A DNA stretch of 64,000 nucleotides from a virus. Lineage: Duplodnaviria > Caudoviricetes. This document shows, in pieces, positions 1 to 64,000 of this stretch. Below the pieces are notes generated by a model. It was given only the letters and a program-made list of their open reading frames with translations, was not told the DNA's origin and searched no databases. Position numbers and translations under genes: made by a program. The DNA lies in the IMG/VR virus record IMGVR_UViG_3300028888_000122, positions 7,976 to 71,975 of that record. One strand, written 5' to 3'. Each line of letters begins with the position of its first letter. Within the stretch, counting starts at the first letter, position 1.

Positions 1-1
1 G

Positions 2-439
2 TTCTTCCATGTTCTTCTCCATCCACCCCGTACGGAACTTCACGAGCAAGTCGCCGTTAGCCTTTTCTTTGTCGGCGTCCTTGCTTTTCTCAGCCAGTTC
101 CATCTGCACATCGTTTCCAGTGATATGGATAATCTGCTTTGTCGATATAATCTGCTGGAAGGCAAAGGCGCAGCGAGTGACTGGCTGCTCGTACCACTTC
201 CCCGTGTCCGGGTCTTGTTTTATAACATTAGGAAAGTGTATTGGGTCATTGATATGATGCCCAGAGGGGTAGTATTCGCGCAGGAAATCAGCCTGTGTCA
301 CGGGTCTGAGTGTCACAGGATCATCAGGTTCCGCCACAAGTCTGTCTGACGTGTAGCCGTCATGGTTTTTATAGCCGTTGGGCAGAACATCCGCCCAAGG
401 CTTCCTCAACAAAAGTTCTTTAAAATTCAAATCAGCCAT
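2..439 (-). CDS. Probable portal protein, N-terminal 146 aa, running off the left edge (absent from the ORF track)
   Basis: ATG at 439 overlaps the terminase stop; I read the frame open to position 2 (MADLNFKELLLRKPWADVLPNG...QADFLREYYPSGHHIN...FAFQQIISTKQIIHITGND); lies directly downstream of terL. Portal identity is inferred from position. Confidence 0.7.
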   Translation of the reverse strand, partial: MADLNFKELLLRKPWADVLPNGYKNHDGYTSDRLVAEPDDPVTLRPVTQADFLREYYPSGHHINDPIHFPNVIKQDPDTGKWYEQPVTRCAFAFQQIISTKQIIHITGNDVQMELAEKSKDADKEKANGDLLVKFRTGWMEKNMEE

Positions 440-2058
440 AGTCCTTTTGGTTTATTGTGTCTTTTTTTGTTCAAATCAAATATCTCGTGGTAATACAGCG
501 ACTCGATGAAGTCGGGCGAGTGTCCGACGTAGCGCTTCGCCTGTTTCTTCGTTATAACACGGAAGCCCTTGTCTGCGCTATCCTCGTTGCGTCGTATCGC
601 TTTACGTTCTTTCTGCAGGATTTGTGCGAGCGGTACGCCTTTGTATCCGTCACCGCTGAACTTTTGTTCAAGGAGCCTCGGTTCTATCGAGATCGCCCCT
701 TCCTTAATATCCTTGTAGAACAAATAAGCGCATTGCGACTTCAAGTCATTGTATAGTGCTTTAATGCCTTTCTGTTCCCGCGTAGTGACCGCCATCGGCG
801 CAGCGCAGTTATTGAACGGCACAGCATCGGGGAAGAAGCCTTTCAGCGACTGCCCCAGGCCATTGAGGTCATAGGTAAAGTTCTCTTCCTTCACACCCCA
901 CTCCGCCAGTTTCTCTTTAATGGCGGCAATCACCGTACGGCTGTCGAAGCGCGCCACGAACAAGTCTTTTACATGTTTCCCCTTGAGGTGCCACATCACG
1001 AGGTTATCGCCGCCCGTGAACGCAACGTCGCACGAAGCCCGGTCTATGCCGTCGCCCTCCTGTTGTGAGTTATTGAAGAAGGCCTCCATGTCTTCCATCT
1101 TAATCATGTCGTCGCCCATCGCCTTGTAGTTCCAGTTTCCCTCCAGGTCACGCATACGCTGTTCCTCGCCCTGTTGTGCAAGGTTGGCGACGTATGACGG
1201 GTCTGACGATATGAGTTTGATGTTCTCGGCCACCGTTGCACGTACATAGCACACCGATTTCACGAACATACGTTCCTTGTCATAGCCGAGGCGTTCATAT
1301 TCCTCGTTCCACAGTTTGTCGATGATACCTTTGCACTGCAGGTACACCTCATGCGGAGTATTGCCCCAGTAGATGGTGTCCACGCTGTCCCCGTCCATGA
1401 AGCAATATCGCACTACGCCGTCACGCTCTTTTATCGGGAACCCATCCTCGTCTATCCACCAGTCGATAAACTTGCGCAGCCACGAGTCGGGGTCAGGGTT
1501 GCACGTCCCCCAGAAGCGGTTAGGTATTCCGTAAGCATTTCGGTTACAGGTGATTAAGTACTTGAACTTCTTATATTCCATGTGTGTAATCTCGTCCACA
1601 CCGATGTAGCAGAACTGTTTACCCTGGAAGCGTTTAACGAACTCTTCGTAGTTGTCGCCGTAGTAGTTAAACTTGAGATGTCCGCCACGGTAGAAGTTCC
1701 ATGTCATGTCAGTTAATGACCTGTTGTATGTACCGAACTGCGAATACAGGTTGTATGATTCGAGGACAAGACCGTCCAAGTCTGGTTTCTCATTACGCAA
1801 CAAGAGGCCGTTGAATTGAGGATGACGAATGTGGTACAGCGCCTGCATTAGCAACGAGAAACTCTTGGCACCGCCGCGGTTCCCGCCACCTATCATTATG
1901 TCAGCATCCGCCATGAGCATGTGTTCTTGGCCGCCAGATTGGGCTATGATGTTGAGCGGGTTCGCCTTTTTCCTGTCCGCGTCCCGTAATGACTGGATGT
2001 ATTCATTTGTGAAAATCTTCTCTCCAGTCGGTGTTTTTAATCCTGTATATTTCTCCAC
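427..2058 (-). CDS. terL: Terminase large subunit
   Basis: Walker A-like GGGNRGGAKS, Walker B IGVDEITH, coupling motif TCNP, C-terminal nuclease with CDVA and HSPDFIESL. Confidence 0.93.
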   Translation of the reverse strand: MEKYTGLKTPTGEKIFTNEYIQSLRDADRKKANPLNIIAQSGGQEHMLMADADIMIGGGNRGGAKSFSLLMQALYHIRHPQFNGLLLRNEKPDLDGLVLESYNLYSQFGTYNRSLTDMTWNFYRGGHLKFNYYGDNYEEFVKRFQGKQFCYIGVDEITHMEYKKFKYLITCNRNAYGIPNRFWGTCNPDPDSWLRKFIDWWIDEDGFPIKERDGVVRYCFMDGDSVDTIYWGNTPHEVYLQCKGIIDKLWNEEYERLGYDKERMFVKSVCYVRATVAENIKLISSDPSYVANLAQQGEEQRMRDLEGNWNYKAMGDDMIKMEDMEAFFNNSQQEGDGIDRASCDVAFTGGDNLVMWHLKGKHVKDLFVARFDSRTVIAAIKEKLAEWGVKEENFTYDLNGLGQSLKGFFPDAVPFNNCAAPMAVTTREQKGIKALYNDLKSQCAYLFYKDIKEGAISIEPRLLEQKFSGDGYKGVPLAQILQKERKAIRRNEDSADKGFRVITKKQAKRYVGHSPDFIESLYYHEIFDLNKKRHNKPKGLWLI

Positions 2059-2066
2059 GATGAATA

Positions 2067-2124
2067 TTTTTGCGCAAATTTATGCAAATTTTCCGCATAC
2101 TAATAATTTTTTGTATATATTTGC
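2067..2124. promoter_or_regulatory. Divergent Bacteroidetes sigma-A promoters for the packaging and head-tail operons
   Basis: -7 consensus TAnnTTTG on both strands: TATATTTG on + near 2116-2123 and TAAATTTG on - near 2075-2082. Confidence 0.65.
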
Positions 2125-2147
2125 AAAGTTTATAAACGATTTCATTT

Positions 2148-2849
2148 ATGGATAGAGAAGAACTCAAAACCAAAATCAACGAAGTACTTGGAAGCACCAA
2201 GCTGACGTTGAGCGAACGCACCATCAACGACTTCCTTGATGACGCGCTTGTCGGAATTACCGACGACGACGTCACCGACGATTTCGTTTCCCGCAAAGCC
2301 AACATGCTCAAGAGCATTGACGGCAACCTTCATTCAGACGTGTCCGAGCAAGTAAGGGTCTATATGGACAAACTGCCAAAGTCGCAAGAGCCCAAGTCGC
2401 AAGAGCCAAAACCCGACCACAAGCCAACGGGCGACGAAAAGTCTCAAGAGCCTGCCGATAACGGAGTATCTAAGGAGATTGAGGAACTGAAGAAGCGGTT
2501 GAAATCTTTCGAGGACGACCGAAAGAAGGCTGACGAAGCGAAGAAGCGCGAGAAAGAACTCGCAGAGTTGAAAGATGCGTTCACGGCGAGATTTGATGAA
2601 GCCGGAGCCAAGGTAAACACCTACATCCTCAAGCAGACGTTGCGCGATTTCGACGGTGACGGAAGCGTGAGCGACAAAGTAAAAGCCTTGGAGGGCAAGT
2701 ATTACGAGAACCTGAAAGAAGCGGGTTTCGACTATGACAGCCCGATGGCTGGCGGCATCAACGCCAACAACAGCGGCATCAAAAGCAAGCGTGAAGCCTT
2801 CAAAGAGGAGATGCGCAGCCGAGGGATGCTGCCCAAACAAGATAAGTAA
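2148..2849 (+). CDS. Head scaffolding protein
   Basis: Charged coiled-coil protein with PKSQE linker repeats, upstream of the capsid genes. Confidence 0.65.
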   Translation: MDREELKTKINEVLGSTKLTLSERTINDFLDDALVGITDDDVTDDFVSRKANMLKSIDGNLHSDVSEQVRVYMDKLPKSQEPKSQEPKPDHKPTGDEKSQEPADNGVSKEIEELKKRLKSFEDDRKKADEAKKREKELAELKDAFTARFDEAGAKVNTYILKQTLRDFDGDGSVSDKVKALEGKYYENLKEAGFDYDSPMAGGINANNSGIKSKREAFKEEMRSRGMLPKQDK

Positions 2850-2869
2850 TACAAATAAACAAATTAACT

Positions 2870-3511
2870 ATGGCTTTAGGAACATTTAATACTATCGGCT
2901 CGGGATCGGACCAATTCGGCGGTTCGACCCACGTCTGGGCGAGAGTAGATCGTGTCATCCATGGTGGTCGCAAAATCAACGTGACCGGTATGGCTCCTGG
3001 CACCGTGATTCCCGCCGGTACGTTGGTGCAGTACACGTACAACAGCGAGTACGCCACCATCCTGACCAGTTCTTCCAGTCTGTCGGCAGGCAACCATTAC
3101 GGCCTCATCTTCAACGATGTGTGCGTTCCCGACAACTGCATCTTCGCATCATGCGCTATCGTCACCCACGGTGTCGTTTGGGCAGATGCCATCGACGTGG
3201 CTGAGGCACAGCAGCAGTACATGCCTGGTATCGAGTTCATCCGCAACCACATGGGCAACATCATCTACAGCGTTTCCGCCACCGTAAACACAGGTGCCAC
3301 CCTCAAGGGTTCCGCCGACAACGTGCTTGCAGGTAGTGCTTATCACGCTACCGTAGAGTATGCTGATGGCTACGAGAAGAACTCCCTCACCGTCACCATG
3401 GGCGGTACGGCAATCAGCACAACTGCTGTAAACACCGCAAAGACCGAGATCAGCGTTCCTTCGGTGACTGGCAACCTTGTTATCACTGTAACACCCAAAA
3501 CAACCGCCTAA
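2870..3511 (+). CDS. Capsid decoration/cement protein with a C-terminal Ig-like beta domain
   Basis: Between scaffold and major capsid; VIPAGTLV motif; C-terminal VTMGG...SVPSVTGNLVITVT beta repeat. Confidence 0.55.
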   Translation: MALGTFNTIGSGSDQFGGSTHVWARVDRVIHGGRKINVTGMAPGTVIPAGTLVQYTYNSEYATILTSSSSLSAGNHYGLIFNDVCVPDNCIFASCAIVTHGVVWADAIDVAEAQQQYMPGIEFIRNHMGNIIYSVSATVNTGATLKGSADNVLAGSAYHATVEYADGYEKNSLTVTMGGTAISTTAVNTAKTEISVPSVTGNLVITVTPKTTA

Positions 3512-3530
3512 AAGAAAGGAGAATTAGATT

Positions 3531-4832
3531 ATGTTTACAAGAGATTCAAAATTCTACGACCTTGTAGGTAAAGGCTTGGCCTCTCTGGGTTACACTGGCA
3601 ACGAGGCTTTGCAGCTTTTCGTTAACGATATGTTCAAGGAGAAATACGACGCCGAGCGCACCTTCGCCGAAGTCGGTTTCCCCCTGAACCCTGACCTGCC
3701 CTTCCGCCCCACCTACGAGCAGATTGAAGCAACCGTACGCCCCTACACGATGGCAGCTTATGTTGACATCGACTCGGACGGCCCCAGCAAGAGCACCGAC
3801 GGATTGTCGCTCAAGAGCGGCGGTCTGCCCACGTTCAAGCATGAGGTAACCCTTGACCGCAAGATTCTGCGCGAAAAGATGATGTTGGCCGAAGCGATGC
3901 GCGGCACCAACAGCGAGATTGACAGCGTTATTGTCAAGTTGCTGTTCAAGGGTCTTGATGACCTTCTTGGCGGTAACTACAACACCATGCTGTATCAGCG
4001 CCACCAGGTTGTTTCCAACCTCGGCCGTCTCGTTATCGACGCAAAGAACAACCCCTATGGTCTGCCCATCGAGTTAGACTTCGGTGTTGACGCTTCGCAC
4101 ATCTACAAGAGCGATTGGTATTCTGTTGCTGTTGACGGCACCATCTCGCAAGAGAGCGGTGTTACCGGCGGCACTGTTTCCCCCGTCAAGGTTCTGCGTG
4201 ACATCAAGCGCAAGGCAGAGGTTCTCGACGGTCTCGGCGCAAGCCACTGGGAAATCAGCAAGAACACCTACAACGCCATTCTTGAGATGCCCTACTTCCG
4301 CGACCTGTACACCATCGCTCTGCGTCCCGACATCGACGCTGCCAACCGTGCAGCCTTCGGTGCCACCATCGACGATGCCACCCTGTGGGCCTTCATCCAG
4401 GCACGCATTGGCCGCGTAGAGGTTATCGACGCAGTCGCCACCGTTGAGCGCATCAACCCCACCACCCACAAGACGATGTTCACTACTTTGAACTCGTTCA
4501 AGGACGGTGTGTTTGTTCTCGTTCCCGACGGCGAGATTGGCGATGTTCAGTGCGGACGTCCCGTTTACATGGAGACTCCTGGATCGCGTGTAGCCCTGTA
4601 TGACGGCGGCCGCACCCTCATCCGTCAAGTCTTCAACGACGAGAACATGATCCAGACCATCAAGTCTGAGGTGACGGGTCTCTGCGTTCCCAACAAGACC
4701 CGCTGGTTCTACTATGTATGCGTAGGCACTGGCGCTACCGTAACTGGAACTTCTTCGAGTGCAGGCACCTTGTCCTACCTTGTAGGTGATTTCATTAGCG
4801 ACGCTGCGTCGAAGGCACAGGGTACGCTCTAA
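3531..4832 (+). CDS. Major capsid protein
   Basis: 433 aa, strong C-ending codon bias, canonical position in the head module. Confidence 0.8.
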   Translation: MFTRDSKFYDLVGKGLASLGYTGNEALQLFVNDMFKEKYDAERTFAEVGFPLNPDLPFRPTYEQIEATVRPYTMAAYVDIDSDGPSKSTDGLSLKSGGLPTFKHEVTLDRKILREKMMLAEAMRGTNSEIDSVIVKLLFKGLDDLLGGNYNTMLYQRHQVVSNLGRLVIDAKNNPYGLPIELDFGVDASHIYKSDWYSVAVDGTISQESGVTGGTVSPVKVLRDIKRKAEVLDGLGASHWEISKNTYNAILEMPYFRDLYTIALRPDIDAANRAAFGATIDDATLWAFIQARIGRVEVIDAVATVERINPTTHKTMFTTLNSFKDGVFVLVPDGEIGDVQCGRPVYMETPGSRVALYDGGRTLIRQVFNDENMIQTIKSEVTGLCVPNKTRWFYYVCVGTGATVTGTSSSAGTLSYLVGDFISDAASKAQGTL

Positions 4833-4843
4833 ACTAAAACGCC

Positions 4844-5293
4844 ATGTATAAAGACTGTCCAGCAAACGATTACGGCCTGTCAGGAATGACCCTTTTGGAT
4901 TATTTCGGCGGTCTCGTCAACGCCCCCGTGTCAGCGGAAGGCATCAGGACAATTCTTGCGCGACGTCTCCTCGACCCTATTGACAAGTTTGACGGGGTGA
5001 CAAGAGAGATTGAGCTCGCCACAGCCGACCTGTACAAGTGGATTGCGACATCCCCGTACAGGGTCGGTTCGACGGGCGACAGCGACAACGGTTGGGAGCA
5101 CACCTCCGCAGGCTGGACTCTCACCGATGCAGACCGCAAGTATTACCTCATGCTCGCCAATGACATCTATGAGAAGTATGACGAGCCAACAGTCGGCAAG
5201 TCCGTGATAAGGATCACCAACCACGGTATCCGTCACACCGACTTCCCCTTGTTCGGTTGTTGCGGCAGAGGAAAGAATCACCACAGCAGTTAA
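4844..5293 (+). CDS. Head-tail adaptor (putative)
   Basis: Position after capsid gene and size. Confidence 0.5.
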   Translation: MYKDCPANDYGLSGMTLLDYFGGLVNAPVSAEGIRTILARRLLDPIDKFDGVTREIELATADLYKWIATSPYRVGSTGDSDNGWEHTSAGWTLTDADRKYYLMLANDIYEKYDEPTVGKSVIRITNHGIRHTDFPLFGCCGRGKNHHSS

Positions 5294-5298
5294 AAGTC

Positions 5299-5634
5299 AT
5301 GCTCGAAGCCAAGCCCATAAATCCGCGTTTCCCACATGGTGTGCGCATCACGAGAGCGGAAGCCGCCTCTCCTTTTGACGAGACGGCAGAGCGCACATTG
5401 TATTGCGGATGCGGACGAGCCTACACCGACACAACGACCACAGGCGACAACAACGTCGATATGAACCGCAGGAAATGTTCTATCCCGGTACGTTTCGATA
5501 AATGGAAAGAACCCGTTCTTGACGGCGACACCATTACCGTTGTCAAAGGCACGTTGAAAGAGGTCGGCAGAGTGCGTGATTTCGAGCCAGACAACGACCG
5601 CACGGTCATTTATTGGGAACTTGTAAGAGTTTAA
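5299..5634 (+). CDS. Head closure protein (putative)
   Basis: Start reassigned to ATG 5299 after the upstream stop; beta-rich; neck position. Confidence 0.5.
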   Translation: MLEAKPINPRFPHGVRITRAEAASPFDETAERTLYCGCGRAYTDTTTTGDNNVDMNRRKCSIPVRFDKWKEPVLDGDTITVVKGTLKEVGRVRDFEPDNDRTVIYWELVRV

Positions 5635-5639
5635 GGGTT

Positions 5640-6200
5640 ATGGCAATCACGAGGAACACGTCACTTGAGCATCAGTTCAAGGAGTTGTTGAAAAAGAACA
5701 GCAGAAAGGTCAATAGCCAGGCTATTGCCACTGTCCGCGCCATGCTTCCGAAGTGGGCAGACCAGCTCATTCGCGATGCAAGCGGATTCAACCACGTCAC
5801 GGGTAACACCATGAACGGGTTCTTCGTAGGAGCCTACATGCCTTTCAACAGCACGATGCAACTTGTCGGAGCCGCCTTCTCGAGTGACAAGGTGGAAGAA
5901 CCGACCAGGCCGACGCTGAAAAAAGGCGAGATGTATGACCTTGATGTCTATTGGGGCGGCAAGCCCGTCGAAGGCAAGCCCTTTGTGGGTATCTTCGGGA
6001 CGCGCAACATCTTTTCTTTCGAAGAGAGCATGCGTTTCCTCCAGAGCCACAGGCCGAGCATTTCCCCTTTGGCGTTCATTGTCGGCAACAGCGTCAACTA
6101 TGCCAAGTTCATCGAAGTCCACAAGAAAGGCAACCTTATCACCAAGTTTGCCGATGACAAAAAGAGAGAAGGTTGGATTGTAACCATGCACGGTAAGTGA
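5640..6200 (+). CDS. Neck/tail-completion protein (putative)
   Basis: Position; HVTGNT and VNYAKFIE motifs resemble HK97 gp10-like proteins. Confidence 0.5.
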   Translation: MAITRNTSLEHQFKELLKKNSRKVNSQAIATVRAMLPKWADQLIRDASGFNHVTGNTMNGFFVGAYMPFNSTMQLVGAAFSSDKVEEPTRPTLKKGEMYDLDVYWGGKPVEGKPFVGIFGTRNIFSFEESMRFLQSHRPSISPLAFIVGNSVNYAKFIEVHKKGNLITKFADDKKREGWIVTMHGK

Positions 6201-6610
6201 TGTTAAGCGTTAAGGAAATATTGAAGAGCATGTACGATGCCGTTGAAGGTATTGCCGACAAGACATACCTCCAAGACAGGCCCAAAGCCACAGACGACCG
6301 TATCAACAGTTATATCGTCGTAGAGTTGCCGTCGAACCTGTCGAGCGGAGTCATCGATGCAGGAGTGAGCGACTATGACGACTACACGTCAACGTGCCGT
6401 TTCACCCTGTTCGTACGCAACCGCACAAGAGCCGGTAACATCAACGAGATAGACATCAACAAAGTCGATGCGTTAATGACGTCGCTCCTCAATATTTTCC
6501 CTGTCGCTGACGGTCATGTACAGATTACCAGTCCATCCGTTGTTCTCAGCGGAGACGACGAGAGTGGTTTCCATTATATCTTTATACAAGCAAGATTGCG
6601 AACGATTTAA
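6197..6610 (+). CDS. Tail terminator (putative)
   Basis: 137 aa immediately before the major tail protein. Confidence 0.55.
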   Translation: MMLSVKEILKSMYDAVEGIADKTYLQDRPKATDDRINSYIVVELPSNLSSGVIDAGVSDYDDYTSTCRFTLFVRNRTRAGNINEIDINKVDALMTSLLNIFPVADGHVQITSPSVVLSGDDESGFHYIFIQARLRTI

Positions 6611-6642
6611 ACATTCAATAAACAAATTAACTATTTTTTGTT

Positions 6643-7245
6643 ATGGCAGTAAAAATTAAAACCGATTTGAAGCTCGTCATTGACGACCTTTCCATGCTTC
6701 TTGTCCAGAAGACTCCTATCGAGGTTGGCACCGGTAACACCATTACCATCAACCCCGACTACGAGTTGCCTGTCACCGTTGACACTCTGCAGACCACTGG
6801 TGGTGAGCCTACCATCAGCCACTACAAGGTTATCGGTCTTGATGCTGACTGGACTTCGAGTTCGACCCCTGGCGAGTGGACTGTACAGTTCACCGTTCCC
6901 ACCATGCACACCGACGTGTTGAAGTTCGCTTTCGGCGACGATGCCGTAGTTGACATGGGTTCTATCACCAACAGCGGTGTTGACAGCGACAACCATCTTG
7001 TCATCCCCCAGGGCAGCGGCGAAGCCTGGTCTGGCGTCAAGGTCGGTCTGACCGCCCACAAGATCACCTGTTCGCTTGTTATCGCCAACGGCGCGAAGGA
7101 CAAGCTCGTCATCTTCCGCACTGTGGACTTGTACGCCCACGTGATGAAGGAAGCCAACGGCGACCCCTATTGCATCCAGTTCAACGGTACCGTTACTTCT
7201 GACGGTAGCAACGACATGATGGTTCTGACTAAGAACGCGGGGTAA
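6643..7245 (+). CDS. Major tail tube protein
   Basis: 200 aa, beta-rich, highly expressed codon bias, upstream of chaperone and tape measure. Confidence 0.75.
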   Translation: MAVKIKTDLKLVIDDLSMLLVQKTPIEVGTGNTITINPDYELPVTVDTLQTTGGEPTISHYKVIGLDADWTSSSTPGEWTVQFTVPTMHTDVLKFAFGDDAVVDMGSITNSGVDSDNHLVIPQGSGEAWSGVKVGLTAHKITCSLVIANGAKDKLVIFRTVDLYAHVMKEANGDPYCIQFNGTVTSDGSNDMMVLTKNAG

Positions 7246-7550
7246 CTCCGAGCCAGTTATCGGTAAGCAGTACATCGCCGTCCCTGCCAACAAGTTCGAG
7301 CCGTTCCTCGCTGACAGTAAACTTCAACCGCAGTCTCACCAGTGCGGAGAAGTCTAATTTCAGAGCGACGCTCGGTGTTGGAGACTCGTCAGTCTCAGTG
7401 ACATCAGAATCGTACACATTGATGAACAACCAAGTTCTTTCAATCGACAGAGGCTCGACAATGCAAGTAGGCAGTTACACCATCAGCGGAAGTGTGTTGA
7501 GTATCACGCTGCAAACGGCCAAATTCATCAAATCATTCGCTCTTGGTTAG
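7242..7550 (+). CDS. Cryptic start-less frame; probable frameshift extension of the major tail protein
   Basis: -1 frame open 7233-7550 across G GGG TAA, encoding ...VNFNRSLTSAEKSNFRATLGVG...SITLQTAKFIKSFALG; the +1 frame 7241-7357 also looks coding. Confidence 0.55.
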   Translation, partial: VTPSQLSVSSTSPSLPTSSSRSSLTVNFNRSLTSAEKSNFRATLGVGDSSVSVTSESYTLMNNQVLSIDRGSTMQVGSYTISGSVLSITLQTAKFIKSFALG

Positions 7551-7638
7551 ACGATGGCTGGCTCGTAAATATGATTATGCAAGGGTGCGTGACAAGGGTA
7601 GTACCCGAAAGCGCGCCCTTTTCTCTTAACAATTCAAA

Positions 7639-8088
7639 ATGGCAAAAATAGAACAACCGACAGACGAATACCGCAGGCTTCTTGACAATGTGATAGAGGC
7701 AGAGCCAGAAGAGTTCGAGTTTAGGGGCAAGACCCGTAAGATGGGTTGGCTTCACAAAGGCACCGTACGCAAAGTCAGCCACGTCACATCGAAAGAAAAG
7801 AGCCCGTATAAGCAGCATTGTAAAGTGTGTGCAATCATGCTCCTTAACAATGTTTGGAAGATACGAGCCTTCTACTGGCTGTTATGGCGGTGGTGGTATT
7901 ACATCTCCGACCTTGATGAAGTTGACATTCTCAAAGTCCTTGATGCAGGTAAAAAAAAAGTTCAGCGGGAGGCCTTCTTGCTGAATACCATGTTACTGAC
8001 CGCGATGACGGATCTGATGATGACGATGACGAAGGAAGAAGCCGAGTCTATCCAAGCCGCACATCCTGGGGCGGAGCCTTCTCGTTAG
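7639..8088 (+). CDS. Tail assembly chaperone (gpG-like)
   Basis: Directly upstream of the tape measure; contains an A9 slippery run at 7951-7959. Confidence 0.75.
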   Translation: MAKIEQPTDEYRRLLDNVIEAEPEEFEFRGKTRKMGWLHKGTVRKVSHVTSKEKSPYKQHCKVCAIMLLNNVWKIRAFYWLLWRWWYYISDLDEVDILKVLDAGKKKVQREAFLLNTMLLTAMTDLMMTMTKEEAESIQAAHPGAEPSR

Positions 8089-8345
8089 CCGAGAAATACC
8101 CCTTCCTTTTCGAGCGTCATTACGGCATCAAAGCGTATGACTACTGGTGGGGCTACAGTGCCGCACAGATAGAGCTCATGGCAGTTGACCAGCCGCTCAT
8201 CGTCCGCCCGCGTGACGAGAGCAAGCCAAAGCCCCACAGCAAGAAAGAGATGGAGCGCATTGCAGAAGAGTGGGCAAAGCGCAAGGAGAGCGAAGAAAGT
8301 CTCGTCGGCAAGAAGATAAACTTAAACGATTTCTTAAATTCATAA
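7953..8345 (+). CDS. -1 frameshift portion of the gpGT-like chaperone (absent from the ORF track)
   Basis: -1 frame has TAA at 7950-7952, then is open from the A run to TAA 8343-8345 (...LAEKYPFLFERHYGIKAYDYWWGYSAAQIELM...). Confidence 0.8.
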   Translation, partial: KKSSAGGLLAEYHVTDRDDGSDDDDDEGRSRVYPSRTSWGGAFSLAEKYPFLFERHYGIKAYDYWWGYSAAQIELMAVDQPLIVRPRDESKPKPHSKKEMERIAEEWAKRKESEESLVGKKINLNDFLNS

Positions 8346-8354
8346 AGCAAAGCG

Positions 8355-11300
8355 ATGGCAGACAGTGAATTTGGTCAGTTGTGGGCGGAACTCAACTTAA
8401 AAAACGAAGTCTCTCCGCAACTCCGTCAGATTATAAACGACTTCAAACTCGTTGACCAATCCGTGCAAAGGACGAAGAAAGCCTTACAGGAGTTCAGCGA
8501 AGTAGAAATAACCAAGAACACCAACGAGATTGAGAAGAATTGGCGCTCAGTCCGTGGCGCGGTCATTGACTACAAGACCGAGATTGACAAATTAAAGGCA
8601 AAGCTCAAAGAGTTAGACAGCCTCGGCATCGGCCGAGAAGCCAATGCGTACCGAAAGTACGAAGAAGAGTTGAAAAAACTCATCAGCCTGCGCGAGCAAC
8701 TTATGCGCCGCAACAGGCGAGGAGACATCATCGGCACTGACGACATTACACGATACAAGTCTGAGTTTCAAATAGTTAAGAAAGAAATAGCCAATACTGA
8801 TGTACAAGCCAAGCGTCTTGTTGACACACAAAGGCAGAACATCTCGGCGGTAGAAAAGATGGTGGCGCAGTACGACAAGATGGCCACGTCCCTTGCAAGC
8901 ACACGCCAGACCGCCCTTGACAGCGGTATGACGAAGATGGGCACGCAGTACCTCGAGAACACCGTTCAACGCATCAAAGCCGTTGCCGACACCTTGCGTC
9001 AAGCATTGAGCAACCCCGCTTCGCTGACCACGAACATGGTGCAGCAGATGTCCGCGCAGTTCGACCAGCTTGAGGCCAGGGCGAAGCGACAGGCCGAGAG
9101 CATACGCACCCAGATGTCTGCCCGCATGCTTTTCTCCGACAGCACGACCGCGGTAGCCACTATGGAGACTGCCGTTGAGCGCTTGCGCAACAAGCTGCGC
9201 GCCCTTAAAGAAGACAAAAAAATCACCGTTGACACCACGGAACTTGAAAGAGCGAAGAGCAACATCGAGCAATTCATTGCAAGATACAGGCAGGCACTCG
9301 CGTCGCCGAACTTCAGCAAAGGCGAAGCAAGGCGTCTTGCCGAAGAATACCGTGTTTTGACCGAAGAAGCGCGCAAAGCCGGTGTTGTCGTTGACGGTCT
9401 CGCCCAGGCGCAGAGGCGCGCCAATGCCGCAAGTTCAGCCGCAGCAGCGGCCAACATCAGGCAGACCGCGGAAGCCTTGCAGCAGACCCGTGCCGCCTTC
9501 GACCCGATTATCCAGAAGATGCAACAGTTGCAGAGTGTCACCACCCGCACAGGAGTCATCTGGGAGCAGTTCAAGACGCAGATAGCATTCACCGCCTTCT
9601 CCGTTTACGGCCTTGAGCATTTCCTCAAGAGCATCATCACTGTCGGCGGTGAGTTCGAGCGTCAGAGAGTTGCACTGCAGAACATGCTCGGCGATATGCG
9701 CGAAGCCACCGAGATTTTCGGCCAGTTGAAGAACCTTGCCCTTGAGTCTCCATTCACATTCCGCCAATTGTCCACATACACCAAGCAGTTAGCCGCCTTC
9801 TCCATCCCTTACGAAGAGTTGTACGACACAAACAGGCGCTTGTCTGATATGTCCGCAGGTCTCGGTGTTGACATGAGTCGATTGATTTTGGCCTACGGCC
9901 AGGTGCGAGCCGCCACCGTCCTGCGTGGCCAGGAGTTACGTCAGTTCACTGAGGCCGGTGTTCCTATGGTAGAGAAGTTGGCCGATTACTTCACCAAGTT
10001 AAACGGCGAGTTAGTTACCACTCGTGACATCTTCACGATGATCTCCAAGAAGCAGGTACCGTTTGAGGCCGTGCGTGCCGTTATGCAGGAGATGACCGAC
10101 GAAGGCGGTATGTTCTACAACATGCAGGCGAAGATTGCCGACACGTTGAGCGGACGTTGGGGCAACTTAAAAGACGCATGGGAAATCATGCTCGGTTCAC
10201 TTGCAGACAGCGAGTCGTTGATGGGTACCATTTTAAAGATTGCTGTTGAAGGTATTACATCTGTAATACGCCATTTGACAATTCTGTCTGGCATCCTTGG
10301 TGGCCTCGCAACAGGTAAGGCTCTTGCGGGGCTTGGCCTTGTTTCGTATGGAGCAATGGGCGGGGCAATGACTGGCAGCACAGACAAATATTATCTCAAA
10401 GCAAAGCAGATGCGCGCAATGGAGCTTCAACGCCTTGCCTTAACCAAAGAGCTTGACCCGATAGAGCGCAACATCCTTGCCACAAAGAACAAAATCACAG
10501 TTGCCGACCGCATCTCCATGATACGCAACGGTCAGATTGACCAGTATCAAACAGCAATTTTGATGAAGAACTCCCAATTATCAAGAGTGCAGATGATGCG
10601 CCTTGCCCTTGAGAACGGCATGACAAAAGAGGAGATTCGTCAACTCGCTATACAACAGCAACAACTTGTCACACAAACGAAAGGCGCTTTGGTTTGGGGA
10701 CGGCTCAAGCAGACCATTGGCGGATTCTTTAGTGGAGTGAATTTGGCATCGCTTGGTATCACGGCTGGCATTATGGCTATCGGGGCGATTGTCGGCCATC
10801 TCGTTCAAAAATACAACGAACTGAGAGAGGCACAGAAAAAAGTAGCCGAAGAAGCGAGGACAACAAACGAAGACATATCAAAATTCCTTGCATCCAATCA
10901 GCTATCAAGCGATATGGACGCAGAAACGGCGAGACGAGCTGTTGAAAAATACGACGAAGAGCTAAAGAAGGTTTCTCCCAACTACCTTGAAATAAGGTCT
11001 AAAATTATCGGCGAACACGGAGAGAGCCCGCAAGAGCAGGCGATGGCTTACCGAGACGCCCTGCAAGACGCAATGAATGGTGCGTACCTCGAATCCGAGA
11101 GAGGCACGGCTAAAATGCTTATTGCGGAGAACGACCTCCCTGGTTGGAACGACGCGAGTGATCTGTTCAATAAAGAGGCACAGATGGCACAGCGGATGCG
11201 TGAAGCCATCAACAACCTCGCTCCTCAACGCATCATCGACCTTGCTCAGAATATGCAGAGCCTTAACTGGTGGACTAAAGAAGAAGTAAGAGAACTTGTA

Positions 11301-14300
11301 AATGCTGGCAAAAAAGTCGATGCTATGCGTCTTATTATGGAGGATGCCGGTACAACGAGTTTCAATGTTCTTGGTATCAGCGGCGAGGTGGGCATGGCCA
11401 ATGCGGGTTATATGTCTGACAGGGCGACGCAATTTATCGAAGACATGGCCGAACGAATTAGGACGCAGTGGAGTGAATATTTCGAGAACGGGCAGTTCCA
11501 GGAAGGCAAACAAATGGCGGCGTCAGCGAAGGAGGGCATTATGCAGGCTCTCCGCAATTATGTGTCCGTTGCTGGCTACGATGAACAGGCAGGAAAGAAC
11601 TTCATCCTTGCCATGTCTCAAAACCTGTTCGGCAACGCGACAGGTGCCGCAGAAATGCTTGCAGATGCCTTTGTGAAAGAATATGCCGGGCAGAAAGATG
11701 CCTTCATTAAAGCCGCAAAAGATGCGGGAGATAAGCTACCTCCAGAATACGAGAGCCAGCTTCACGCCCTCGCTAACAGCATCGCGTTTTCAAACGGAAG
11801 GTTCAGGGATTCTGTCAACTCCATCTTTGCAGACCCGATGAACCTTGTCCAGACAATTCTATTAAAGTTCAATGTTGACACAAAACTTGAGCCGTGGCAA
11901 GAGAAACTCATTGAAGATTTCGGAGATAAGTATGCTGCAACAATCAAGGCCGCTCCAGATATTCCATCTGCGCTTGAGGCAATTACAAAACTCTATAAAG
12001 AGGCAAAAGAGAAGATGCAGAGTTTTGGCGGTATCAACCTACCCATCAACCTAAATATAAAAACGCCCAGTCCGATTAAGACTGAAGGTAAATGGTGGGA
12101 AGACTTGCTGCCTTGGCAGAGACAGGCTGTTGAGCAATACAACGAGCAGGCCACGATCATGGAGAACTTCAAGAAAAATCAAGAGAAATACAATCTCAAG
12201 GAACCGAAAATGAAGGGCGAAAAATCGTCAAGAAAGACTGAACGAAAAGAGGACAAGGAATTACAGGCATGGCAGCGTCATGTCGAGTTGTACAAGAAGT
12301 TCCTTGACCAGTATCGCGAACTCACCAAGATGTACGGCGAGAAAGAAGCCCTCGACAAGTTGCAGACCTCGAAAGCCTACGAGTGGATTGTATCGTTTGC
12401 CAAAGCGCGCGGTCTTGACGTGACCGACATCGACTCGATGAACGAAGCCCTGAACAGCATCCTTAACGTCAACAAGGGCGACAAGCAGAAGCGCAGGGAT
12501 GCGATGGCCAAGCGAACCGCAGACCTCGAAGCCGAAGGTTACAAGCGTGCAGGAGAGACGTTAAAGCGCCTCAACGACGAACTTAACGAGCAATTAAAGA
12601 TACTCAACGACCAGTATGACGCTTATCAGAAGATTTTCCAGATTACTGGCAACCGCGAAGGTGCCATGCAACTTGCTTTTGGCGGTAACGTCACCAACGA
12701 GCGCTACGTCGATGAACTCACCGAGCAACTGCGTGATGCACTGAGGAAAGTGAATTGGTCTGGCACCATTGATCAAGCCCTTGAAATGACCAAGGAACAG
12801 GTCAATAAAACCTTTGGTGAGGAGAGTGAGGCTGCCAACCTCATCAACAAAACGAAGGAAGAGCGCAACAAGTTGGAAAAAGAGTACATCGACATCCTCG
12901 CCAATGCGCTCTCGTCCGACATGTCGCTTGAAGATAAGCGTGCCGAGGCCGTGCGTAAGTACAATGAGGAGTTGCGCAAACTCATTGAACTGCGCAACAA
13001 GGCCACTACCGAAGAAGGTAAAGCGCAGGTACAGGCTGGCATTGATGCACTCACAAATACCCACAACCGCAACATGGCGGGTTATGACACCAAGATTTTT
13101 GAGCGTGATGTTAACATCGGCGGTTTGATGAACAACTTGTCCGCCATGAGCACCTATATGCTCACCGGCATCCTTGACAGGCTCAAGATACAGCGCAGGC
13201 GTTACGAAGGCGACCGAACTGACGAAGGAATCGCAGAGTACAACCGCCTGACCGAACAAATCAACAAGATTACCGATGTTCTCACCGAGCGTGGCAGTCT
13301 TTTCAGTATGTTCAAAGAAGCATTCTCCGATGTCAACGAAGACATCACCTACGGCAAGAACGGGCGGCCGATAGTCAGCGGAGCAACCGCTGCGAGGTAC
13401 GGGTTGAAAGAAGGTCAAGAGATTGACTTTGATACGGAAGCCCGCATCCGCAATATGGAAAAACTGCGCAAATTATCTGCGGCTATTGACAAAACGTCGA
13501 AGGCATTCAAGGACATCGAGACCATTCTCAAACCCGTCATCGACCTATTCGATGCACTCGGGCAAGAAGACACCATCCTCGGTCAAGGTCTGCAGGCCGG
13601 CAGCAACGCCTTGTCTGCCGCAGGTTCTACCGCAGGTGCCTTTAACAACCTCGCACAAGCCGCAGGGCCAGACAGCCCCATCGGTTCGCTGTTGAGCAAA
13701 GCAGGCCCATACGGAGCCGCAGCAGCCGCCGCGTTGAGCGTTGCTACCACCATCTTCCAACTGCACGACAAAGCCCTGCAGAAAGAAATCGAGGCGAGCG
13801 AAGCCAGGCAGAAAGAGATGGAAGACCTGACGAACAATCTTGAGAAAATACTTGAGCGATCGTTAGGTGGGATCTATACTGCAGGTATGGACGAAAACAT
13901 GAGGAAGCGATATGAGAGCGCCACCCTGTCGCAACGAGGATTCACAGAAGAGAACATGTACCGCTTTGGCGGAATCTCTGGTATTCTTTCTGCATTAAGA
14001 GAAGCATCGGCTTATTCAAAAGAGACGCTTGCGGCGATGAAAGAAGCGCTGGAATCCGACTCCTTCTACGACGCCAACTATGCGGCTTTGCTTGCACAGC
14101 GTGACGAGATGCAGAAACAGCTTGAACTCGAGCGCAAGAAAAAGAAGAAAGACGACAGCGCAATCTCCGACCTTGAGCAACAACTTATTGAGATGGAAGA
14201 CACGCTCAAGTACTATGCAATAGACATGGCCAAGCAAATCTACGACATTGACATCAAGTCGTGGGCCAACGAGCTTGCAGAGACCATTATTGACGCATGG

Positions 14301-14876
14301 GCCAAGGGAGAAGATGCCGTAGAGGCGTACAAGAACAAGGTTAAGGAAATGATGCGAAGTCTTGCTGTGAATATCGTGGCGCAGAAGGTTATGGAGCCGT
14401 TGTTAAAGCCCGTTGAAGATTTCATCACCAACGAGATGAACAACAAAAACGGCATGCTTGACGAAAACTCCATTATCAGCATCGCCAACATCTTGATGCA
14501 GCAGACCGACGAAGGTGTGCGCGTCATCACCGGCATCCTTGACAGGCTCAAAGCCGCAGGTTGGGATTTGAGTGACGCAGAAGACAACGCCAGCACACTG
14601 GGCAAAGGCATCGCAAGCATCACCGAAGACACTGCAGACCTGTTGGCAAGTTACATCAACGCCATCCGTGCCGATGTAGCAGCCATGCGAGCCCTTGAAG
14701 AGCGGGTCATCGAGGGCGGGTTTACAGAGATCAACTCAAACCTCACCCTACAGTTGACCGAGTTACGCAATATCAGCACGTTTGCAGAGCGCAACGCCCT
14801 TGCCGCCGAGCGGATACTTGACCTTTTCAACAGCGTCACGACCGTCGGCAGTAACGGAAGAAAAGTCAGGGTTTAA
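8355..14876 (+). CDS. Tail tape measure protein
   Basis: 2173 aa, helical; TMP motif region (RLILAYGQVRAATVLRGQELRQFTEAGVP; TLSGRWGNLKDAWE). Confidence 0.93.
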   Translation: MADSEFGQLWAELNLKNEVSPQLRQIINDFKLVDQSVQRTKKALQEFSEVEITKNTNEIEKNWRSVRGAVIDYKTEIDKLKAKLKELDSLGIGREANAYRKYEEELKKLISLREQLMRRNRRGDIIGTDDITRYKSEFQIVKKEIANTDVQAKRLVDTQRQNISAVEKMVAQYDKMATSLASTRQTALDSGMTKMGTQYLENTVQRIKAVADTLRQALSNPASLTTNMVQQMSAQFDQLEARAKRQAESIRTQMSARMLFSDSTTAVATMETAVERLRNKLRALKEDKKITVDTTELERAKSNIEQFIARYRQALASPNFSKGEARRLAEEYRVLTEEARKAGVVVDGLAQAQRRANAASSAAAAANIRQTAEALQQTRAAFDPIIQKMQQLQSVTTRTGVIWEQFKTQIAFTAFSVYGLEHFLKSIITVGGEFERQRVALQNMLGDMREATEIFGQLKNLALESPFTFRQLSTYTKQLAAFSIPYEELYDTNRRLSDMSAGLGVDMSRLILAYGQVRAATVLRGQELRQFTEAGVPMVEKLADYFTKLNGELVTTRDIFTMISKKQVPFEAVRAVMQEMTDEGGMFYNMQAKIADTLSGRWGNLKDAWEIMLGSLADSESLMGTILKIAVEGITSVIRHLTILSGILGGLATGKALAGLGLVSYGAMGGAMTGSTDKYYLKAKQMRAMELQRLALTKELDPIERNILATKNKITVADRISMIRNGQIDQYQTAILMKNSQLSRVQMMRLALENGMTKEEIRQLAIQQQQLVTQTKGALVWGRLKQTIGGFFSGVNLASLGITAGIMAIGAIVGHLVQKYNELREAQKKVAEEARTTNEDISKFLASNQLSSDMDAETARRAVEKYDEELKKVSPNYLEIRSKIIGEHGESPQEQAMAYRDALQDAMNGAYLESERGTAKMLIAENDLPGWNDASDLFNKEAQMAQRMREAINNLAPQRIIDLAQNMQSLNWWTKEEVRELVNAGKKVDAMRLIMEDAGTTSFNVLGISGEVGMANAGYMSDRATQFIEDMAERIRTQWSEYFENGQFQEGKQMAASAKEGIMQALRNYVSVAGYDEQAGKNFILAMSQNLFGNATGAAEMLADAFVKEYAGQKDAFIKAAKDAGDKLPPEYESQLHALANSIAFSNGRFRDSVNSIFADPMNLVQTILLKFNVDTKLEPWQEKLIEDFGDKYAATIKAAPDIPSALEAITKLYKEAKEKMQSFGGINLPINLNIKTPSPIKTEGKWWEDLLPWQRQAVEQYNEQATIMENFKKNQEKYNLKEPKMKGEKSSRKTERKEDKELQAWQRHVELYKKFLDQYRELTKMYGEKEALDKLQTSKAYEWIVSFAKARGLDVTDIDSMNEALNSILNVNKGDKQKRRDAMAKRTADLEAEGYKRAGETLKRLNDELNEQLKILNDQYDAYQKIFQITGNREGAMQLAFGGNVTNERYVDELTEQLRDALRKVNWSGTIDQALEMTKEQVNKTFGEESEAANLINKTKEERNKLEKEYIDILANALSSDMSLEDKRAEAVRKYNEELRKLIELRNKATTEEGKAQVQAGIDALTNTHNRNMAGYDTKIFERDVNIGGLMNNLSAMSTYMLTGILDRLKIQRRRYEGDRTDEGIAEYNRLTEQINKITDVLTERGSLFSMFKEAFSDVNEDITYGKNGRPIVSGATAARYGLKEGQEIDFDTEARIRNMEKLRKLSAAIDKTSKAFKDIETILKPVIDLFDALGQEDTILGQGLQAGSNALSAAGSTAGAFNNLAQAAGPDSPIGSLLSKAGPYGAAAAAALSVATTIFQLHDKALQKEIEASEARQKEMEDLTNNLEKILERSLGGIYTAGMDENMRKRYESATLSQRGFTEENMYRFGGISGILSALREASAYSKETLAAMKEALESDSFYDANYAALLAQRDEMQKQLELERKKKKKDDSAISDLEQQLIEMEDTLKYYAIDMAKQIYDIDIKSWANELAETIIDAWAKGEDAVEAYKNKVKEMMRSLAVNIVAQKVMEPLLKPVEDFITNEMNNKNGMLDENSIISIANILMQQTDEGVRVITGILDRLKAAGWDLSDAEDNASTLGKGIASITEDTADLLASYINAIRADVAAMRALEERVIEGGFTEINSNLTLQLTELRNISTFAERNALAAERILDLFNSVTTVGSNGRKVRV

Positions 14877-14901
14877 TCGCTTTGTTTTAATCATAATCAT
14901 T

Positions 14902-14929
14902 GGGGCGGCGCAAAACCGCCTCATTTTTT
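14902..14929 (+). terminator. Intrinsic terminator after the tape measure gene
   Basis: GGGGCGG...CCGCCTC stem followed by a T6 tract. Confidence 0.7.
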
Positions 14930-14939
14930 ATGCAAATTT

Positions 14940-14973
14940 TCTATATTTATACCATTTTATTGTATATCTTTGC
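14940..14973 (+). promoter_or_regulatory. Sigma-A promoter for the tail-tip genes
   Basis: TATCTTTG (TAnnTTTG) about 17 nt before ATG 14990. Confidence 0.55.
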
Positions 14974-14989
14974 GTAATAAACAATAACT

Positions 14990-15496
14990 ATGGCAATAGA
15001 GAAGGTGTACATACAGAAAGAGGCGGTTATTAGGGATAGAGTTTCTCCCGTATATGACCCATCGACTCCCGCGACAAGCAACCGAGCCTGGGGCGAGATA
15101 TACACCAACAGCATACCATTCACAATGTTCGGCGATGTCAAAGACTTGTATAGCAACGATTGGCATGACGAGCACGGCATAGAAGAATACGCCGATGAAG
15201 TCCACGGCTTGTACCGCAAGCATTACGACATGGATGTCAAGTGGATATACAAAGGCGACAAATATAGCGCCAATTCCCATATCAAAGGGTTCCTTGACTA
15301 CTTGTCAGGGAGAGACGGTCTCGGCGTGTGGTTCAAGATTTACTGCACATGGACGAGAATCGGGCGCCAACACGTCCGCCTCCTTAAAGTTGACCCGAGT
15401 GCAGAGCTCGTGCGCAACGGAGGCGGCGATGTTATTGTTTTCAAAACGACTCTTAGGGTATGTGACCCTGTCACCGACATAACACTGGCGATATAA
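14990..15496 (+). CDS. Distal tail protein (Dit-like)
   Basis: 168 aa between tape measure and the large tail-tip gene. Confidence 0.6.
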   Translation: MAIEKVYIQKEAVIRDRVSPVYDPSTPATSNRAWGEIYTNSIPFTMFGDVKDLYSNDWHDEHGIEEYADEVHGLYRKHYDMDVKWIYKGDKYSANSHIKGFLDYLSGRDGLGVWFKIYCTWTRIGRQHVRLLKVDPSAELVRNGGGDVIVFKTTLRVCDPVTDITLAI

Positions 15497-18400
15497 TGGT
15501 TGATATAACGATATACAGCAAGAACGGCACCGAGAAGGCCGTTGTGAAGACCCTCGAATACGACGGGACTTTCATGGGCGACCGTTATGTCACCGTTTCT
15601 GTCAGTTCGCCTACCGTAATAGACTGGGCTATTGGCGACTATCTGGAATACCGTGGCGAGCGGTGGTCATTATGGCTATTGCCCGCCACGAGTAAGGTGG
15701 CGCGAGTAAGCACTTACGGCGGTGCTATCGAATACAAAGACATCCGTTTCAGTCCAACGGAAGAAGAATTGAGGCGCTGTTCATTTCTTGATGTCGTCCT
15801 TCAAGACAACGAAATCCACTACACCAGTCTGCCTAATTTCTCCTTCTATTGTGCCACGGCGAAAGACCTCGCCGACCGCATCCAGGCGAACCTCGACAGG
15901 TTGTATCCCGGTCAGTGGACTATCATCGCCAATCCAGCCGCGTCGATTACCGACCAATCGCTGACCTTCTCAAACAACAGTTGTTGGGAGGCCCTTGCTG
16001 TAGCCAACACCACATTGGGCTTGAACTTTATCATCGACAGCGTCAATCGGCAAATCACCATTGGTGGTGAAGGAGCGTTTATCGAGACCCAAATGGAGTA
16101 CGGTTTCGGCAAGGGTCTAAAGAGCGTTGAGCGCACCATTGACGACAACCAGCAAGTCATCAACCGCTTGTATGCCTATGGGAACACGAGAAACCTGCCT
16201 TATCGTTTTTACAATAAACGTTATCCAGAAGGCTCGTCGGTTTTTGACATGGTGCAATCCATGTACCTTCCCAACCTTATGCTCCCCGGTATTTGTCGCG
16301 GTTGGAGAACCGCTGACGCAGTCAATTATCTCGACGATAACGGATGCGTCTATAAAGACTACGGAGCCGAAGGCCAAGAGCTCACCTACGACCAGTCCAT
16401 CCATTGGTACAAAAACCCAGACGGAAGCGATTACGAAGGCACCATTTACACATTGTGGAAGCATTACTCGTTAAGCGAAGACAGAGCGATGTACTATTGC
16501 GACCGCGTATGGATCGAGAGCAACGACAGTGTCAAGAAATGCGGAGTCCAAGAAGGTGTTAAATTCTTCGACGGGAGTGACGACCTTGTTGACGACATCT
16601 ACCCATCCATCACAGGTTTCAGCTCCACCGAAGCCCTTGCGGAAGCATTAGGCGACGAAGAAGCCGCTGCGCAAAACCTCACTTACGAGCAAGGTGTACT
16701 TGATGAAATCCTTTCAGCTACCGTCGATTCGTGGGACGGCATCATTCCAGAAGAGCAAGAGACAACGCCAACGTTCTATATCCGCATCAAGAACATCGGT
16801 TTTGACTTGAGCGACGCAGAGCTTGATGCCAGCGGCGACACGCCGAGGTTGTCGATGAAAAGCGGCATGTGTACAGGCCGAGAGTTCAACATCCTTGAGT
16901 GTAAGAAGCAAGTGTCGGTTAACGGTTCATGGCGAGACTACGACCCTAATAATCCCGTTTCGGGCCCTTGGTCTTATTCGCTCAAATGCGAAGTTGCTGC
17001 AGACGACAGCATCGGCCAATACTTTCCCAACGACAATTTCAGGTTATCATCCGGTGACAGGTTCGTCATTCTTGGCATCAAGATGCCCGATGTATATGTA
17101 GATGTCGCAGAGAACAGGTTGTTAAAAGCCGCCATTGTCTGGTTGAGCGAGAACGACAAGACAGGATATAACTACTCCCCTGCCATCAACAACATCTACA
17201 TGGCAGAGAACCCCGAGACATCCGCCTTGCTCAAAGAAGGCAACGTATTGCATATCTACGACGAAGACCTTGACATTGACGTAGAGATGACCATCTCTCA
17301 GTTCAAGATCAAGAACGACAAGCAGATTCCCGAGTACGAAGTCACGTTGAGCAACGACAAAGAGGCCGACCTTGTGCAGCGTGTCACCGCCCAGGTACAC
17401 CAGTCTTATACGCAGTTTATCGGCGGAAAAGGCGAAGGCGGAAGCAGTATCTACCTTATTGGTACGAACAGCGGTGCTTCACCTACTGACAACAACGCTT
17501 TTTCGGCAAGACGTTCACTGCGTATGTTTCTGCGTAAAGATGTTAACGACACCGCCGCAGGAAAGATAACATTCGAAGGGGGCACCGACACAAAAGAAAG
17601 TGCCGATTTCTCCGACGAAAGAGGTTTCCTCAGCGGCTGGTTAGGCTATGGTGCCAGAATCAGTGGAAGCGGAACGGCTGAATTTGAGTCCGTCGATGTT
17701 CGTGGCGCCTTGCGTGCCGCCGAGCTCGTGTTTAACCAAATCAGGGCAGAGGACGGCGAGAGCATCCGTTCTATCGGTTATGGAGAGATACTTACAGTGA
17801 CACCCGACGTTGGAGCCAGGGGCCAGATACTCAACACCGGCACCGCGACATTAAAACTTGACGGTAACGAATGGGCGACCATAGACACCGAAGATATTTG
17901 CCGAGGGTTATATAACACCATCGCCAAAGACTACGACAACAGCAACGGCGACACCGTTGACGCCAACGGATTCCGTGGCAAAGCAGGTTTTTTCTCGAGT
18001 TATTTCGAGATCACATCCGTGACAAGTTCAAAAGGTTCTTGCGAATTTACCTATCAGTTGCAAGAATCGAATGGCGTTGCCACTTGTGAGCATCCCTGCC
18101 CTTTGATGAAATTCGTTGCATACGGAAACTTCAACAGGGGGAATCTGGAAAGCAAGAAAAAGCGCCAAAGTTGCATCTACACCACCGCTGTCGGTATATC
18201 GCCAAGGAAACTTTTCCTTGCAGGAGTGAAGACATTCGACATAAAGCCGCAGTACATCAAGATAGCCGAAGGCAATATAGAAGGTGTTGTTGTCTTAGAA
18301 GATAACAACGGCACGCCCGTGCAGAAAACTCTTCACGGTGATGCAGGTTTCTTCTGCGAGGACAACATCTACCTCGGCGGCATCATCGACCAGTTTACCG

Positions 18401-20667
18401 CCGCCGCATGGGATATCATCAACCAGAGTGGCAACCGCTCCGCATACATAGATTCCAATATTGACCAAATCGTTGTTGACTGCGACAGTGACGGGTATGT
18501 AACCGACGACGCGTTATTCAACATCAACGCAAGGCTTGCTCTCGGCAACGCCACACTCGCTATAACAACGAGCATTTTCAGATACAACGGAGTAACCGAC
18601 AACACCGACCACGACGAAGTATCGTATGTCACCAAGCAATACTCATGGCAAAGGGGTGAGTTTTTGCAGTCAGGAGTGATTGAAGCCACGCTTGAAGGAG
18701 ATGACCAAGACGGAAACACCTGGGTTGGCCGCAAGAGTATCTCCGTAATTTCCAACAGGAAAGGCGAGAGCGTCCCAGGCAGTAGCGGTCGTGGCATCCA
18801 ATCCATAGCATCGTACTACCTCATCACTTCGTATGCGAGCGGTGTCACAAACACAAACGGTGCCTGGGGAAATTGGAGCAATGTTTATTCCATGCCGACG
18901 GCTGCAAAGCCTTACCTTTGGAAATACACGCTGTACTCATATACCGACAACACCACCTACAAGACCGATGCAGAACTGGTTTACACCTTCACGAACGAAG
19001 TCAACGAAAACCTGTTAGACGATACAGCGTTCCTCGACTTAGAAGTGTCTGATGCTTGGGATTTGAAAGGCGAGTATCGGTTGCCGTCTGGTGTGACCAT
19101 TGACGACTTGCCCCCGTTGACCCACGATGTCTCAACCATTGACGGTTATATGGGTCATAAGGCATTCCGACTTGAGTTTGCGGGATACCAAGGCAACCCC
19201 GTTACCATTGATGGAACAGAATACAAAGGAGAAAACGGGTATATCGAATACCTACGGCAGCCGATCTACGCAGTCAATGGCAAGACAAAAAAGACCGAGG
19301 CTGGTTCTTGGTACACCCTTTCCTTCTGGTTGTACGGAGTTATTGACAACACAAACTACAACCACAGCAGTAAGGCGTATTACGTTGATTTATTGTTGCC
19401 TACAACCATTGCGGTAAGAGGTGAGACAATCGTTGATGGTGTTAAAACGAGCAACACAACGATACACTTCTCGCCCACCCAGACTTGGACAAGGCACACC
19501 GTCACGTTCAAGACCCCGGCGACTATCAGCGCAGACCAATACATCCAGTTCCAGGCTTACGATAGGTTCTACACGCAAGACACAAGGTTATGTATGCCAA
19601 AATTAGAGAAAGGCATCATTGCTACCGATTATGCAAACGGAATGGTCAGCCACGAGCCTATTGTAAGAACCACTATTTGGGAAGAGAACAAAGAATACTT
19701 CCGTGGTGCGAGCGGAGAAAACTACATCGACATTGTAAATTATGGCGGCAAGTGGTTCCAGTGCAGGCAGAGCCACATATCGACTACCGGGAATGCACCG
19801 ACCATTGGAAGTCAAAACGAATATTGGAGGCAAGCAAGCAACTTCGACTTCCTTTCGACTGGTGTATTGCTCGCACAAGAGGGATACATCAACAACCTTG
19901 TTGCAACAATTCTTAGAACAGGTTCGTATCCCAATCCGCATGTTGAATTAGAAAGCGGGAGGGTTGCGTTCTATGGCGCTTTGGATACTCCTTCAATAGA
20001 AATAGTCACAGACACCAACGGTAATGCCCACTTCCGCTTCTATCACTCCGACGGGTCTTTTGCTTACGACCTCGGCCCCGAGACGATTACGCAAAATGTT
20101 GACACGGTTGATGACAAATTCTTCCCGACGCAGCATATTGCGACGACAAGTAACTCGACCATATTTGACTTCATCCTCATCAGTAATTCTTATGTTGACG
20201 AGCCCATACGAAATCCTAATATGCTCAGAGCACCAAGCCCTCAGCTTGGCGGCAAAAGCATAACAAGTTTACCCAACGGCAGTTGTGATACTTTGTATAA
20301 GTTTGTTGAAGGTTATGTCACTGTCGGTGATCACAAAGAATATAACGTGTCAGGTTCTTCTACGCCATCAGCGTTCCACTTAAAATTCTTCACGCAGCAA
20401 TCGGCAAGTATTTCCAATTACGCAACAGGGTGGTATGCAAGGCAAATTATCACCCATGCAGGAACGGCTTCTGACGGCACAAATGTCCGTGGTATCGTGT
20501 TTGATTACTACATATCAGGAGGAATCACAAAAACCGTGACCGTATATTTCAAGGAAAGTGACGCTTTTAACGGGCGCGACCGTTGCTACAATACGTCCGA
20601 AATCAGCTACAACACCCAGTATTATACGAACGTGTTAGACTGCGTACAATCATTAGCAACCCAATAA
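15496..20667 (+). CDS. Tail tip/hub protein with fibre and putative carbohydrate-binding domains
   Basis: N-terminal hub region (INRLYAYGNTRNLP...YFPN), fibre motif PTDNNAFSARRS, WTRHTVTFKTP/MPKLEKG module. Confidence 0.75.
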   Translation: MVDITIYSKNGTEKAVVKTLEYDGTFMGDRYVTVSVSSPTVIDWAIGDYLEYRGERWSLWLLPATSKVARVSTYGGAIEYKDIRFSPTEEELRRCSFLDVVLQDNEIHYTSLPNFSFYCATAKDLADRIQANLDRLYPGQWTIIANPAASITDQSLTFSNNSCWEALAVANTTLGLNFIIDSVNRQITIGGEGAFIETQMEYGFGKGLKSVERTIDDNQQVINRLYAYGNTRNLPYRFYNKRYPEGSSVFDMVQSMYLPNLMLPGICRGWRTADAVNYLDDNGCVYKDYGAEGQELTYDQSIHWYKNPDGSDYEGTIYTLWKHYSLSEDRAMYYCDRVWIESNDSVKKCGVQEGVKFFDGSDDLVDDIYPSITGFSSTEALAEALGDEEAAAQNLTYEQGVLDEILSATVDSWDGIIPEEQETTPTFYIRIKNIGFDLSDAELDASGDTPRLSMKSGMCTGREFNILECKKQVSVNGSWRDYDPNNPVSGPWSYSLKCEVAADDSIGQYFPNDNFRLSSGDRFVILGIKMPDVYVDVAENRLLKAAIVWLSENDKTGYNYSPAINNIYMAENPETSALLKEGNVLHIYDEDLDIDVEMTISQFKIKNDKQIPEYEVTLSNDKEADLVQRVTAQVHQSYTQFIGGKGEGGSSIYLIGTNSGASPTDNNAFSARRSLRMFLRKDVNDTAAGKITFEGGTDTKESADFSDERGFLSGWLGYGARISGSGTAEFESVDVRGALRAAELVFNQIRAEDGESIRSIGYGEILTVTPDVGARGQILNTGTATLKLDGNEWATIDTEDICRGLYNTIAKDYDNSNGDTVDANGFRGKAGFFSSYFEITSVTSSKGSCEFTYQLQESNGVATCEHPCPLMKFVAYGNFNRGNLESKKKRQSCIYTTAVGISPRKLFLAGVKTFDIKPQYIKIAEGNIEGVVVLEDNNGTPVQKTLHGDAGFFCEDNIYLGGIIDQFTAAAWDIINQSGNRSAYIDSNIDQIVVDCDSDGYVTDDALFNINARLALGNATLAITTSIFRYNGVTDNTDHDEVSYVTKQYSWQRGEFLQSGVIEATLEGDDQDGNTWVGRKSISVISNRKGESVPGSSGRGIQSIASYYLITSYASGVTNTNGAWGNWSNVYSMPTAAKPYLWKYTLYSYTDNTTYKTDAELVYTFTNEVNENLLDDTAFLDLEVSDAWDLKGEYRLPSGVTIDDLPPLTHDVSTIDGYMGHKAFRLEFAGYQGNPVTIDGTEYKGENGYIEYLRQPIYAVNGKTKKTEAGSWYTLSFWLYGVIDNTNYNHSSKAYYVDLLLPTTIAVRGETIVDGVKTSNTTIHFSPTQTWTRHTVTFKTPATISADQYIQFQAYDRFYTQDTRLCMPKLEKGIIATDYANGMVSHEPIVRTTIWEENKEYFRGASGENYIDIVNYGGKWFQCRQSHISTTGNAPTIGSQNEYWRQASNFDFLSTGVLLAQEGYINNLVATILRTGSYPNPHVELESGRVAFYGALDTPSIEIVTDTNGNAHFRFYHSDGSFAYDLGPETITQNVDTVDDKFFPTQHIATTSNSTIFDFILISNSYVDEPIRNPNMLRAPSPQLGGKSITSLPNGSCDTLYKFVEGYVTVGDHKEYNVSGSSTPSAFHLKFFTQQSASISNYATGWYARQIITHAGTASDGTNVRGIVFDYYISGGITKTVTVYFKESDAFNGRDRCYNTSEISYNTQYYTNVLDCVQSLATQ

Positions 20668-20679
20668 ACAAATATAACT

Positions 20680-21276
20680 ATGCAAACTACGAATTGTTGC
20701 AATAACGGAAACAGTGCGAGTGGTAATGCCACGGTAATCAAGCACGTCTATGGCAATGAAATAACAATGATTATCCCGTTGACAAGAAGGCACGTCGAGC
20801 TTCGTAGCGGCACCTCTATCGTTTCTGACGATTCTCAACTTCCAAAACTCGAGAAAGCCGTTGTCAGATTCAGCAAGGGAGCAATCAAATTAGACTTTGA
20901 TGCGCACATAGAATCGAACGCAGTAATGGTAAGAGACAAAGGCACCATACCCATTGGCACATATTCTATTACCGTCTTGTGCGAAGATTATGACGGAAGG
21001 CCTATGCGGTTCAAGCAAAGCACCGTCCTTGACGTAGTCGATACCACAGACGAAGGCGGTATGTATGACACCGATGAGTTCGACGTTATCGCATACTACC
21101 CGATTATCAACGGCCGATCCAGTGCCGTCATCATTGGCAGCGACGATGTAACAATCACCGAAGGCAAGAACTTTGGCAGTGATGACACACCTTATGACGA
21201 ATATGCCGACATCAATGCAATAATTGGTGACGGTCAAGCCCAAGTTACCGACAACGAAGTAATCCTAACGATTTAA
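20680..21276 (+). CDS. Tail/baseplate accessory protein
   Basis: 198 aa beta-rich ORF within the tail cluster. Confidence 0.45.
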   Translation: MQTTNCCNNGNSASGNATVIKHVYGNEITMIIPLTRRHVELRSGTSIVSDDSQLPKLEKAVVRFSKGAIKLDFDAHIESNAVMVRDKGTIPIGTYSITVLCEDYDGRPMRFKQSTVLDVVDTTDEGGMYDTDEFDVIAYYPIINGRSSAVIIGSDDVTITEGKNFGSDDTPYDEYADINAIIGDGQAQVTDNEVILTI

Positions 21277-21292
21277 TAATATATAATGCAAT

Positions 21293-24200
21293 ATGGCTAA
21301 AAAAAGGTTTAGAATAAAAGACAGGTCCGGCAACGTTGTGGATTACGATGTAGCCGCAAGTTCCGTGACCCTCAATGATGGCGTTGATGTCGAGCAAAAG
21401 ATAGCCGACATTGATGAAGAAGTCACTGACCTTAGTGAAACACGTTACAGAAAACCTGTCAACGGGGTTCCAAGGACAGACCTTGACAACGATGTTAACA
21501 GTTCGCTCGACAAAGCAGATTCCGCTATTCAAGGTTTAATTGTCAACAACGAAGAAGTCGTTCCTGATAGCACGGCCAAGAAAGTCCGAATCAGCATCCC
21601 GACGCAAGTGCAATCAGATTGGAACGAATCAAGCCAATCAAGCCCTGCGTTTATCAAAAATAAGCCAACTGTTGTCTCCAATGTGTTCTACGAGCCATCA
21701 ACTGGCAAGATCTGGGTATCGACGGGTAGTAGAGTTACCGAGTTGATTGACATCAACACTTTTTTCAACAGCATCTCGTACAACTCAAGCAACAACATCA
21801 TAAGTTTCCTGAACAAACGAGGTGTCGTTGTCGCTACGCTTGATGCTTCATCTTTTGTTGTTGACAAATTCGTTGAGAACGTCACCTTGGACAGTTCGAC
21901 CAACGAGTTGGTCATCACGTTCAACACCGCATCCGGGAAGAGTCCCATCCGTGTCCCGCTCGGTTCTATCTCGGGCCAAGGCACCGTTCAGAGTGTCAAG
22001 ATGAACGGAGGCACGCCGATTCAGCCCGTCAACGGTGTTATCGACTTGGGTACCGTCATCACCGAGCACCAGTCGCTTGCTAACTACCCGACTAAGAGCG
22101 AAATGGACACAGCAATTCAGCAAGCATCGCAAGGGGAAACGGTTGTGACCTCAGTTGATGATGTGGTAATCATTGACGGGTTTAACAGCAACACCGTTCT
22201 TGCCGCACCGAGTGCAAGGGCAATCAAGGAGTTGTACCTCAACTTGCAAGCCTTGCGAAATGCTTTGGCTGGTATTGCGTTTACAAGCGGCCTTCCTGCT
22301 TGGCAGACCGTTCCACAAGTCACCTACTCGATGGACTACACTGGCCTGACCAATTTCGCAGAGCCTCAGGCCACATCATGGGTCGAAGGTAGCGAGGTGA
22401 CGGTAGTGCTGAGAGCCGCAAGCGGCTATGTTCTTAATTCAAATGTAGCATCAGCCATGACAGTGACCGAAATGGAAGATAATGCTCTTACGTTGTCGCA
22501 GAACCCGACATTTGATTCCACTGGAGGCACTATCTCATTCAAGATTGCGCACATTGACCGCAACTTCAAGGTGACAGCATCTGCCGCACAAGCATTGGCT
22601 GTTACAATGAAGGCTAATAGCAATTTGAACTTGTCCAATGAAGGTGTGACAAGCGGTGAAACATTCAGCGCAACCATTACACCTGCCAACGGATACAAGT
22701 TGCCTACCACGATTGACGGGAACAATGTAAGCGGTTCTCATGGAACGGTCACTTACACACGCACATCAAACACTCAAGGAACTATCACCATTGCCAACGT
22801 GACAAGCGCACTCACCATCAATGCGGATGCCGTTGCATTGGATACATACAGCGTAACCATTGATGACAACAATACTGGCAAGGTCAGCGGAAGTAACAAC
22901 AATGCGCCAATCGAGGGCCAGCCTTGGTCAACGGAAATCAGTCTGAATAGTTCTGCATCTGAAGACGATTCAATTACTGGGATAACGGCTACTATGGAAG
23001 GCAGTGGCGGTCAAATCGTTGTCAGTGGCAATACCGTAAGCACCAATTCAGTTACGGGCAACATCACCATTACGGTGACGGTTGCGACTGTATCAAGACA
23101 TACAATCATCCTGCCGACGAATGAGCACGTCGTTGTCAAGGCGAGCGATAATAGCACAGTTCTCAAGGCGGCTGACAATACTGCACCAACCAACCCGAAG
23201 GTAACCGAAGGGGAACCTTTTAGCTGCTACATCAGCGCGGAGGAGGTTGAACAGAAGATTATCGGGTATAATTCTCCCTATACGAGTTATGAATTGTCCA
23301 ATGTGAGAATCACAATGTGGTCGCAAGACGTGACAGAAACATCTCTTGACAGGAGTTCGGGGAAGATAACCATCAATGCAGTGGCTGGAGCAGTTGCTAT
23401 CACGACGGACTCAATAGCCTTCGACGAGGGCTTGTCGATTGGCTCGAATGGTGATTTTGAGAAACAAGATGTCGCTTATTATGCTGATAATAACAACCTC
23501 GACCACTGCTGCACCAAGGATTACATCCCTATTCCGAGCGATAAGGGCATCACAAAAATCATAGCTGGGGCAGGTGGTAAGTATGGCGTTAGAGCCAACT
23601 TCCTTCCATATATTGCATTCTACAAATACGACAATGGGTCATATGAGTTTATTTCAAGTGTTTGTATTGGCAAAAAGTCGTCAGGTACACCGAGTTGGTT
23701 CATGGGTGCGGCTGTCCCGATAACAAAAAACGAGGAGCAGGTGTATCCAACGCATTTCAGGATAGGTTTCAAAACCGATATTGACCAAAGCGACACGGTT
23801 ACCATTGGAGGCACTACCACAGGTAAACGCGTTAATAGCCTTAGGAAAAAACGATTTGTCATAGGGCTGGACGCACAAGACAACGTCACCTACTTGTATA
23901 GGGGGATTGGTTATGATGGAAGATATGAAGATAGAGAAGGCGGATACGGAATAAGCTGGTGCACTGCACTGAATGCGAGTAACACCAGCGTCCAGGATGA
24001 GTACATGAGCGGCTGCGTTACCAAGTTAATCTCTGTAGGAGGTGCATCTACGCTTGATTGCGTATTAGGCAAATTACAGCCTTATAGCAAAAACTACTCC
24101 AATATTCTGTTTTTTGACCAAAATGAAAACTTTATAAGTGGCGTAAAAACGTCAGACACATCTGATACATCGTCGCTTACGGAAAAAGCCGTTACTGTTC

Positions 24201-24313
24201 CATCAAATGCCGCATATTTCAGGCTAACCACAGCCAACCCAGACGAGGCGTATGTCAAGAACCATGATAATGGTGAGTATCTTTATAAGGGTATTTATGT
24301 AACGGATAATTAA
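21293..24313 (+). CDS. Tail fibre / receptor-binding protein with Ig-like repeats
   Basis: QSDWNE...FIKNKP and SVKMNG...VIDL fibre motifs; several Thr/Asn-rich beta repeats ending ITI.A. Confidence 0.7.
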   Translation: MAKKRFRIKDRSGNVVDYDVAASSVTLNDGVDVEQKIADIDEEVTDLSETRYRKPVNGVPRTDLDNDVNSSLDKADSAIQGLIVNNEEVVPDSTAKKVRISIPTQVQSDWNESSQSSPAFIKNKPTVVSNVFYEPSTGKIWVSTGSRVTELIDINTFFNSISYNSSNNIISFLNKRGVVVATLDASSFVVDKFVENVTLDSSTNELVITFNTASGKSPIRVPLGSISGQGTVQSVKMNGGTPIQPVNGVIDLGTVITEHQSLANYPTKSEMDTAIQQASQGETVVTSVDDVVIIDGFNSNTVLAAPSARAIKELYLNLQALRNALAGIAFTSGLPAWQTVPQVTYSMDYTGLTNFAEPQATSWVEGSEVTVVLRAASGYVLNSNVASAMTVTEMEDNALTLSQNPTFDSTGGTISFKIAHIDRNFKVTASAAQALAVTMKANSNLNLSNEGVTSGETFSATITPANGYKLPTTIDGNNVSGSHGTVTYTRTSNTQGTITIANVTSALTINADAVALDTYSVTIDDNNTGKVSGSNNNAPIEGQPWSTEISLNSSASEDDSITGITATMEGSGGQIVVSGNTVSTNSVTGNITITVTVATVSRHTIILPTNEHVVVKASDNSTVLKAADNTAPTNPKVTEGEPFSCYISAEEVEQKIIGYNSPYTSYELSNVRITMWSQDVTETSLDRSSGKITINAVAGAVAITTDSIAFDEGLSIGSNGDFEKQDVAYYADNNNLDHCCTKDYIPIPSDKGITKIIAGAGGKYGVRANFLPYIAFYKYDNGSYEFISSVCIGKKSSGTPSWFMGAAVPITKNEEQVYPTHFRIGFKTDIDQSDTVTIGGTTTGKRVNSLRKKRFVIGLDAQDNVTYLYRGIGYDGRYEDREGGYGISWCTALNASNTSVQDEYMSGCVTKLISVGGASTLDCVLGKLQPYSKNYSNILFFDQNENFISGVKTSDTSDTSSLTEKAVTVPSNAAYFRLTTANPDEAYVKNHDNGEYLYKGIYVTDN

Positions 24314-24318
24314 ATAAC

Positions 24319-25881
24319 ATGGCACGAAAGGAGATAAATATCGAGCAAAGCGCAAGCCAAGTTGCAGGCCAGTCCAACGAGAACATGGCTGAGCTTGCCG
24401 CATCACGCAATGTCAATCAATCTGAGTTGACGGAAATCAGCGAAGATATGACTGCAACGGATTTTGTTGATGCTTTGAACGGGAACTTTGAGGCGTTGTA
24501 CGACGGTGCTGGCAGCAGTCAAGGCGACGATAATTACGAAGTGTTTTTCTACCGCTTACAAGGCTCAGGAGAGCACTCAATAGACTTAAGGCAGGGTGAC
24601 AAGGTGACTGCGTATGGTGAACCGAGAACCAACCAATCCAACAACAACCAAGTAAGGCTATGGTCTTATTTTGCTATGTCCACAGTAAAAGTCGGTGACA
24701 CCTTCTTGTTCAAAGGGGATAAAAATTACAAGAGTGGTGCTGACGCAAGAGTAATAACAGATAAATCACTTTCCTATCAAGGTGTTACCGTGACTTTGGA
24801 AAATGATTATTCGACAATAACAACGCAATCAGGAATGTTTATCATCAAGGTTGAGCGGCCTGTCAACGGAAGCATACCAGACTACAACCCTTTGTACGGG
24901 AAGAGGTGGCTTGCGATAGGCGACTCTATCACAACCGAGCAAAGTAGTTATTCTGATGTGTCCTACGTCTCTATTATCGCCGATAAACTGCACATGAGAG
25001 TGGAGAGTACGGCTATTGGCGGGACGCGTGTTAACTACCACTTCAACTATCTCGGTAGTGAGTTTAAGAGTGTATGGGGTGATTATGACATCATAACAGT
25101 GTTGCTTGGAACAAACGACTTTTATTTGATGTCAAATTCGCTCAAAGGTTACACTTGTGTAAATTCTGACGACTATCCACAAGACGGGATCAACACATCT
25201 CTTGACGGTGGCACCTCTCCTTCTGCAACACCATCTACCCCGAGCATGCCCACGAGGTATCAGTTGCTGGCGGAGAAACTGAAGTCGTTGTGGCCTAACG
25301 CAGTGATTGTGTTTATTTCGGTAATCAAGCGATGGGGGGATGGCCGAATAATTGATTATACAAATGCCGTTTCATCTATGCGTAATGTGTGTGCGCATTG
25401 CAACATCCATTTTGTGAATTTGTACGACGCAATCAGCCCATACACACTGGATGAAAGGGAAAAATATTTCATCAAAGCAGATGGTTCAGACGGCACGCAC
25501 CCAAACAGGCTGGCGCATGAGCTTTTCCTTGCACCAAGGATACAAAAAGTAATGCTTGACGCGGCAATGGCGCATAAGTCAGGCCAAGGGAAAATCATAA
25601 CCTATATCGGGAATGGCGGCGTATCATCTGTTGACATGACATCCAGCACCATTACAATCGGTGTGCTTGGGATAAATCTTTCCGATAAAATCATCGTTGC
25701 CGTCAGTAATAGCTCATTCAGTGTGCCAGAAACAAACGCATCGAATCACGCAACCGAACTAATCTCAAACGGATGGAGTGAACTTGTCATCACGCATGAC
25801 GGAGAAGACACATCCGCTGTCATCACGTTCACAAGCGGCAGCGTGACAAAAGAACTGACGGTTAATTATACAGCATCATGA
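24319..25881 (+). CDS. Virion-associated SGNH/GDSL esterase
   Basis: Blocks GDSITT, GGT, LLGTND and DGTHPN. Confidence 0.85.
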   Translation: MARKEINIEQSASQVAGQSNENMAELAASRNVNQSELTEISEDMTATDFVDALNGNFEALYDGAGSSQGDDNYEVFFYRLQGSGEHSIDLRQGDKVTAYGEPRTNQSNNNQVRLWSYFAMSTVKVGDTFLFKGDKNYKSGADARVITDKSLSYQGVTVTLENDYSTITTQSGMFIIKVERPVNGSIPDYNPLYGKRWLAIGDSITTEQSSYSDVSYVSIIADKLHMRVESTAIGGTRVNYHFNYLGSEFKSVWGDYDIITVLLGTNDFYLMSNSLKGYTCVNSDDYPQDGINTSLDGGTSPSATPSTPSMPTRYQLLAEKLKSLWPNAVIVFISVIKRWGDGRIIDYTNAVSSMRNVCAHCNIHFVNLYDAISPYTLDEREKYFIKADGSDGTHPNRLAHELFLAPRIQKVMLDAAMAHKSGQGKIITYIGNGGVSSVDMTSSTITIGVLGINLSDKIIVAVSNSSFSVPETNASNHATELISNGWSELVITHDGEDTSAVITFTSGSVTKELTVNYTAS

Positions 25882-26126
25882 CCCTTGACAAGAAATACCA
25901 CTTCCTCGCAGGGTTTGTAGCCGCATTAATTGTCGGCTGGCCCTGCTTGGCAAGCGGCTTGTTCGCAGGTCTTTGGGGATGCCTTGCAGGTGTTGTCGCA
26001 GGCATCGTCAAGGAGTGGTGCGACAAGGTTTATACTGGGTCTTGGGATTTGAAGGACTTGGGTTATACCTGCATTGGGGTTTGCTTGGCGATGGTATTCA
26101 TCGTAGTAATACATTTAATCTTTTGA
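25878..26126 (+). CDS. Small membrane protein of the lysis region
   Basis: DKKYHFLAG start, hydrophobic helices, KEWCD motif. Confidence 0.55.
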   Translation: MTLDKKYHFLAGFVAALIVGWPCLASGLFAGLWGCLAGVVAGIVKEWCDKVYTGSWDLKDLGYTCIGVCLAMVFIVVIHLIF

Positions 26127-26139
26127 AAGGAGGTGACGT

Positions 26140-26604
26140 ATGACTATCGACTACGAAGGATTGAAGACGATGGCGCTGCTTGTGGGAGTGGCGGCGATAG
26201 CGGTTGTTATCGCTATCATGCTGGATTTGGCGAGCGGGCTAAGAAAGGCCACCTTGATGGGCAATGCGAGGACATCGTATGCCTACGAGCGCACGACAAC
26301 TAAGTTGATGCGCAACGGCTCGGTTGTGCTCATTATGGCTATGATTGACGTGATGTTGTTCTTTGGCCACTTGTGGGAAATCATCGGTCTGGACGTATTG
26401 AACCATGTTCCCGTTGTAACGTTCATCGCAAGTGCATGGATGTGCTTTGTTCAGGCGGTTTCCATCCGTGAGAAGGCCGAGGATAAGGCCGAACGCAAAA
26501 GCGCCGAGACGCTAAAACAGTTAGCCGAGGTGATGACCACGGAGCAGTTGCAAGCGTTATTGAGCAAGGTGCAGGGCAAAGCCAACGAGAGCGGCGATGT
26601 GTAA
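26140..26604 (+). CDS. Holin
   Basis: Three predicted TM segments; DLASGLRKA and SIRE motifs; upstream of the endolysin. Confidence 0.8.
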   Translation: MTIDYEGLKTMALLVGVAAIAVVIAIMLDLASGLRKATLMGNARTSYAYERTTTKLMRNGSVVLIMAMIDVMLFFGHLWEIIGLDVLNHVPVVTFIASAWMCFVQAVSIREKAEDKAERKSAETLKQLAEVMTTEQLQALLSKVQGKANESGDV

Positions 26605-26698
26605 CCTTACAAGCTAACCTTACAAGTCTTGTAAGGTTTCCAATGTTTAAAGAATTGGAAAGAACTGGAAAGAAAAAGCCACCCCAAAGGATGGCTAA

Positions 26699-27313
26699 GT
26701 GTCAAAATCATTGATCATGACGAAAGTTCTTTTAAGCAACACAAAGGTAATGAAAAAAGTTGAAACGACAATGACAAGGATAGAAAAATACGGAATATTC
26801 TGCCGATCGTGGGAAGGCGGCTGGTCGAACCATCCCAACGACAAGGGCGGTGCCACAATGCGGGGTGTGACTTATACCACGTTCTGCGCTTTCCGCAAGG
26901 CCAAAGGGCTGAAACAACCGACCCTGCTCGACCTCAAGAACATCAGCGATGCAGAGTGGAACAGCATCCTGCGCTGGCACACCTGGGATAAGTTGAAGCT
27001 GGACGAAATCCAAGACGAGTGGGTGGCCTTCTTGATTGCTGACTGCTGTTGGATGAGTGGTGCTGGATACATCAAGCGCATCCAGAAGTCGCTCGGCTTG
27101 AAGGATGACGGCATCATCGGTGCTAAGTCACTTGCGAAAATCAACTCGCTTGACGGGTCAATCCTGTTCAGTGCGTTATGGAATCAACGGCGGGCATTCT
27201 ACATGACCATCGGTAAGGGCAAGAACAGCGTCTTTTTGAAAGGGTGGTTGCGCAGGTTGGAATGCGTGCGTCACGGCTACCTGCTTTGTAATGGAGGCAA
27301 GTACTTGAAATAG
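26699..27313 (+). CDS. Endolysin, glycoside hydrolase family 108 with a peptidoglycan-binding domain (true start may be a downstream ATG)
   Basis: EGGWSNHPNDKGGATMRGVT catalytic motif; C-terminal FLKGWLRR. Confidence 0.9.
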   Translation: MSKSLIMTKVLLSNTKVMKKVETTMTRIEKYGIFCRSWEGGWSNHPNDKGGATMRGVTYTTFCAFRKAKGLKQPTLLDLKNISDAEWNSILRWHTWDKLKLDEIQDEWVAFLIADCCWMSGAGYIKRIQKSLGLKDDGIIGAKSLAKINSLDGSILFSALWNQRRAFYMTIGKGKNSVFLKGWLRRLECVRHGYLLCNGGKYLK

Positions 27314-27333
27314 TTACATCAATGTAACTTTGT

Positions 27334-27447
27334 ATGGAAGATAGAAACCAGCATAGGGCGATACTTGGCGGCGGGTGCATCGCATTGATATTGGCGGTGA
27401 CGCTATTCCTTGTGTCGCTATTGTGCGCAATACTTGACAAGATATGA
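27334..27447 (+). CDS. 37-aa single-TM peptide (absent from the ORF track)
   Basis: MEDRNQHRAILGGGCIALILAVTLFLVSLLCAILDKI; ATGA overlap with the next gene. Confidence 0.5.
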   Translation: MEDRNQHRAILGGGCIALILAVTLFLVSLLCAILDKI

Positions 27448-28070
27448 AATTCAACAAGACACATCTGTTCGTTTTCCTCGCAGGGGTCGTTCTCGGCCTT
27501 TGTACGGGCTTTTTCTCCGCAAAGGCTATCTACGATAAGCCAGTCATTGAAAACGTCACACGGGACACCGTGACGCTTCATGATACCATTCCAGACATCG
27601 CACCGACACCGAAGGACAGCGTTAGGCTGAAGTATGTGACGCGATGGCTTCCCAGGGCGGTGCATGACACCATCGATCATTTTGTTGAGGCCAGCAAAAT
27701 GATGCACGACACCGTAGCGGTGCAGGTTCCCATCACAAGCAAACACTACGGGAGCAAGGACTATGACGCATGGGTGAGCGGGTTTGAGCCGAGCCTTGAC
27801 AGCATCAAGGTGTACAAGGAGACCCAGGTCATCACCGAGACGATAACGAGAACCGTCAAGGATAACAAGCATTTCTTCCTCGATGCAGGTGCCGGCTGCG
27901 AATACAAATTCGACAGCAAGACAGTGGCGCCCTTTGCCGAAGTCGGTGCGAAGATCAAGTTCGGCCGTTTCGGTATCGGCGCATACGGGGGTTATTCACA
28001 CGACACTAAAGAGAACAAGGGCCTTCCCTACGGAAAGGCAAAAATAACATACGACATCATCAGTTTTTAA
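27444..28070 (+). CDS. Membrane-anchored lysis accessory protein (spanin-like)
   Basis: N-terminal TM helix, RDTV/HDTI repeats, C-terminal beta strands ending in F. Confidence 0.5.
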   Translation: MKFNKTHLFVFLAGVVLGLCTGFFSAKAIYDKPVIENVTRDTVTLHDTIPDIAPTPKDSVRLKYVTRWLPRAVHDTIDHFVEASKMMHDTVAVQVPITSKHYGSKDYDAWVSGFEPSLDSIKVYKETQVITETITRTVKDNKHFFLDAGAGCEYKFDSKTVAPFAEVGAKIKFGRFGIGAYGGYSHDTKENKGLPYGKAKITYDIISF

Positions 28071-28075
28071 TACCA

Positions 28076-28309
28076 ATGGAGGCATATAAAGTACTCTATC
28101 TTGTCCGCGACCTGGCCAAAAGCATGTCAAACATTGGAGTAAAGATGGAGGATTACAAGTACATCGGCTTGTGCCAAGAATACAACGAGTTAGTAGCAAG
28201 AGGAGAAAAGAAAGAATACGCGAGAGCTATATTGTCGAAGGAATACAGTGTTAGTGAAAGCACTGTATTTCGCATTCTTAGCAGGATGAACAAGCCCGTT
28301 AAAACTTGA
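28076..28309 (+). CDS. Small HTH DNA-binding protein
   Basis: C-terminal LSKEYSVSESTVFRIL helix-turn-helix. Confidence 0.6.
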   Translation: MEAYKVLYLVRDLAKSMSNIGVKMEDYKYIGLCQEYNELVARGEKKEYARAILSKEYSVSESTVFRILSRMNKPVKT

Positions 28310-28426
28310 ACCGCTAAACCGTCGGGAATATTTGTCTGCCCATCCCGTCGGCAGTAATTTTGGTTTGTCAAATTTGCGCAACGATGACACCTAAAATTAC
28401 ACACAAACACTTAAATCTAACTACTA

Positions 28427-29374
28427 ATGGCAGACACAAAAGTTTTCTCATTTCCCGAAAACGGGAATAACAACAGTATCCCCTTCTCAATCCCCATCGG
28501 CGGTAACGGTTTCGGTTTCGGCAACGGGATGAACGGCATCGCTGATCTGTTCGGCTTGGCTATCATCGCTTCGATGTTCGGCTGGGGCAACGGTGGATTC
28601 GGAGGCTTCGGCGGATGGGGCGGCAACGCTGGCGGCGCAGGCTTCCTGAGCAACCAGCTCAACAACGACAGCGGCCGCGAGCTGATCATGAACGCCGTCA
28701 CCTCGCAGGGTGAGGCCAACCGCACGGCAGTCCAAACCCTTTCCACGATGTTGGGCCAGGACTTCAACCTCGTGAACGCCGGTATTCAGAGCGCACAGAA
28801 CACGCTCAACCAGATTGCCAACGCACAGGGCATGTCAACCTTGCAGATGATCAATGCTGTACAGTCTGGTGACGCCAACCTTGCAAGCACCATTCAAAAG
28901 TGCTGCTGCGACAACCAGCTTGCTATCTGTCAGCAGACCAACGCCTTGCAGAACGGCATCAACGGTGTAGGCCAGCAGGTAGCAGCCAAGGCTGCAGCAG
29001 ACCAGTTGGCTATGTGTCAGCAGACGTACAACCTCACCGACACCTTCAACCGCGGCTACCTGGCACTCGACAACAAGCTGGATGCTATGGAGAGCAGCCG
29101 CAAGGACCGTGAGATTACCGCACTGACGGCGCAGGTGGCAAAGCTCGAGTCACAGAACTTCACCGCAGGCATCGTTCAGCAAGCCGTTGCACCCATCAAC
29201 GCACAACTCAACGGACTTGCCCGCGAGGTTGATGACATCAAGTGCAAGATGCCGAACACTGTCCCCGTGCAGTACCCCAATATCACCGCAGTGAACACCA
29301 CTCCATATATGGGTGGCTACAATGGCTACGGCTTCTTTGGTGGTAATGGGTTCGGTGGTAACATCGTGTTCTAA
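28427..29374 (+). CDS. Gly-rich/coiled-coil protein with a CCCDN motif, function unknown
   Basis: 315 aa, strong codon bias, own TAATTTTG promoter near 28354. Confidence 0.7.
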   Translation: MADTKVFSFPENGNNNSIPFSIPIGGNGFGFGNGMNGIADLFGLAIIASMFGWGNGGFGGFGGWGGNAGGAGFLSNQLNNDSGRELIMNAVTSQGEANRTAVQTLSTMLGQDFNLVNAGIQSAQNTLNQIANAQGMSTLQMINAVQSGDANLASTIQKCCCDNQLAICQQTNALQNGINGVGQQVAAKAAADQLAMCQQTYNLTDTFNRGYLALDNKLDAMESSRKDREITALTAQVAKLESQNFTAGIVQQAVAPINAQLNGLAREVDDIKCKMPNTVPVQYPNITAVNTTPYMGGYNGYGFFGGNGFGGNIVF

Positions 29375-29397
29375 AGCAGCTTCAAGGAGGAAAGGTT

Positions 29398-29739
29398 ATG
29401 GGAGGTTGCTTTAATATCACCACCAATGCGGGTGGCATCCCATATCTGAATGTCACCAATGTTACCGTAGGAACGGACAGCGTTGACCTTGCACTTGGTT
29501 TCCGCAGGATTCAGCCGGTAGGCTATCTCACGATTCGCCTTGCCACGCCGATTCCCGCAGACGCCACCACGACGTTGCCTGTGACCATCACGCTCAACGG
29601 CACTACGAGGAATCTCACGCTGTTCAACGGCACTCAGGTAACAGTGGCAGACCTCATTGGAGGTACTGGCGTCGTTACCGTGTTCAACGACCGTTTTAAT
29701 GGTATTCTTCAGTTGCTGTCACAAGCAGTGACTGCTTAA
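29398..29739 (+). CDS. Hypothetical beta-sandwich protein
   Basis: Clean ORF in cassette. Confidence 0.6.
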   Translation: MGGCFNITTNAGGIPYLNVTNVTVGTDSVDLALGFRRIQPVGYLTIRLATPIPADATTTLPVTITLNGTTRNLTLFNGTQVTVADLIGGTGVVTVFNDRFNGILQLLSQAVTA

Positions 29740-29770
29740 ATTAATCAATAAACATTAAATACAAATTACC

Positions 29771-30262
29771 ATGTTTCAGAATCTTAGACAAGGCAACACA
29801 CTTTATGTAATCGACAAGTCAGGTGTTCCTTCGCTGAAAATAGGGCAAGTGATAAGCGTCGGCAACCCCTCACCAGTGTACAACACAACAACGCCAATAA
29901 CGATGGGTCTGCAGACGAAGACCGAAGTGCTTGTCAGGGCGAAGGTCGATGACAAGGAAGGCGACTTTCCCCACCTGCCGTCCGACCAGAACGTCCACGA
30001 CTACGGCAATATGATCATCACCGACAGCCGTGAGGCGGCGTTGAGCGAGATTGACGCGCTCAAGCAGTTTTCGCAGAACGTCATCGACAGCGTTCCTTTG
30101 CACGAGAAGACCGTTCTCGCCTGTGACGATATAGCCAAATCGCTTAATCCAAGCTATGCGAAGGAGAAAGAGCGTGACGAGGCCATCGGTAAGCTCAACA
30201 ACCGCATGGATAACATCGAGGGAAGCCTCGGCAAGATTTTGAAACTATTAAACGACAAATAA
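29771..30262 (+). CDS. Hypothetical protein with a C-terminal coiled coil
   Basis: Clean ORF in cassette. Confidence 0.65.
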   Translation: MFQNLRQGNTLYVIDKSGVPSLKIGQVISVGNPSPVYNTTTPITMGLQTKTEVLVRAKVDDKEGDFPHLPSDQNVHDYGNMIITDSREAALSEIDALKQFSQNVIDSVPLHEKTVLACDDIAKSLNPSYAKEKERDEAIGKLNNRMDNIEGSLGKILKLLNDK

Positions 30263-30272
30263 AACAGACATC

Positions 30273-30509
30273 ATGGGATACATTTTAGAGTTCAGAGACG
30301 AGATGGAGAAAGAAGAGCTGATGCAGAAACTGCACACAGCGAAGAAAGCCGTATGTGAAGCCATGGAAGCCATGGAAGATGCCGACGGTATGCAGGAGCG
30401 TGGCCGCTACCGCGGTAACTACCGCGACCGCATGGAGACCCGCAGGGGCATGCGTATGCGCGACGACATGGACGACATGGAGTACCGCAACGGACGCTAC
30501 GGCTATTAA
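30273..30509 (+). CDS. Small Met/Arg/Asp-rich protein
   Basis: Clean ORF followed by a terminator. Confidence 0.6.
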   Translation: MGYILEFRDEMEKEELMQKLHTAKKAVCEAMEAMEDADGMQERGRYRGNYRDRMETRRGMRMRDDMDDMEYRNGRYGY

Positions 30510-30524
30510 TACGACATTTTAATC

Positions 30525-30552
30525 GGGCGGTGGCAAAAACTACCGCCCTTTT
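30525..30552 (+). terminator. Intrinsic terminator
   Basis: GGGCGGTGG/CTACCGCCC stem plus TTTT. Confidence 0.65.
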
Positions 30553-30570
30553 CACTTAAATCTCAATACT

Positions 30571-30966
30571 ATGCAATACTACATCAGTGAAGGAGAGGCC
30601 CAGTACATGGATGCCAACCAGGGCCACTTCAGCAATGCTCTGGCCCAGTGGGCCATATCACGAATGAGGGTGCGTGACGCCGGAGGGAACCTTGTCAAGA
30701 TCAACTCCATCCCATTTGAAGAGGTAGAGAAGACTTTGCAGGATTACGGCATCGGCATAAAGGAAGAGAGCGTTTATGACGCTTGGTACCTTTACAACAT
30801 GTGCCTTGCCGACTACCGCCGTTCACTCCCCGAGCGCAATGACATCGCGATGTACATCGACGAGACCATCAACGACCCAGACTGTGACCCGACGGCTGTT
30901 TTGGCCTGTTTCCGTGCCAAAATGGACACTATGCGTGTGCCTATACATTGGGAGCGCTATCTATGA
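30571..30966 (+). CDS. Hypothetical protein
   Basis: Clean ORF; YMDANQGHFS motif. Confidence 0.6.
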   Translation: MQYYISEGEAQYMDANQGHFSNALAQWAISRMRVRDAGGNLVKINSIPFEEVEKTLQDYGIGIKEESVYDAWYLYNMCLADYRRSLPERNDIAMYIDETINDPDCDPTAVLACFRAKMDTMRVPIHWERYL

Positions 30967-31352
30967 AGAAGCACTATATCGACATCGTCGGCAGGTGGGC
31001 ATTCATCTTCGCCTATGACATCGAAGAGAACAACCTCGGAGAAGTCGGCGACTGGCTTGAAGCTTTAGGCGCTTCAAGGAGAGACATCATCCGTTCTCAG
31101 CGCGTATTATCTGGCCTTAATACAGGATTTACGTTCAGCAGCGACAGCCTGCGGATGAGCGTGATGTGTATAAGCAACGCCACGGACGTAGAACAATGGT
31201 GGGACACGCTCGACCACGAGATAGACCACTTACAGTACACCATCATGCAATACTACGACGTAGAACCAGGGACAGAAGAAGCCGCATACCTTCAAGGGTA
31301 CATCATGCGCGGTATCGTCAAGGCTCTGCTTTCTGACGGAGTAATGTTCTAA
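30963..31352 (+). CDS. Putative zinc metallopeptidase-like protein
   Basis: HEIDH (HExxH) followed by EEAAY; start moved to the ATGA overlap at 30963. Confidence 0.55.
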   Translation: MKKHYIDIVGRWAFIFAYDIEENNLGEVGDWLEALGASRRDIIRSQRVLSGLNTGFTFSSDSLRMSVMCISNATDVEQWWDTLDHEIDHLQYTIMQYYDVEPGTEEAAYLQGYIMRGIVKALLSDGVMF

Positions 31353-32547
31353 TAACTTTCTCGTTGGCCTTGTCAACAGGTTTCCACGACTTCTTGATAT
31401 AGATGTCTGTGACAGCCGTTGCGGGGTCAACGTGGTTTAAGGCCAGGTGCACCGTCCACTTGTCTATGCCGCAGTCGTTGACCGCTATCGTCGCCCACGA
31501 GTGCCGCGCCGCATAGAACGTCAGTTCAGGTTCCCCTATCCTCTTCCCTACAATATCCAGTCCTTTGTTGATCGCAGCATTGAACGTACCTTTGTCGGCA
31601 TACATTCGCCAAAAGCGGAACACATGACCACTCCCTTTTTTGTCACGGTATTTTTCAAAAAGTGACATAGCCACTTTCGGCACCTTTACGCTCATTAACG
31701 CATTGTCGCTGCGCCTGTTACGCGTCTTCTGCCGTTCGTATATTATCCTTCCGTCTTTATATTCGCTGCACGAAAACAGGTCTGCGGAGTTCATCCCGAC
31801 AAGAAAGAACGACAACATAAACACGTCTTTAGCAAGGTTGTATCTCGCGCCTTTAGTGCCTTCTTTCAACGGCTCGTCTTTCATTTCAAATATTGACATG
31901 ATTTGACTTATCTCAAGCGCTCTTTTCTTGGTCGGTTCATATTTGGCCACATCAATGCCCGTGAATGGATTGAATGGTATGATATCAGCGTCTATGTTGT
32001 ACTCCTTCATCAGCGTATTGTATGCGGCTTGCAGTTGCGCTTTGTAGAGTGACGGCGCACGATTGCCTGAGATTGACATAAACGCGTCTCTCACGCGTTT
32101 TCTCGTTAAAGCCGATAAAGGTATCACATCGCTGCCGAAAGCCGCGCAGAACGCATTTATGGCCGTTATTCGGTTTGTCGCCGTGCCAGCGTGCCCGGCA
32201 AGTTTCATCTTCTCAGCCTCTCGTTTGACGTAAGCAACGAAATCCGTTGTCATAATGTCGTCTTTACCCCTCGCGTTGATGAGCGCAACGACGCTCTTTA
32301 CGTCAATGCCACGCAGATCGTTTTCATCGCAGATGCGCATATAGCGCCTGATGATAGCATCGGATTTGTCGAGAACACGGTAGTCGCTTATGACTGTTCC
32401 AGATTTTTTGCTTTTGCGCACATATTGCTTGCTTACATAGATGTCGGTGGGTATGTACGCCACACCCCTGGAATGGATCACACGGATGCGGATTGAGTAT
32501 GTGTTGTCGGCCCTTAATCGACCGATTGTCGCTTTGAAAGTAGCCAT
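31318..32547 (-). CDS. int: Integrase (tyrosine recombinase)
   Basis: N-terminal arm-binding domain, GMNSAD, FYAARHSWAT, LNH, catalytic Y in TDIYI; adjacent attP. Confidence 0.92.
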   Translation of the reverse strand: MATFKATIGRLRADNTYSIRIRVIHSRGVAYIPTDIYVSKQYVRKSKKSGTVISDYRVLDKSDAIIRRYMRICDENDLRGIDVKSVVALINARGKDDIMTTDFVAYVKREAEKMKLAGHAGTATNRITAINAFCAAFGSDVIPLSALTRKRVRDAFMSISGNRAPSLYKAQLQAAYNTLMKEYNIDADIIPFNPFTGIDVAKYEPTKKRALEISQIMSIFEMKDEPLKEGTKGARYNLAKDVFMLSFFLVGMNSADLFSCSEYKDGRIIYERQKTRNRRSDNALMSVKVPKVAMSLFEKYRDKKGSGHVFRFWRMYADKGTFNAAINKGLDIVGKRIGEPELTFYAARHSWATIAVNDCGIDKWTVHLALNHVDPATAVTDIYIKKSWKPVDKANEKVIRTLLRQKAEP

Positions 32548-32573
32548 TTCGCGTTAAATAATATTAAAAATAA

Positions 32574-32593
32574 TGTGTCAACTATTTGTAAAC
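32574..32593 (+). repeat. Arm-type integrase site, copy 1 (TGTGTCAACTATTTGTAAAC)
   Basis: Exact 20-bp direct repeat with 32807-32826, flanking the core. Confidence 0.75.
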
Positions 32594-32712
32594 ATTTGTC
32601 AACATTCTACATCAAAAAGTGTTGTAAAGTGCGCACAAAAATGCGATGAACGAATAAAAAATTAGGTTGATAACCCATTGAGTTTCAACCTAATTCGCTG
32701 TGTTTCAAGAGT

Positions 32713-32755
32713 GAGCGGCAGACGGGACTCGGACCCGCGGCCCTCAGCTTGGGAA
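32713..32755 (-). other. attP core: 3' half of tRNA-Gly(CCC)
   Basis: Minus strand TTCCCAAGCTGAGGGCCGCGGGTCCGAGTCCCGTCTGCCGCTC = anticodon loop to acceptor stem; no 5' half present. Confidence 0.85.
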
Positions 32756-32806
32756 ACTCAAGTGGTGTGATTGTCAGTCAGTTAGTTACATAATTTTTTC
32801 AATTTT

Positions 32807-32826
32807 TGTGTCAACTATTTGTAAAC
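32807..32826 (+). repeat. Arm-type integrase site, copy 2
   Basis: Exact repeat of 32574-32593. Confidence 0.75.
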
Positions 32827-32854
32827 TTTTCCGTGTTAATGAAAGTGAATGCGA

Positions 32855-33032
32855 TTTGGTGTTCGGCTTATAGCCGTAGTAATTTTGCTATCGCTTATCT
32901 TTGGGGAGGGAGAGGCGAGAGGATGACTACACAAGACATTATGAGTTGCCTGAAAAGGGTAAAACAATAGCGGCTTGCTGGGGTGTTCTCTCTTCCCTCC
33001 CCTGGAAAGATAAGAAGGCAAGCTGCTTTTTT
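32855..33032 (+). ncRNA. Small structured transcription unit with a 15-codon mini-ORF (32923-32970)
   Basis: TTTG-21nt-TAATTTTG promoter; long complementary arms 32894-32914/32989-33014; stem 32970-32978/33018-33026 plus T6. Confidence 0.45.
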
Positions 33033-33407
33033 ATGCACTTGCGCAATCTTTGACTTACTGAATTAGGGTTCTATCCAGTACCACCCTGCCATACACGAGA
33101 TGGTGAGATAAAAGGTACAGAAGACCTGTTGGTATTATACCATTTCCGAGTAATGTCCTGCTCTGACCCACACCCTGTCAACAGGCGACTCATGATATGG
33201 CCCTTCAAGGGATTGAGAGGCACTCGGCAATGGCGAAACAAACCGACGCAAGGAGACGCGGATACCGAACGGGCCGTCGAAGGGAACAGTCTCTGGAATG
33301 AGGCTACGCTGCAATGACGTAAAAGTTCGCTTCGCAAACTCTCATAGTATATAATAATATATTATGAGGAGAAGGGGGTGATATGCCCTTATATGAAGAA
33401 AAGCGTT

Positions 33408-34028
33408 TTATTCCAGAACAAGCCCCGCCAAAACTTTCCAGATTCCGCGAATTGAAGAAAGCGGCACTTCGAACGGCACATACTTCTTGTTGTCGTTCAA
33501 AGAGTGGCACGTCACCTTTTCGGGCGAAGAGCCTGGTCTCAGTTCCTTGACAATAGCGCCGTTCACCGTGTCGATGACATAAACTTTGCCCCATTCGATG
33601 AAATCCGGGTCGTCAACGCGCCGGCAGAACAGCCTTGAGCCGCTCGGGTATTTCGGAGCCATGCTGTCCCCGCTCACCTCGATGGCCATTTCAGCGCCTT
33701 TCACGGGCGCGTGAACGCGTTCAAGTGACTTGACCGATGCGGAGTCCAACTGCTCGCTCAAAGCGCCTCCTAACGCGAACATATTGACGATAGGCACATT
33801 ATTATCAAAAGCCGTGTCGTTTTTGAACGGTTCCCCTTTCCCTGTCACAAGCCAGTCTATGTTCAGGTCGGGATACACAGAGGCGACGCCTTTGATTGCC
33901 TCAGACGAAAGATTCTTCACGCTATTGAAGTAAGCGTTACCTTTTCCGATTTTCTTTTCAAGACCGCTGATCGTGTCGCCTTTCATCCGCACGAACTCTT
34001 TAAGTCTTGCTTTTGTCTCGATTCCCAT
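33408..34028 (-). CDS. CI-like repressor with S24 autopeptidase domain
   Basis: N-terminal HTH (ISGLEKKIGKGNAYF; LNIDWLVTGKG); VSGDSMAP catalytic Ser; IVKEL Lys. Confidence 0.9.
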   Translation of the reverse strand: MGIETKARLKEFVRMKGDTISGLEKKIGKGNAYFNSVKNLSSEAIKGVASVYPDLNIDWLVTGKGEPFKNDTAFDNNVPIVNMFALGGALSEQLDSASVKSLERVHAPVKGAEMAIEVSGDSMAPKYPSGSRLFCRRVDDPDFIEWGKVYVIDTVNGAIVKELRPGSSPEKVTCHSLNDNKKYVPFEVPLSSIRGIWKVLAGLVLE

Positions 34029-34040
34029 TTTCGTTTCATT

Positions 34041-34228
34041 TTAGGCTAATACTCTAAATATTTACGGTAGAAAACATCTTGTTTTTCAGTGATTTAACTG
34101 AAACAAGTAAAGTAATCTAAGCGTTAATACGCTGATAATCAAGTAGTCTCAATTGGACTTAATCCAAATTAGGCCATTACCATAATTTTTTCGACAAATT
34201 ATTTGGTGCATTTAGGCATATACCCTAA
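34041..34228 (+). promoter_or_regulatory. Three 17-bp operators (34041-57, 34169-85, 34212-28) and the rightward promoter (TTTG 34202-05, TAATTTTG 34226-33)
   Basis: TTAGGCTAATACTCTAA, TTAGGCCATTACCATAA, TTAGGCATATACCCTAA; the last has perfect TTAGG/CCTAA arms. Confidence 0.75.
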
Positions 34229-34296
34229 TTTTGCATCACCAAACCGATAGTGATAGTCTAACCCACATATCATTTCGGCGACAAATTTATAAAGAA

Positions 34297-34515
34297 ATGT
34301 TGAAATTAGCAAACATAGTGACAAAAAAATATGTGAGTATCAGGGAAACCCTTCTCGCATTACCTCTCAACGATGAGCGATACATCGCCGAGGATGTCAT
34401 TGCGTCAATGGATATCCGCAAGACCGCGAGCAAGCTCAAGAAGCAAGGTCTGGGCGAGTGGAAAGTCCGCAAGCAGCGCGGTGTCAATGTCACGAGCATA
34501 ACGAGGTTGGCATGA
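34297..34515 (+). CDS. Cro-position small DNA-binding protein
   Basis: First gene after the rightward promoter; start reassigned to ATG 34297. Confidence 0.55.
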   Translation: MLKLANIVTKKYVSIRETLLALPLNDERYIAEDVIASMDIRKTASKLKKQGLGEWKVRKQRGVNVTSITRLA

Positions 34516-34769
34516 AAGACGGCGGCAGGTACATAGTTCTCACTCCCGAAGAACTCGACGCATTGCTCGAGAAGGCAGTTGTCAAAGGGATCATGGCCGC
34601 GCGTTCATCACTAATGAGCCGCAGGCAGGCCGAGAAGGAGTATGGCAGAGCCACTATCAACCACCTCATCGAACGAGGCCTTATCGAAGGCCACAGGCAG
34701 GGCGCTGCCTCTAACTCCAAAGTCCTTTTCGGGAGAGAGGAGATAGAACGCGCCATTCTCAAGGGCTGA
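34512..34769 (+). CDS. Excisionase-like winged-helix protein
   Basis: MSRRQAEKEYGRATINHLIERGLI...VLFGREEIE; ATGA overlap. Confidence 0.55.
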   Translation: MKDGGRYIVLTPEELDALLEKAVVKGIMAARSSLMSRRQAEKEYGRATINHLIERGLIEGHRQGAASNSKVLFGREEIERAILKG

Positions 34770-34984
34770 CGGTCAGCCAACGTGACAGACGTGCGGGGTC
34801 ACGATAATAAACCCGCTAATCCAGTAACGCCCGCGAGAGGCGACTGGCGCAGGCCTCAAATAGAGGCTGAGCGAAGATAAAGCACCCGACATAAGCAGAT
34901 GCCAGCGGTGATCATCCCGAAAGAAGTAGGGGTGTAGCGGTTGAGAGCGGAAGGGCATAAGTAAGGACTTATTATGCTATTACA

Positions 34985-35019
34985 CGCACATGGGGGTTCG
35001 ACTCCCGCATGTGCGGCAA
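34985..35019 (+). ncRNA. tRNA minihelix mimic
   Basis: 12-position stem CGCACATGGGGG/CCCGCATGTGCG (one G-G mismatch) with T-loop TTCGACT, then GCAA. Confidence 0.5.
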
Positions 35020-35029
35020 ACAAAGGAGA

Positions 35030-35175
35030 TTTTTTAATTTCGTTTCATTTTGAAATTCATGGTAGTAATCTTAAAATTAGGTTTTGCCGCCTTGTCGTGA
35101 GACACAGCGGCTGATTGTAGGACAACATCCATAATTCAATGATTGCAATAGTCTTGTCGTGAGACACGGCTATTA
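35030..35175 (+). ncRNA. Two tandem modules: antisense-start-codon tract plus GTGA-loop hairpin
   Basis: Exact repeat CTTGTCGTGAGACAC at 35091-35105 and 35153-35167, each closed by a stem and preceded by a CAT-containing AT-rich tract. Confidence 0.5.
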
Positions 35176-35213
35176 TTTATGAAAACATTTTATTAACAAC
35201 AATATATTATTAT

Positions 35214-35789
35214 ATGGCAGAAACAAAGACAAAGACCGCCTCGTTGCTGCAGAAGCTCATGTTTATCCAACAGGAACTTGTTGCGACGAAAGGCAGAGAA
35301 AACAAGTTCGGCGGATTCATGTTCCGTAGCGTTGAGGACATTCTCGCTGCCGTGAAACCGCTATTGAAAGAGCGTGGCCTCGTTCTTCTTCTCAACGACA
35401 AAGTTGAGATGGTAGGCGAACGCTTTTACATGCACTCGATTGCCACGGTTACAGACGGAAGCGAGTCAATCACGGCAGACGGCTGGGCCAGAGAGCCCGA
35501 GCACAAGACCAAGAGCGACGACGCACAGGTGACCGGCATGTCGAGTTCCTATGCCCGCAAGTATGCCCTGTGTGGCTTGTTTATTATCGACAACACCGAC
35601 AACAAGGACTACGACATGCTCGACAACAGCAAGGAAGGTGTAGAAGACCCGCTCGCGGCGCAGATCAAGAGTGCCAAGAGTGTTGACGAACTCGCCACCA
35701 TCTGGAAGGCCAACCCCTCCATCACAGGTGACCAGACTTACAAGGAAATGTTCTCACAACGCAAACACGAACTGCAAGATGGACATTAA
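35214..35789 (+). CDS. erf: ERF-family single-strand annealing protein
   Basis: AQVTGMSSSYARKYALCGLF signature. Confidence 0.88.
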   Translation: MAETKTKTASLLQKLMFIQQELVATKGRENKFGGFMFRSVEDILAAVKPLLKERGLVLLLNDKVEMVGERFYMHSIATVTDGSESITADGWAREPEHKTKSDDAQVTGMSSSYARKYALCGLFIIDNTDNKDYDMLDNSKEGVEDPLAAQIKSAKSVDELATIWKANPSITGDQTYKEMFSQRKHELQDGH

Positions 35790-36702
35790 GTTGAACCCGA
35801 GCGGTGTCGTGTTCGACGAGCACAGGCACCTGTATTCCCTTAACGGGAAACCATTGAAGGGCATCACCGGCATGATTGGCCGCCAGTTGTTCCCTGACAA
35901 GTATGCTGACATTCCGCAGCACATCCTTGACAAAGCCGCAGAGTACGGTTCATCGGTGCACAGCACGATAGAGTTGTGCGACTCCCTTGGAGACCACGAC
36001 AATGCCGACCCGATTTACCAGGCATACCGCTCACTACTCTTTAGCGAAGGCCTCACGGTTATCGCCAACGAGTACATCGTCACCGACTATGAGCACTTCG
36101 CCTCTCCTATTGATGTCGTTGCGCATGACAAGGACGGCAACATCGCCATCATCGACATCAAGACCACGAGCAAGCATGACGGGGAATACGTGTCATGGCA
36201 GGGCAGTGTGTTGAAGAAACTGTTCTGCATCACCAACCCGCACCTCGCCGACAAGGTCAAGAGCGTCTATACTGTATGGCTCCCGAAGGTCATGTACGGC
36301 AAGCCCAGCATCTTCAAGGAGTGGCTGCGTGACGAGAGCGATGTCGATGAGCTCCTCAAGGCCGAGATTGAGCACCGCAAAGTATCCCTCGTGCCCAAAG
36401 AGAGCAACAACGCGTTGTCTCTTACCGATGACGCCATTGCCGAGTTCGCCAACATCGAGAGGCAGCTTGCCGAGGCCAAAGAGCGCAGTAAAGAGATGCG
36501 TGACGGCCTGTTGCTGGCGATGAAGGAGAACGGAGTAAAGTCGTTCAAGTGCGACCGTTTCATGCTGACCCGCGTCATACCGAGCGGAGAACCCGCCTAC
36601 ACGCTCGACACCGAGCGCTTAAAGGACGAGCATCCCGAAATTTGGGAAGAGTACAAGAAAGAGAAGAAACAAAGCGAATCATTACGTATTAAACTTTATT
36701 GA
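35779..36702 (+). CDS. PD-(D/E)xK exonuclease-like protein
   Basis: ASPIDVV...IIDIKTT motif; start reassigned to ATG 35779. Confidence 0.75.
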   Translation: MDIKLNPSGVVFDEHRHLYSLNGKPLKGITGMIGRQLFPDKYADIPQHILDKAAEYGSSVHSTIELCDSLGDHDNADPIYQAYRSLLFSEGLTVIANEYIVTDYEHFASPIDVVAHDKDGNIAIIDIKTTSKHDGEYVSWQGSVLKKLFCITNPHLADKVKSVYTVWLPKVMYGKPSIFKEWLRDESDVDELLKAEIEHRKVSLVPKESNNALSLTDDAIAEFANIERQLAEAKERSKEMRDGLLLAMKENGVKSFKCDRFMLTRVIPSGEPAYTLDTERLKDEHPEIWEEYKKEKKQSESLRIKLY

Positions 36703-36703
36703 T

Positions 36704-37117
36704 ATGGAAATCAAAGGAACATTAAAGAAAGTATGCCCTGTTGAGAATATCCAGGGCAAGACAGGTAACACATTCCAGAAGCGCGTCATCGTAGTCGATT
36801 GTTCAAGCGTTGACGATGTGACTGGTGAGATCAGAGAGAACATCCTCGCCTTCGAGACGAGCGGAAGGTTCGTCAACGACTACGACCGTTATGTCGGCAT
36901 GGAAGGCAAGGAAGTCACCGTGCGTTTCGGTATCAGCGGGCGAAGTTGGACGAACAGCGACGGCACCGAGAAGTATATGACGACATTGCGTCTCATCGGT
37001 CTCGTTATGCCCGACGCCATCCCCGCCGCCCCAAGTCCTCAACCAGCTCCACAGCCAGCACCACAGCCAAAGCCTGATTTCAATCAGACGCAGCAAGGGG
37101 ATGGGCTCCCATTTTAG
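36704..37117 (+). CDS. Single-stranded DNA-binding protein (DUF3127-like)
   Basis: OB-like N-terminus; PAPQ linker; acidic GDGLPF tail. Confidence 0.8.
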   Translation: MEIKGTLKKVCPVENIQGKTGNTFQKRVIVVDCSSVDDVTGEIRENILAFETSGRFVNDYDRYVGMEGKEVTVRFGISGRSWTNSDGTEKYMTTLRLIGLVMPDAIPAAPSPQPAPQPAPQPKPDFNQTQQGDGLPF

Positions 37118-37134
37118 CAACTAACTGATAACCA

Positions 37135-37548
37135 ATGCGTTACAATCTCAGCGATGAGCGGCAGGCGGGAAAGGCAAAGACCTATCTCGCCGCCCTCATC
37201 AAAAAGGGCGCCACATCGGTAGAGATCACCGAAAAGCGCAGAAGGACGCTCACGCAGAACGGGTTGTTCCACCTGTGGATCAAGTGTTTCGCCGACAGTA
37301 TCGGCGAGGCCAGCCCGGAGCGTTGCAAGGTCTGGGTCAAGCGGGCCTTGTTGGGGCAGCACGAAGAAGTCAATCCGCTCACGGGAAACGTCGAGAGTTT
37401 TGACTACGAGACGCACCTGTTCAGCGTTGAGCAGATGACCGACCTGCTTCATAAGTTCAAGGCATGGGCGCAGACCGAGTTCGAGTGCCGCTTGCCCGAA
37501 CCCGACGAATTGGGGTTTGAACAGATGTTTGACACTTATATCGAGTAA
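37135..37548 (+). CDS. NinB/YbcN-like recombination protein
   Basis: RRTLTQNGLFHLW motif. Confidence 0.7.
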   Translation: MRYNLSDERQAGKAKTYLAALIKKGATSVEITEKRRRTLTQNGLFHLWIKCFADSIGEASPERCKVWVKRALLGQHEEVNPLTGNVESFDYETHLFSVEQMTDLLHKFKAWAQTEFECRLPEPDELGFEQMFDTYIE

Positions 37549-37552
37549 TGTG

Positions 37553-37756
37553 ATGGACTTCGAGTATATCTTGAACACCATTAATGTCCTTATGGAGCAA
37601 CGCAAAGACAAGGTTCCTAACGGGGTGCCGTACAAAGAGTTGCTTGATGTTGTTCACGAGGACTTGAAGATGCTGTTGAACGAGCTTGTAACGGAAGGCA
37701 AGCTAAGGTTCAACATCGACATCAACAAACAACCTATATTCTATATCAACGAGTAA
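37553..37756 (+). CDS. Small winged-helix hypothetical protein
   Basis: Coupled ORF; start reassigned. Confidence 0.5.
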   Translation: MDFEYILNTINVLMEQRKDKVPNGVPYKELLDVVHEDLKMLLNELVTEGKLRFNIDINKQPIFYINE

Positions 37757-37758
37757 CG

Positions 37759-38391
37759 ATGTGCAATATTAAGGAAATGTTCGCAGGGTTGAACGATAAC
37801 GCTTCAAGGCTCTTGCTCTACATCATCCTTCATTCTGACGAAAACGGCAGCGCAGAGGTGAGTGAGCGGAGCCTTGCGGTCGATTTGGGTATGGGTCGGC
37901 AACAGGTCAGAGCAGCGAAACAGGCGCTACTTGCAACCCAGCGAATAACCCAGTCGGCAACCCACAAAGCAACCCACCTAAAACTTTGTTGTTGTGGCGG
38001 TTGTGGTAAATCAAAAACCACCAAGCAACCCACGAAGCAACCCACCAAATCGCAAAAAGTAGAGGTAGCACCGGAGTGGGTAGCCGTTGAGTTTGTCGGC
38101 CCGTTCCTTGACTGGCTGGAGTACAAGAAAGCGAGGCGCGAGTCGTACAAGACCGACAAATCCCTCAAGGCCTGTTACAGCAAGCTCGTGAAGTTATCCA
38201 ACGGAGACGCCGCCGTTGCCGCTGAAATCGTAGAGCAAAGCATGGCAAACAACTGGCAAGGCCTATTTCCGCTAAAACAAGACTATAACAATGGAACGAC
38301 AAATTGGAGAAATAATGGACGGGATGACGAGCTTGCAGCCCAAGCAGTCAGGATGCGCTCTTACTATCAGGCAGAACGAGATAGCAAATGA
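37759..38391 (+). CDS. Replication initiator-like protein
   Basis: N-terminal wHTH; C-terminal DWLEYKK...QSMANNWQGLF domain. Confidence 0.65.
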   Translation: MCNIKEMFAGLNDNASRLLLYIILHSDENGSAEVSERSLAVDLGMGRQQVRAAKQALLATQRITQSATHKATHLKLCCCGGCGKSKTTKQPTKQPTKSQKVEVAPEWVAVEFVGPFLDWLEYKKARRESYKTDKSLKACYSKLVKLSNGDAAVAAEIVEQSMANNWQGLFPLKQDYNNGTTNWRNNGRDDELAAQAVRMRSYYQAERDSK

Positions 38392-38953
38392 GGTCACGAG
38401 CCGCTATGGTTCGTTTGACAACGTGTTGAGTCTGTTCGCGCCGAAATTCCAATGCACATACACCATTGATGAACACAGGTGCTATTTCGGCACAGCGCCG
38501 AGACTGAGCCACATGCGGTTCGCCTATGGTGAAAGCGCCCCTATTGAGTGGTTGAGTTATCAGATCATCGACCTTAACCGCTTCTCCAACTGCAAGATGA
38601 TGACAGACTATCAAGTCAAGTCGCTCGCACAGGCCATTTTCAAAAACTATTTCTATTTGAAATTAAGCGAGGTGATGTTGTTCTTCAACAAGGTCAAGGC
38701 TGCGGAGTATGGCCAGTTGTTTTTCGGTGCCGTTGACCCGATACCGCTGATGGGGGCGCTGAAGAAATTCGCAGAGGATCGTGCTGAGATAATCCGCAAA
38801 AAGGAAGAGGAAGAAGCCAGAACCGAGAGGGAACGTGACGCCCATCGCCCAGGCATCCTCAAGCCCAACGAGGTGCAGGCGTTGCGAGAGCGGCTTCAAG
38901 CACAGTGGGCAGAAGAAGAAAAGTTAAACCAAAAAAAAGATAACGTAAAATGA
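38291..38953 (+). CDS. Initiator-associated / helicase-loader-like protein
   Basis: Follows the initiator; LKLSEVMLFF...YG motif. Confidence 0.5.
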   Translation: MERQIGEIMDGMTSLQPKQSGCALTIRQNEIANEVTSRYGSFDNVLSLFAPKFQCTYTIDEHRCYFGTAPRLSHMRFAYGESAPIEWLSYQIIDLNRFSNCKMMTDYQVKSLAQAIFKNYFYLKLSEVMLFFNKVKAAEYGQLFFGAVDPIPLMGALKKFAEDRAEIIRKKEEEEARTERERDAHRPGILKPNEVQALRERLQAQWAEEEKLNQKKDNVK

Positions 38954-39381
38954 GGTATTTTGAAGTAAAAGTGCGGTATGACCGCAAGAATGAAAACGGA
39001 GCCATCAAGCCCGTTACCGAGACGTATGCGCTCAGCGCGCAGACATTCACCGACGCCGAGGCCGCTATGCACGACATGTCAAGCGAGTTACCCGTCGAAG
39101 GCAACTTTGAAGTGATCGGCGAGAAGATTGCCAACTACGAGCGCTTTCTCCCTACCTTCACCCACGAAGGTGACGAGCCACGCTTCTACGAAGTCAAGTA
39201 TGCGCTTATCTGCATCGACGAGCGCACCGCCAAGGAAATCAAGGATATCCATTATGTGCTTGTCGAGGCGTTCACCGTCGAAGCGGCTACATCCTTGTTC
39301 CTTAAAAACGTATTCGCTGGAGAGCAGGTTGAGCTCGTAAGCGTCAAGAAAACACCGATAGTCGGTGTAAGGATGTTATGA
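38950..39381 (+). CDS. DUF4494-like protein
   Basis: YFEVKVRYD...SAQTFTDAEA motif. Confidence 0.65.
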   Translation: MRYFEVKVRYDRKNENGAIKPVTETYALSAQTFTDAEAAMHDMSSELPVEGNFEVIGEKIANYERFLPTFTHEGDEPRFYEVKYALICIDERTAKEIKDIHYVLVEAFTVEAATSLFLKNVFAGEQVELVSVKKTPIVGVRML

Positions 39382-39866
39382 TGCGCGATGTATATGTGGG
39401 TATCGACCCGGGCGCAAAAGGGTTTGTCTGTATTTGGTACGCAAACTACGACGACTTCGAGCATTGCCAGGTTTTCGAAGGCAAGCGCCTCAACCCACTA
39501 CTCATCAAAAAGCTCAAGTATCTTGCCGACTCAGGAGCAAACACCATGGCCGTTGTCGAGCAAGTGCACAGCATGCCGCATCAAGGTGTGGCAAGCACGT
39601 TCTCTTTCGGCACGAACTACGGCAAGATACTTGGCATGCTTGAAGCCATAGGCATCCCCTACTCCACCTGCACCCCAGGCAAATGGCAGAAAGCCATGTG
39701 TGAAGCCGTTGACAAAGCCGCAAATACCAAGTTGACGAGTTACAACGCCGCCCGCCGCCTATTGCCAGATATGGACTTTCGCCGTAGTGAGCGTTGCAAG
39801 ACCTTTGACGACAACAAGGTGGATGCGACACTCATCTGCCTTTATGCTCAAAGAAAACAACTTTAA
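39378..39866 (+). CDS. RuvC-like Holliday junction resolvase
   Basis: VGIDPG, VVEQV, FSFGTNYG, DATLI motifs. Confidence 0.8.
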   Translation: MMRDVYVGIDPGAKGFVCIWYANYDDFEHCQVFEGKRLNPLLIKKLKYLADSGANTMAVVEQVHSMPHQGVASTFSFGTNYGKILGMLEAIGIPYSTCTPGKWQKAMCEAVDKAANTKLTSYNAARRLLPDMDFRRSERCKTFDDNKVDATLICLYAQRKQL

Positions 39867-39891
39867 CTTTTAATTTTAATATTTTACTACA

Positions 39892-40239
39892 ATGGGATTT
39901 AAGATTATCAATTCACGAGAGTATCGAGAAGTATGTGAGCGTGTCGCCTTTTTGGAAAGCGACATCGATGAGAAGAACCGCGAGCTTGAGGCCAAGGACG
40001 AGACCATCAAGCGCCTCAAGAAAGAGATTGTCCAAATACAAGGCTACCTTGAGGAAGTCAAAAACGACCTCAAGAGTACACAGGCAGGTTATAACGATCT
40101 TCTCAAAGAGTTCGAGCAACTCAAGTCCGCCAAGCCAGAGCGTATTGATTTCGTCCCCGACGAGGCTCCTGCAGCCAAGTCAGAGGCCAAAAAGCCCAGG
40201 CCGGCAAGGAAGCCGTCGCCCCGAAAGGGAGACAAGTAA
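39892..40239 (+). CDS. Coiled-coil hypothetical protein
   Basis: Heptad pattern with a basic tail. Confidence 0.6.
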   Translation: MGFKIINSREYREVCERVAFLESDIDEKNRELEAKDETIKRLKKEIVQIQGYLEEVKNDLKSTQAGYNDLLKEFEQLKSAKPERIDFVPDEAPAAKSEAKKPRPARKPSPRKGDK

Positions 40240-40250
40240 GATGTCCCATC

Positions 40251-40550
40251 ATGGAGGATCTCGAGGTTATCCTTGAACGGTGTGCCCGCATTTGCGGCAC
40301 CACTGTTACCCGCATCAAAGAAGGTAAGAAGCGCAGTTCACGAGAGGTTGTCGATGCAAAGATGCTTTTCGTGTACTGCGTCCTCCATGAGAACGAGTTC
40401 CGCAAGAAGAAAGAGATTGCCGCCGTGTTGCATGCCGGCCAGTATCAAGTGACCTATTACCGCAAGAAGGTAGAGTTCAGCATCAGGCGAGAGCGGTGGT
40501 TTAAGCGGCTTGTGGATAAATATTACGAGAAGTATGGAAGTAAGGATTAA
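40251..40550 (+). CDS. DnaA domain IV-like HTH protein
   Basis: KRSSREVVDAKMLFVY...EIAAVL pattern. Confidence 0.5.
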   Translation: MEDLEVILERCARICGTTVTRIKEGKKRSSREVVDAKMLFVYCVLHENEFRKKKEIAAVLHAGQYQVTYYRKKVEFSIRRERWFKRLVDKYYEKYGSKD

Positions 40551-40953
40551 GAAATTAAAAGACAATGCCGTGATGCCGACAAAGGCGCACAAAAGCGATG
40601 CAGGGTTTGACTTGTATGTTAGCCGTTGCGGTATGGAGAACGGCCTATTTGTTTGTCACTCAGATATTGCTTTTGAGATTCCGACAGGTTATGTCGGATA
40701 TGTATTTCCCCGCTCAAGTGTAAGCAACATGGGGCTGATGATGGCCAACTCAGTCGGGGTCATTGACAGCGGCTATCGTAACGAGGTGTCGGCGCGCTTC
40801 AGCGTAAACAACGGTTGGTTTCGCAAGTACGGCATCGGTGACAGGTTCGCTCAACTCGTTATCATGCCCATTCCCGACATTGAATTTGTCGAGTCCGACG
40901 AGTTAAGCGAGACTGACAGGGGCACAGGAGGCTACGGAAGTAGCGGTAAATGA
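40534..40953 (+). CDS. dut: Trimeric dUTPase
   Basis: AGFDL, PRSS, GVIDSGYRNE, RFAQLVI, RGTGGYGSSG motifs. Confidence 0.95.
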   Translation: MEVRIKKLKDNAVMPTKAHKSDAGFDLYVSRCGMENGLFVCHSDIAFEIPTGYVGYVFPRSSVSNMGLMMANSVGVIDSGYRNEVSARFSVNNGWFRKYGIGDRFAQLVIMPIPDIEFVESDELSETDRGTGGYGSSGK

Positions 40954-41045
40954 TTATGAGACCAAACTTGATATATGAAAATAACGATTAATGCAGACGA
41001 GAAGATCATCAAGCGGGCAACCGCACTGATGATGCTTGGAGAGTA

Positions 41046-41390
41046 TTGATTATGTTAGAGAAAGGAAAGAGATATTTGTGTTTAGCTTGCCATTACGACA
41101 ACATTACAGAGGGCAAGGAATATGTTGCGGTCGATAACGACATAATCTATGACGACTATGGTGTTCGGGTGCGGATTTATGATGATGCCTGCAAGTTCAC
41201 CGAGGCCAAGTCTTCCCAGTTGCCCGCAAAACTGATTCAGGCGGCAAAAGGTGTCTGCGATAAAAAGATCAGCGCAGCCATTCGTGAGTTTGAAAAAGAG
41301 ACCGGATTGCTGGTCAGTGATATTGAGTATAACAAGCGCATGGTTTTCAACTGTATTGAAACAAGTGTATCAATCATAATATCGCTATGA
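41046..41390 (+). CDS. Hypothetical protein
   Basis: Coupled ORF. Confidence 0.55.
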   Translation: MIMLEKGKRYLCLACHYDNITEGKEYVAVDNDIIYDDYGVRVRIYDDACKFTEAKSSQLPAKLIQAAKGVCDKKISAAIREFEKETGLLVSDIEYNKRMVFNCIETSVSIIISL

Positions 41391-41584
41391 AACGTATTGT
41401 ATTCGGGAAAAGGAGAACACAAAACATCGCTGTATTGCCGACGATAACCTACGATTCGTTTCATAGCGACGGTTATAAGATTGCCGAAATCGGCATTTGG
41501 TTTATCCATTGGAATTATTGCGCAAGCATCGCATTTGGCAAAAAGAAGGTACACGGCAATGACACCGCTAAGACTAAGGCTTAA
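41387..41584 (+). CDS. Hypothetical protein
   Basis: ATGA-coupled ORF. Confidence 0.45.
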   Translation: MKRIVFGKRRTQNIAVLPTITYDSFHSDGYKIAEIGIWFIHWNYCASIAFGKKKVHGNDTAKTKA

Positions 41585-41885
41585 AAAGAGCGAGTTCGAT
41601 GCCGTCAAGTACAGCAGGGTTGCAGAGGTAGTGAAACACGCCAGCAGCAAGCGCATCCACTACCTGTGCTTCTCTCGCATGACAAAAGAGTGCAACGAGC
41701 CGCAGAGCAAGTGCCGCGAGTGCTTCGATGGCGCACGGCAGTTCGACGGCTATATGTGCTATCCGTTTGACCGCGCAGTTATCCGCAGGGGGCAGACCGA
41801 CAAGTATATCACCATACCGCTGGCAAACGTGTATTTTGAAGATCGAGACGGAAAGACAGTATTTGTATTCAAACTAAAAAAATAG
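41559..41885 (+). CDS. Hypothetical protein with a CxxC motif
   Basis: MTPLRLRLKK start; KCRECF. Confidence 0.5.
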   Translation: MTPLRLRLKKSEFDAVKYSRVAEVVKHASSKRIHYLCFSRMTKECNEPQSKCRECFDGARQFDGYMCYPFDRAVIRRGQTDKYITIPLANVYFEDRDGKTVFVFKLKK

Positions 41886-41895
41886 TAAGGCAAAA

Positions 41896-42195
41896 ATGGA
41901 AACAAAGAAATGTAAATGTTGTGGCAGGGAATTACCATTAACTCAATTCAATCGTAACGGTTTTGGGCCGATGGGCACCTGCAAAGAGTGTATGAGAAAG
42001 AAACGTATCGAAGGGCGTGCCAAAAAGAAGAAAGAGCGCAACTACGAACAAGAAATCGAAGACGCCAAGAAGATGCGGTTATCAGATTTCACTCCACGCG
42101 ACCTGATGTTACAACTCAAATCGTTAGGGTATGTGGGATTCATTGATATCCCGCAGACAACCTACAAAAGAATAGACTTATCAAAAGATTTCTGA
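41896..42195 (+). CDS. Zinc-ribbon protein
   Basis: CKCCG...TCKEC. Confidence 0.6.
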   Translation: METKKCKCCGRELPLTQFNRNGFGPMGTCKECMRKKRIEGRAKKKKERNYEQEIEDAKKMRLSDFTPRDLMLQLKSLGYVGFIDIPQTTYKRIDLSKDF

Positions 42196-42198
42196 TTT

Positions 42199-42474
42199 AT
42201 GGAAGACATCAACCCGATAACAAGAATCACAGGTATCACATATAGCGACCTCGCTGTATGGTCGCACAACCTTGATACAGAGATAAACTCTATTGAGTTT
42301 AACAGCCATCCATTCCCGTACCGGGCAGGGGTACAAAGGTTCCGTGTGGCATTAGATCAGCTTGCCGCAGCCATGCGCGGCATAGACGAGAGTAGTGTGT
42401 ATTCCTATTACGGAGCGCACCACACAAGAAAAATATACAACGACCCGAGAAAAGAGCCGAGCAATGTACGATAA
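42199..42474 (+). CDS. Hypothetical protein
   Basis: Coupled ORF. Confidence 0.5.
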   Translation: MEDINPITRITGITYSDLAVWSHNLDTEINSIEFNSHPFPYRAGVQRFRVALDQLAAAMRGIDESSVYSYYGAHHTRKIYNDPRKEPSNVR

Positions 42475-42835
42475 CTACCACTATCCTCCAGGTGCGGACA
42501 CTCCAGATGCACCGTGGAACCAGATTGACCCAGAGCCAGTCACAAGAGAGTGTGAGGTGACCGTGGTGATGTCCAAGAAGATGGACATAGACACCATAGA
42601 CTATTACATCGACGATGAGGACGGCTATCCACGTATTGAACCTATGCACAACTGGACTGAGGATTACCGCAACCAATACAACGGCATACAAGGGTTACTC
42701 GGTAAACTTATCGAGTATATTGACAAAGACCTACAAAGGGACAACCTTGCCAGTGACCAAAGACAGGAGTTAAAGTTTCTGCGTGACGAAGCGGCAGGTT
42801 GGGATATTGATGACTTGGACATCAACGAATCATAA
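42464..42835 (+). CDS. Hypothetical protein (YPPGADTPDAPWN motif)
   Basis: Start reassigned to ATG 42464. Confidence 0.6.
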   Translation: MYDNYHYPPGADTPDAPWNQIDPEPVTRECEVTVVMSKKMDIDTIDYYIDDEDGYPRIEPMHNWTEDYRNQYNGIQGLLGKLIEYIDKDLQRDNLASDQRQELKFLRDEAAGWDIDDLDINES

Positions 42836-42849
42836 ACAGCACTAAATCA

Positions 42850-42980
42850 AGTTTATAGTTTTGGAATGATTGGTTATTAATTAAATTGTTAATCAGCCCG
42901 TGAGGGTATGTATTGGAGTAATTGTTTTTTCATAGGTTTAAGAATTAATTATCCCTGCTCATGCAGTGATGCACGGCAGG
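42850..42980 (+). ncRNA. Two AT-rich tract plus GTGA-loop hairpin modules
   Basis: CCC-GTGA-GGG near 42898 and CCTGC..TGCA-GTGA-TGCA..GCAGG at about 42954-42980. Confidence 0.45.
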
Positions 42981-42985
42981 TTTAT

Positions 42986-43078
42986 CAGAGGCAAGACCTG
43001 CACGATGGGCAAGGCAGGAAGGGTTTGAAGAGTTTTCCCTCATATGAGCAGCGGGTTCGATTCCCGCGCCTCTGGCCA
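42986..43078 (+). ncRNA. tRNA-like RNA without a canonical anticodon arm, ending in CCA
   Basis: Acceptor CAGAGGC/GCCTCTG, T-arm GCGGG-TTCGATT-CCCGC, G-CCA. Confidence 0.65.
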
Positions 43079-43228
43079 AGAAGATAAGCTGTGTATCAGC
43101 GACGGTTGATTCGCTTGGGAGTTTTTGGCAGAGAGCCACGGAAGACCCCGCCAGTCGTGACTGGCTTGTAAAAAGGCGCGTTTTCGCTGCCTTATCGTTA
43201 ATTCAATCGGGTGGGCAACCACCCAACA

Positions 43229-43363
43229 CGGGAGCCGCTGGTGCGGCAGGGAAGAATATATAGTTGTTAAGTTAGTAATAGTAATAAATAGAGTTGGTTT
43301 TTTTGGTGAAATGTTTCATAATCCTTCTTCCCTGTGACGGTTCGATTCCGCTGCTCCCGACAA
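43229..43363 (+). ncRNA. tRNA-like scaffold with a 68-nt AT-rich loop in place of the anticodon
   Basis: Acceptor CGGGAGC/GCTCCCG, D-like CGC-TGGT-GCG, 10-bp CAGGGAAGAA/TTCTTCCCTG, T-loop TTCGATT, A-CAA. Confidence 0.65.
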
Positions 43364-43395
43364 GTGCATTATTAATAATTTAAACTGCTAAGATT

Positions 43396-43551
43396 ATGAA
43401 TGAATTTGATTACAAAGACCACCACTATAAGGTGGTGAATGTGGAGAACTCCACCGACTGCATTATCATCAAGGATGGTAGGCAGACCCGCAGAGTAAGT
43501 AAGGCCATTGCAGACCATGCGATGGAGAACGTTTACAAGCTATTCAAGTGA
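43396..43551 (+). CDS. 51-aa hypothetical protein (absent from the ORF track)
   Basis: MNEFDYKDHHYKVVNV...; A-rich leader. Confidence 0.5.
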   Translation: MNEFDYKDHHYKVVNVENSTDCIIIKDGRQTRRVSKAIADHAMENVYKLFK

Positions 43552-43553
43552 TT

Positions 43554-43700
43554 ATGGTTACGAGAATCAGCATCACCGTCAAGGACGGGAAAGTTACATG
43601 GCTTCACCAGGATGGCGACGAACTGCCCAACTGGGATGACGTTGCAGTGAGCATTTGCAACGCAATTGAGAACAACAAACATTATCACAAACAAGACTAA
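43554..43700 (+). CDS. 48-aa hypothetical protein (absent from the ORF track)
   Basis: MVTRISITVKDGKV...; coupled spacing. Confidence 0.5.
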   Translation: MVTRISITVKDGKVTWLHQDGDELPNWDDVAVSICNAIENNKHYHKQD

Positions 43701-43706
43701 AAAGAT

Positions 43707-44414
43707 ATGAACTACTACATTCAAGGCTCACCCGCCAGAGCCGAAGAGATCAAGGCGGCATTTGAGGCAAAAGGGTTTATACCGAGAATAGCACCGATGT
43801 ATTACGGAAGTGAGAGTGTGCTTTTCTTCACAGGTACAGACAACTACATCTACGAAACTTCAAGTCCGTGGGTTATGGACATCATCAAGACCCACCCCGA
43901 CTACAAGGAGTTGGAACTACCAGTTGAATTTAAGGATGGCGACATCATCGGTTTTAACGACTGCACACACAATGATGGCAGTTATATTGACTGGGTTGGC
44001 ATCTATAAGCAAGGGATTGAAACTAATCAACATTTATTTCATTGCGTAATACCCTCTTGTCGCAGTTTCCGTGTTGGTGGTATGTGGAGAGTATTCACGG
44101 CCTACCCTGCCACCAAGGAGCAGCGTGACCTTCTATTTGCCAAGATGCGAGAGGCTGGGTATCAGTGGGATGCAGACAAGAAGGAACTTCGCAAGATTCA
44201 GCCTCACTACGACATCTCGAACTTCCAGCCATTCGACAAGGTGCTGATAAGGCTCGACAATAACAGTAAATGGACGTGTGACTTTTTCTCTTATTATCAT
44301 AAAGGCTTTCATTGTATAGGTTGTGATGATTGGAGTCAGTGCATCCCCTTTGATGGTAACGAGCACTTGCTGGGGACTACTAATATGTGTGATGAACAAT
44401 ATATTAACTGGTAA
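43707..44414 (+). CDS. Multi-module hypothetical phage protein
   Basis: Modules such as PATKEQRDLLFAKM and FQPFDKVLIR...W..DFFS. Confidence 0.65.
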   Translation: MNYYIQGSPARAEEIKAAFEAKGFIPRIAPMYYGSESVLFFTGTDNYIYETSSPWVMDIIKTHPDYKELELPVEFKDGDIIGFNDCTHNDGSYIDWVGIYKQGIETNQHLFHCVIPSCRSFRVGGMWRVFTAYPATKEQRDLLFAKMREAGYQWDADKKELRKIQPHYDISNFQPFDKVLIRLDNNSKWTCDFFSYYHKGFHCIGCDDWSQCIPFDGNEHLLGTTNMCDEQYINW

Positions 44415-44425
44415 ACGATAAAGAT

Positions 44426-44824
44426 ATGGGAAAGTTAACTTGTCAAGATTTAATGGTTGGGGACTTGGTGTATATCCATGAGCCCGAATGTAAAGGACAT
44501 CGCATTGATGCCATTGATGAACTTGATGGGCAAGTAGGAGCTGATGGAGAGGTATATGACGAGGACGATATCCGACCCATTCCCATCACCGAGGAAATCT
44601 TGGTGAAGAACGGGTTTGTTGGAGTTCCTCTTACGGATTCTTATGAACTCAACACTGACTACTACGAAATCGAAGTGTGGAATTACAGCGATGGCTTATG
44701 GGTCGTCAATGTACATTGGATTGAATTTTCAAGTACACCTGATGATAAATTAACTGTATCTTATGTCCATCAGTTGCAGCACCTGTTGCGCTTGTGTGGG
44801 GTTGAGAAAGAACTAACTATCTAA
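44426..44824 (+). CDS. YopX-like protein, paralog of 60973-61350
   Basis: DLMVGDLV...RPIPITEEIL.KNGF...YVHQLQHLLRLCG. Confidence 0.6.
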   Translation: MGKLTCQDLMVGDLVYIHEPECKGHRIDAIDELDGQVGADGEVYDEDDIRPIPITEEILVKNGFVGVPLTDSYELNTDYYEIEVWNYSDGLWVVNVHWIEFSSTPDDKLTVSYVHQLQHLLRLCGVEKELTI

Positions 44825-44840
44825 ATTGATTTAATCTAAT

Positions 44841-44996
44841 ATGAGTAACGAACTCATCGCAATACCCAAAGAGGAGTACGAGCACCTACTTTGGTGTAAG
44901 GAGCAACTAATCAAGCAATCCGAGGAGGCCAAACATCAATCCTATTTGGAGATGCAGCAGAAGACGATACAAACTATAATCAACAGGGCGATATGA
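44841..44996 (+). CDS. 51-aa hypothetical protein
   Basis: Open frame, ATGA-coupled to the next ORF. Confidence 0.45.
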   Translation: MSNELIAIPKEEYEHLLWCKEQLIKQSEEAKHQSYLEMQQKTIQTIINRAI

Positions 44997-45136
44997 GCAG
45001 ACAAGAAGATTTCATCCAGGCGGGTATCGCTGCTATGCAAGCGTTTATTGGTGTAGAACAAATGCCATTTGGACATATCGCAGGAGAAGCGGTAAAGACT
45101 GCCGATGCACTAATTGCGGAACTTCAAAAGAAATGA
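44993..45136 (+). CDS. 47-aa hypothetical protein
   Basis: AIAAMQA...AVKTADALIAELQK-type motif. Confidence 0.5.
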   Translation: MSRQEDFIQAGIAAMQAFIGVEQMPFGHIAGEAVKTADALIAELQKK

Positions 45137-45140
45137 TGGA

Positions 45141-45311
45141 ATGATGAAACCGAGTAAGGGAATATCAGTCGCATTCCTTAAAGGAAAGGACGGGTTGTGG
45201 CATTCATATACAGCATACGCTGAGGATGTTGACTGTGAAACAATGGTCAAATTCAGTAATTGTATAGGCAATGCGGTTGATGCACTTAACAAGAAAGGAG
45301 GCAAACTATGA
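45141..45311 (+). CDS. Hypothetical protein
   Basis: Coupled ORF; start reassigned. Confidence 0.45.
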   Translation: MMKPSKGISVAFLKGKDGLWHSYTAYAEDVDCETMVKFSNCIGNAVDALNKKGGKL

Positions 45312-45556
45312 ACTTCGGCGATGTATTCATGGCGTTCTTCATGGGGATGCCACTTGACAAAGATGAATTCGATAAATTCTTTGACGAGTCTTTTATCAAA
45401 TACTTCCGTGATGTCCCTAACGGCTATGACCAAGCGATGAAATTACTTGATGAAGTGCAAGCGTCAGAAGACTTAAAAGCATTGGCGAAAGAAAGATTTA
45501 ACCGCATTTACGAACAATCAAAGAAAGGAGGGAGCAATGACAATCATAATCAATGA
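45308..45556 (+). CDS. Hypothetical protein
   Basis: Coupled ORF. Confidence 0.5.
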   Translation: MNFGDVFMAFFMGMPLDKDEFDKFFDESFIKYFRDVPNGYDQAMKLLDEVQASEDLKALAKERFNRIYEQSKKGGSNDNHNQ

Positions 45557-45755
45557 CTGCAACGGCCACTACACTAAGACGTGGCACAATTGGGACAATA
45601 AACCTATCCCGCAAGTAGGAGACTTGCTGATTATCCACTTTGGCGACTACAACGAGATTACACAACAGGCAAAGGTGATTGCCCGTGTGTTTGACGGCAC
45701 AAGACCAGATATGGTTTATCTGACAACCGATTACGAGAAAGGAGGTGAGCAATGA
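45537..45755 (+). CDS. Hypothetical protein
   Basis: PIPQVGD motif. Confidence 0.5.
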   Translation: MTIIINDCNGHYTKTWHNWDNKPIPQVGDLLIIHFGDYNEITQQAKVIARVFDGTRPDMVYLTTDYEKGGEQ

Positions 45756-45952
45756 CTGACCAGCAACTACGACAAGCCCAAGAAATCAAACGGCGCATCG
45801 CCGCACTCGACAACGAACTTGAGAAATTCGACACGCAGCACCCAGACGGCATCAATATCTTCCTGCCCAAATGCGGCACACTGATTGAGGATGTCAAGAA
45901 GGTGTTTATCGAGAATAAACGGATATTAAGCGAACAATTCAAGGAATTATGA
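45752..45952 (+). CDS. Hypothetical protein
   Basis: ATGA-coupled ORF. Confidence 0.5.
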   Translation: MTDQQLRQAQEIKRRIAALDNELEKFDTQHPDGINIFLPKCGTLIEDVKKVFIENKRILSEQFKEL

Positions 45953-46081
45953 CAATGGAACTGACAATAGCAATCGCTGGCATCATCGGCATGGCGGTCG
46001 GAATGGCCATCTGCCGAACTGGAATCAAGGAACGCGACCAGCGAATCAGCGAACTTGAAAAAGAAAACGAGAAACTGAAAA

Positions 46082-46276
46082 ATGAGACCCATTATCACCA
46101 TTACTGATTCATATCAAGAAGACGATAAGGCATCGTTGAGAGAAAAATCCGTCAAGGTGTTCGGCATCGTTGTCTATCGCAGGATCGAGACCTACATAGG
46201 CAAGAGAGAAGAAAAGACCGTCGGATTCACCGGCCCAGGTGTCAGTTTAACCGAAGTAATAGATTATGACGAATAA
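46082..46276 (+). CDS. Hypothetical protein
   Basis: Coupled ORF. Confidence 0.45.
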   Translation: MRPIITITDSYQEDDKASLREKSVKVFGIVVYRRIETYIGKREEKTVGFTGPGVSLTEVIDYDE

Positions 46277-46574
46277 AGCAAAGTTACTGCAAATGTATAA
46301 GGACGGGGAGCACGTCACAGACATTGCCAAAGCGTGCAAATGCTCAGTAAAGACAGTGTACAAGATCACATCGGAATGCGGTGTTCACAGGCGCACACGA
46401 GTCCACAAGAAAGACGAGGAACCAGAGCCCGCCCACAATGAAGTCGAACCGACGTACCGCGAAATCCCATCGCACATGGTTTTGAAGGCCGCTATCAACG
46501 ATCGCCAAAAGAAGCTGCTGGACGATTTGAAGACGTATAGAGCAACGCATGAAAAGCCATGGTATTTGAAATGA
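46266..46574 (+). CDS. HTH protein
   Basis: GEHVTDIAKACKCSVKTVYKI. Confidence 0.65.
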   Translation: MTNKAKLLQMYKDGEHVTDIAKACKCSVKTVYKITSECGVHRRTRVHKKDEEPEPAHNEVEPTYREIPSHMVLKAAINDRQKKLLDDLKTYRATHEKPWYLK

Positions 46575-46804
46575 GACCAAAGAGATACAAAGCGAAAAAC
46601 CTGAACGGTGAGTGGGTGACAGGCTGGTACGTCGAGGTGCACATCTCAGAGACCGACGAACACGACAGGCTGATTGGCCACAAAACGGTGCCGAGCCTGT
46701 TCAACGACGAGCCGGGCGAGAGGTATAAAGGCAGCTACTGGCACACGATACAGCCAGAGACGCTGCAAGAAATCAAAGAGCCAAAGCAATTGACTTTGTT
46801 TTGA
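46571..46804 (+). CDS. YopX-like protein ending in QLTLF
   Basis: RYKAKNLNGEWVTGWY...IQPETL; C-terminal QLTLF resembles the beta-clamp-binding consensus. Confidence 0.6.
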   Translation: MRPKRYKAKNLNGEWVTGWYVEVHISETDEHDRLIGHKTVPSLFNDEPGERYKGSYWHTIQPETLQEIKEPKQLTLF

Positions 46805-46838
46805 TACAAGCAATTGGCTTGAAATACGCAAACATCTT

Positions 46839-47033
46839 ATGGAATTTACATGGAACGACCCAATGCCGTACATTGATTTTTGGGAAACGATACTTGATAT
46901 GGGTGATTTTGACTGCACAAAGTACAAACTGCAGGCTATATGCACCGAAATCGAGGATGCCGAGTTTGAAGAAATAACGAGCGATGTTTTACAAGAGAGA
47001 TTATCACAGCCCGACGATCAAGCAGTTGATTAA
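46839..47033 (+). CDS. Hypothetical protein
   Basis: Acidic short ORF. Confidence 0.4.
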   Translation: MEFTWNDPMPYIDFWETILDMGDFDCTKYKLQAICTEIEDAEFEEITSDVLQERLSQPDDQAVD

Positions 47034-47349
47034 GGAAGGGCTCAAGCCTGGAGACGTGTTGTATTCCTACGGGTTGGGATTCATTAGCAAAGCCGTTTTC
47101 ATCAAGGTTGTCAACGGCAAGAAGTACTGCGATGACGGGAAAGTCCTCATCCAAGAGTATGTCGAGTTGCAGTTCGTCAACGAGGACAAGCCGTTCCGCA
47201 CGACATTGCATGACTGCAGTTGGGATATTACAGAGGAGAAAGCGATAGTCAGCGCGTTCAACGAGCATACGAGAATTGTTCGTGATTCGAATATTGAACT
47301 TAGCAGACTTAGCAAGATGATCAAGCGAAAGCAAATACTTATTCAATGA
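46984..47349 (+). CDS. Hypothetical protein
   Basis: Coupled ORF. Confidence 0.5.
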   Translation: MFYKRDYHSPTIKQLIKEGLKPGDVLYSYGLGFISKAVFIKVVNGKKYCDDGKVLIQEYVELQFVNEDKPFRTTLHDCSWDITEEKAIVSAFNEHTRIVRDSNIELSRLSKMIKRKQILIQ

Positions 47350-47816
47350 TGGAGAAGATTAGAGCGATAGAGATATTGAAAGACTTCAACGATTACAGGC
47401 GCAACGAAGGTGTCTATGACGTTGATGAGCCGTGCGAACCGAAGTTCACGGCGACGGAGATTGGCGAAGCGATAGACGAAGCCATTCGCACCATGTGCGA
47501 CAGCGAAGGCAAGTGCGGTATTATAGAAACCGTTATTAAAGAGACGGGCGTCAGCCTTGACGGTATCCGTTCGCAGAGCCGAGAGCGCGAGTTTGTCGTT
47601 GCAAGAGAGATTGCCGCGCACCTATTGCGCAGATACGGATACACATTCAAAGAGATAGGCGAAGTGATTAACCGCAGTCACTCAAACGTGTGTCACCTGT
47701 GTGACGAGGCAGAATACTGGGCCAGCGATCCAGAGAACCACCAAAGAGAGTTAAAGATATTGAAGCGAGTAGAACAACGAGTGGGAGAATCAAGCCAAGC
47801 CTCCCAAACGAAATAA
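47346..47816 (+). CDS. DnaA domain IV-like HTH protein
   Basis: IRSQSREREFVVAREIAAHLL...TFKEIGEVINRSHSNV. Confidence 0.7.
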   Translation: MMEKIRAIEILKDFNDYRRNEGVYDVDEPCEPKFTATEIGEAIDEAIRTMCDSEGKCGIIETVIKETGVSLDGIRSQSREREFVVAREIAAHLLRRYGYTFKEIGEVINRSHSNVCHLCDEAEYWASDPENHQRELKILKRVEQRVGESSQASQTK

Positions 47817-47858
47817 AAAAACGGGAGACGTTCAGGTTGGTCAAACCCGCGTCTCCCG
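47811..47858. terminator. Terminator at the convergence of the middle and left-running operons
   Basis: CGGGAGACG/CGTCTCCCG stem with an A tract (T tract on minus). Confidence 0.7.
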
Positions 47859-47879
47859 GATTAAATGTGCGTGTAATAG

Positions 47880-48098
47880 TTACTTGAGGTTGTTCTTTTG
47901 CTTGCAATAGTCATACAAAGCTTGAAACGCTTGTTTGCGTGTGTATCCGTTCTTGTCGCCATAGCGGATAACATCGCTCATCATAGTGTTGGTGCTTGTG
48001 CAAGAGTACATCTTGCTGCGATACTCAATGGTAACCTTGAAGTGCCCTTGGAGGACAGTGCCGATGGTCACGCGGTCTTCTAATTGTGATAGTGTCAT
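47880..48098 (-). CDS. Hypothetical protein
   Basis: Clean ORF with AT-rich leader. Confidence 0.6.
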   Translation of the reverse strand: MTLSQLEDRVTIGTVLQGHFKVTIEYRSKMYSCTSTNTMMSDVIRYGDKNGYTRKQAFQALYDYCKQKNNLK

Positions 48099-48119
48099 AG
48101 TTTTTTGATTGATTATTAG

Positions 48120-48587
48120 TTAGTCTTCAACGAGTGTTACTGAACCAAAGTAGAACGTAGTCTCGCCGTACTTGGCCTGTTCAAGATATGACAGGAGCTG
48201 CGGCAAAGTGAGAAGGTTTGTCGTGTCGTAGCCGACAAAGAACAGGTCATCGATGAAATAGAGCGTGTTCAACGCCTTCCATGACGACATTACTGAGCCA
48301 GAGAAGCCGCTGAAACGGACATCATAGGCGTGTGCGATAAGTTGATCACAGTAGTCCTCGGCGCAAGCCTTTGTGGTGCCATGATAGACCATCTCGTCGC
48401 CGTTGATAGAGAAGCACTCCTCGGGGAGCAGCGTCTTGAGCTTCACGATAGCCTCACGGCGAACGCTTTCCTGGATTTCGAATATATCGTCATACGGGCA
48501 GAAGTGCCAATTAGCTATAGACGCAGAATCACGGAATTGCTCTTTGTTGAGCATCAGTTGGTAGATGAATTTTTCTTTTTCACTCAT
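48120..48587 (-). CDS. Hypothetical protein
   Basis: Clean ORF with AT-rich leader. Confidence 0.65.
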   Translation of the reverse strand: MSEKEKFIYQLMLNKEQFRDSASIANWHFCPYDDIFEIQESVRREAIVKLKTLLPEECFSINGDEMVYHGTTKACAEDYCDQLIAHAYDVRFSGFSGSVMSSWKALNTLYFIDDLFFVGYDTTNLLTLPQLLSYLEQAKYGETTFYFGSVTLVED

Positions 48588-48638
48588 TTGTTTTAGTTAT
48601 TAGTAAGTTGATTAGGGGTGGTGTGATGCCACCCCTTC

Positions 48639-49583
48639 TCATTTAAAGAACTGCAGTGTCGTCTCGTCGATTTCCTTGTCGGCGCAGATGTAGTTGCGCC
48701 ACGTGATCTGCGGGTCGGAGTGTCCCATGAGCCGTGCGATGGTCGTCACCGCAGAGCCATGCAGAAACAGGAGCGTGGCGAAAGTGCGCCGTCCCGTGTG
48801 AGACGACACGAACTGCCACTTCGGCCCTTGTTCCTCCGCTCCCCGCCTCGTCAGCGTCACAGGTTCGTTGATATGCGCCCTGCAACAGAGAGAGCGCAAC
48901 GTGTCGTTAAACGTAGCCATGCGTGTCACAGGTTCTTCGCTGTCATCCTTTGCGAGATACTGTCCAAGCCACCTGTGCAACGGCACAGTCACCTGGTTTC
49001 CCGTCTTGACAGCCCGGTAGGTCAACGACTTCTTGCGCGTGTTGGCATGCTTGGACGATATTCGCTCAGCGTCGATATGTCTGGCTCCAGTGAGCGCTTC
49101 AATCATGAACACACGTTTGACATAACGTTCCGTTGCGTTTATCGTGCGCACATCGTTAAGCCGCTCCAACTCATCCTGTGTAAGATACACCGCTTCTGAC
49201 GGGTTGCGCTTCATCTTCAAAGACCTGTTGATGTCGCACACCTCCAGCGGGTCTTTCCCCTTGTGTACATCATAGTTATTGGCGTTGAGCACCGCCTTGA
49301 CCTGTGAGCACAGAGTCTTTACCGAAGAAGGGCACCGTCCGTTACTCAGCGCTTCACGCAAGTCACGCAGGTTGCTGTCGGTGATGTCGTCCCACGTGGG
49401 CGCGTGACCGAGAACTGCCGAGAACACATCGAGCGTCTTGCCAGCGTTAGGCCACTTGGTGAGGAAGCGACCGATGAACGACTTTCGCCATTCACCGATG
49501 TCGTCCCCCTCGTTGTAGTAGCCTTTCTTTGTCGCCTTCTTGACCGCAAGCAACACCTCGAACGGATAATAGTTGTCGCTCAT
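48639..49583 (-). CDS. Second tyrosine recombinase, lacking an arm-binding domain
   Basis: TGARHID, SSHTGRRTFAT, LMGH, RNY: catalytic set intact. Confidence 0.85.
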   Translation of the reverse strand: MSDNYYPFEVLLAVKKATKKGYYNEGDDIGEWRKSFIGRFLTKWPNAGKTLDVFSAVLGHAPTWDDITDSNLRDLREALSNGRCPSSVKTLCSQVKAVLNANNYDVHKGKDPLEVCDINRSLKMKRNPSEAVYLTQDELERLNDVRTINATERYVKRVFMIEALTGARHIDAERISSKHANTRKKSLTYRAVKTGNQVTVPLHRWLGQYLAKDDSEEPVTRMATFNDTLRSLCCRAHINEPVTLTRRGAEEQGPKWQFVSSHTGRRTFATLLFLHGSAVTTIARLMGHSDPQITWRNYICADKEIDETTLQFFK

Positions 49584-49747
49584 AGTCCACGCTCCCTTCT
49601 ATGTTTCTCGAACTTGTAGTCATCGTACTTGCACTTGATGACAAAGCCGATGATGTAGAGCACAACGCCGATACCGACCATAGCGAATCCGTACCAGCCA
49701 AGCAGCATGACTCCGAAGATGAGCCAGATAATAGAAGCAAATCTCAT
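49580..49747 (-). CDS. 55-aa two-TM membrane protein (absent from the ORF track)
   Basis: MRFASIIWLIFGVMLLGWYGFAMVGIGVVLYIIGFVIK...; ATGA-coupled to the recombinase; TAACTTTG promoter box at 49777-84. Confidence 0.6.
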   Translation of the reverse strand: MRFASIIWLIFGVMLLGWYGFAMVGIGVVLYIIGFVIKCKYDDYKFEKHRRERGL

Positions 49748-49811
49748 TGTTTCCCTTTTTTGAACTATTTGTTTTGCAAAGTTAATAAAATTCTTCCAAC
49801 ATAGTTAAAAA

Positions 49812-50117
49812 TCAGCAAAAAAGATTTTTATTTTCAAGAAAATATGGTCTCCATCCGCATGTTTGCGTGATGTCACACCACACATCCTTGATGTTCTCCT
49901 CCCAGCCGTTGTCGATGTCCTCCTGGATGATGCCGATGTCCAACGTATTGGGCAGCGTGTAGAGGATGATGCGGCACTGGAACCAGTCATCGCGGAATGC
50001 GATGGTGTGGCGGTATCCTTCATCGTCCTCGCAGTCCAACACGAAATGTCGAGCTGCCCCTTCGCGTTCCCTGAGCACGAACTCCTCGAACTCCTCGAAA
50101 GTGAGATAATGTTTCAT
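49812..50117 (-). CDS. Hypothetical protein ending ENKNLFC
   Basis: Downstream of hammerhead 1. Confidence 0.65.
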   Translation of the reverse strand: MKHYLTFEEFEEFVLREREGAARHFVLDCEDDEGYRHTIAFRDDWFQCRIILYTLPNTLDIGIIQEDIDNGWEENIKDVWCDITQTCGWRPYFLENKNLFC

Positions 50118-50149
50118 TGTTTGATTGATTTATTAGTTAATAAAAGTTT

Positions 50150-50213
50150 GTTCCATACACCCGCAACACGTACGGGTGTTTCGTCGCCTTTCAGCGGTAC
50201 TCATCAGTGGAAC
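50150..50213 (-). ncRNA. Type I hammerhead ribozyme 1 (GUA site)
   Basis: GTTCCA-CTGATGA-stem II-GAAA-CACCCG/CGGGTG-TA-TGGAAC. Confidence 0.85.
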
Positions 50214-50215
50214 TT

Positions 50216-50452
50216 TTAAACATCGAACCCCATGTCGCCCGTCTCGTAGTCGGTACCATAGGCCTCGTTGCATCTTTCCATTTCACACTCAGGGATATAA
50301 GAATTCCCGTTAAACTAAAAGTCGCCCCGGTCGAGCACGTTGCGCAGAATTGTGCCACCCTGCGGATCTCCCGACATGAGGACGTCGTACTCCTCGTTGG
50401 TCACATGGATGAAGGCGCCGAGGCGCATCCACACTCTCCTGTTATTGTCCAT
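50216..50452 (-). pseudogene. 79-codon gene interrupted by an in-frame TAG at 50315-50317
   Basis: MDNNRRVWMRLG...LDRGDF*FNGNSYIPECE...GFDV. Confidence 0.6.
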
Positions 50453-50454
50453 AA

Positions 50455-50727
50455 TCAAAACATGTTGTTGTCGATAAGTTCTACTTTAGTGATGTCGAGT
50501 TTGAGCCCTTCGGTGTTGAAGTCCCATCCGATAAACGCATAATTCTCGGTGCGGTAAATCTCCGAAACGTCACGTCCGAACGCTTCCTCCTCCTTCATCT
50601 CGTTTTCAGCAATCTTGTTGAGTTTAGCCCTCGCCGCCTCTCTTGACTTGAAAGCATACGACTCAACCTCACCATTCGCTCCAGGGTCGGAGGAAATGCA
50701 AGTAACAGTTAAAATATAGAGTTCCAT
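50455..50727 (-). CDS. Hypothetical protein ending DNNMF
   Basis: Clean ORF. Confidence 0.65.
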   Translation of the reverse strand: MELYILTVTCISSDPGANGEVESYAFKSREAARAKLNKIAENEMKEEEAFGRDVSEIYRTENYAFIGWDFNTEGLKLDITKVELIDNNMF

Positions 50728-50737
50728 GTCTCACACA

Positions 50738-51382
50738 TTAAAAAAAGTTCTTGTCCTCGTCACCCATCAGTTGAATATCATCGCCGAAGTCAAAGCACTC
50801 GTCAGTTACATCATACGCAAACACATAGATGTAGTTGTCGGTGCCCTTGTTCTCGTCGTTGAACCGCTTGACCGCATCTGCATCGCCGTAGCCCGTGAAC
50901 TCACGGACAAAGTTATAGGCATCGTCCTCGGTAGAGAAATAGCCAGAGTGGTAGTCGTCGCCGATGCTGATATCCACAAAATACCGCTCGTTGAAGTACT
51001 TGCCTTCGGCATCGTTGGTCTGCAGTATTTGGCAAAACTCTTCCTGCAGGCTGTAATAGATGCCGATTCGTTTGAAGCGGATGCGAAGTGCCTCGGCGAA
51101 CTGCGTGCGGCTCCACGCCTCCTCCGTGCTGAACTTGAGCGCATTGTCGTCGATCCATATCGGTCGAGACGCGATGAACGCACGGAAATAGCCTAACGAC
51201 TTACCCTCTGCGTCTTCGGTTGGTATGCGCAACGCATGAAGTACGTTGCCCACCCAATCCTGTGCAGACATCTCCTGTTTGGGAAAATTGCCGTCTATCA
51301 CGTCGCAGATGGCCTTGTTGATACACTTGAGGTCTTCTTGTGAGCCCTCGATGACATAGTCGGTATAACACCAGTTTGGCAT
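50738..51382 (-). CDS. YubB/DUF1281-like ferredoxin-fold protein ending DKNFF
   Basis: MPNWC start; F.TEEAW motif. Confidence 0.65.
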   Translation of the reverse strand: MPNWCYTDYVIEGSQEDLKCINKAICDVIDGNFPKQEMSAQDWVGNVLHALRIPTEDAEGKSLGYFRAFIASRPIWIDDNALKFSTEEAWSRTQFAEALRIRFKRIGIYYSLQEEFCQILQTNDAEGKYFNERYFVDISIGDDYHSGYFSTEDDAYNFVREFTGYGDADAVKRFNDENKGTDNYIYVFAYDVTDECFDFGDDIQLMGDEDKNFF

Positions 51383-51403
51383 AGTTGTGATGAATTTTAA
51401 TTG

Positions 51404-51556
51404 TTAATAATCTGTGTCGCCTGTGAGATAGTCCCACACGTTCTGAATCTTGCACATCATGTGGTACAAATCGTCAGCGCCAGCATCTCCGGTTTCGTAA
51501 TCGGTTAATACGTGGCAAAACTCATTGCACACATCGTTCTTCTCCATTTGTGTCAT
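51404..51556 (-). CDS. 50-aa hypothetical protein (absent from the ORF track)
   Basis: MTQMEKNDVCNEFCHVLTDYE...; open frame filling the gap. Confidence 0.55.
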   Translation of the reverse strand: MTQMEKNDVCNEFCHVLTDYETGDAGADDLYHMMCKIQNVWDYLTGDTDY

Positions 51557-51567
51557 AGCCCTAATGA

Positions 51568-52047
51568 TTAATCATTAAACAAGTTATTGTCGTGTTGCTC
51601 GATTTGGCGGAACGCCTCATCGTATTGGTCTGCCACAACGCAGAAGCTGCCGTGACGTTCCTCGTAGGCATCGATACCAGCGGGGTTGTCGTCAACGCAC
51701 TCGATTGTTCCGTCGTCGTCACGGAAAAACAGAGCGATTTCAGTAATCGAGTAGATGAGCGCAGGATCGCCGTGCGTCCATCCGTGCACCTTGCGGTACA
51801 CAAACAGTTCGCTACCCTTGTTCAGCCCGATAATCTCCTGTCGTGCAGAAGCCCAACAATCGTTGACACACATGGAGAGTTCGTCCTCGTAGAAGCCAGA
51901 GGCATAGAGATTCCATCCGTTGCCATTGTTCACTTCGACGCAATAGGACGCGCCCTCATCTTCGACACGCATCGCGTAGCCGTACTGAGCGAGTTCATCG
52001 TTTGCGAACTCCAACAAAGACTGCCAATCATTGATTCTGTTAGCCAT
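51568..52047 (-). CDS. Hypothetical protein ending DNNLFND
   Basis: Downstream of hammerhead 2. Confidence 0.65.
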   Translation of the reverse strand: MANRINDWQSLLEFANDELAQYGYAMRVEDEGASYCVEVNNGNGWNLYASGFYEDELSMCVNDCWASARQEIIGLNKGSELFVYRKVHGWTHGDPALIYSITEIALFFRDDDGTIECVDDNPAGIDAYEERHGSFCVVADQYDEAFRQIEQHDNNLFND

Positions 52048-52082
52048 AATTGAATTGATTTTATTAGTTATTAATGTTAGTT

Positions 52083-52145
52083 ACTCCAGACACCCGCTGG
52101 CAGTCGGGTGTTTCGTCGCAATTCCCAGCGACTCATCAGTGGAGT
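52083..52145 (-). ncRNA. Type I hammerhead ribozyme 2 (GUC site)
   Basis: ACTCCA-CTGATGA-GTCGC/GCGAC-GAAA-CACCCG/CGGGTG-TC-TGGAGT. Confidence 0.92.
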
Positions 52146-52301
52146 TTACTCGTATTCGAGTGTGATTTCGATGATGTCTTGTATTGACATGAGTTCATAG
52201 CATTCGTCGCAACAACCGTATGAAGATGTTATCCAATGGGTCTCTTTGTCCCAATCTATCTCACGCCCACAGTTGTTACAGTGATATACATGTTTTTCCA
52301 T
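52146..52301 (-). CDS. 51-aa zinc-finger protein (absent from the ORF track)
   Basis: HCNNCG...CCDEC. Confidence 0.55.
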   Translation of the reverse strand: MEKHVYHCNNCGREIDWDKETHWITSSYGCCDECYELMSIQDIIEITLEYE

Positions 52302-52318
52302 GACGCCAAATTTGAATT

Positions 52319-52594
52319 TTAGAAACGGTAATAAAAGTTTACTTGCCAGATTTCGGCATTGTCACCAGTGTTGACGATATTTGCTTCGTTCTCGTACACG
52401 TCGCAAATCACCTCCCTGCCGTCGTTCTCTTCTTCTTTATTGAAGTTGCGCAGGTTATCGCAGATGCCCTTAATTTCTTTCTTGAAGAAATCACGGGCTT
52501 CTTGTTCATCACTAAACCACCTTATGGTCTGGCTGAAAGCGTCGTCGTAACGTTCCGTTGAAGTCGTCACAACGATAAAAACTTGATTGTCCAT
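52319..52594 (-). CDS. Hypothetical protein
   Basis: Start reassigned to MDNQVF, downstream of hammerhead 3. Confidence 0.6.
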   Translation of the reverse strand: MDNQVFIVVTTSTERYDDAFSQTIRWFSDEQEARDFFKKEIKGICDNLRNFNKEEENDGREVICDVYENEANIVNTGDNAEIWQVNFYYRF

Positions 52595-52628
52595 AATGAT
52601 TGAGTTTATTAGTTTGTAAAAGTTGATT

Positions 52629-52687
52629 GTTCTGGACACCGCCAACGCGTAGCGGTGTTTCGCCCATTGAGGGCTCGTCAGCAGAAC
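52629..52687 (-). ncRNA. Type I hammerhead ribozyme 3 (GUC site)
   Basis: GTTCTG-CTGACGA-GCCC/GGGC-GAAA-CACCGC/GCGGTG-TC-CAGAAC. Confidence 0.92.
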
Positions 52688-52828
52688 TTACTGTTTCCAC
52701 CATTCGGCAATCCATGACCGCTTGGCAATAGTGGGATACGTCTCCATTGCTTCTTTCAAAGTAGCACAATGCGTATTGAAAGCATACACACCATATTTCG
52801 TCCTAACCCAAACTTCTTTCATAGCCAT
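52688..52828 (-). CDS. Small hypothetical protein
   Basis: MAMKEVWVRTKYG...; start reassigned. Confidence 0.45.
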   Translation of the reverse strand: MAMKEVWVRTKYGVYAFNTHCATLKEAMETYPTIAKRSWIAEWWKQ

Positions 52829-52841
52829 AGCGATAATGAAT

Positions 52842-53240
52842 TTAATCAATGAAATCGGTGAAATCGTACACTTCGGTGCCGCCATCATAATCATACGGCC
52901 GCTTGCGCACTTCGTAGCCGAGCCACGAGCCGTAGTGTAGTCGCTTGAATATGTGATAGCCAGCATCACGCAACGCCTTAAACGCGGCTCTCATTTCTGC
53001 ACCATTGAACTTATATGACTGCTCGTCTTTGTGCCATGGCTCATGGTGGAAGCTTGAACCCTTGCCGTTGTGTAGGCAAACGAACAATGTTGCTCGGCGG
53101 TAGCACCCCTCGCTGTGGGGGTGAAACGTAGAGAAGGCCTTTTGTGCCAAGAACGCCTCGCAGATGGCTTGTACCACATGCGGTCTCACTTCGGTAGGTT
53201 GAACGTAGTCGTTTTTTGGAATGTTGATTGTGATTTCCAT
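52842..53240 (-). CDS. Hypothetical protein
   Basis: Downstream of hammerhead 4. Confidence 0.65.
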   Translation of the reverse strand: MEITINIPKNDYVQPTEVRPHVVQAICEAFLAQKAFSTFHPHSEGCYRRATLFVCLHNGKGSSFHHEPWHKDEQSYKFNGAEMRAAFKALRDAGYHIFKRLHYGSWLGYEVRKRPYDYDGGTEVYDFTDFID

Positions 53241-53274
53241 AATGATTGAATTTATAGATTAGTAAAAGTTAGTT

Positions 53275-53336
53275 ATTCCTGATGCCGGCACGAAGCCGAC
53301 ATTTCGTCTTAATTTTCAAAGACTCGTCAGAGGGAT
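53275..53336 (-). ncRNA. Type I hammerhead ribozyme 4 (AUC site)
   Basis: ATCCCT-CTGACGA-GTCTT/AAGAC-GAAA-TGTCGGC/GCCGGCA-TC-AGGAAT. Confidence 0.88.
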
Positions 53337-54101
53337 TTACGGCATCTCGTCGATGATGGTTCTCAGCATATCGAGCGACGTGCCTTGTTGGTTGACAAAC
53401 TCCAACAACTTGTCTTTGATGGTTGGCTGCTTGGGTACATCTGGAATCAATGAACCGTCGAGACCGATGATCTCAACAGACCCCTTCATCGTTGCTTGAG
53501 CTTGAGCGTATGTCGCAAAAACTTCGCGACCCCTGCAGAAGTGATCGGCAATGCAATCAAGAACCTCACGTTTTGTTTTTGGCGTTGAGATAAACTCTAC
53601 GACATTGTCCCTTTTCTCAGCTTGGTAAAGGCTGTGTGCGGGAACAAGCCTGTTGTTGACCTCGTCATATAACATAAAGTCAACATCAACACGCCCAGTT
53701 TGAATGCTTGTGCCTGATACGTAATGTCCATACACAACAAAAGAGCCACAAGCCCTGGAAGAAGAGTCGTCATTACAAAGGCCATAGACATCGACTTGTG
53801 CATCAGCTTTCTGTTTCTTAGCGATATTCCCCGCATAGAAATCATCTACAGAATTGTAGATGTCACACTTTTCGGAATATGAGCTTGAATGGTCAAGTGA
53901 CACATTCAAGTGAGTTGTGCATCTGCCTTCTTGTATTTTTAGCACGCCTAAATTGGTGTTGACGAACAATAAACACTGATGCCCATTCGCCATAGACATG
54001 AAGGTGCAGATGACTTTACCTGCGATAAGCTGGTTTTTGCCAAAAACGTTTGTGTGAAGATACACAGTTGAACCTTGTGGTAAAAAATAGACGTGATACA
54101 T
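53337..54101 (-). CDS. Hypothetical protein
   Basis: 254-aa ORF, more AT-rich than its neighbours. Confidence 0.65.
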   Translation of the reverse strand: MYHVYFLPQGSTVYLHTNVFGKNQLIAGKVICTFMSMANGHQCLLFVNTNLGVLKIQEGRCTTHLNVSLDHSSSYSEKCDIYNSVDDFYAGNIAKKQKADAQVDVYGLCNDDSSSRACGSFVVYGHYVSGTSIQTGRVDVDFMLYDEVNNRLVPAHSLYQAEKRDNVVEFISTPKTKREVLDCIADHFCRGREVFATYAQAQATMKGSVEIIGLDGSLIPDVPKQPTIKDKLLEFVNQQGTSLDMLRTIIDEMP

Positions 54102-54136
54102 AATTGATTTGATTTAAAAAGTTGATAAAGTTAGTA

Positions 54137-54240
54137 TTCGCAACCGCCGCCCGCCATTACAGGAAGGCGACACGCTCGTGGCTTGATGCGCTTGTACGTT
54201 CCGCCACGACGGAGTAGGCTATTTCGCACGGAAACGGCCC
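54137..54240 (-). ncRNA. Unassigned structured RNA in a ribozyme slot
   Basis: Stems TCGTGGC/GCCACGA and GTCGCC/GGCGGG; ACGAGCGT shared with 56664-56717. Confidence 0.4.
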
Positions 54241-54306
54241 TCTACGGCATTTTCTCGCCGCAGACGTAGAGTTAATCGTTTGAAGGGAATTTTGCGCTTA
54301 GAATTT

Positions 54307-54343
54307 AAAAAGACAGTCCCGCGCTTCCCAACGCAGGACTGCC
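54307..54343 (-). terminator. Intrinsic terminator
   Basis: GGCAGTCCTGCG/CGCGGGACTGTC stem plus T5. Confidence 0.7.
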
Positions 54344-54397
54344 ATCAACTATCTAATTTTATACATTATGTACAAATGTCTCAATCAAGAGACGGCG

Positions 54398-54429
54398 CAA
54401 AATTAGTGCTTAGTTTTGGATTGCGCAAA
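54398..54429 (-). promoter_or_regulatory. Sigma-A promoter
   Basis: TTTG-20nt-TAATTTTG. Confidence 0.65.
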
Positions 54430-54433
54430 TTTT

Positions 54434-54613
54434 TTACTCTACTTGTTCAATGTCTCTGTAGCCCGTACGGGCGTAGAGAATGTCGTTCATTGTCTCCTCG
54501 CTGTAGCCGTTGATGTCGGCAACGAGGCTGATTTCGGCTTCGGTAGCGATGCCGTTGTCGATGAGAAAATTCTTAACTCTTTCGCAATCTGTGTCGTGAT
54601 AGATGTAACTCAT
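54434..54613 (-). CDS. 59-aa hypothetical protein (absent from the ORF track)
   Basis: ...FLIDNGIATEAEISLVADINGYSEETMNDILYARTGYRDIEQ. Confidence 0.65.
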   Translation of the reverse strand: MSYIYHDTDCERVKNFLIDNGIATEAEISLVADINGYSEETMNDILYARTGYRDIEQVE

Positions 54614-54649
54614 AGTTCGATTGATTTGTCAGTTAGTAAATGCGGATAG

Positions 54650-54707
54650 TTGCCCGTCGAATGTCCGGCATTCGCTCGGCTCTGTTTTCAAGCCGATAAA
54701 CGGGCAA
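54650..54707 (-). ncRNA. Unassigned three-way-junction RNA, motif A copy 1
   Basis: P1 TTGCCCGT/ACGGGCAA; P2 TCGGCT-TGAAAACAG-AGCCGA; P3 CGAATG/CATTCG. Confidence 0.65.
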
Positions 54708-54716
54708 GACCGAACT

Positions 54717-55013
54717 TTAATCAGTGGTGCGGTAGTAATACTCGGCATCACTACCACTCAGGTTGTCGCAGCACCAATCGTGACACTCGTTCCACAGGTC
54801 GTTATAGACGCGTGCAACGTTCTCGTTCTTCTCGTACCACTGCCAAATCTTCCAATTCAGCACGAGCGAGAGTTCGGTGATGTACACGATGTTGCCCCTC
54901 CACTCGGTGAACGCGCGGTGGTAGGTGTCAACGATAGCGTCGGTGCCGAAGACCTCGGCAATCGAGAAGTCCTGCCAAAAGGTGGTCTTCGTTTCGTATC
55001 CATTCACATTCAT
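54717..55013 (-). CDS. Hypothetical protein
   Basis: TTFWQDFSIAE...ELSLVLNWKIWQWY...YYRTTD motif. Confidence 0.7.
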   Translation of the reverse strand: MNVNGYETKTTFWQDFSIAEVFGTDAIVDTYHRAFTEWRGNIVYITELSLVLNWKIWQWYEKNENVARVYNDLWNECHDWCCDNLSGSDAEYYYRTTD

Positions 55014-55024
55014 AGCAATAGGTA

Positions 55025-55372
55025 TTAATGGTTAAACAAATTCTTGTCTTGGTTTAACAATTCAGGTTTAATCTCGCCATACAGGTAGTCGTCGGTGCAC
55101 ATGAAGCAGAAATAGTCCGCCATAGGCTTGCCTTTCCAATACGGAACTGTTACGTATCCGTTTTGTTTCCACTCGTTCTCATAGCGCCCATCATCAATCT
55201 CTGTGTGATTGAACACGTTGCAGTTAATGGCGCGAACTGCATATTCTTCGTAATCATAGAATAATCCTACGCCTGACATGCAGAGTGCAGCAATCGCATT
55301 CTCTGCGAGTTCCAACAATGCCTTTTGCTCAGGAGTGAGTTGGATGAGTTTTTTGATGATTTCTTCATTCAT
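55025..55372 (-). CDS. Hypothetical protein ending DKNLFNH
   Basis: Start reassigned to MNEE. Confidence 0.65.
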   Translation of the reverse strand: MNEEIIKKLIQLTPEQKALLELAENAIAALCMSGVGLFYDYEEYAVRAINCNVFNHTEIDDGRYENEWKQNGYVTVPYWKGKPMADYFCFMCTDDYLYGEIKPELLNQDKNLFNH

Positions 55373-55404
55373 AGTCGTAAAGTTTAAGTTAATAATGTTC
55401 ATTG

Positions 55405-55462
55405 CCGCCCGCAGAATATCCGATATTCACGCGCGTCTGTTTTCAACGCGCTATGCGGGCGA
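55405..55462 (-). ncRNA. Unassigned three-way-junction RNA, motif A copy 2
   Basis: P1 TCGCCCGCA/TGCGGGCGG; P2 GCGCGT-TGAAAACAG-ACGCGC; P3 GAATAT/ATATTC. Confidence 0.65.
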
Positions 55463-55466
55463 GTCC

Positions 55467-55760
55467 TTAAAAGAGGTTCTTGTCTTGCTTTTGGAAGTTT
55501 CCTTCCAGCCAACGGATGGAATAGTTACATACCGCTTCAACGTACTCATGGTACAGGTAGCATAAAATGCGGGTCTTCGGACTGTCATAGTTGCCCCACA
55601 TATCAACGATACACAACTCGTCGCCTTGTAATTTCAGTCCGAGCAGGTCTGGCTCGCCAGATTTGTCATCGTACGGAAGAGTGAGATGCAGCGGTTTGGG
55701 AAACATTATCGTTCCTCCGTTTTTCTTGCAGTAATCAATAAGGGTTTCAATCTTGTCCAT
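55467..55760 (-). CDS. Hypothetical protein ending DKNLF
   Basis: Start reassigned to MDKIET. Confidence 0.65.
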   Translation of the reverse strand: MDKIETLIDYCKKNGGTIMFPKPLHLTLPYDDKSGEPDLLGLKLQGDELCIVDMWGNYDSPKTRILCYLYHEYVEAVCNYSIRWLEGNFQKQDKNLF

Positions 55761-55786
55761 ATCAAAGTTGATTTTAATAGTTAGTA

Positions 55787-55842
55787 CATTGCTGTGCGTG
55801 TGCTCTCGCTGCACAATGCGCGGTCGTACCGCTCACGCACAA
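55787..55842 (-). ncRNA. Unassigned three-way-junction RNA, motif B copy 1
   Basis: TTGTGCGT-GA-GCGG-TACGA-CCGC-GCATT-GTGC-AGCGAGA-GCAC-ACGCACAG-CAATG. Confidence 0.65.
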
Positions 55843-55847
55843 TCCGA

Positions 55848-56096
55848 TTAGAACAGGTTTCTGTCGATGAACACCTCACCCGACAGTTTCTCGAGTATCT
55901 CTTTCTTGGTCTCGCAGGGCAGCCCCGAGAAGCAGAACAAAAGACCTGGTGTGCTTACGTACACGTACCCATTGAAAAGTGTGAAATGCTCTATGCGATG
56001 TTTAGACGCCAACGTCTCAATATACAGCACTGCTTTCGGCTTGTAACTTCCGCCAGCGTTAAACAGGAATTTTTTCAGTCTTTCTTCCATGATCAA
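55848..56096 (-). CDS. Hypothetical protein ending DRNLF
   Basis: Clean coupled ORF. Confidence 0.6.
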   Translation of the reverse strand: MIMEERLKKFLFNAGGSYKPKAVLYIETLASKHRIEHFTLFNGYVYVSTPGLLFCFSGLPCETKKEILEKLSGEVFIDRNLF

Positions 56097-56356
56097 AACA
56101 GGTTCTTGTCACGCTTTGGCGCTTTGATGGCGTTATACACGTCGGTGATATATTCGTCTTGGCAATTGTCGAGTTCGAACTCGCCTTCCTCGCCTCCTGG
56201 AAACGTTGAGTATGTGATATACACTTTGCCAGCGCAAATACTCAAACCGAGGATGTTGACAAGTTCACCGTCGTACATGTCGATGTACTCATAGGTGCCG
56301 GCATCCCCGCTCTCGATGAGAGCGCGGATTTCGCTAATCATTTGCTTGGTATCCAT
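56093..56356 (-). CDS. Hypothetical protein ending DKNLF
   Basis: Clean ORF. Confidence 0.65.
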   Translation of the reverse strand: MDTKQMISEIRALIESGDAGTYEYIDMYDGELVNILGLSICAGKVYITYSTFPGGEEGEFELDNCQDEYITDVYNAIKAPKRDKNLF

Positions 56357-56360
56357 AATA

Positions 56361-56639
56361 CTAAAACATGTTTTTGTCGATTTTGATGTTCTCTCGAATT
56401 TTCGCGATTAGCGATTGGAGATAGTCGATGTCGTGATCACGCAAGTAGTCGTTGCGATAGTTAAATTGTCCAAGCCTCACGCTGTACTGGTCGAAAAAGA
56501 CATCGTTGTCTTCAACGTGGATGTTCTGAGCCCGTAGGATGTTGGTCATTGAGCCATACTGCACATCGAAATGCAGGCCATTGAGCAGGCCTTTCTCACA
56601 ATACGTTTTGATTTCACTGATGATTTCTTTTGTATTCAT
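56361..56639 (-). CDS. Hypothetical protein ending DKNMF
   Basis: Clean ORF. Confidence 0.65.
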   Translation of the reverse strand: MNTKEIISEIKTYCEKGLLNGLHFDVQYGSMTNILRAQNIHVEDNDVFFDQYSVRLGQFNYRNDYLRDHDIDYLQSLIAKIRENIKIDKNMF

Positions 56640-56663
56640 ATCGTCAAAGTTTAAAAGTTAGTA

Positions 56664-56717
56664 CATTGTCAGGGCGGGGAGTTGCGGACTCCCTACAACG
56701 CTCGTACTTCGCCCCGA
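56664..56717 (-). ncRNA. Unassigned structured RNA in a ribozyme slot
   Basis: TCGGGGCG/CGCCCTGA enclosing AAGTACGAGCGTTGTA and GGGAGT/ACTCCC; ends CAATG like motif B. Confidence 0.5.
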
Positions 56718-56721
56718 TTGA

Positions 56722-57012
56722 TTAGAAGAGATTTTTGTCACGAGGATTTAATAAATCCTTGACCTGGTCGTAGATGTAGGCTGCGTTGCGCACTCCCTTG
56801 CTGTCGTAGTCGTACAGATGATACCCTTCCGGTGCGTTACACGCAGGCGTGCTGTACATTATCACTTGCGAGTCGGTTGGATATGCCCATATCTCGACAA
56901 CTTCATACTCGTTCCACGAGTCATCTAAACACAGCCGAACGTTAGGCGTTTTCAACGGCCCGTTCTCTCGGAGCAGGCTCCATAATTCTTTGAATTTTTC
57001 TGAGTGTGTCAT
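56722..57012 (-). CDS. Hypothetical protein ending DKNLF
   Basis: Clean ORF. Confidence 0.65.
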   Translation of the reverse strand: MTHSEKFKELWSLLRENGPLKTPNVRLCLDDSWNEYEVVEIWAYPTDSQVIMYSTPACNAPEGYHLYDYDSKGVRNAAYIYDQVKDLLNPRDKNLF

Positions 57013-57041
57013 AACTGATTGAATTTAAAGTTAGTAATTAG

Positions 57042-57093
57042 CATTGGTGGGCGGTCTCGCTCCGCCATGCCAGGTCGTTCCTGTCACACCAAT
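57042..57093 (-). ncRNA. Unassigned three-way-junction RNA, motif B copy 2
   Basis: ATTGGTG-TGA-CAGG-AACGA-CCTG-GCAT-GGCGG-AGCGAGA-CCGCC-CACCAAT-G. Confidence 0.65.
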
Positions 57094-57101
57094 CCATTGT
57101 G

Positions 57102-58166
57102 TCATTTCACCTCGGCGACCTCCTCCGCATCGCAGTAGTAACACTCGAGATGCTGGAGTGCGTCCTCAAAATCGTAGTAGTTGAGGTCGGGAAATTCAGC
57201 CTTCCACGAATCGTAGAAACCGACAACGTCGAAACCGTCGGGATCGTTGTACCAATCCAGGTACATCATCTCAACGAGTTCATCGAATTGCCTGGCAATC
57301 TCTCCATCTTCTGCATCACCGCTCATAGAGCGCGACGAAGGCCACGAATCGTAGATGTCTCCGTATCCGTACCAATCATCATCGTTCCAGCCCCTGTGGA
57401 AGCCACCGTAGACGGAATAACTGCGTTGCGCCTTGTGCGGACACACATCGGTCACTGTGTCGATGATGTGGAACACCAGGTCACGGCAGTTGCACAACTC
57501 TGAGAAAATCGTCGTTTCCTCGCTTGTGTGCGGATTGTAGTAACCGCACGACAGGTTACACGCAGCGACAGAGAGCCCGCGCGACTTGAGTTCCATGACA
57601 TCGGTCATCATCCCCGTGGCTTTCTTGTAGCCGAAACGCGCCATGTCAATCTTTGACATAAAACCATCGTCGCACAGTTCCCATCCGCTGGCGTTGCTGA
57701 TGAAGTCAGACGAGCCACGGCGGTCGCATTGGACAACAAAACGGCAGTCGCTGAAAAACGACATATCGGCCTGGCTGCTGCCCACGCATCCGATTTCCTC
57801 GCCCACGAACAGGGCGACTTTCACAGCGTCATACCTGAGCAAGCACTGCATGGCTACCCAGATGCCGTTCTTGTCGTCGGCACCGATGCCATACTGCGAC
57901 TTGCTGTCAAGGTCGAAACCGAAGATATAGTCGTCGGCTCTCGCCACGCGGAATTGGTTGTTTCGTTCGCGGTGCACCTCGTCGATGTGAGCGACAACGC
58001 AGGGAAAACTCTCTGCTATGCCCTTTGTGACGTATATGCCGCTCTGGTCGCTAACGACCTTTGCCGACGGCACATTCTCCTTGAGCCAGCCCTTGAGATA
58101 CTTGCGCATCTTTTTCTCCTGACCACTGTGACTTGACACGTAATAAAGTTTGATTAAATCTTTCAT
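57102..58166 (-). CDS. M20/M28-family zinc peptidase-like protein
   Basis: VAHIDEVH, GADDKNG, GEEIGC, YYNPHT metal-ligand motifs. Confidence 0.8.
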   Translation of the reverse strand: MKDLIKLYYVSSHSGQEKKMRKYLKGWLKENVPSAKVVSDQSGIYVTKGIAESFPCVVAHIDEVHRERNNQFRVARADDYIFGFDLDSKSQYGIGADDKNGIWVAMQCLLRYDAVKVALFVGEEIGCVGSSQADMSFFSDCRFVVQCDRRGSSDFISNASGWELCDDGFMSKIDMARFGYKKATGMMTDVMELKSRGLSVAACNLSCGYYNPHTSEETTIFSELCNCRDLVFHIIDTVTDVCPHKAQRSYSVYGGFHRGWNDDDWYGYGDIYDSWPSSRSMSGDAEDGEIARQFDELVEMMYLDWYNDPDGFDVVGFYDSWKAEFPDLNYYDFEDALQHLECYYCDAEEVAEVK

Positions 58167-58200
58167 AATAGTACACTGATTAAAGTTAGTAAAAGTTAGT

Positions 58201-58245
58201 TTGTTCCCGGGCGGGGAATCGAACCCCGCCGAAAACCATTCGGGA
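58201..58245 (-). ncRNA. Minimal tRNA mimic (5-bp acceptor + 7-bp T-stem)
   Basis: TCCCG-AATGGTTTTC-GGCGGGG-TTCGATT-CCCCGCC-CGGGA-ACAA. Confidence 0.65.
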
Positions 58246-58247
58246 GA

Positions 58248-59858
58248 TTAGGCAACGTCAGCCAGGTAGTACGTGCCGCAGATTTCAACGCAGTCGTCGG
58301 ACAGCGCATCGACGAACTTGCCGAAACGCCTGTCAAACGCGCGCACGCAGTCGTCCTTGTGGAAGAAATGTCCATCGATCTTGACTGCGTCTTCGAGGAG
58401 AATGGTCTCGCAGTTGTTGGTCTCGACGGTCTCGCTCTCGAGCGCATAAGCCCACGAGCCATAGATGTCATAGTCGAGTTCCTTGCACTCGTCGCTGGGA
58501 GCGTACTCGCCCTCGTGCTCACCGTGAGAGAGTTCGTAGCAATCGTCTCGCAACACATTACGGTCATCGTAATCCGTGACGAGATCATCGTCATCATAGT
58601 AGGCGTATTGTCCCTCGTGCTCGCCAGCTTCGATGATACGCGCGTCGTCGAAGTGACAATAGGTGTTGTCGTAGAGGCAATAGGTATCATCGCACAGGTA
58701 GTACGAATCAGTGTGCTCGCAATAGTACGCATCGTCTTCGTGGCACCACATGTCACGATATTCGAGATACACGCAGTCGTCGTCGTCGTACCACTCATCG
58801 TCACGCTCTACGTAGCGCTCTCCGTCACGGAGTTCTCCGTCACGTCCTCGCTGGCCAGGAACGATACGTCCCGTGATAGCGAGGTCGATGTCGCCGTCGC
58901 AGGTTTCCCAATTGACGGCACGCTCATCGTCGCATTGGAGCCAGCGGAAACCGTCCTGGAACGAGAGCGTGTCGCCCGGCTGTGCCGTGCAGCGCACCCA
59001 CAGTCGGCTGTTGTTGAGTTTCGTTCCGTCCAACAGGACGTACGAGCGGTTATCCCAACAAGAGCACTCGAACTGCTTGTGTCCGTCAATCTTGTTCTGC
59101 TCGGCGAGCAAATAGATCAACTGTCGGCGCGCCTCGGAGTTCTCTCCGTACTGACGCTCAGCCAGCCTGTACGTCTTCTCGCTGTGATCCTCGTCGTGAA
59201 CAGCCGTCCACACGATACAACGAGCGATGAGTTTATCTCCGTCCCACAGCCCTGCTGCAAGCGCGTCAGGCATAGAGTCGCGGTAGAATTTCCACTGACC
59301 CTTGTCGTTCATGCACGAGCCGAAATTGCTGTGTCCGCTGTAGATTTTCTCGAAATCCCTGTCGAGCGTCAGACGGTAGCGCCCGTCGCCCGCGTGACCG
59401 GCACGATAGATGGCGCTGAGTTGCTCAGCGAAATACACGCGCACGGGTTCGGGATATTCGGGATGCGTCTCGTCGATGATACGGCGGAAAAACTTCCCGC
59501 ATTTCATCTTGAAGACACGGTTCACGTCACACTTGACGTAACGGATGCTCAGCGGGTCTCCGTCAGCGCACACACCGTTGCGGTCGTCCGTCTTGTACAC
59601 TTCGCTGTGAGCGTAGATGTACTTGTCGGTCAGTTCCTCGGGTTTCCCCTGGATGTGGATGCTGATGTTAGGCTCGCTTACGGCATCGTCGCGGAAACGC
59701 TTGCCGACGTAGTTTACCACGCCCTGCAGATCGTCCACGGCGACAGCCTCGTCGTCGTTGTTCTCAAAACCCCACGCCCAGAGGGCTGTGATGATGTTTG
59801 AGTACGTACGGTTACCTTTTCTCTCCTCGATTCTCTTGATTAATTCTTCTTGTTCCAT
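58248..59858 (-). CDS. Large protein with a PcfJ-like region and an acidic Cys/His/Tyr repeat C-terminus
   Basis: SCMNDKG...IARCIVW...LAERQY; repeated DDCV/CxxT units; start reassigned to MEQEE. Confidence 0.65.
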   Translation of the reverse strand: MEQEELIKRIEERKGNRTYSNIITALWAWGFENNDDEAVAVDDLQGVVNYVGKRFRDDAVSEPNISIHIQGKPEELTDKYIYAHSEVYKTDDRNGVCADGDPLSIRYVKCDVNRVFKMKCGKFFRRIIDETHPEYPEPVRVYFAEQLSAIYRAGHAGDGRYRLTLDRDFEKIYSGHSNFGSCMNDKGQWKFYRDSMPDALAAGLWDGDKLIARCIVWTAVHDEDHSEKTYRLAERQYGENSEARRQLIYLLAEQNKIDGHKQFECSCWDNRSYVLLDGTKLNNSRLWVRCTAQPGDTLSFQDGFRWLQCDDERAVNWETCDGDIDLAITGRIVPGQRGRDGELRDGERYVERDDEWYDDDDCVYLEYRDMWCHEDDAYYCEHTDSYYLCDDTYCLYDNTYCHFDDARIIEAGEHEGQYAYYDDDDLVTDYDDRNVLRDDCYELSHGEHEGEYAPSDECKELDYDIYGSWAYALESETVETNNCETILLEDAVKIDGHFFHKDDCVRAFDRRFGKFVDALSDDCVEICGTYYLADVA

Positions 59859-59891
59859 AACGAAAAAACTGATTAGTTGATAAAAGTTAGC

Positions 59892-59938
59892 TGTGTTCCC
59901 TGTGGAAGAGTCGGACTGCCACAAAGCACCATGCAGGG
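59892..59938 (-). ncRNA. Minimal tRNA mimic (5-bp acceptor + 7-bp T-stem)
   Basis: TCCCT-GCATGGTGCTTT-GTGGCAG-TCCGACT-CTTCCAC-AGGGA-ACAC. Confidence 0.55.
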
Positions 59939-59942
59939 AAAA

Positions 59943-60320
59943 TTAGGCGACAAACAGGTTTTTGTCGCGCTTTCTGTCTGAGCGGGTAGTGGGGCGCTCG
60001 TAGTCGCGCAGAATGCTCTGGAGCGGGGCGTCGGTAAATTGCATACCCGTATCCCAATACCACACTCCACGACATTGGTAGATGCTCCTGTTGAAGCGTT
60101 CGAGCAGAGCGTTCAACCTGGATTTGGTTGTTCGTGTGCGCCAACCAGCTGACGAGAGGTAAAGAACTGACGCGTGTAGATGAACAAGCGCAATCAAATT
60201 CTCGTGCAGATACACAGCAGCGAGCGTTCCGTTCGCAACTATCTCGACGCGCGTGTTAGAGCGACGCCAATTACGCCGAAGGCTTATAGCCTCCAGCATT
60301 TCTTGTTCGATAATTTTCAT
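59943..60320 (-). CDS. Hypothetical protein ending DKNLFVA
   Basis: LHENLIA...SSAGWRTRTTKSRLNALL motif. Confidence 0.7.
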   Translation of the reverse strand: MKIIEQEMLEAISLRRNWRRSNTRVEIVANGTLAAVYLHENLIALVHLHASVLYLSSAGWRTRTTKSRLNALLERFNRSIYQCRGVWYWDTGMQFTDAPLQSILRDYERPTTRSDRKRDKNLFVA

Positions 60321-60348
60321 GATTTTCTATGATTTAGTAGTTAGTATT

Positions 60349-60412
60349 GTTCTGGACGGCTGCGACGCGCACAGCCGTTTCGTCGCAATTTCCAGCGACT
60401 CGTCAGCAGAAC
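60349..60412 (-). ncRNA. Type I hammerhead ribozyme 5 (GUC site)
   Basis: GTTCTG-CTGACGA-GTCGC/GCGAC-GAAA-CGGCTG/CAGCCG-TC-CAGAAC. Confidence 0.92.
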
Positions 60413-60877
60413 TTAGGACATTGGCTTGCCAACGATGTACTCTAATTGTTCAGCAAGCAATTTGTCGGTGTCGCCATAATTAAGAAGGAGGGATTTTAGT
60501 GGGCCGATTTCAATCAAATGAGCGCGGTGTTCTTTCTCGTTATAGTAATACACGAGCTCTTCGTCTCCTTTGCTCGCGCATTCTTTTTGCACCCACTCCT
60601 CGTGCTCGGCTGTAAACCTACTGTCGTCACACAGGAGAAAATACTCGGCGTCTGAGAAATCGCGATACGGTTGAAACGCTAACGCTTTCAACACGTTGCG
60701 CACGCACCCAACGAAATTGCTCGAATAAACCTCTGGCGCGTTGGCGATGACTAACTTGTTGCCGTCAACAGCGTCTATACCGCAGATAAACTCGGGATAT
60801 CTCCCACCTTTGCGCATAACACGCAGCGCCATCAAATCAGTGACGGGCGCTTGGATTTTAAGATTGAAAATTTGCAT
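60413..60877 (-). CDS. Hypothetical protein
   Basis: Start reassigned to MQIFNL. Confidence 0.65.
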   Translation of the reverse strand: MQIFNLKIQAPVTDLMALRVMRKGGRYPEFICGIDAVDGNKLVIANAPEVYSSNFVGCVRNVLKALAFQPYRDFSDAEYFLLCDDSRFTAEHEEWVQKECASKGDEELVYYYNEKEHRAHLIEIGPLKSLLLNYGDTDKLLAEQLEYIVGKPMS

Positions 60878-60908
60878 AATTCTTCTCTGATTAAAGTTAG
60901 TATTGTTT

Positions 60909-60972
60909 GTTCCAGACGCTGTCAACGCGTGACAGCGTTTCGTCGCAATTTTCAGCGACTCATCAGTGGAAC
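60909..60972 (-). ncRNA. Type I hammerhead ribozyme 6 (GUC site; predicted cut between 60915 and 60914)
   Basis: GTTCCA-CTGATGA-GTCGC/GCGAC-GAAA-CGCTGTCA/TGACAGCG-TC-TGGAAC. Confidence 0.93.
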
Positions 60973-61350
60973 TTAGATGACCAAAATGTTGTCGCTAACT
61001 CCGAGCAAACGCAACAGGTGTTGCAATTCGTGGACGTAGTGAAACACGATGGCGTTTGTGCAAAACTCATTCATCTCGAGCGTGGTCACGATGTCGATGC
61101 GACCTCTAAACCATACGTAGTTTTCGCCGATGTCGTTCGCTATCTCCTTTCGCCAGCCACTTCTCTCCAAAATATCCGCAGTCAGCGGAAGCGGAGAAAT
61201 CTCGTCTTCGTGGAATTTGTCAGCATAAATGCTTCCCCAGGTTTTGCGGAAATCGTGCAGCGACAATTCGTGCAGCCAAATCATGTCAACTCGTTTAGGC
61301 ACACCGTCGTGCAGTACGAGGTCGTTTAGCATTAAATCTTTTGCTTTCAT
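60973..61350 (-). CDS. YopX-like protein, paralog of 44426-44824
   Basis: DLMLNDLV...SPLPLTADIL...YVHELQHLLRLLG. Confidence 0.6.
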   Translation of the reverse strand: MKAKDLMLNDLVLHDGVPKRVDMIWLHELSLHDFRKTWGSIYADKFHEDEISPLPLTADILERSGWRKEIANDIGENYVWFRGRIDIVTTLEMNEFCTNAIVFHYVHELQHLLRLLGVSDNILVI

Positions 61351-61371
61351 AATCGTTCGGTTTTAACTGGT

Positions 61372-61854
61372 TTAGCAACCGCGCAGGTCGTAGAGTTTCT
61401 GCCTGAGGTCGTGCCACAATACGTCACACTCGCACTCGAGCGATTGTGTACGCTTGCGCAGTTGTTCATACAATGGATTGAGCAGATTGTGGGCGTACAG
61501 CATCCTGGCTCGCTGCAGGGCGAACTGCAAATCCTGCACACACCGCATCAGCGGCTCGATGTCGTTCTCCTGGAGTTGGTCGAACTCGATTTCACGCTCG
61601 CTCTTGCGGTGCGCGGTAAAATACAGCACACGACCGCTCGGGCATTTCACGTAGAACTCGTCAAGCGGAGCCCTGCGAGATGAAAGCCTGTAGCCGTTGA
61701 ACTCCTGCACACGAAGTTCGTCGCTCCAACACTTTTCCCATGACTCGTAGATTTCCTGGCTCTCGTGCGTGTAGATGTAAATCCACAAACCGCCGTCAAT
61801 CTCTCCGCGCATTGCGCTCTCGTCAATCTGTTGTGATAATGTTTCGATTAGCAT
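61372..61854 (-). CDS. Hypothetical protein
   Basis: Downstream of the pistol ribozyme. Confidence 0.65.
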   Translation of the reverse strand: MLIETLSQQIDESAMRGEIDGGLWIYIYTHESQEIYESWEKCWSDELRVQEFNGYRLSSRRAPLDEFYVKCPSGRVLYFTAHRKSEREIEFDQLQENDIEPLMRCVQDLQFALQRARMLYAHNLLNPLYEQLRKRTQSLECECDVLWHDLRQKLYDLRGC

Positions 61855-61881
61855 AATTTCTCTATTTTAAAGTTAGTAAAT

Positions 61882-61943
61882 GTTCACCCACATTTTTGTG
61901 ACGCTCTGAGCCTAAGAACCTGTTTTGAGTCGCTCAGACGACT
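61882..61943 (-). ncRNA. Pistol ribozyme
   Basis: P1 AGTCG/CGACT with loop TCTGAG pairing to CTCAGA (pseudoknot), AAAA linker, P2 GTTC/GAAC, GCGT, P3 CAC/GTG, GGT cleavage junction. Confidence 0.82.
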
Positions 61944-62062
61944 TTTTCTATCATTCATCGTACTTGAAATCCACGTGAACGAAACAAATCGTACTCGAAA
62001 AATTTCCAAGCACAATTTCAGCGGGGAAAACGCGTTTTTTACACGCTCTCCCCGCCTATTGT

Positions 62063-62281
62063 TCATCGTACTATCGGGCGTAACGATGACCGCCTGTGCG
62101 GTGGCATCGGTTTGTAGCGGATAACGTCGCCGGCAAAGTTCACTTTGTAAACCGTCGGTTCCCAACCCGTGTCAACTGTGACGTGGAACGTACACGCGCC
62201 GATCTGCTGGTAGTCAACAATCGGCTTGCCGATAATCTCGGAAAAGCGCTGGAGTTCGCGCTGAATCTGCATGTAACTCAT
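62063..62281 (-). CDS. Hypothetical protein
   Basis: Coupled ORF. Confidence 0.5.
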   Translation of the reverse strand: MSYMQIQRELQRFSEIIGKPIVDYQQIGACTFHVTVDTGWEPTVYKVNFAGDVIRYKPMPPHRRSSLRPIVR

Positions 62282-62283
62282 GA

Positions 62284-62496
62284 TTAGAAATCGTTTACGT
62301 CCATCGTTCCCTCGTTCATGTAGCGCAGGGAGTCAAGACAGATTAAACTCTTCTTGTTGCTCAACGGCACCTGGAAACAGTAGCATTTGCAGGCATTGAG
62401 GAGCCACATGATTTTCTCACACACACTCGTAGCGAGCTCGACTGAGCCCTCGTTGATGATTTCTTTGCGGATTTCGCAGAATTTGTCGATAGTCAT
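62284..62496 (-). CDS. Hypothetical protein
   Basis: TACTAAC leader. Confidence 0.55.
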   Translation of the reverse strand: MTIDKFCEIRKEIINEGSVELATSVCEKIMWLLNACKCYCFQVPLSNKKSLICLDSLRYMNEGTMDVNDF

Positions 62497-62524
62497 AATT
62501 CTCTATTTTAAAAGTTAGTAGTGT

Positions 62525-64000: not shown

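Follow-up and report, generated by a model that had tools for sequence, protein, structure and literature searches.

The window analysed here is a stretch of 64,000 nt that makes up most of a 72-kb IMG/VR virus record, and near-identical DNA is contained in sequencing runs from the gut or rumen of sheep, cattle and goats. Positions 35030-35175 are surrounded by the switch-region layout of a temperate phage (Table 1). An integrase gene and the gene of a cI-like repressor are read leftward, and an early promoter, two small genes, a gene-free stretch and an Erf-type recombinase gene follow to the right of the operators. Past erf, the gene order continues with an exonuclease, SSB, NinB and an O-like replication gene.

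Table 1 Features of the repressor-recombinase region, in window coordinates.
Feature	Position	Strand	Basis or remark
Integrase	31318-32547	minus	
cI-like repressor, S24 peptidase C-terminal domain	33408-34028	minus	Pfam PF00717, PHROG 4 'transcriptional repressor'
cI mRNA leader, -1 to -14 (site A), proposed pairing site	34029-34042	minus	exact direct repeat of 35038-35051
Three 17-bp operator-like sites	34041-34057, 34169-34185, 34212-34228		between cI and early promoter; repeat family
Early rightward promoter, Bacteroidota-type -7 box	34226-34233	plus	motif scan; conserved in L121 and L129
Two small genes (ORF1, ORF2)	34297-34515, 34512-34769		downstream of early promoter
Structured RNA, ~255 nt, GC-rich, ending in a 12-bp T-loop minihelix (34985-35015)	34765-35020	plus	fold z-score -3.05
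Gene-free stretch, 445 nt	34770-35213		last third AT-rich, contains both hairpin units
Anti-cI-leader tract (site D), proposed seed	35038-35051	plus	TTTCGTTTCATTTT, equals 34029-34042
Hairpin 1 (GUGA loop), without U-run	35086-35111	plus	homologous to the single hairpin of L121 and L129
Hairpin 2 (35148-35173) with U-rich tail	35148-35183	plus	flagged by terminator scan
Erf-type recombinase gene, first gene 3' of the hairpins	35214-35789	plus	Pfam PF04404, PHROG 155

We collected relatives of this locus through two of its proteins. The Erf protein led to three metagenome loci, L120 (98% identical) and L121 and L122 (73-74%), and a search with ORF2 found L128 and L129, which are IMG/VR phages with RecT in place of Erf. 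The closest Erf homologues (P0001-P0010) had identities of 69-92%. Beyond L120-L123, locus searches based on Erf returned only Negativicutes-type phages with unrelated upstream regions, and the INPHARED phages yielded nothing by blastn, nor by tblastn with ORF2. All lineages share the order ORF2, structured RNA with its minihelix, spacer, hairpin and recombinase gene; the spacer (40-70 nt) is barely alignable across lineages, and the hairpin lies 35-70 nt from the recombinase gene. In L128 (3143 onward) and L129 (3143-4015), the gene that comes after the module of ORF2, structured RNA and terminator encodes a RecT-type recombinase rather than Erf, an exchange of modules downstream of the terminator, and an extra conserved small hairpin lies between terminator and recombinase gene.

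The cI-like repressor could be aligned with homologues in L121 and L129. A search with the operator pattern matched only the three sites starting at 34041, 34169 and 34212 within 3 mismatches. The L121 operators (1915-2142) keep the spacing of 128 and 43 nt with half-sites that are lineage-specific, and the N-terminal domains of cI diverge between the window and L121 in proteins that are otherwise similar, which together suggests that these relatives are heteroimmune. In the motif scan, the early rightward promoter was the sole canonical promoter upstream of the hairpin units, and 35000-35250 contained no canonical promoter box in either orientation, which means that transcription has to read through to reach the recombination genes. 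The promoter scan also found no promoter belonging to erf itself within the 40-nt gap before it. A second Bacteroidota-type promoter (-7 box 34289-34282, minus strand), conserved in L121 and L129, faces the early promoter at a distance of ~50 nt between the operators and ORF1, an arrangement comparable to that of pR and pL in coliphage 186. This minus-strand promoter would give cI a leader of ~245 nt that contains site A.

The structured RNA begins directly after ORF2, and the hairpin-unit region lies directly 3' of it. It is conserved in four lineages, with both sides changed in 9 of 52 predicted pairs, and its 5' part is pseudoknot-like. Searches with Rfam (E cut-off 1 for 30000-40000 and 10 for 34760-35220) and ARAGORN gave nothing meaningful, and pattern searches of IMG/VR for this RNA returned only two contigs, both already found. 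Possible roles are that of a signal for processing or of an element that acts in cis on the terminator downstream. In run X4, one DNA contig passes directly from 34836 to 34980; with 143 nt of the structured RNA missing, it would be a natural variant without the central domain.

Further contigs from X4 match the window through 35020 and then continue into unrelated sequence, so that a mosaic breakpoint falls exactly between minihelix and spacer and the spacer is therefore an exchangeable module. As for RNA, a 943-nt contig from a sheep-rumen metatranscriptome run covers 34278-35221, beginning a short way 3' of the early promoter and ending shortly beyond hairpin 2, and a separate, shallower contig begins at 35224. 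The contig places the stretch in an RNA library, which is a weak hint, as contigs carry no strand, ends or level and DNA carry-over is possible. The RNA run X3 has no cover of cI, a gap that was given no weight.

The sequence-only reading of this DNA had described two tandem units that share an identical hairpin tip, and this description was borne out. A 15-nt core is identical at 35091-35105 and 35153-35167 and forms the tip of a 26-nt hairpin in each unit, built from a 4-bp inner stem with a GUGA loop, a small internal loop and an outer stem of 5-7 bp whose sequence differs between the two copies. The window holds no further copy of the core (searched as a 14- or 15-mer), even when 2 mismatches are allowed, and the 15-mer gave only single chance matches in unrelated contigs of IMG/VR. 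When hairpin 1 was compared with the hairpins of L121 and L129, the alignment was ungapped (4 copies) with 95% of cells paired, and both sides had changed in 5 of 10 pairs, a count reached by 0 of 500 shuffles. In L121 the loop is GCGA and the inner stem is compensated, so that the GNRA loop is kept, and L129 has the same tip sequence as both window copies on a different outer stem.

In both L121 and L129 a U-run stands directly 3' of the hairpin, just before the recombinase gene, and because of this arrangement we take the hairpin to behave as a terminator. L128 has an unrelated hairpin with a U-run at the equivalent place. The second unit, hairpin 2, is absent from L121, L128 and L129. Within the window the U-run is weak after hairpin 2 and missing after hairpin 1, which has lost the one present in its relatives; hairpin 2 with its U-rich tail is likely the terminator in the window phage. 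The hairpins are thus real and structurally conserved, and ordinary in kind: the most likely reading is that they end an early non-coding RNA as leaky intrinsic terminators and do not serve as the handle of a guide RNA, and their conserved tip leaves room for a role in protein or RNA recognition. A third hairpin, at 42954-42980, likewise consists of an outer stem, an internal loop and a 4-bp inner stem with a GUGA loop, followed by a U-rich tail, and sits just before a tRNA-like element; in cluster 2 (42836-42985), to which this hairpin belongs, neither the cluster nor the AT-rich stretch in front of the hairpin gave a match of at least 11 nt to any other place in the window.

Each unit was also said to carry a tract whose reverse complement resembles an A-rich leader plus ATG. 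The reverse complements do read as quoted, but they amount to CAT triplets at chance frequency (4 in 155 nt; 339 other AT-rich stretches average 3.0, and 35% of them have at least 4). No convincing target of these tracts emerged among 147 candidate start regions of the phage: the best duplexes were close to the shuffle null, the best partners of both tracts in the window formed gapped and patchy duplexes, and that of tract 2 was a probably spurious ORF with a GC-rich leader. The proposal that variable guides on a constant scaffold allow programmable silencing is not supported, given a terminator-like hairpin and tracts that are unconserved between lineages.

A different part of the spacer, the 14-nt tract at 35038-35051, had been read as complementary to the cI mRNA directly upstream of its ATG, with the reservation that the match could be chance. 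The complementarity is exact. Since site A adjoins the cI start codon and cI lies on the opposite strand, a plus-strand RNA carrying the tract is complementary to positions -1 to -14 of the cI mRNA. The 14-mer is the longest match of the spacer (35016-35213) to any part of the window. L121 and L122 carry a different 16-mer, TTTCTTTTCAATTAGA, at both homologous sites, 2 nt upstream of the cI start codon and, in the downstream copy, 13 nt after the minihelix. Over the 14 columns shared between the window and L121/L122 there are 3 differences, each of them present at both sites. The tract thus co-varies with the cI leader in a related lineage, and for this reason we do not regard the match as chance. 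The blocks that blastn can align between the window and the L121 lineage stop at 33799 and resume at 34163, and stop again at 35019 and resume at 35195; the flanks of both sites have diverged beyond what blastn can align, and within the spacer the copy of the phage's own cI leader is thus the one piece whose conservation can be recognised.

Predicted duplexes between the spacer and the phage's own cI start region reached -23.9 kcal/mol in the window (p 0.008) and -23.5 kcal/mol in L121 (p 0.002; 1000 dinucleotide shuffles each). Among 147 candidate start regions cI ranked first by duplex energy, with p about 0.05 against shuffles. As a null, we compared the leader with as much as 2.9 kb of divergent operon in 30 loci that have more distant cI homologues: direct matches there reached no more than 7-11 nt per locus, and an inverted-orientation control on the same loci gave 7-11 nt save for one 17-nt match. 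Taken with the concordant change in L121/L122, these results indicate that the 14-nt complementarity is neither chance nor passive duplication. Variant contigs from the DNA runs X4 and X14 differ from the window at 35021, 35072-35091 and 35138-35145, and their complete difference lists leave 35038-35051 unchanged; the tracts flagged as guides carry substitutions and indels in such close variants, whereas the 14-mer at site D does not.

Several other origins of the repeat were considered and rejected. Att sites, a target-site duplication or a substrate for deletion between direct repeats do not fit, since att-type or target-site copies would have diverged independently and these copies changed concordantly; no contigs joining 34029 to 35038 were found. 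A shared family of leaders was also discarded, as other gene starts show no enrichment of the tract's 7-nt core. An 11-nt match to the tract upstream of the window lies inside a coding frame.

In L128 and L129, which keep the upstream RNA and a terminator, the spacer had no complementary stretch in the phage's own repressor leader (p 0.37 and 0.61) or elsewhere in 6.7-13.5 kb of contig sequence. The leader-matching tract, to judge by its distribution among the compared sequences, belongs to one sublineage, and it was seen in two independent lineages only. It is AU-rich and partly enclosed in weak predicted hairpins, with a mean unpaired probability of 0.34 in the window and 0.63 in L121.

The simplest alternative is that the hairpins are plain terminators that end or attenuate the early transcript, and that the 14-mer match has no function. 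The hairpin and U-run of the relatives, the lack of any match in L128 and L129, the AU-richness of the tract and the modest rank statistic of cI by energy alone are all compatible with this reading. We nonetheless consider it unlikely, because it would leave the 3 concordant substitutions, at both L121 sites and inside otherwise unalignable flanks, to coincidence, when the 30 control loci reached at most 11 nt.

Somewhat less probable still is an explanation at the level of DNA, in which both copies are sites, such as an extra operator or a looping or architectural element, that co-evolve with one protein and take no part in RNA pairing. Site A does adjoin the first operator, the 16-mer shared by the two L121 sites takes in one operator half-site, and both the operators and the cI N-terminal domains differ between the two lineages. 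Site D, however, has no operator-like sequence: the operator consensus of this phage, at up to 3 mismatches, matched no site in 35000-35213. Moreover, what the lineages have in common is the leader part and not the operator, the tract is not palindromic, and concordant change at a lineage-variable position fits base pairing better. We therefore favour RNA pairing over a protein site.

The hairpins might instead be protein-binding or cis-acting antitermination signals, like nut/boxB or put, that control read-through into the recombination genes, possibly working together with the upstream structured RNA. A nut site has a short stem with a GNRA-type loop to which an arginine-rich antiterminator binds. 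The tip identical in both copies and in L129 on differing outer stems, the GNRA loop kept in L121, the location between immediate-early genes and promoterless genes, and the third hairpin of the same design at 42954-42980 would all suit such signals. Yet U-runs 3' of the hairpin in the relatives are the anatomy of a terminator, L128 has an unrelated hairpin at this place, and neither Pfam nor PHROGs recognised an N-like protein among the neighbours, which makes this reading improbable. Two programmable guide tracts on a constant hairpin handle that silence host or phage start codons are very improbable: a hairpin tip common to two units and the build of Bacteroides sRNAs, with a 5' seed and a terminator hairpin (PMC11697453), speak for them, and the chance frequency of CAT, the lack of a convincing phage target, the variable, unconserved tracts and the absence of the second unit from all relatives speak against them.

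In the reading that we prefer, pairing between the tract and the cI leader, 35021-35183 would be the 3' module of the non-coding part of an early (lytic) transcript. This transcript would start near 34226-34233 and run through the two small genes and the ~255-nt structured RNA, which closes with the tRNA-like minihelix and gives way to a poorly structured, lineage-specific spacer, and the GNRA-capped hairpins would act as leaky intrinsic terminators ahead of the recombination genes. In the window phage and in L121/L122, a spacer tract of 14-16 nt is an exact complement to the cI mRNA just upstream of its start. We infer that a discrete RNA would be released once the transcript is cleaved at the minihelix and ends at the hairpins, and that when the lytic promoter fires the tract would pair in vivo with the translation-initiation region of cI and block the loading of ribosomes; the resulting block of cI would reinforce lytic commitment in an immunity-specific manner. 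We give about an even chance to a block of cI translation by an immunity-specific antisense tract that the lytic transcript carries. The fuller proposal, an RNA anti-repressor of a temperate Bacteroidales phage in which a released tract pairs with and co-evolves with the leader of its own repressor and adds an immunity-specific layer to the switch, falls slightly short of even. An RNA anti-repressor was also what the sequence-only reading had proposed; the match on which it was built is strengthened by the co-variation with the cI leader, and the RNA action itself is what we infer.

By analogy, the functionally nearest known system is the c4 RNA (Rfam RF01695) of phages P1 and P7, which is processed by RNase P. 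As in c4, an operon transcript contains a tract that can pair with the ribosome-binding region of a gene of the immunity switch, tract and target change in concert between related (heteroimmune) phages, here between two lineages, and a tRNA-like element may be where the RNA is excised from a longer transcript. The sign of the effect would be opposite, however: c4 represses an antirepressor and hence favours lysogeny (PMC12197685), whereas the target here is the leader of an S24-type repressor, which would favour lysis. There is also a single tract here in place of the two loops of c4, and the RF01695 (C4) covariance model had no match in the region searched. The tract further resembles sar of P22 and OOP of lambda as small phage RNAs that base-pair with the mRNA of a lysis-lysogeny regulator. 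Those two are antisense RNAs encoded in cis that overlap their targets, ant or cII (PMC12197685), whereas this tract lies 1 kb away from its target as a direct repeat, with both copies on one DNA strand, and so would act in trans.

Among bacterial RNAs, GibS and FopS of B. thetaiotaomicron (RF04182, RF04319) also act at translation-initiation regions, in a phylum without Shine-Dalgarno pairing (PMC11697453). The architecture resembles that of Bacteroides sRNAs with a 5' seed followed by a terminator (PMC11697453), but the RNA proposed here has no promoter of its own and its seed is unrelated to those of GibS and FopS. Their covariance models had no match in 34760-35220 at E up to 10, and the best match to RF04319 in the whole genome scored 12.7 bits against a cut-off of 56 and was located elsewhere. 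Lambdoid phages have leaky early terminators of the tR1/tL1 type, and the hairpins here correspond to them as terminators within an early operon, placed before recombination and replication genes that are reached by read-through. They differ in that no N/nut system is recognised here, and in that the tip is unusually conserved and duplicated.

The antisense RNAs known from phage lysis-lysogeny switches target an antirepressor, cII or Q (PMC12197685), and in the literature we found no description of a trans-encoded RNA from a lytic operon aimed at the start region of the repressor itself. The anti-cI tract would be a credible new form of phage antisense control, resting on two lineages. The natural variants, with the 14-mer in one and the 16-mer in the other, would provide a ready-made specificity swap. 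If the proposal is true, Bacteroidales phages, whose regulatory logic is little known and in which initiation is not based on Shine-Dalgarno pairing, would have a simple positive feedback towards lytic commitment that is coded in sequence.

Follow-up and report, generated by a model that had tools for sequence, protein, structure and literature searches.

An RNA folded like a tRNA, in which a long stem and a large loop take the place of the anticodon arm, raises the question of what such an element does inside a phage operon. The element is found at 43229-43363 (+) of the window, i.e., the whole stretch of DNA that was analyzed, which covers 64 kb of a phage genome of 71,975 bp on a single contig. 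The initial annotation of this locus had proposed a natural tRNA scaffold whose loop is antisense to a leader shared by the phage's own left-running genes.

Genomic setting of the element

Genes for a terminase, a major head protein and a tape-measure protein were read in the window, as was a gene for a tyrosine integrase (48639-49583, -). A CI/LexA-like S24 peptidase repressor (33408-34028, -) is divergent from a rightward operon, which starts with recombination genes (34297-36702, +) that include ERF (35214-35789) and a RecE-like exonuclease, and which ends with a gene encoding a DnaA_C-domain protein (47346-47816). Since the repressor is divergent from this ERF/RecE-like operon, the tRNA-shaped element is located inside a presumed lytic early operon, within an untranslated stretch of approximately 560 nt. 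The source of this DNA is probably a gut or rumen phage of Bacteroidales. Its capsid protein shows 53.6% identity to that of Dulem virus 40 and 26.7% identity to those of Bacteroides/Phocaeicola phages of the LoVEphage type, and its start sites are mostly without a Shine-Dalgarno sequence and favor AUUAUG. Taking into consideration these capsid relatives and start sites, a Bacteroidales host is likely. A blastn search of 42700-43600 against the GenBank phage collection returned no match, and neither did a tblastn search of the same collection with the 51-aa protein encoded downstream of the element; the sole return of pattern scans of viral contigs was one contig already known, and a scan of genome contigs gave one weak and unrelated match.

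Architecture of the tRNA-shaped element

In both predicted folds of 43229-43363, MFE and centroid, the 5' strand of an acceptor-like stem (CGGGAGC, 43229-43235, +), which forms 7 bp with 43353-59, is followed by a D-like mini-hairpin, CGC-UGGU-GCG, with GG in its loop (43236-43245, +). The canonical 5-bp anticodon stem with a 7-nt loop is absent and is replaced by an 11-bp stem, formed by 43246-43256 (+) and 43325-43335 (+), that closes a 68-nt loop (43257-43324, +); the loop size given in the initial annotation therefore stands, while the stem is 11 bp long rather than 10. The unpaired probability of the 5' strand of this stem is 0.03. The loop is AU-rich and nearly C-free (U30 A22 G13 C3), and the + strand shows no C at all between 43247 and 43317. 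The next feature, at 43336-43352 (+), is a T arm, GACGG-UUCGAUU-CCGCU, with a canonical 7-nt T loop and with one mismatch and one G-U pair in its stem; the mismatch is also found in some relatives. The 3' strand of the acceptor, GCUCCCG, and an ACAA tail (43360-63) complete the element (43353-43363, +), the fold of which, taken as a whole, has a z-score of only -2.0.

As in tRNAs, the 7-bp acceptor is placed on a 5-bp T stem with a 7-nt T loop of the UUCRANY type. Features of substrates of RNase P and of tRNA 3'-end enzymes are also present, namely a 12-bp coaxial stack of acceptor and T stem (7 + 5 positions), the T loop and a GG contact from the D loop, with the UGGU and UUCGAUU loops as the D/T contact elements. 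The 3' RCCA tail of such substrates is missing, and the tail reads A-CAA. In bacteria, CCA aids RNase P without being obligatory. The other tRNA mimics of this genome are followed by N-CAA, N-CCA or N-CAC tails.

Conservation and covariation among relatives

A conserved gene encoding a 51-aa protein (43396-43551, +) lies just downstream of the element. This gene has 47 homologues, approximately 25 loci of which were retrieved, and its 5' neighbor is always the element or the stem-loop module of the element. Ten near-identical relatives, which differ at few positions, keep the whole element, including the loop tract described below. RNAalifold found almost no covariation in the window-type set, because so few positions vary among its members. 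A second subtype (L001/L026, L005 and L006) has the same four-way shape with other sequences, and here RNAalifold analysis of L001, L026, L005 and L006 revealed compensatory changes in 8 of the 25 pairs. Across both subtypes, exchanges in the acceptor include C-G/U-A and A-U/U-A, and the third pair of the T stem is C-G, U-G, U-A or G-C among relatives. The long stem is wholly different in sequence in four lineages and retains its pairing, and an A-to-G change in its 3' strand in L024 retains a G-U pair. An equivalent of the mini-hairpin, CCG-loop-CGG, was found in L001, L005 and L006. As several of the pairs are G-U pairs, which are feasible on the + strand only, the structure is to be read from the + strand RNA. 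These compensatory changes confirm that the tRNA-like scaffold reported earlier is a real RNA structure.

The T loop of the L001/L005/L006 subtype reads AGCGAUR, and tRNA mimicry is therefore not family-wide, being strictest in the window lineage. Moreover, L004, L008, L016, L017 and L020 carry, at the same position, a GC-rich stem closing a 36-70-nt C-poor loop, without acceptor or T arm. Because the stem-loop is found without a tRNA frame in L004, L008, L016 and L017, frame and arm represent separable modules, and a comparison of these sequences indicates that the long-stem/large-loop arm is the conserved unit, with the tRNA frame as an optional housing. No curated Rfam family matched 43229-43363. 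The element is a new structured RNA family outside Rfam and, in kind, at most a variation on known ones.

Ribozymes and further tRNA mimics in intergenic slots

In the minus-strand array that makes up the left-running genes, a structured RNA immediately precedes each leader. Rfam matches include a pistol ribozyme (58 bits) and several candidates just below the respective cut-offs, i.e., a pistol-like RNA at 33.1 bits (cut-off 34.5 bits) and hammerheads at 33.5, 33.2 and 29.5 bits (cut-off 34), along with weaker ones. This second pistol-like RNA and the three hammerheads, which are of type I, occupy the slots 54139-54214, 60349-60412, 52629-52687 and 60909-60972 (-), each before a leader. The weaker hammerhead-like matches at 53275, 52084 and 50151 are also intergenic and also precede a leader. 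Overall, at least eight hammerhead or pistol ribozymes were counted in intergenic slots of the genome. Further tRNA-like T arms sit on the coding strand; T arms were found at 62536-52 and 58212-28 on the minus strand, to which a near-duplicate at the opposite genome end can be added, and at 34992, 43051 and 43336 on the plus strand. The junction that follows the structured RNAs is always of the ...AAC/ACAA(AC) type, and is succeeded by a G-poor leader and an ATG.

The near-duplicate joins 62496-62600 (-) with genome positions 149-184, outside the window, where a near-identical tRNA mimic, leader and gene start (ATGACTATCGACAAATTCT) are found with few differences; this end-of-contig duplicate could be either a terminal repeat or a true duplication. 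Upstream of the element, a second tRNA-like element with a T arm and the end GCCUCUG-G-CCA (42985-43077, +) matched tRNA-Sec at 19.2 bits, which is below the cut-off. Between both tRNA mimics is a structured module at 43118-43195 (+) composed of GGGAG..., a hairpin, GGAAGACCCCGCC and another hairpin. This motif is also present in L004, L008, L016, L017 (twice) and L020, had no match in Rfam, and may be a new RNA family or a ribozyme candidate.

Prophage ribozyme arrays have been known since 2011 (PMC3088659). In these arrays, multiple hammerheads flank prophage genes and are suggested to cleave polycistronic transcripts (Perreault et al. 2011, PMC3088659). The array described here resembles them in its nearby integrase, in the ribozymes between small genes and, in relative L004, in the presence of ArdA, but PMC3088659 describes neither tRNA mimics nor a shared leader nor a complementary tract on the other operon. 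In L004, a pistol ribozyme (3282-3354, +, 52.7 bits) and an ArdA anti-restriction gene (3674-4249) are co-directional and show similar G-poor leaders, which echoes the ardA-hammerhead association (Perreault et al. 2011, PMC3088659). Because ArdA is found in this equivalent array, a role of the left array in establishment is plausible by analogy.

Dulem virus 40 (L031), the nearest GenBank phage, showed no Rfam ribozyme matches; it was rejected as a test of covariation, being without the leader, the 51-aa gene and Rfam ribozymes. Its left array does contain structured intergenic RNAs, including CCCGG...CCGGGAAC elements followed by G-poor leaders at 8480-8960 (-), and several tiny annotated ORFs (30-35 aa) are found in the same array at 11958-12427.

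A probable tRNA-like processing signal

The model that best accounts for these observations is a tRNA-like processing signal. It is probably among several such signals in the operons, which are punctuated by hammerhead and pistol ribozymes as well. Given the geometry suited to tRNA enzymes, the slot equivalent to those of ribozymes and the ACAA-type junction followed by a gene, its most likely function is to direct cleavage and protect the ends, so that the next mRNA would gain a defined 5' end and an RNA of 135 nt would be freed; the chance that all of this is the actual function can be put at about even. Mechanistically, the acceptor/T-arm stack and the GG-loop hairpin would serve as a signal to host tRNA-processing enzymes, with RNase P acting on the 5' side and a tRNA 3' nuclease acting at the ACAA tail. 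Other tRNA-like T arms and the ribozymes occupy equivalent intergenic slots. Cleavage at the element would set the 5' end of the mRNA for the 51-aa gene and free the 135-nt RNA. The arm that replaces the anticodon arm is an older module conserved in the family, a long stem with a 36-70-nt C-poor loop, which in the window lineage is housed in the tRNA frame. The structure, its conservation and covariation, its context and its complementarity are direct observations, from which we infer cleavage, release and stability of the RNA.

Several findings count against processing. ARAGORN with default settings and Rfam are both blind to the element, the T stem contains a mismatch, the tail is not CCA, and the T loop in L001/L005/L006 is AGCGAUR. 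A pure processing function also leaves unexplained the large conserved loop, as well as the top-ranking match of the element to the leaders and the tracts of L006, L020 and L004 described below. With regard to the loop, Rho loads on C-rich RNA, and the C-depleted unpaired parts of the 560-nt untranslated stretch would help it to escape Rho. This would provide a reason other than antisense pairing for why the composition of the loop mirrors that of the G-poor leaders.

RNase P has been shown to cut operon mRNAs and phage RNAs (PMC11143913). Precedents in which an intergenic tRNA fold marks where a transcript is cut, leaving a small tRNA-like by-product, include mitochondrial transcripts, operon mRNAs of E. 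coli (Li and Altman 2003) and mascRNA. Unlike in these systems, the phage mimics alternate with self-cleaving ribozymes, a 90-nt arm replaces the anticodon arm, and the tail is ACAA.

Complementarity between the loop and the leaders

The loop contains a tract, AAGUUAGUA(AU) at 43269-43279 (+), in which AAGUUAGUA (43269-77) is the exact complement of the UACUAACUU leaders of the left array. On the + strand, where all of its copies in the window are found, this motif reads AAGTTAGTA, and there are 8 exact copies compared with 0.30 expected. One of these is the copy in the element loop at 43269-77. The other seven are minus-strand UACUAACUU leaders at 54128, 56655, 57028, 58183, 60894, 61870 and 62512 (span 54128-62520), each directly preceded by a ribozyme or tRNA mimic and each starting 24-35 nt upstream of an ATG; a ninth copy is located at genome position 149, outside the window. 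The earlier claim of an exact complement in at least seven left-running genes is thus borne out by seven located copies, and so is the reported match length of 9-11 nt, as three leaders are complementary over 10 nt and one over 11 nt.

The leaders are G-poor and approximately 24-35 nt long. The shared leader, UACUAACUUUAA, contains UAACUUUAA, which is almost the 'epsilon' translational enhancer of T7 gene 10 (UUAACUUUAA). By analogy, the leader may be an AU-rich translation enhancer. This likeness belongs to the leader and not to the element, and initiation signals in Bacteroidales differ from those of T7.

The match between loop and leaders is modestly above chance. The number of leaders with a 9-mer complementary to the loop was 9, compared with 2.3 for dinucleotide-shuffled loops (p=0.029), and the version of this test with 8-mers gave p=0.016. 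When 8-mers complementary to leaders were scored against block shuffles in 85 + strand tiles covering 1-47.8 kb, 1.2% of the tiles had p<=0.01, as expected, and the tile with the element had the highest anti-leader score (1/85) and was the only one at p<=0.01. By comparison, the hybridization energy of the whole loop to the leaders (RNAduplex) was not better than that of shuffled loops (p=0.09).

A second stretch of the loop, AAUGUUUCAUAAUC (43310-43323, +), is complementary to start regions of the AUUAUG type, with matches of 10, 10 and 9 nt that are at chance level. Specifically, AATGTTTCAT (43310-19) is the complement of ATGAAACATT at the start of gene 49812-50117, a match of equal quality (10 nt) exists to the start of gene 60973-61350, and TTCATAATC can pair with GATTATGAA at 43392-43400 (9 nt) at the start of the element's own downstream gene. 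Because most starts read like AUUAUGAAA, these matches are not special; the complementarity to the first codons of 49812-50117 that had been singled out earlier is real (10 nt) but carries no significance beyond chance. The word UUUUCAUA(A) recurs on the + strand at 42925-42935 and 43314-43321 and in the upstream regions of L001, L004, L005, L009, L017 and L020. It is found in C-poor untranslated stretches and represents the complement of the common start context AUUAUGAAA.

Possible antisense control of the left array

The complementarity suggests a possible antisense role, in which the excised 135-nt RNA would pair through AAGUUAGUA(AU) with the UACUAACUU leaders of the left array, at a site approximately 16-35 nt upstream of the start, and would lower translation or mRNA stability once the rightward operon is on. 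We consider this role possible, though on the unlikely side. It draws on an accessible seed against the translation-initiation region of 8 genes, with perfect complementarity over 9-11 nt and an unpaired probability of the tract of 0.66 in the predicted ensemble, on the shuffle tests (p=0.016-0.029) and on the first rank of the element tile among 85. On the other hand, the seed duplexes are weak, at only -7.9 kcal/mol for 9 bp to -9.9 kcal/mol for 11 bp, and the duplex energies do not stand out from those of shuffled loops (p=0.09).

Whether the loop follows the leader among relatives bears directly on this role. Retention of the tract in the ten near-identical relatives is uninformative, as their sequences differ at so few positions. 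The only relative obtained with both the loop and the left array was the L006/L015 phage, the left array of which shares its pistol, hammerhead and tRNA-like elements, as well as the TACTAACTT leader, with that of the window. Despite this leader, the homologous loop of L006, GUUAAAGUUUAACCAUCUGUUAGUUUCUAAGGUGACU, is without the 9-mer and shares only GUUAGU (6 nt) with the tract; it contains a different match of 8-10 nt, UAAAGUUUAA, to the AACUUUAA part of some leaders. Shuffle tests of the loops of L001, L016 and L017 showed no anti-leader enrichment. A loop that does not follow the leader in relatives, which the initial annotation had named as counting against its proposal, was thus seen in part: it applies to the loop of L006/L015, and anti-leader tracts are present elsewhere in the region in L006, L020 and L004. 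Judging from the relatives, display of the tract on the loop does not appear to be conserved.

The tracts outside the loop, however, count in favor of the antisense role. The untranslated region of L006 supplied the top 2 of 40 tiles and contains a 12-nt leader complement in a spacer at L006:201-212 (tract L006:188-212), and that of L020 supplied the top 2 of 17 tiles, with an identical AAGUUAGUAAA at L020:3003-3013, also in a spacer and not in the loop. In L004, complements of the leaders of its own array numbered 31 compared with 12 expected (p<0.002), and this array, which is punctuated by ribozymes, is on the same strand. The regions of L005 and L008 gave a weaker anti-leader signal, and the untranslated regions of L001, L016 and L017 gave no enrichment. 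Scaffold display on a tRNA frame is thus not a conserved property of these tracts, which in relatives sit in spacers. Moreover, leader words in the sense orientation were also enriched in several regions, and part of the signal is therefore shared AU-rich word usage. Taken together, anti-leader tracts appear to be a recurrent but position-free tendency, which leaves the antisense idea standing as a hypothesis. In L005, an anti-leader tract outside the loop, UAGUUAGAAGUUAGA (L005:9566-9580), is located before a tRNA mimic.

Precedents for such a role exist. In the C4 RNA of phages P1 and P7 and the CI RNA of phage P4, short antisense tracts exposed in loops base-pair with sites that recur upstream of phage genes, and CI is a second precedent, next to C4, of a phage antisense RNA matured by RNase P. 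For C4, that the precursor of this antisense RNA is a substrate of RNase P is stated in the part of PMC11143913 that refers to reference 222. Like the RNA predicted here, C4 and CI are phage small RNAs cut from an operon transcript by RNase P. They differ in that they are not cloverleaves with a canonical T arm and in that they act on their own downstream transcript, in immunity, and in enterobacteria, whereas the candidate targets of the phage element are on the opposite strand and its processing and pairing are predicted. A further parallel is provided by engineered tRNA scaffolds for RNA display, reportedly described by Ponchon and Dardel in 2007. In these scaffolds a foreign RNA replaces the anticodon stem-loop, and tRNA-processing enzymes trim and stabilize the product; they are man-made, and the phage element would be a candidate natural counterpart.

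A dedicated shut-off role of the AAGUUAGUA tract thus seems, on the sequences compared, somewhat improbable. That the element is a natural tRNA-scaffolded anti-leader RNA, freed from the lytic operon by host enzymes and switching the whole array off, is a tentative reading that we would not expect to hold; if it did, relatives would carry equivalent tracts elsewhere in a multi-module untranslated RNA, with one guide for many targets.

To the known ribozyme arrays, this phage adds tRNA mimics, a common leader on the processed mRNAs and, on the other operon, an exposed loop with the complement of this leader. A functional pairing would provide a regulatory rationale for punctuated arrays, since one small RNA could address every processed mRNA, and the element would be a counterpart of engineered tRNA scaffolds that occurs naturally in Bacteroidales. 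Regulation by small RNAs in this order is not well understood. Were the pairing without function, the element would still represent a new structured RNA family not in Rfam, and the phage would offer a clean set of substrates for mRNA punctuation of the RNase P type in gut phages.

Other explanations

A cis-acting 5' UTR element, in which the long stem and loop would control the 51-aa gene itself, is rather improbable. Possible routes would be pairing of UUCAUAAUC with the gene's own start, a short frame that opens in the loop and continues across the 3' strand of the stem, or a terminator-like stem with a U-rich tail. This explanation agrees with the position of the module, which is always directly 5' of the 51-aa gene, and with the 9-nt complementarity to the gene's own start at 43392-43400, but this complementarity is missing in L001, L005 and L017. 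UUCUUCUUUU-type tails follow the stand-alone versions of the stem-loop. The window, L008, L016, L004 and L020 have an AUG toward the 3' end of the loop. The short frames, which are missing in L001, L005 and L006, show no conservation at the peptide level. In addition, cleavage at the tRNA frame would sever the loop from the mRNA. A mini-gene on the minus strand and a short frame within the loop were both rejected, as neither is conserved.

It is very unlikely that the locus is a DNA-level or minus-strand feature, in which the AT-rich insert would be a copy of a leftward leader or promoter, or a relic of cassette recombination, with the complementarity of the + strand as a by-product. All nine motif copies do share the same DNA orientation, and the loop, read on the minus strand, lacks G, as the leaders do, and contains AUUAUG with a 15-codon frame that ends inside UACUAACUU. 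The order is reversed compared with real slots, however, as the start comes before the leader, and there is no gene within the usual spacing, other leaders starting 24-35 nt before the ATG. The motif is also without the final G of the Bacteroides -7 box, TAnnTTTG, and the G-U pairs of the stem work in + strand RNA only. A scan for sigma-70 promoters at the element was empty, and with the G of the -7 box missing as well, a promoter was rejected.

Least of all, with hardly any chance of being correct, could the element be a true tRNA-Met with an intron or a miniature tmRNA, which is effectively refuted by ARAGORN with default settings (0 tRNA or tmRNA genes) and by Rfam at E<=10 (no tRNA or tmRNA match on 43229-43363), both of which leave it unrecognized. 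A relaxed ARAGORN run (-ps90, introns allowed) did call a tRNA-Met(CAU) with a 62-nt intron at the coordinates of the element, but there is no anticodon stem around UUCAUAA, and the same run made 10 calls elsewhere in the genome that are absent from the default run. The element shares with the tRNA-like domain of tmRNA an acceptor stem, a T arm and a D-like loop, as well as the topology in which a long helix opening into a large loop replaces the anticodon arm; it differs from tmRNA in lacking G3:U70 (the third acceptor pair is G-C), CCA (the tail is ACAA), pseudoknots and a tag frame. The tRNA mimic in the upstream part of the untranslated region of L005 (module A, L005:9389-9493, +) matched the tmRNA model over its full length, at 24.5 bits, which is below the cut-off of 47, and reads as a tRNA-like domain without the body. 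At the equivalent place in L008, a true tRNA was found (60.7 bits).

Follow-up and report, generated by a model that had tools for sequence, protein, structure and literature searches.

Results

A clade-specific C-terminal tag on unrelated accessory proteins

A portable C-terminal motif, centred on D-[KR]-N-[L/M]-F, was found to be specific to one clade of phages and to occur on about a dozen small accessory proteins that appear otherwise unrelated. We propose, with a probability of roughly 0.4, that these proteins share a common reader that would dock them on a hub without degradation, the best candidate for this hub being the beta sliding clamp of the host. The tag itself is real, modular, exposed and confined to the clade. 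The window analyzed is a stretch of 64,000 nucleotides (positions 7,976 to 71,975 of IMG/VR record IMGVR_UViG_3300028888_000122), and its phage is a temperate, LoVEphage-like phage of the gut, probably with a host in the Bacteroidota.

An earlier note, made from the letters of this DNA, had listed eleven C-termini with a D[KRN]N[LMF]F tag, and all eleven were found to read as it gave them. In the translation of all six frames of the 71,975-bp record (~72-kb genome), the motif was matched 10 times; each match was in frame, lay 0-2 residues before a stop codon and belonged to a minus-strand gene at 50455-60320. The eleventh copy (ENKNLFC, at 49812-50117) is degenerate, with N replacing D, and with it 11 of the 21 genes of 49812-60320 are tagged (Table 1). 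The same scan of the record detected no tag on plus-strand, structural, replication or lysogeny genes, which bears out the absence from structural and replication genes that had been claimed. Residue shuffles of 29 array proteins gave 0.0185 matches anywhere and 0.00045 near the C-terminus, and genome shuffles gave 0.1 six-frame matches with a maximum of 1. The observation of the earlier note is confirmed and its interpretation is supported in part; the 'early' status that it ascribed to the tagged proteins is deduced from gene position alone. The tagged genes and the structural module are on opposite strands, and the operon of the former extends to the integrase. The array runs leftward, is punctuated by ribozymes and ends at the integrase. 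A full-text literature search for DKNLF, DRNLF and DKNMF returned nothing relevant.

Table 1. Tagged genes of the array and two untagged neighbours, by position in the window.
Position	Strand	Feature	Product	C-terminus	Remarks
49812..50117	-	tagged gene	101 aa	ENKNLFC (degenerate)	L035 orthologue ends ENKNLFN
50455..50727	-	tagged gene	90 aa	IDNNMF	
50738..51382	-	tagged gene	214 aa	EDKNFF	MPNWC-start domain family
51568..52047	-	tagged gene	159 aa	HDNNLFND	L038 orthologue ends HDKNLFND
55025..55402	-	tagged gene	125 aa	QDKNLFNH	
55467..55814	-	tagged gene	up to 115 aa	QDKNLF	orthologues end ADRNLF, PDKNLF
55848..56090	-	tagged gene	80 aa	IDRNLF	L036 orthologue ends FDRNLF
56093..56356	-	tagged gene	87 aa	RDKNLF	remote paralogue of 56361-56639
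56361..56639	-	tagged gene	92 aa	IDKNMF	superfamily SF-A
56722..57012	-	tagged gene	96 aa	RDKNLF	family alignment A4
57102..58166	-	untagged metallopeptidase	354 aa		catalytic domain, residues 2-237; C-terminal region, ~115 aa
58248..59858	-	untagged neighbour	536 aa		acidic, Cys/Tyr-rich; large uncharacterised viral family
59943..60320	-	tagged gene	125 aa	RDKNLFVA	Kyano_Gp96 domain (residues 1-91), variable linker, tag

Consensus, modularity and exposure of the tag

In five related phage loci, 49 of the 106 genes of the array encode tagged proteins, which fall into ~12 independent families. The consensus of these 49 proteins reads [KR/I]-D-[KR]-N-[L/M]-F, with 0-2 residues after it, and N and F never vary. 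Among the 47 distinct tags, position 1 is D in 39, N in 6 and Q in 1, position 2 is K or R in 40, position 3 is Asn in all, position 4 is L in 43, M in 3 and F in 1, and position 5 is always F. One or two further residues follow the F in 19 of the 49 tags, and several variants end NLFH or NLFNH. The motif as first written is thus present, but its true invariant core is N-[L/M]-F, preceded by D and K/R.

Comparison of the tag-clade families by BLASTP and hhalign separated about 12 tagged groups without mutual similarity; similarity beyond the tail was detected only within SF-A (families 1, 3, 9 and 12) and for families 2 and 8. Judged from the sequence outside the tail, shared paralogous ancestry does not appear to explain the tag. 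In the window, nine of the proteins described as unrelated show no similarity that could be detected after removal of the tag, but the products of 56093-56356 and 56361-56639 are remote paralogues, matched by BLASTP at their N-termini (E 8e-4) and by hhalign at 69% between their families (69-93% for links of the 56093-56356 family to SF-A).

The tag was retained where the proteins that bear it diverge, and its residues rank among a handful of invariant columns in families of 17-67% identity. In the A4 alignment (23-55% identity), the tag contributes 4 of the 11 invariant columns (D, N, L and F), and in the A6 and A7 alignments (17-86% identity) the only columns invariant in both are the N and F of the tag. 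The 59943-60320 protein matches Pfam PF23790 (Kyano_Gp96) at E 3e-22; homologues of 49-95% identity vary in the linker and keep D[KRSD]N[LV]F[VCS]A, and distant homologues are without the tail. Homologues of the MPNWC-start protein at 46-73% identity have an acidic linker of ~20 residues and [IPV]D[TR]NLF, and those at 27-35% identity stop ahead of both. By these comparisons, the two families gained linker and tag only in the tag clade. The domain of 55025-55402 also exists in an untagged version, as the C-terminal domain of 261-350 aa proteins of related phages.

Structure models (AF2) placed the tag in a disordered or fraying C-terminal end. For the 59943-60320 product, pLDDT was >90 over residues 1-110 and <50 over residues 113-125; the 56361-56639 product had a mean pLDDT of 93, with the tag where the last helix frays at its end (pLDDT 52 at residues 91-92). 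Such ends, together with portability among otherwise unrelated proteins, are in keeping with the short linear motif that had been suggested. A fold search of the Kyano_Gp96 and SF-A models against the PDB gave no match at E <= 0.001.

Distribution of the tag in related phages

Enrichment of the motif at C-termini, a test set beforehand, was found to hold in relatives and to be absent in outgroups. A metagenome scan with a two-tag pattern recovered two further clade members (L130 and L134) and nine chance matches, and no host-flanked prophage. No tags were found in the nearest cultured relatives, Bacteroides LoVEphage and Dulem virus 40, nor in 80 other phage loci that carry the pair of 536-aa protein and peptidase, where the ORFs called included three chance singletons. 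Searches of IMG/VR proteins with the tagged Kyano_Gp96 protein and the peptidase returned no relatives. A scan of genome contigs with the peptidase yielded only L040, a MAG contig of a different phage without a DKNLF tag. Eight tandem paralogues of L040 have …EDDDFLT… endings and acidic tails. Since no prophage was found in a host genome by the genome-contig scan, the host is assigned only from kinship to LoVEphage and from promoters of Bacteroidetes type. The tagged phages all belong to one clade, so that clade specificity amounts to only one event in evolution.

Selection at the level of the peptide

Codon usage agreed with the earlier statement that the peptide, rather than a DNA repeat, is under selection. 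Every degenerate codon position of the tags varies, even between AGA and CGN and between CTN and TTR: Arg is encoded by AGA, CGC, CGT and CGA, Leu by each of its six codons, Asn by AAC and AAT at 36:13 (the same as the 75:25 background), and TAA, TGA and TAG all serve as stops. The synonymous variation and the three stop codons that had been reported are borne out by these counts, and with the conservation of the tag in diverging families they reveal that selection keeps the tag at the amino-acid level. It is highly improbable, and already largely refuted, that the tags represent a nucleic-acid element at gene ends (for translation coupling, RNA processing or recombination, as a linker in the shuffling of cassettes) or a remnant of shared ancestry. 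Such an element would accord with the Asp codons, GAC in 40 tags versus GAT in 1 (background 75:25) and the sole nucleotide excess over the peptide requirement in the conservation test, with a slight enrichment of TTT, and with several tags that lie 3-15 nt ahead of the next start codon. Spacing to the next gene is inconstant, however, from an overlap to a gap of ~85 nt, and neither the sequence past the stops nor the flanks are conserved. The 15-nt pattern GACAARAAYCTNTTY occurs at four tags and nowhere else in the genome, and an IMG/VR scan with tag-plus-stop DNA returned 30 stretches, all of them chance matches. Ancestry can draw on the remote paralogues among the tagged families, but at least about 12 families are unrelated by profile comparison and two have untagged distant homologues.

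Discussion

Who reads the tag?

One candidate reader lies beside the array. The metallopeptidase or the 536-aa protein encoded by the phage could bind or trim tagged ends, for example by removal of the 0-2 extra residues or of the tag, and the peptidase could do so by way of its C-terminal region; we regard this as improbable. The peptidase (phrog_4191 'peptidase', E 2.6e-50; tblastn matches annotated M20/M25/M40, peptidase T or aminopeptidase) has invariant metal-binding and catalytic residues, the order of tagged Kyano_Gp96 protein, 536-aa protein, peptidase and tag array is kept in all tag-clade loci, and the catalytic part of the peptidase was matched in 85 of 86 loci but its C-terminal ~115 residues only in the 5 of the tag clade. 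Peptidases elsewhere, however, also extend into a C-terminal region about as long, which is simply divergent, and the phyletic link amounts to one clade and hence one event. The enzyme that had been called an M28 peptidase is a real phage peptidase of the M20/M28 type, but a general link to the tag does not hold: the pair is found in 79-80 IMG/VR loci that have neither the tag nor another common C-terminal motif, and therefore does not need tags. A link of the tag to the 536-aa family was likewise rejected, as 80 IMG/VR loci lacked tags and any other shared C-terminal 3-mer. This family comprises 400 representative clusters at E <= 1e-3, and searches of its member here gave no Pfam, PDB-sequence or named ESM Atlas match, PcfJ and BSD2_CRD being weak leads only. 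A signal for loading into the virion, by which tagged proteins would be packed in the capsid and injected with the DNA, had also been proposed in the earlier note and is very unlikely. Encapsulin cargo peptides and phage internal proteins are examples of such loading, but the known capsid-targeting signals of phages are N-terminal; the tagged genes are on the other strand from the structural module, in the operon to the integrase, and no structural protein carries or adjoins the tag.

The main rival to hub docking is a degron, a possible though unlikely reading in which a host AAA+ protease (Lon-like, ClpXP or FtsH) would recognize the exposed N-L-F end and give the accessory proteins a short lifetime. 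Such turnover would fit a temperate phage, which has to clear host-takeover or anti-defence proteins on entering lysogeny, and the tag is confined to small accessory proteins of the integrase-ending operon, with no copy on any enzyme or on structural, replication or lysogeny proteins. The tag is an exposed, portable terminal peptide of hydrophobic-aromatic character, as in C-terminal degrons, and the facts cited for clamp docking fit a degron equally well. The SulA degron Sul20 (…IHSNLYH) shares with the tag an exposed, portable N-L-aromatic(-H) end (compare NLFH and NLFNH), and its binding to the N-domain of Lon is driven by the final aromatic residues (PMC8087443). The likeness, however, covers only three or four residues from a distant host, and recognition by Lon is described as hydrophobic and loose (PMC8087443), which would not predict the invariant Asn and conserved D-[KR] of so sharply defined a tag.

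Proposed docking on a hub

In the reading that we prefer, docking on a hub without degradation, one narrow LoVEphage-like clade would have appended the tag to about a dozen unrelated small accessory proteins of one array, and a single common reader would recognize it, so that a changing set of proteins could be handled as a group. With the host beta clamp as this hub, the invariant N-[L/M]-F would sit in hydrophobic subsite I of the clamp, like the last three residues of Pol V QLNLF, and D and K/R would stand where the motif has its Gln and aliphatic residue for subsite II. The phage encodes no clamp domain, and its annotated replication and recombination genes (D5-type helicase, O-like initiator, SSB, ERF and exonuclease) include no polymerase; lacking both, it depends on host clamps. 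A 565-aa protein of LoVEphage annotated 'beta sliding clamp' had no matching ORF in this phage by tblastn. Canonical clamp motifs (Qx[DESN][LM]F, QLxLF) were not detected in any phage ORF.

The canonical clamp motif is Q-aliphatic-x-[L/M]-[F/L], often within disordered C-terminal tails; its LF moiety binds alone, Gln is important yet not essential, and the Asn of Pol V QLNLF contacts clamp Arg152 and is functionally important (PMC11139829). Phage Mu MuC and Mor have Qx[DE][LM]F, with only DLF in Mor (PMC12867686). The tag is similar to such motifs (QL[SD]LF, UmuC QLNLF and Mu MuC/Mor) in its five residues, in [L/M]-F at positions 4-5 and the Asn of QLNLF at position 3, and in that they are used by phage proteins, serve many unrelated clients of one hub and lie in disordered termini (PMC11139829, PMC12867686, PMC3716654), as predicted here by AF2 pLDDT for two tagged proteins. 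By contrast, the tag departs from the motif at two defining positions, with D/N for Gln and K/R for the aliphatic residue, and a change of Gln to Glu greatly lowers peptide affinity (PMC11139829). The Asn, invariant in 47 of 47 tags, would occupy a position that is normally free, the tag always lies within two residues of the C-terminus, and the reason why about a dozen small accessory proteins would ride on the clamp is not obvious. That D-K/R-N-L-F is a non-canonical, Gln-less clamp-binding motif, and an address code by which about a dozen fast-evolving accessory proteins are loaded on the host beta clamp, is put forward as a doubtful proposal.

Other phages use terminal tails in a comparable manner. 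The acidic C-terminal tails of T7 gp2.5 and gp4 end in Phe and dock on one partner. Likewise, the T4 gp45 clients gp43, gp33 and gp55 are unrelated phage proteins that reach one docking partner by a short C-terminal tail (PMC2988020). The T4 and T7 clients are replication and transcription proteins that dock on a phage-encoded partner, whereas the tag is carried by small accessory proteins of a phage without clamp or polymerase and is not acidic. The SSB tip (D-D-D-I-P-F type) resembles the tag in an acidic residue, a hydrophobic residue and a terminal Phe, and the phage's own SSB (36704-37117) ends GDGLPF; the tag, however, does not conform to an SSB tip, as it lacks Pro-Phe, has an internal K/R and extends up to two residues past the Phe. 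Tolerance of these residues makes a reader of the free carboxylate unlikely.

Replication (clamp and SSB clients) and proteolysis (degrons) are organised through short peptides at protein ends, which bring many unrelated proteins to a single partner. In this phage lineage, about half of the array of accessory genes has come to carry one such peptide, and among the tagged domains are some that lack it elsewhere. If docking on the clamp were true, the tagged set would be a phage 'tool belt' that places anti-defence or takeover factors on replicating DNA, and the definition of the clamp-binding motif would be widened. The tag is also a practical handle, as one peptide addresses the whole protein set at once, and an identified reader would give a shared mode of action to about a dozen proteins of unknown function. 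The carriers belong to relatives of LoVEphage, among the most prevalent temperate phages of the human gut, and identification of the reader might uncover a host hub that phages of the Bacteroidota exploit.

Tagged array of the phage genome

The tagged genes were found in a minus-strand array that extends from ~64000 down to 47880 and terminates at the integrase gene. In related loci, this array and the D5 helicase operon are divergently transcribed. By six-frame translation of the whole genome, the motif D[KRN]N[LMF]F was detected exactly 10 times. All 10 of these strict motifs were in the coding frame of minus-strand genes at 0-2 residues before the stop codon, and an eleventh tagged gene encoded a C-terminus (ENKNLFC) outside of the strict motif. 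The eleven C-termini were identical to those listed in an earlier note, which had also stated that no structural or replication gene is tagged; this statement held, as the motif was absent elsewhere in the six frames and the plus strand was without any match. Overall, the tag was carried by 11 of the 21 genes in 49812-60320. Residue shuffles of the 29 array proteins yielded 0.0185 motifs anywhere and 0.00045 near the C-terminus, and genome shuffles yielded 0.1 six-frame matches with a maximum of 1.

Matches to self-cleaving ribozymes were located between array genes, in intergenic sequence of the coding strand. Of two Pistol ribozymes, one (58 bits) exceeded the Rfam gathering score and the other (33.1 bits) was slightly under this threshold, as were three hammerheads of type I (29.5-33.5 bits); a further hammerhead-type match, RAGATH-1, was weak. 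The untagged array proteins (98 aa, 536 aa and peptidase) had a common acidic, aromatic and Cys-rich composition with acidic C-terminal residues in most. The pI values of the 536-aa protein and peptidase were 4.5 and 4.6, respectively, and the 98-aa and 536-aa proteins were matched by BLASTP (E 0.002).

Features of the window with coordinates and strand
Feature	Coordinates	Strand
Ribozyme match	61882-61943	-
Ribozyme match	54139-54214	-
Ribozyme match	60349-60412	-
Ribozyme match	60909-60972	-
Ribozyme match	52629-52687	-
Ribozyme match	50151-50236	-
Bacteroidetes-type promoter site	54398-54429	-
Bacteroidetes-type promoter site	34282-34313	-
Bacteroidetes-type promoter sites, five more		+
Array gene downstream of putative internal promoter	53337-54101	
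Kyano_Gp96-tag protein, 125 aa	59943-60320	-
Second tagged protein of 125 aa	55025-55402	-
Tagged protein, 214 aa	50738-51382	-
Tagged SF-A protein	56093-56356	-
Tagged SF-A protein	56361-56639	-
Untagged protein, 98 aa	54717-55013	-
Untagged protein, 536 aa	58248-59858	-
Untagged peptidase	57102-58166	-
536-aa/peptidase gene pair	57102-59858	-
Tyrosine integrase	48639-49583	
S24 LexA-like repressor	33408-34028	
SSB	36704-37117	+

Conservation of the tag in related phages

Four related-phage contigs were found by use of homologues of the Kyano_Gp96-tag protein and had the same gene order as the window, in which the Kyano_Gp96-tag gene is followed by the 536-aa gene, the peptidase gene and the array of small genes. 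The motif was enriched at C-termini in these relatives, a count that the earlier note had proposed, with 49 of 106 array genes tagged across the five loci. Searching JGI metagenomes for a two-tag DNA pattern provided two more members (L130 and L134), one with six tagged genes in 2.2 kb, and the 14 homologues of superfamily SF-A found in databases were all tagged at the C-terminus. A consensus was built from 47 distinct tags, with positions numbered back from the invariant Asn. Both this Asn and the terminal-core Phe were present in 47/47, and the residue between them was Leu (43), Met (3) or Phe (1). Position -1 was Lys or Arg in 40/47, position -2 was Asp (39) or Asn (6), and position -3 was Arg or Ile. 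No residue followed the Phe in 30 of 49 tagged proteins, and one or two variable residues followed in the rest.

Codon usage was analyzed for the 49 tags of the five related phages (window, L035, L036, L038 and L039). All degenerate positions were found to vary, as had been noted for the window: the basic residue was encoded by AAA, AAG, AGA, CGC, CGT and CGA, all six Leu codons were used, and all three kinds of stop codon followed the tags. The AAC:AAT ratio of 36:13 for Asn agreed with the 75:25 background, and Phe (TTT:TTC of 25:24) was shifted toward TTT. The sole excess over codon expectation was for Asp, with a GAC:GAT ratio of 40:1 versus a background of 75:25, and was marginal after discounting orthology. 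Sequence 3' of the stop codons was not conserved, and spacing to the next start codon was variable, from an overlap up to a distance of ~85 nt. Thus, selection acts on the amino acids, in agreement with the earlier proposal of a peptide rather than a DNA repeat.

The tag as a separate module on unrelated proteins

After the tag was stripped, the tagged proteins were grouped by BLASTP into 16-17 families. By hhalign, families 1, 3, 9 and 12 were joined in superfamily SF-A (69-93% probability) and families 2 and 8 were also merged; ~12 groups had no mutual similarity detectable by these two methods. The carriers of the window had been described as unrelated; nine of the eleven were indeed without detectable similarity, but the two SF-A proteins were related by BLASTP and hhalign. 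Within families, the tag residues accounted for 4 of 11 invariant columns in alignment A4 (23-55% identity), and the only invariant columns of the SF-A alignment A6 (18-67% identity) were one Gly and the Asn and Phe of the tag.

Comparison of homologues in three families shows the modular nature of the tag. In the Kyano_Gp96-tag protein, residues 1-91 match the Pfam domain Kyano_Gp96 (E 3e-22) and are followed by a freely varying linker of ~20 residues and the tag; homologues of 49-95% identity retained D[KRSD]N[LV]F[VCS]A, and more distant homologues ended directly after the domain. Similarly, homologues of the 214-aa protein with 46-73% identity had an acidic linker and [IPV]D[TR]NLF, and those with 27-35% identity terminated before both. 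In related phages, proteins of 261-350 aa were found to end in an untagged form of the domain of the second 125-aa protein. AlphaFold2 models of the Kyano_Gp96-tag protein had pLDDT values >90 to about residue 110 and <50 in the tag-bearing residues 113-125; for SF-A, mean pLDDT was 93, and the last helix terminated in the tag, with a value of 52 for the final two residues. These results demonstrate that many unrelated accessory proteins carry a C-terminal peptide that is portable, exposed, clade-specific and maintained by purifying selection.

Phage lifestyle and clade specificity

The window corresponds to bases 7976-71975 of an IMG/VR virus record of 71,975 bp, which has an estimated completeness of 87%. 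The large terminase had 59.5% identity to those of LoVEphage, a Bacteroides phage, and of two induced prophages, BI-TP1 of Bacteroides intestinalis and PV4-TP1 of Phocaeicola vulgatus; identity to the Dulem virus 40 terminase was 52%. Bacteroidetes-type promoters (TTTG-N17-23-TAnnTTTG) were detected at 7 sites versus 1.46 expected, and genes were without Shine-Dalgarno sequences. Based on this terminase kinship, the promoters and the lack of Shine-Dalgarno sequences, the host is likely a member of the Bacteroidota. One promoter site was within the tagged array, suggesting a putative internal promoter. The phage is temperate, with a tyrosine integrase and an S24 LexA-like repressor. Replication and recombination genes included ERF, RecE-like exonuclease, SSB, NinB, O-like initiator, RuvC and D5-type helicase; no DNA polymerase was among the annotated genes and no clamp domain was encoded. 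The SSB C-terminus (GDGLPF) differed from the DKNLF tag and was a canonical SSB-tip-like tail.

The LoVEphage and Dulem virus 40 genomes, of the same size and architecture, were without the C-terminal tag except for one chance match on a 31-codon Dulem ORF, and the integrase was the only array gene in common with the window. The 536-aa protein belongs to a large uncharacterized viral family (400 representative clusters; acidic, Cys/Tyr-rich) and had no match in Pfam or PDB searches. Among 80 IMG/VR loci with this family (L046-L125), the peptidase gene was present in 79, and C-termini had three chance N[LMF]F singletons and no other shared motif. Thus, the genes for the 536-aa protein and the M20/M28-type peptidase form a widespread, conserved two-gene module with no requirement for the tag. 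At the C-terminus of the peptidase, ~115 residues were recognizably conserved within the tag clade only, a restriction that represents a single phylogenetic event; peptidases elsewhere had a C-terminal region of similar length. A peptidase homologue was also observed in a different phage (L040:1591-4641, +), on a contig of a Thermoguttaceae-labelled MAG from goat duodenum. There, eight tandem paralogues (138-152 aa) ending in W-[VI]-[ED]-E-D-D-D-F-L-T and a basic tail, unlike the tag of the window, were upstream of the peptidase, and small genes with Glu-rich tails were downstream.

Possible readers of the tag

We infer that the tag is recognized by a common reader. Tentatively (probability about 0.4), the tag would dock its carriers onto one hub, with the host clamp preferred. 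Clamp-binding motifs (Q-aliphatic-x-[L/M]-[F/L]) have a length of five or six residues and are found on many clients unrelated to one another, frequently in C-terminal tails that are disordered; the LF moiety is sufficient to bind, Gln is important but not essential, and the Pol V motif QLNLF depends critically for its function on the Asn, which is in contact with the clamp (PMC11139829, PMC3716654). In phage Mu, MuC and Mor have Qx[DE][LM]F, of which Mor retains just DLF (PMC12867686). The tag is like these motifs at positions 3-5, including the Leu/Met alternation, but departs from them at positions 1 and 2.

Alternatively, the tag may be a degron, which we consider rather doubtful. The Lon degron Sul20 ends in …IHSNLYH, of which the terminal aromatics bind the Lon N-domain (PMC8087443), and several tag variants finish similarly in NLFH or NLFNH. 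That the phage itself encodes the reader or an enzyme that processes the tag is improbable, and a role in loading carriers into the virion is more improbable still. A nucleic-acid signal or ancestry is the least probable of these explanations, and what probability remains falls to readings other than those listed.

A full-text literature search for DKNLF, DRNLF and DKNMF provided no description of the tag, which fits no known motif definition; the principle itself is already known. Shared terminal peptides read by one partner also include T7 acidic tails and degrons. Clients of T4 gp45 are a further example (PMC2988020).

The tag provides a single handle on a dozen proteins without known function in relatives of LoVEphage. 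LoVEphage is a highly prevalent gut phage. The interest of the tag is solid, since one tag experiment would cover a dozen such proteins.

Follow-up and report, generated by a model that had tools for sequence, protein, structure and literature searches.

Motif A, a structure-conserved RNA family in the early operons of uncultured phages

The window analysed here, a stretch of 64,000 nt, covers the right-hand 64 kb of an IMG/VR phage record 72 kb long. On its minus strand a gene array runs from ~63.8 kb down to 47.9 kb. At about half of the junctions between these genes lies a structured RNA element, after which come an ACUAAC-type leader and the AUG of the next gene. Ribozymes and tRNA-like elements were located in the following slots of the array:

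62515-62600, minus strand: tRNA-like element, a four-way junction with an 8-bp acceptor-like stem and a GGUUCAAUUCC T-arm
61882-61943, minus strand: pistol ribozyme (Rfam, 58 bits)
60909-60972, minus strand: hammerhead (Rfam model)
60349-60412, minus strand: hammerhead (Rfam model)
58185-58250, minus strand: tRNA-like element, a minihelix with a 5-bp acceptor-like stem and a GGGGUUCGAUUCCCC T-arm
54139-54214, minus strand: pistol variant (33.1 bits, just below the Rfam threshold of 34.5)
53275-53336, minus strand: hammerhead (Rfam model)
52629-52687, minus strand: hammerhead (Rfam model)
52084-52168, minus strand: hammerhead (Rfam model)
50151-50236, minus strand: hammerhead (Rfam model)

The six hammerheads have canonical cores and scored 20-33 bits, mostly slightly below the Rfam threshold. 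Both tRNA-like elements have true T-arms and are followed by A-CAAAC and the standard leader; neither was called by ARAGORN or Rfam. They suggest that punctuation by RNase P/Z and by ribozymes is mixed within one operon.

Motif A occurs in three copies, two of them in slots of this array 755 nt apart (A2 and A1) and the third 8 kb from the others (A3). Their features are as follows:

54650-54707, minus strand: Motif A copy 1 (A1), seen in the MFE fold (z = -3.2); 90.3 bits in R1, 76.7 bits in R2
54707-54699 with 54658-54650: A1 helix P1, followed by junction J1/2, UA, at 54698-54697
54696-54690 with 54682-54676: A1 helix P2, enclosing loop 2, GAAAACA, at 54689-54683; junction J2/3, GC, at 54675-54674
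54673-54669 with 54663-54659: A1 helix P3, enclosing loop 3, CCGGA, at 54668-54664; conserved tail C at 54649
54614-54649, minus strand: A1 tail and leader, given in the slot table as C, UAUCCGCAUUUACUAACUGACAAAUCAAUCGAACU and AUG
55405-55462, minus strand: Motif A copy 2 (A2), seen in the MFE fold (z = -3.2); 87.3 bits
55462-55454 with 55413-55405: A2 helix P1, followed by UA at 55453-55452
55451-55445 with 55437-55431: A2 helix P2, enclosing loop 2 at 55444-55438; J2/3, GU, at 55430-55429
55428-55424 with 55418-55414: A2 helix P3, enclosing loop 3, UCGGA, at 55423-55419; tail C-A at 55404-55403
63097-63154, minus strand: Motif A copy 3 (A3), diverged; 35.6 bits in R1, 56.3 bits in R2

P1 of A1 begins 10 nt past the stop of gene 54717-55013 and is followed downstream by the leader UUUACUAACUG and gene 54434-54613; this ACUAAC-type leader is the same as that found after the hammerhead, pistol and tRNA-like elements of the array. 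P1 of A2 begins 5 nt past the stop of gene 55467-55760. An ATG listed at 55402 adjoins A2, and judging from the sequence the real start is more likely the in-frame ATG at 55369, after UUAUUAACUU. The first-pass annotation had placed A1 and A2 in slots equivalent to those of hammerheads, and the ribozymes on the same strand in neighbouring gaps of this phage agree with that placement. A3 begins 14 nt past a terminator-like hairpin (63204-63168) and heads a non-coding region of ~600 nt upstream of the gene array.

The same annotation had drawn A1 and A2 as three-way junctions, and MFE folding returned that structure for both (-30.0 and -29.2 kcal/mol, respectively): a P1 of 9 bp, UA, a P2 of 7 bp with loop GAAAACA, G-N, and a P3 of 5 bp with loop YCGGA leading directly back into P1, in each case co-oriented with the genes. 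As had been noted, both copies keep a 9-nt loop, UGAAAACAG, whose only exact matches in the window are at these two places, and have in common GCCCG in P1, GAAU/AUUC in P3 and the UA junction. P2 had been described as changed almost entirely with pairing preserved. Pairing is indeed kept, but the extent of change was overstated: three of six variable P2 pairs change on both sides, and the copies differ further at four pairs of P1 and one of P3. The third copy, absent from the first-pass annotation, was found with a covariance model built from A1 and A2 (R1; match 63095-63156, 35.6 bits, E 9e-8). It has loop 2 GAAAAUA, loop 3 CCGGA, a J2/3 of 5 nt and a P3 of four A-U pairs. The likeness of the first two copies is far beyond chance, since both this third copy and relatives elsewhere were found with the two-copy model.

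Further features of the array were noted on the minus strand. A second three-way junction, Motif B, occurs in two copies (55761-55847 and 57013-57101) with the layout P1, a linker of 1-3 nt, P2 (loop ACG/AACGA), an invariant GCAU junction and P3 (invariant loop AGCGAGA) joined without linker to P1. All three of its stems differ between the copies with pairing preserved, and the ACUAAC leader follows both; no Rfam match was obtained, and the MFE z-score was -2.6 in one copy and ~0 in the other. The slot element at 59859-59942 is closed by UUCCCUG/CAGGGAA, had no Rfam match and gave an MFE fold that was not significant (z = -0.9). The element at 56640-56721 has ACGAGCGU and a P3-like hairpin in common with the pistol variant at 54139-54214, lacks the 5' hairpin, pseudoknot partner and G-U cleavage dinucleotide of pistol, and may be a degenerate or split pistol. 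Downstream of A1 lies a regulatory island (54300-54433) with the inverted repeats AAUUUUGCGC / GCGCAAAAUU. The best sigma-70-like promoter match (54384-54356) stands there just before a strong, 14-bp, terminator-like hairpin (54343-54312), which lies ~310 nt downstream of A1 at the promoter's predicted start and may both close one transcript and form a cap at the 5' end of the one after it. This layout of the island is also present in a relative of the window phage (L302). Across the 17-kb array only two strong same-strand terminators were found, one 14 nt before A3 and this one ~310 nt after A1.

At least 10 small early proteins encoded in the array (49.8-60.3 kb, minus strand), otherwise different in sequence, end in D-K/R/N-N-L/M/F-F, usually in the form DKNLF followed by the stop or by 2 extra residues (e.g. 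the genes ending at 55467, 55848, 56093, 56361, 56722, 59943, 50455, 50738 and 49812). The counterpart endings in L302 read D-T/D-NLFNA, and the whole looks like a common C-terminal tag. The nucleotides at these gene ends vary (CUCUUUU, AUGUUUU, CUGUUC and others), so the ending is conserved at the protein level. Pairing of loop 2 of Motif A (AAAACAG) with CUGUUUU at these gene ends was considered and rejected, on that ground and because other phages that host the motif lack it.

Searches of A1 and A2 as 101-nt sequences against all 4227 families of Rfam 15 gave no match at E <= 10, the sole exception being a 9.7-bit chance match to a ribosomal leader on the opposite strand. Within this search no match at E <= 10 was obtained to the hammerhead models (RF00163, RF00008, RF03152), whose absence agrees with junction strands of UA, G-N and none in Motif A, or to the pistol, twister, twister-sister, hatchet, HDV-like, hairpin, VS and glmS models. 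Elsewhere in the window the hammerhead models scored 23-33 bits on true hammerheads, and pistol reached 58 bits. As the first-pass annotation had it, the cores of known ribozymes are missing: neither CUGANGA/GAAA nor the pistol or twister pseudoknots are present. ARAGORN found no tRNA genes in the window, the tRNA and tRNA-like models of Rfam gave no match at E <= 10, and Motif A has only three helices, not the cloverleaf of a tRNA. A match to a RAGATH-type Rfam motif, which had been thought possible, was not obtained among the RAGATH families in Rfam 15 (E <= 10), and it is to these families that the comparison applies. RAGATH motifs, reportedly described by Weinberg et al. in 2015 as RNAs near twister and hammerhead-associated genes, resemble Motif A in having been found by the same contextual logic and in having no assigned function. 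No description of Motif A was found in the searchable literature.

Relatives were recovered by scanning IMG/VR and metagenomes with patterns derived from the three window copies, by protein-anchored collection in which no RNA pattern was used, and from one genome of Prevotella's order. In total at least 29 distinct relatives were obtained from viral contigs, metagenomes and one Bacteroidales genome; 25 distinct sequences make up the alignment A4, and four later canonical copies (L457, L459, L460, L469) bring the number to at least 29. Relatives elsewhere scored 33-70 bits with the two-copy model. They come from freshwater, marine and probably gut or rumen phages with G+C contents of 27 to 51%. 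Earlier exact-pattern scans of IMG/VR, using features of A1 and A2 only, had returned chance matches only. In prokaryote genomes, the pattern search gave no members among the first 120 matches listed, none in 401 genomes of Flavobacterium's order and one in 401 genomes of Prevotella's order. At 17 loci with relatives of the 98-aa gene that precedes A1, and in their whole records, neither Motif A nor ribozymes were found. Eight loci with relatives of the 59-aa gene downstream of A1 had no Motif A or Rfam ribozyme at the equivalent place, so that among them no orthologous slot was seen in which a known ribozyme takes the place of the motif.

In alignment A4, 97.7% of cells pair, and compensatory changes were found in 17 of the 21 pairs, which bears out the covariation first proposed from two copies. 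Changes on both sides occur in all nine P1 pairs, in five of seven P2 pairs and in three of five P3 pairs. Doubly changed cells numbered 205, against 59 +/- 6 in shuffles, and the covariation score was 0.97, against 0.20 when shuffled and 0.08-0.23 with partners slid; sliding the partners by 1-3 columns reduced pairing to 34-49%. RNAalifold applied to a plain, unfitted MAFFT alignment gave the same junction and the same three helices. The structure is on the transcribed strand, because a U20-G28 wobble is invariant and other wobbles are frequent, and all copies are co-oriented with their flanking genes. Compensatory changes in every helix confirm Motif A as a structure-conserved RNA family. 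It is a genuine, uncatalogued family of cis-acting phage RNAs of ~58-60 nt, transcribed with the early operon.

The family has ~20 invariant bases. The sequence of P1 (8-9 bp) is free, and the invariant U-A of J1/2 comes next. P2 is 7 bp, of which five pairs are free and the last two are U-A and U-G, and it shows no length changes. Loop 2 has, with its closing bases, the consensus UUG-N-R-AAYA-GA; its start resembles a GNRA or T-loop, and at the second position of G-N-R-A-A-Y-A all four bases occur once the protein-anchored copies are added. In J2/3 (G-N, 5 nt in A3) the G is conserved. The second and third pairs of P3 (5 bp, 4 in A3) are always A-U, although these two pairs were left free by the first search pattern only. 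Loop 3 is Y-C-G-R-A, and no linker separates P3 from P1, so that the P3 and P1 stack measures 13-14 bp in all A4 sequences and the invariant bases of the two hairpin loops stand ~13-14 bp from the end of P1. Directly after P1 an unpaired C62 is found in 24 of 25 sequences and A63 in 18 of 25 (A4), the usual tail being C-A-A. The sampling of loops 2 and 3 was partly fixed by the search patterns; C62 and A63 were demanded by none, and the protein-anchored copies retain the same loops, junction and tail. In one decayed copy (L455) both loops are lost together while P1 and UA are retained, which fits loops 2 and 3 acting together. The idea that loop 3 (YCGR) is always self-complementary and forms kissing dimers, as in guanidine-II, was weakened by CCGAA in L469.

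Members fall into two contexts. In the majority context, group I (L175, L177, L180, L208, L264, L449, L441, L432, L452, L429, L428, L426, L459, L460, L457 and probably L182, L294 and L299), Motif A lies 3-17 nt past the stop of the gene that opens the early operon. Downstream of the motif, a non-coding stretch of 400-700 nt leads to small early genes, RadC, Rad52 and other genes; A3 of the window has this layout. Repeats in the non-coding regions after Motif A are phage-specific. In group II (A1 and A2 of the window, L268, L302, L240, L245, L281, L423 and L469), the motif lies 25-55 nt upstream of the next gene, and here the upstream genes differ. L302 shows the order Motif A, small gene, terminator, pistol and three hammerhead slots, two of which were reported by Rfam; its slots are as in the window phage, with Motif A equivalent to hammerhead, pistol and tRNA-like slots. 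L268, a near-identical relative (3131-3192 against window 54434-54709), lacks the 59-aa gene after A1, and its motif and leader join the post-gene terminator region directly, a clean indel of a single-gene cassette at the motif boundary. Over both contexts, among copies with a readable upstream side, the distance to the upstream stop is 3-17 nt, or 59 nt for A3, where a terminator hairpin intervenes; the exception is L469, which has no upstream ORF.

The first gene in group I encodes a basic, lysine-rich protein of 129-167 aa without known domain, for which no Pfam or PHROG family was found. It is the first early-operon gene in many freshwater phages (alignment A5: L175, L177, L180, L264, L449, L441 and others), and in some JGI records it is named cobinamide kinase, which looks spurious. 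Motif A follows this protein in every lineage checked except L455, where the copy is decayed, and among lineages reached through the protein the canonical motif comes next in four of five. The protein family is absent from the window phage, the complete 46-kb L423 genome and the L429 record, and a dependence of Motif A on the protein was rejected on these grounds; as the window phage and the complete L423 genome lack it, the RNA is not the protein's private site. Motif A thus occurs without any common neighbouring protein, which points to a host factor or an autonomous function.

Tentatively, the best explanation is that Motif A acts as a ruler, a rigid module resembling tRNA that would mark the boundary of a transcript and be cut by a protein nuclease. 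P3, stacked on P1 without a linker, would form a rod of 13-14 bp, and P2 lying beside it would let the two invariant loops meet in a putative loop-loop contact; the rod would end at the invariant unpaired C, usually C-A-A. The loop elbow would be recognised by a protein endonuclease, of the host or possibly of the phage, which would make its cut a fixed distance away, where P1 terminates near the conserved C-A. One product would retain the folded module as a cap at its end, and the other would have a clean start or end; in the window phage the downstream product would bear the standard ACUAAC leader. Motif A would be read in this way as tRNA-like elements are read, as transcript punctuation. 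RNase P, RNase Z and CCA-adding enzymes measure tRNA, and a measuring partner is suggested here by the constant helix lengths, the ending of P1 at an unpaired C-A and the position of the loops at the far end of the stack. Because the tRNA-like elements, which are not self-cleaving, use the same slots, the equivalence of slots argues for an RNA processing element and not specifically for a ribozyme. Compared with the signals of 'tRNA punctuation' processed by RNase P and RNase Z, Motif A would likewise combine a rigid coaxial rod of fixed length with a two-loop elbow, and its U-A would correspond to the 2 nt between the first and second helices of tRNA (positions 8-9). With the tRNA-like elements of the array it has in common the unpaired N-C-A tail (N-CAA in both elements), the slot position and the downstream leader. 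Against this reading, Motif A has three helices and not four, no T-loop sequence, a loop 3 of 5 nt where a T-loop has 7, a tail of CAA and not CCA, and a rod of 13-14 bp and not 12, which is 1-2 bp longer than the stack of standard tRNA. Punctuation between cistrons would moreover be the minority context only, since group I copies are followed by 400-700 nt of non-coding DNA.

The ribozyme proposed by the first-pass annotation would be a new self-cleaving class, with the junction U-A and G, or the docked loops, as active site and no protein needed. Phage-array ribozymes (hammerhead, pistol, twister) are of similar size and likewise lie between genes on the transcribed strand (Perreault et al. 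2011, PMC3088659; review PMC6765202). Motif A is a three-way junction as the hammerhead is, and shares its phages with hammerhead and pistol (window, L302) and with twister: L299, unrelated to the window phage, has a twister-P3 4.3 kb downstream on the same strand. Its slots in the window phage and L302 are equivalent to those of hammerhead and pistol and precede the same leader, and it is compact (~60 nt), has a probable tertiary contact, requires no particular neighbouring protein and matches no known class. The invariant junction U-A and G resemble the kind of cleavage-site and general-base set that twister has. In contrast, a known ribozyme lies nearby in only two of ~14 independent lineages (window/L268/L302, and L299), and the ~120 kb of group I loci searched held no Rfam ribozyme at E <= 0.05 apart from that twister-P3; most members are in phages with no detectable ribozyme. 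Elements resembling tRNA, which are not catalytic, also occupy slots of the array. Most of the conserved bases belong to the terminal loops, and only three junction bases are fixed. An internal cut would leave the products clamped by a P1 of fixed 8-9 bp that is often G+C-rich, and a cut in a loop would leave them held by P2 too, whereas the hammerheads and pistol of the array have 4-6 bp through which products are released. P1 does not vary in length as do the outer helices of known small ribozymes, and a distance of 13-14 bp separates the C-A tail from the conserved loops, which could not act on it from there. Motif A is a ribozyme candidate, and the ribozyme reading is on balance unlikely. 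We give equally little credence to the wider proposal that phages use such a class interchangeably with hammerhead and pistol for cutting early polycistronic transcripts. Almost as likely as the ribozyme is a new RNA that needs no protein of its own and that a host machine measures or is modified by, for example a minimal three-helix substrate of RNase P/Z or a put-like polymerase modifier in Bacteroidota phages.

Processive antitermination by a put- or EAR-like polymerase-modifying RNA, in which the nascent motif would act in cis so that early terminators are read through, has to be taken seriously as a rival, given that the motif stands behind the first early gene and that strong terminators lie by A3 and A1. 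In lambdoid phages nutR and putR stand behind cro, and the group I motif, with its long non-coding stretch after it, is placed comparably. The nut and put sites and EAR RNA are, like Motif A, cis-acting structured RNAs within early operons; boxB loops begin with G-N-R-A, as loop 2 does. No common phage protein is required, L302 retains the order A1, small gene, terminator, and terminator-like hairpins lie within 400 nt downstream in L441, L429, L428, L264, L432 and L452. About half of the members had none in this crude scan, however, so that downstream terminators are inconsistent, and A3 lies after, not before, its terminator. Motif A further differs in being a three-way junction and not one or two hairpins, in lacking boxA and in having no identified N-like protein. 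Two copies as close as A2 and A1 would not be needed, the fixed length of P1 and the conserved tail are left unexplained, and such antitermination RNAs are not known outside HK022-type phages and the Bacillus eps operon. We consider this reading unlikely, and to a like degree that of an end cap only, whose compact fold would stall exonucleases and stabilise the flanked message with no specific cut, as REP hairpins and viral exonuclease-resistant RNAs stall exonucleases. The end cap accords with the closeness of all readable copies but L469 to an upstream stop, which holds even where 400-700 nt of non-coding DNA follow, with a rigid junction and probable loop-loop contact, and with the lack of need for a phage protein. 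A simple G+C-rich hairpin would nevertheless suffice for it, loops that do not vary, helices of fixed length and a conserved tail point to specific recognition, and L469 has no upstream ORF. Conserved loops on variable stems are also a classic sign of protein recognition, and the constant presence of the basic protein before the group I motif, together with the canonical motif following it in most lineages reached through it, would suit an operator at which an RNA-binding protein of the phage controls translation or stability, or else a small RNA acting in trans. The absence of that protein from the three phages named above and the differing upstream genes of group II make this improbable. Most improbable of all is a DNA-level joint of mobile cassettes with an incidental RNA fold: the missing 59-aa gene in L268, with the motif and leader abutting the post-gene region, speaks for it, but the stems are almost wholly different between phages with pairing kept, the structure is strand-specific through its wobble pairs, and orientation matches transcription throughout.

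The evidence supports Motif A well as a new RNA family, which many uncultured phages carry in their early operons. If it were self-cleaving, it would be a new ribozyme class reached by the contextual logic that gave pistol, hatchet and twister-sister. If it were cut by a host nuclease measuring from the loop elbow, it would mimic tRNA geometry in minimal form, with three helices, and phages would mix catalytic and enzyme-read RNA punctuation within one operon. In both cases Motif A is a phage RNA that is compact, highly conserved and widespread, and that has no catalogue entry.
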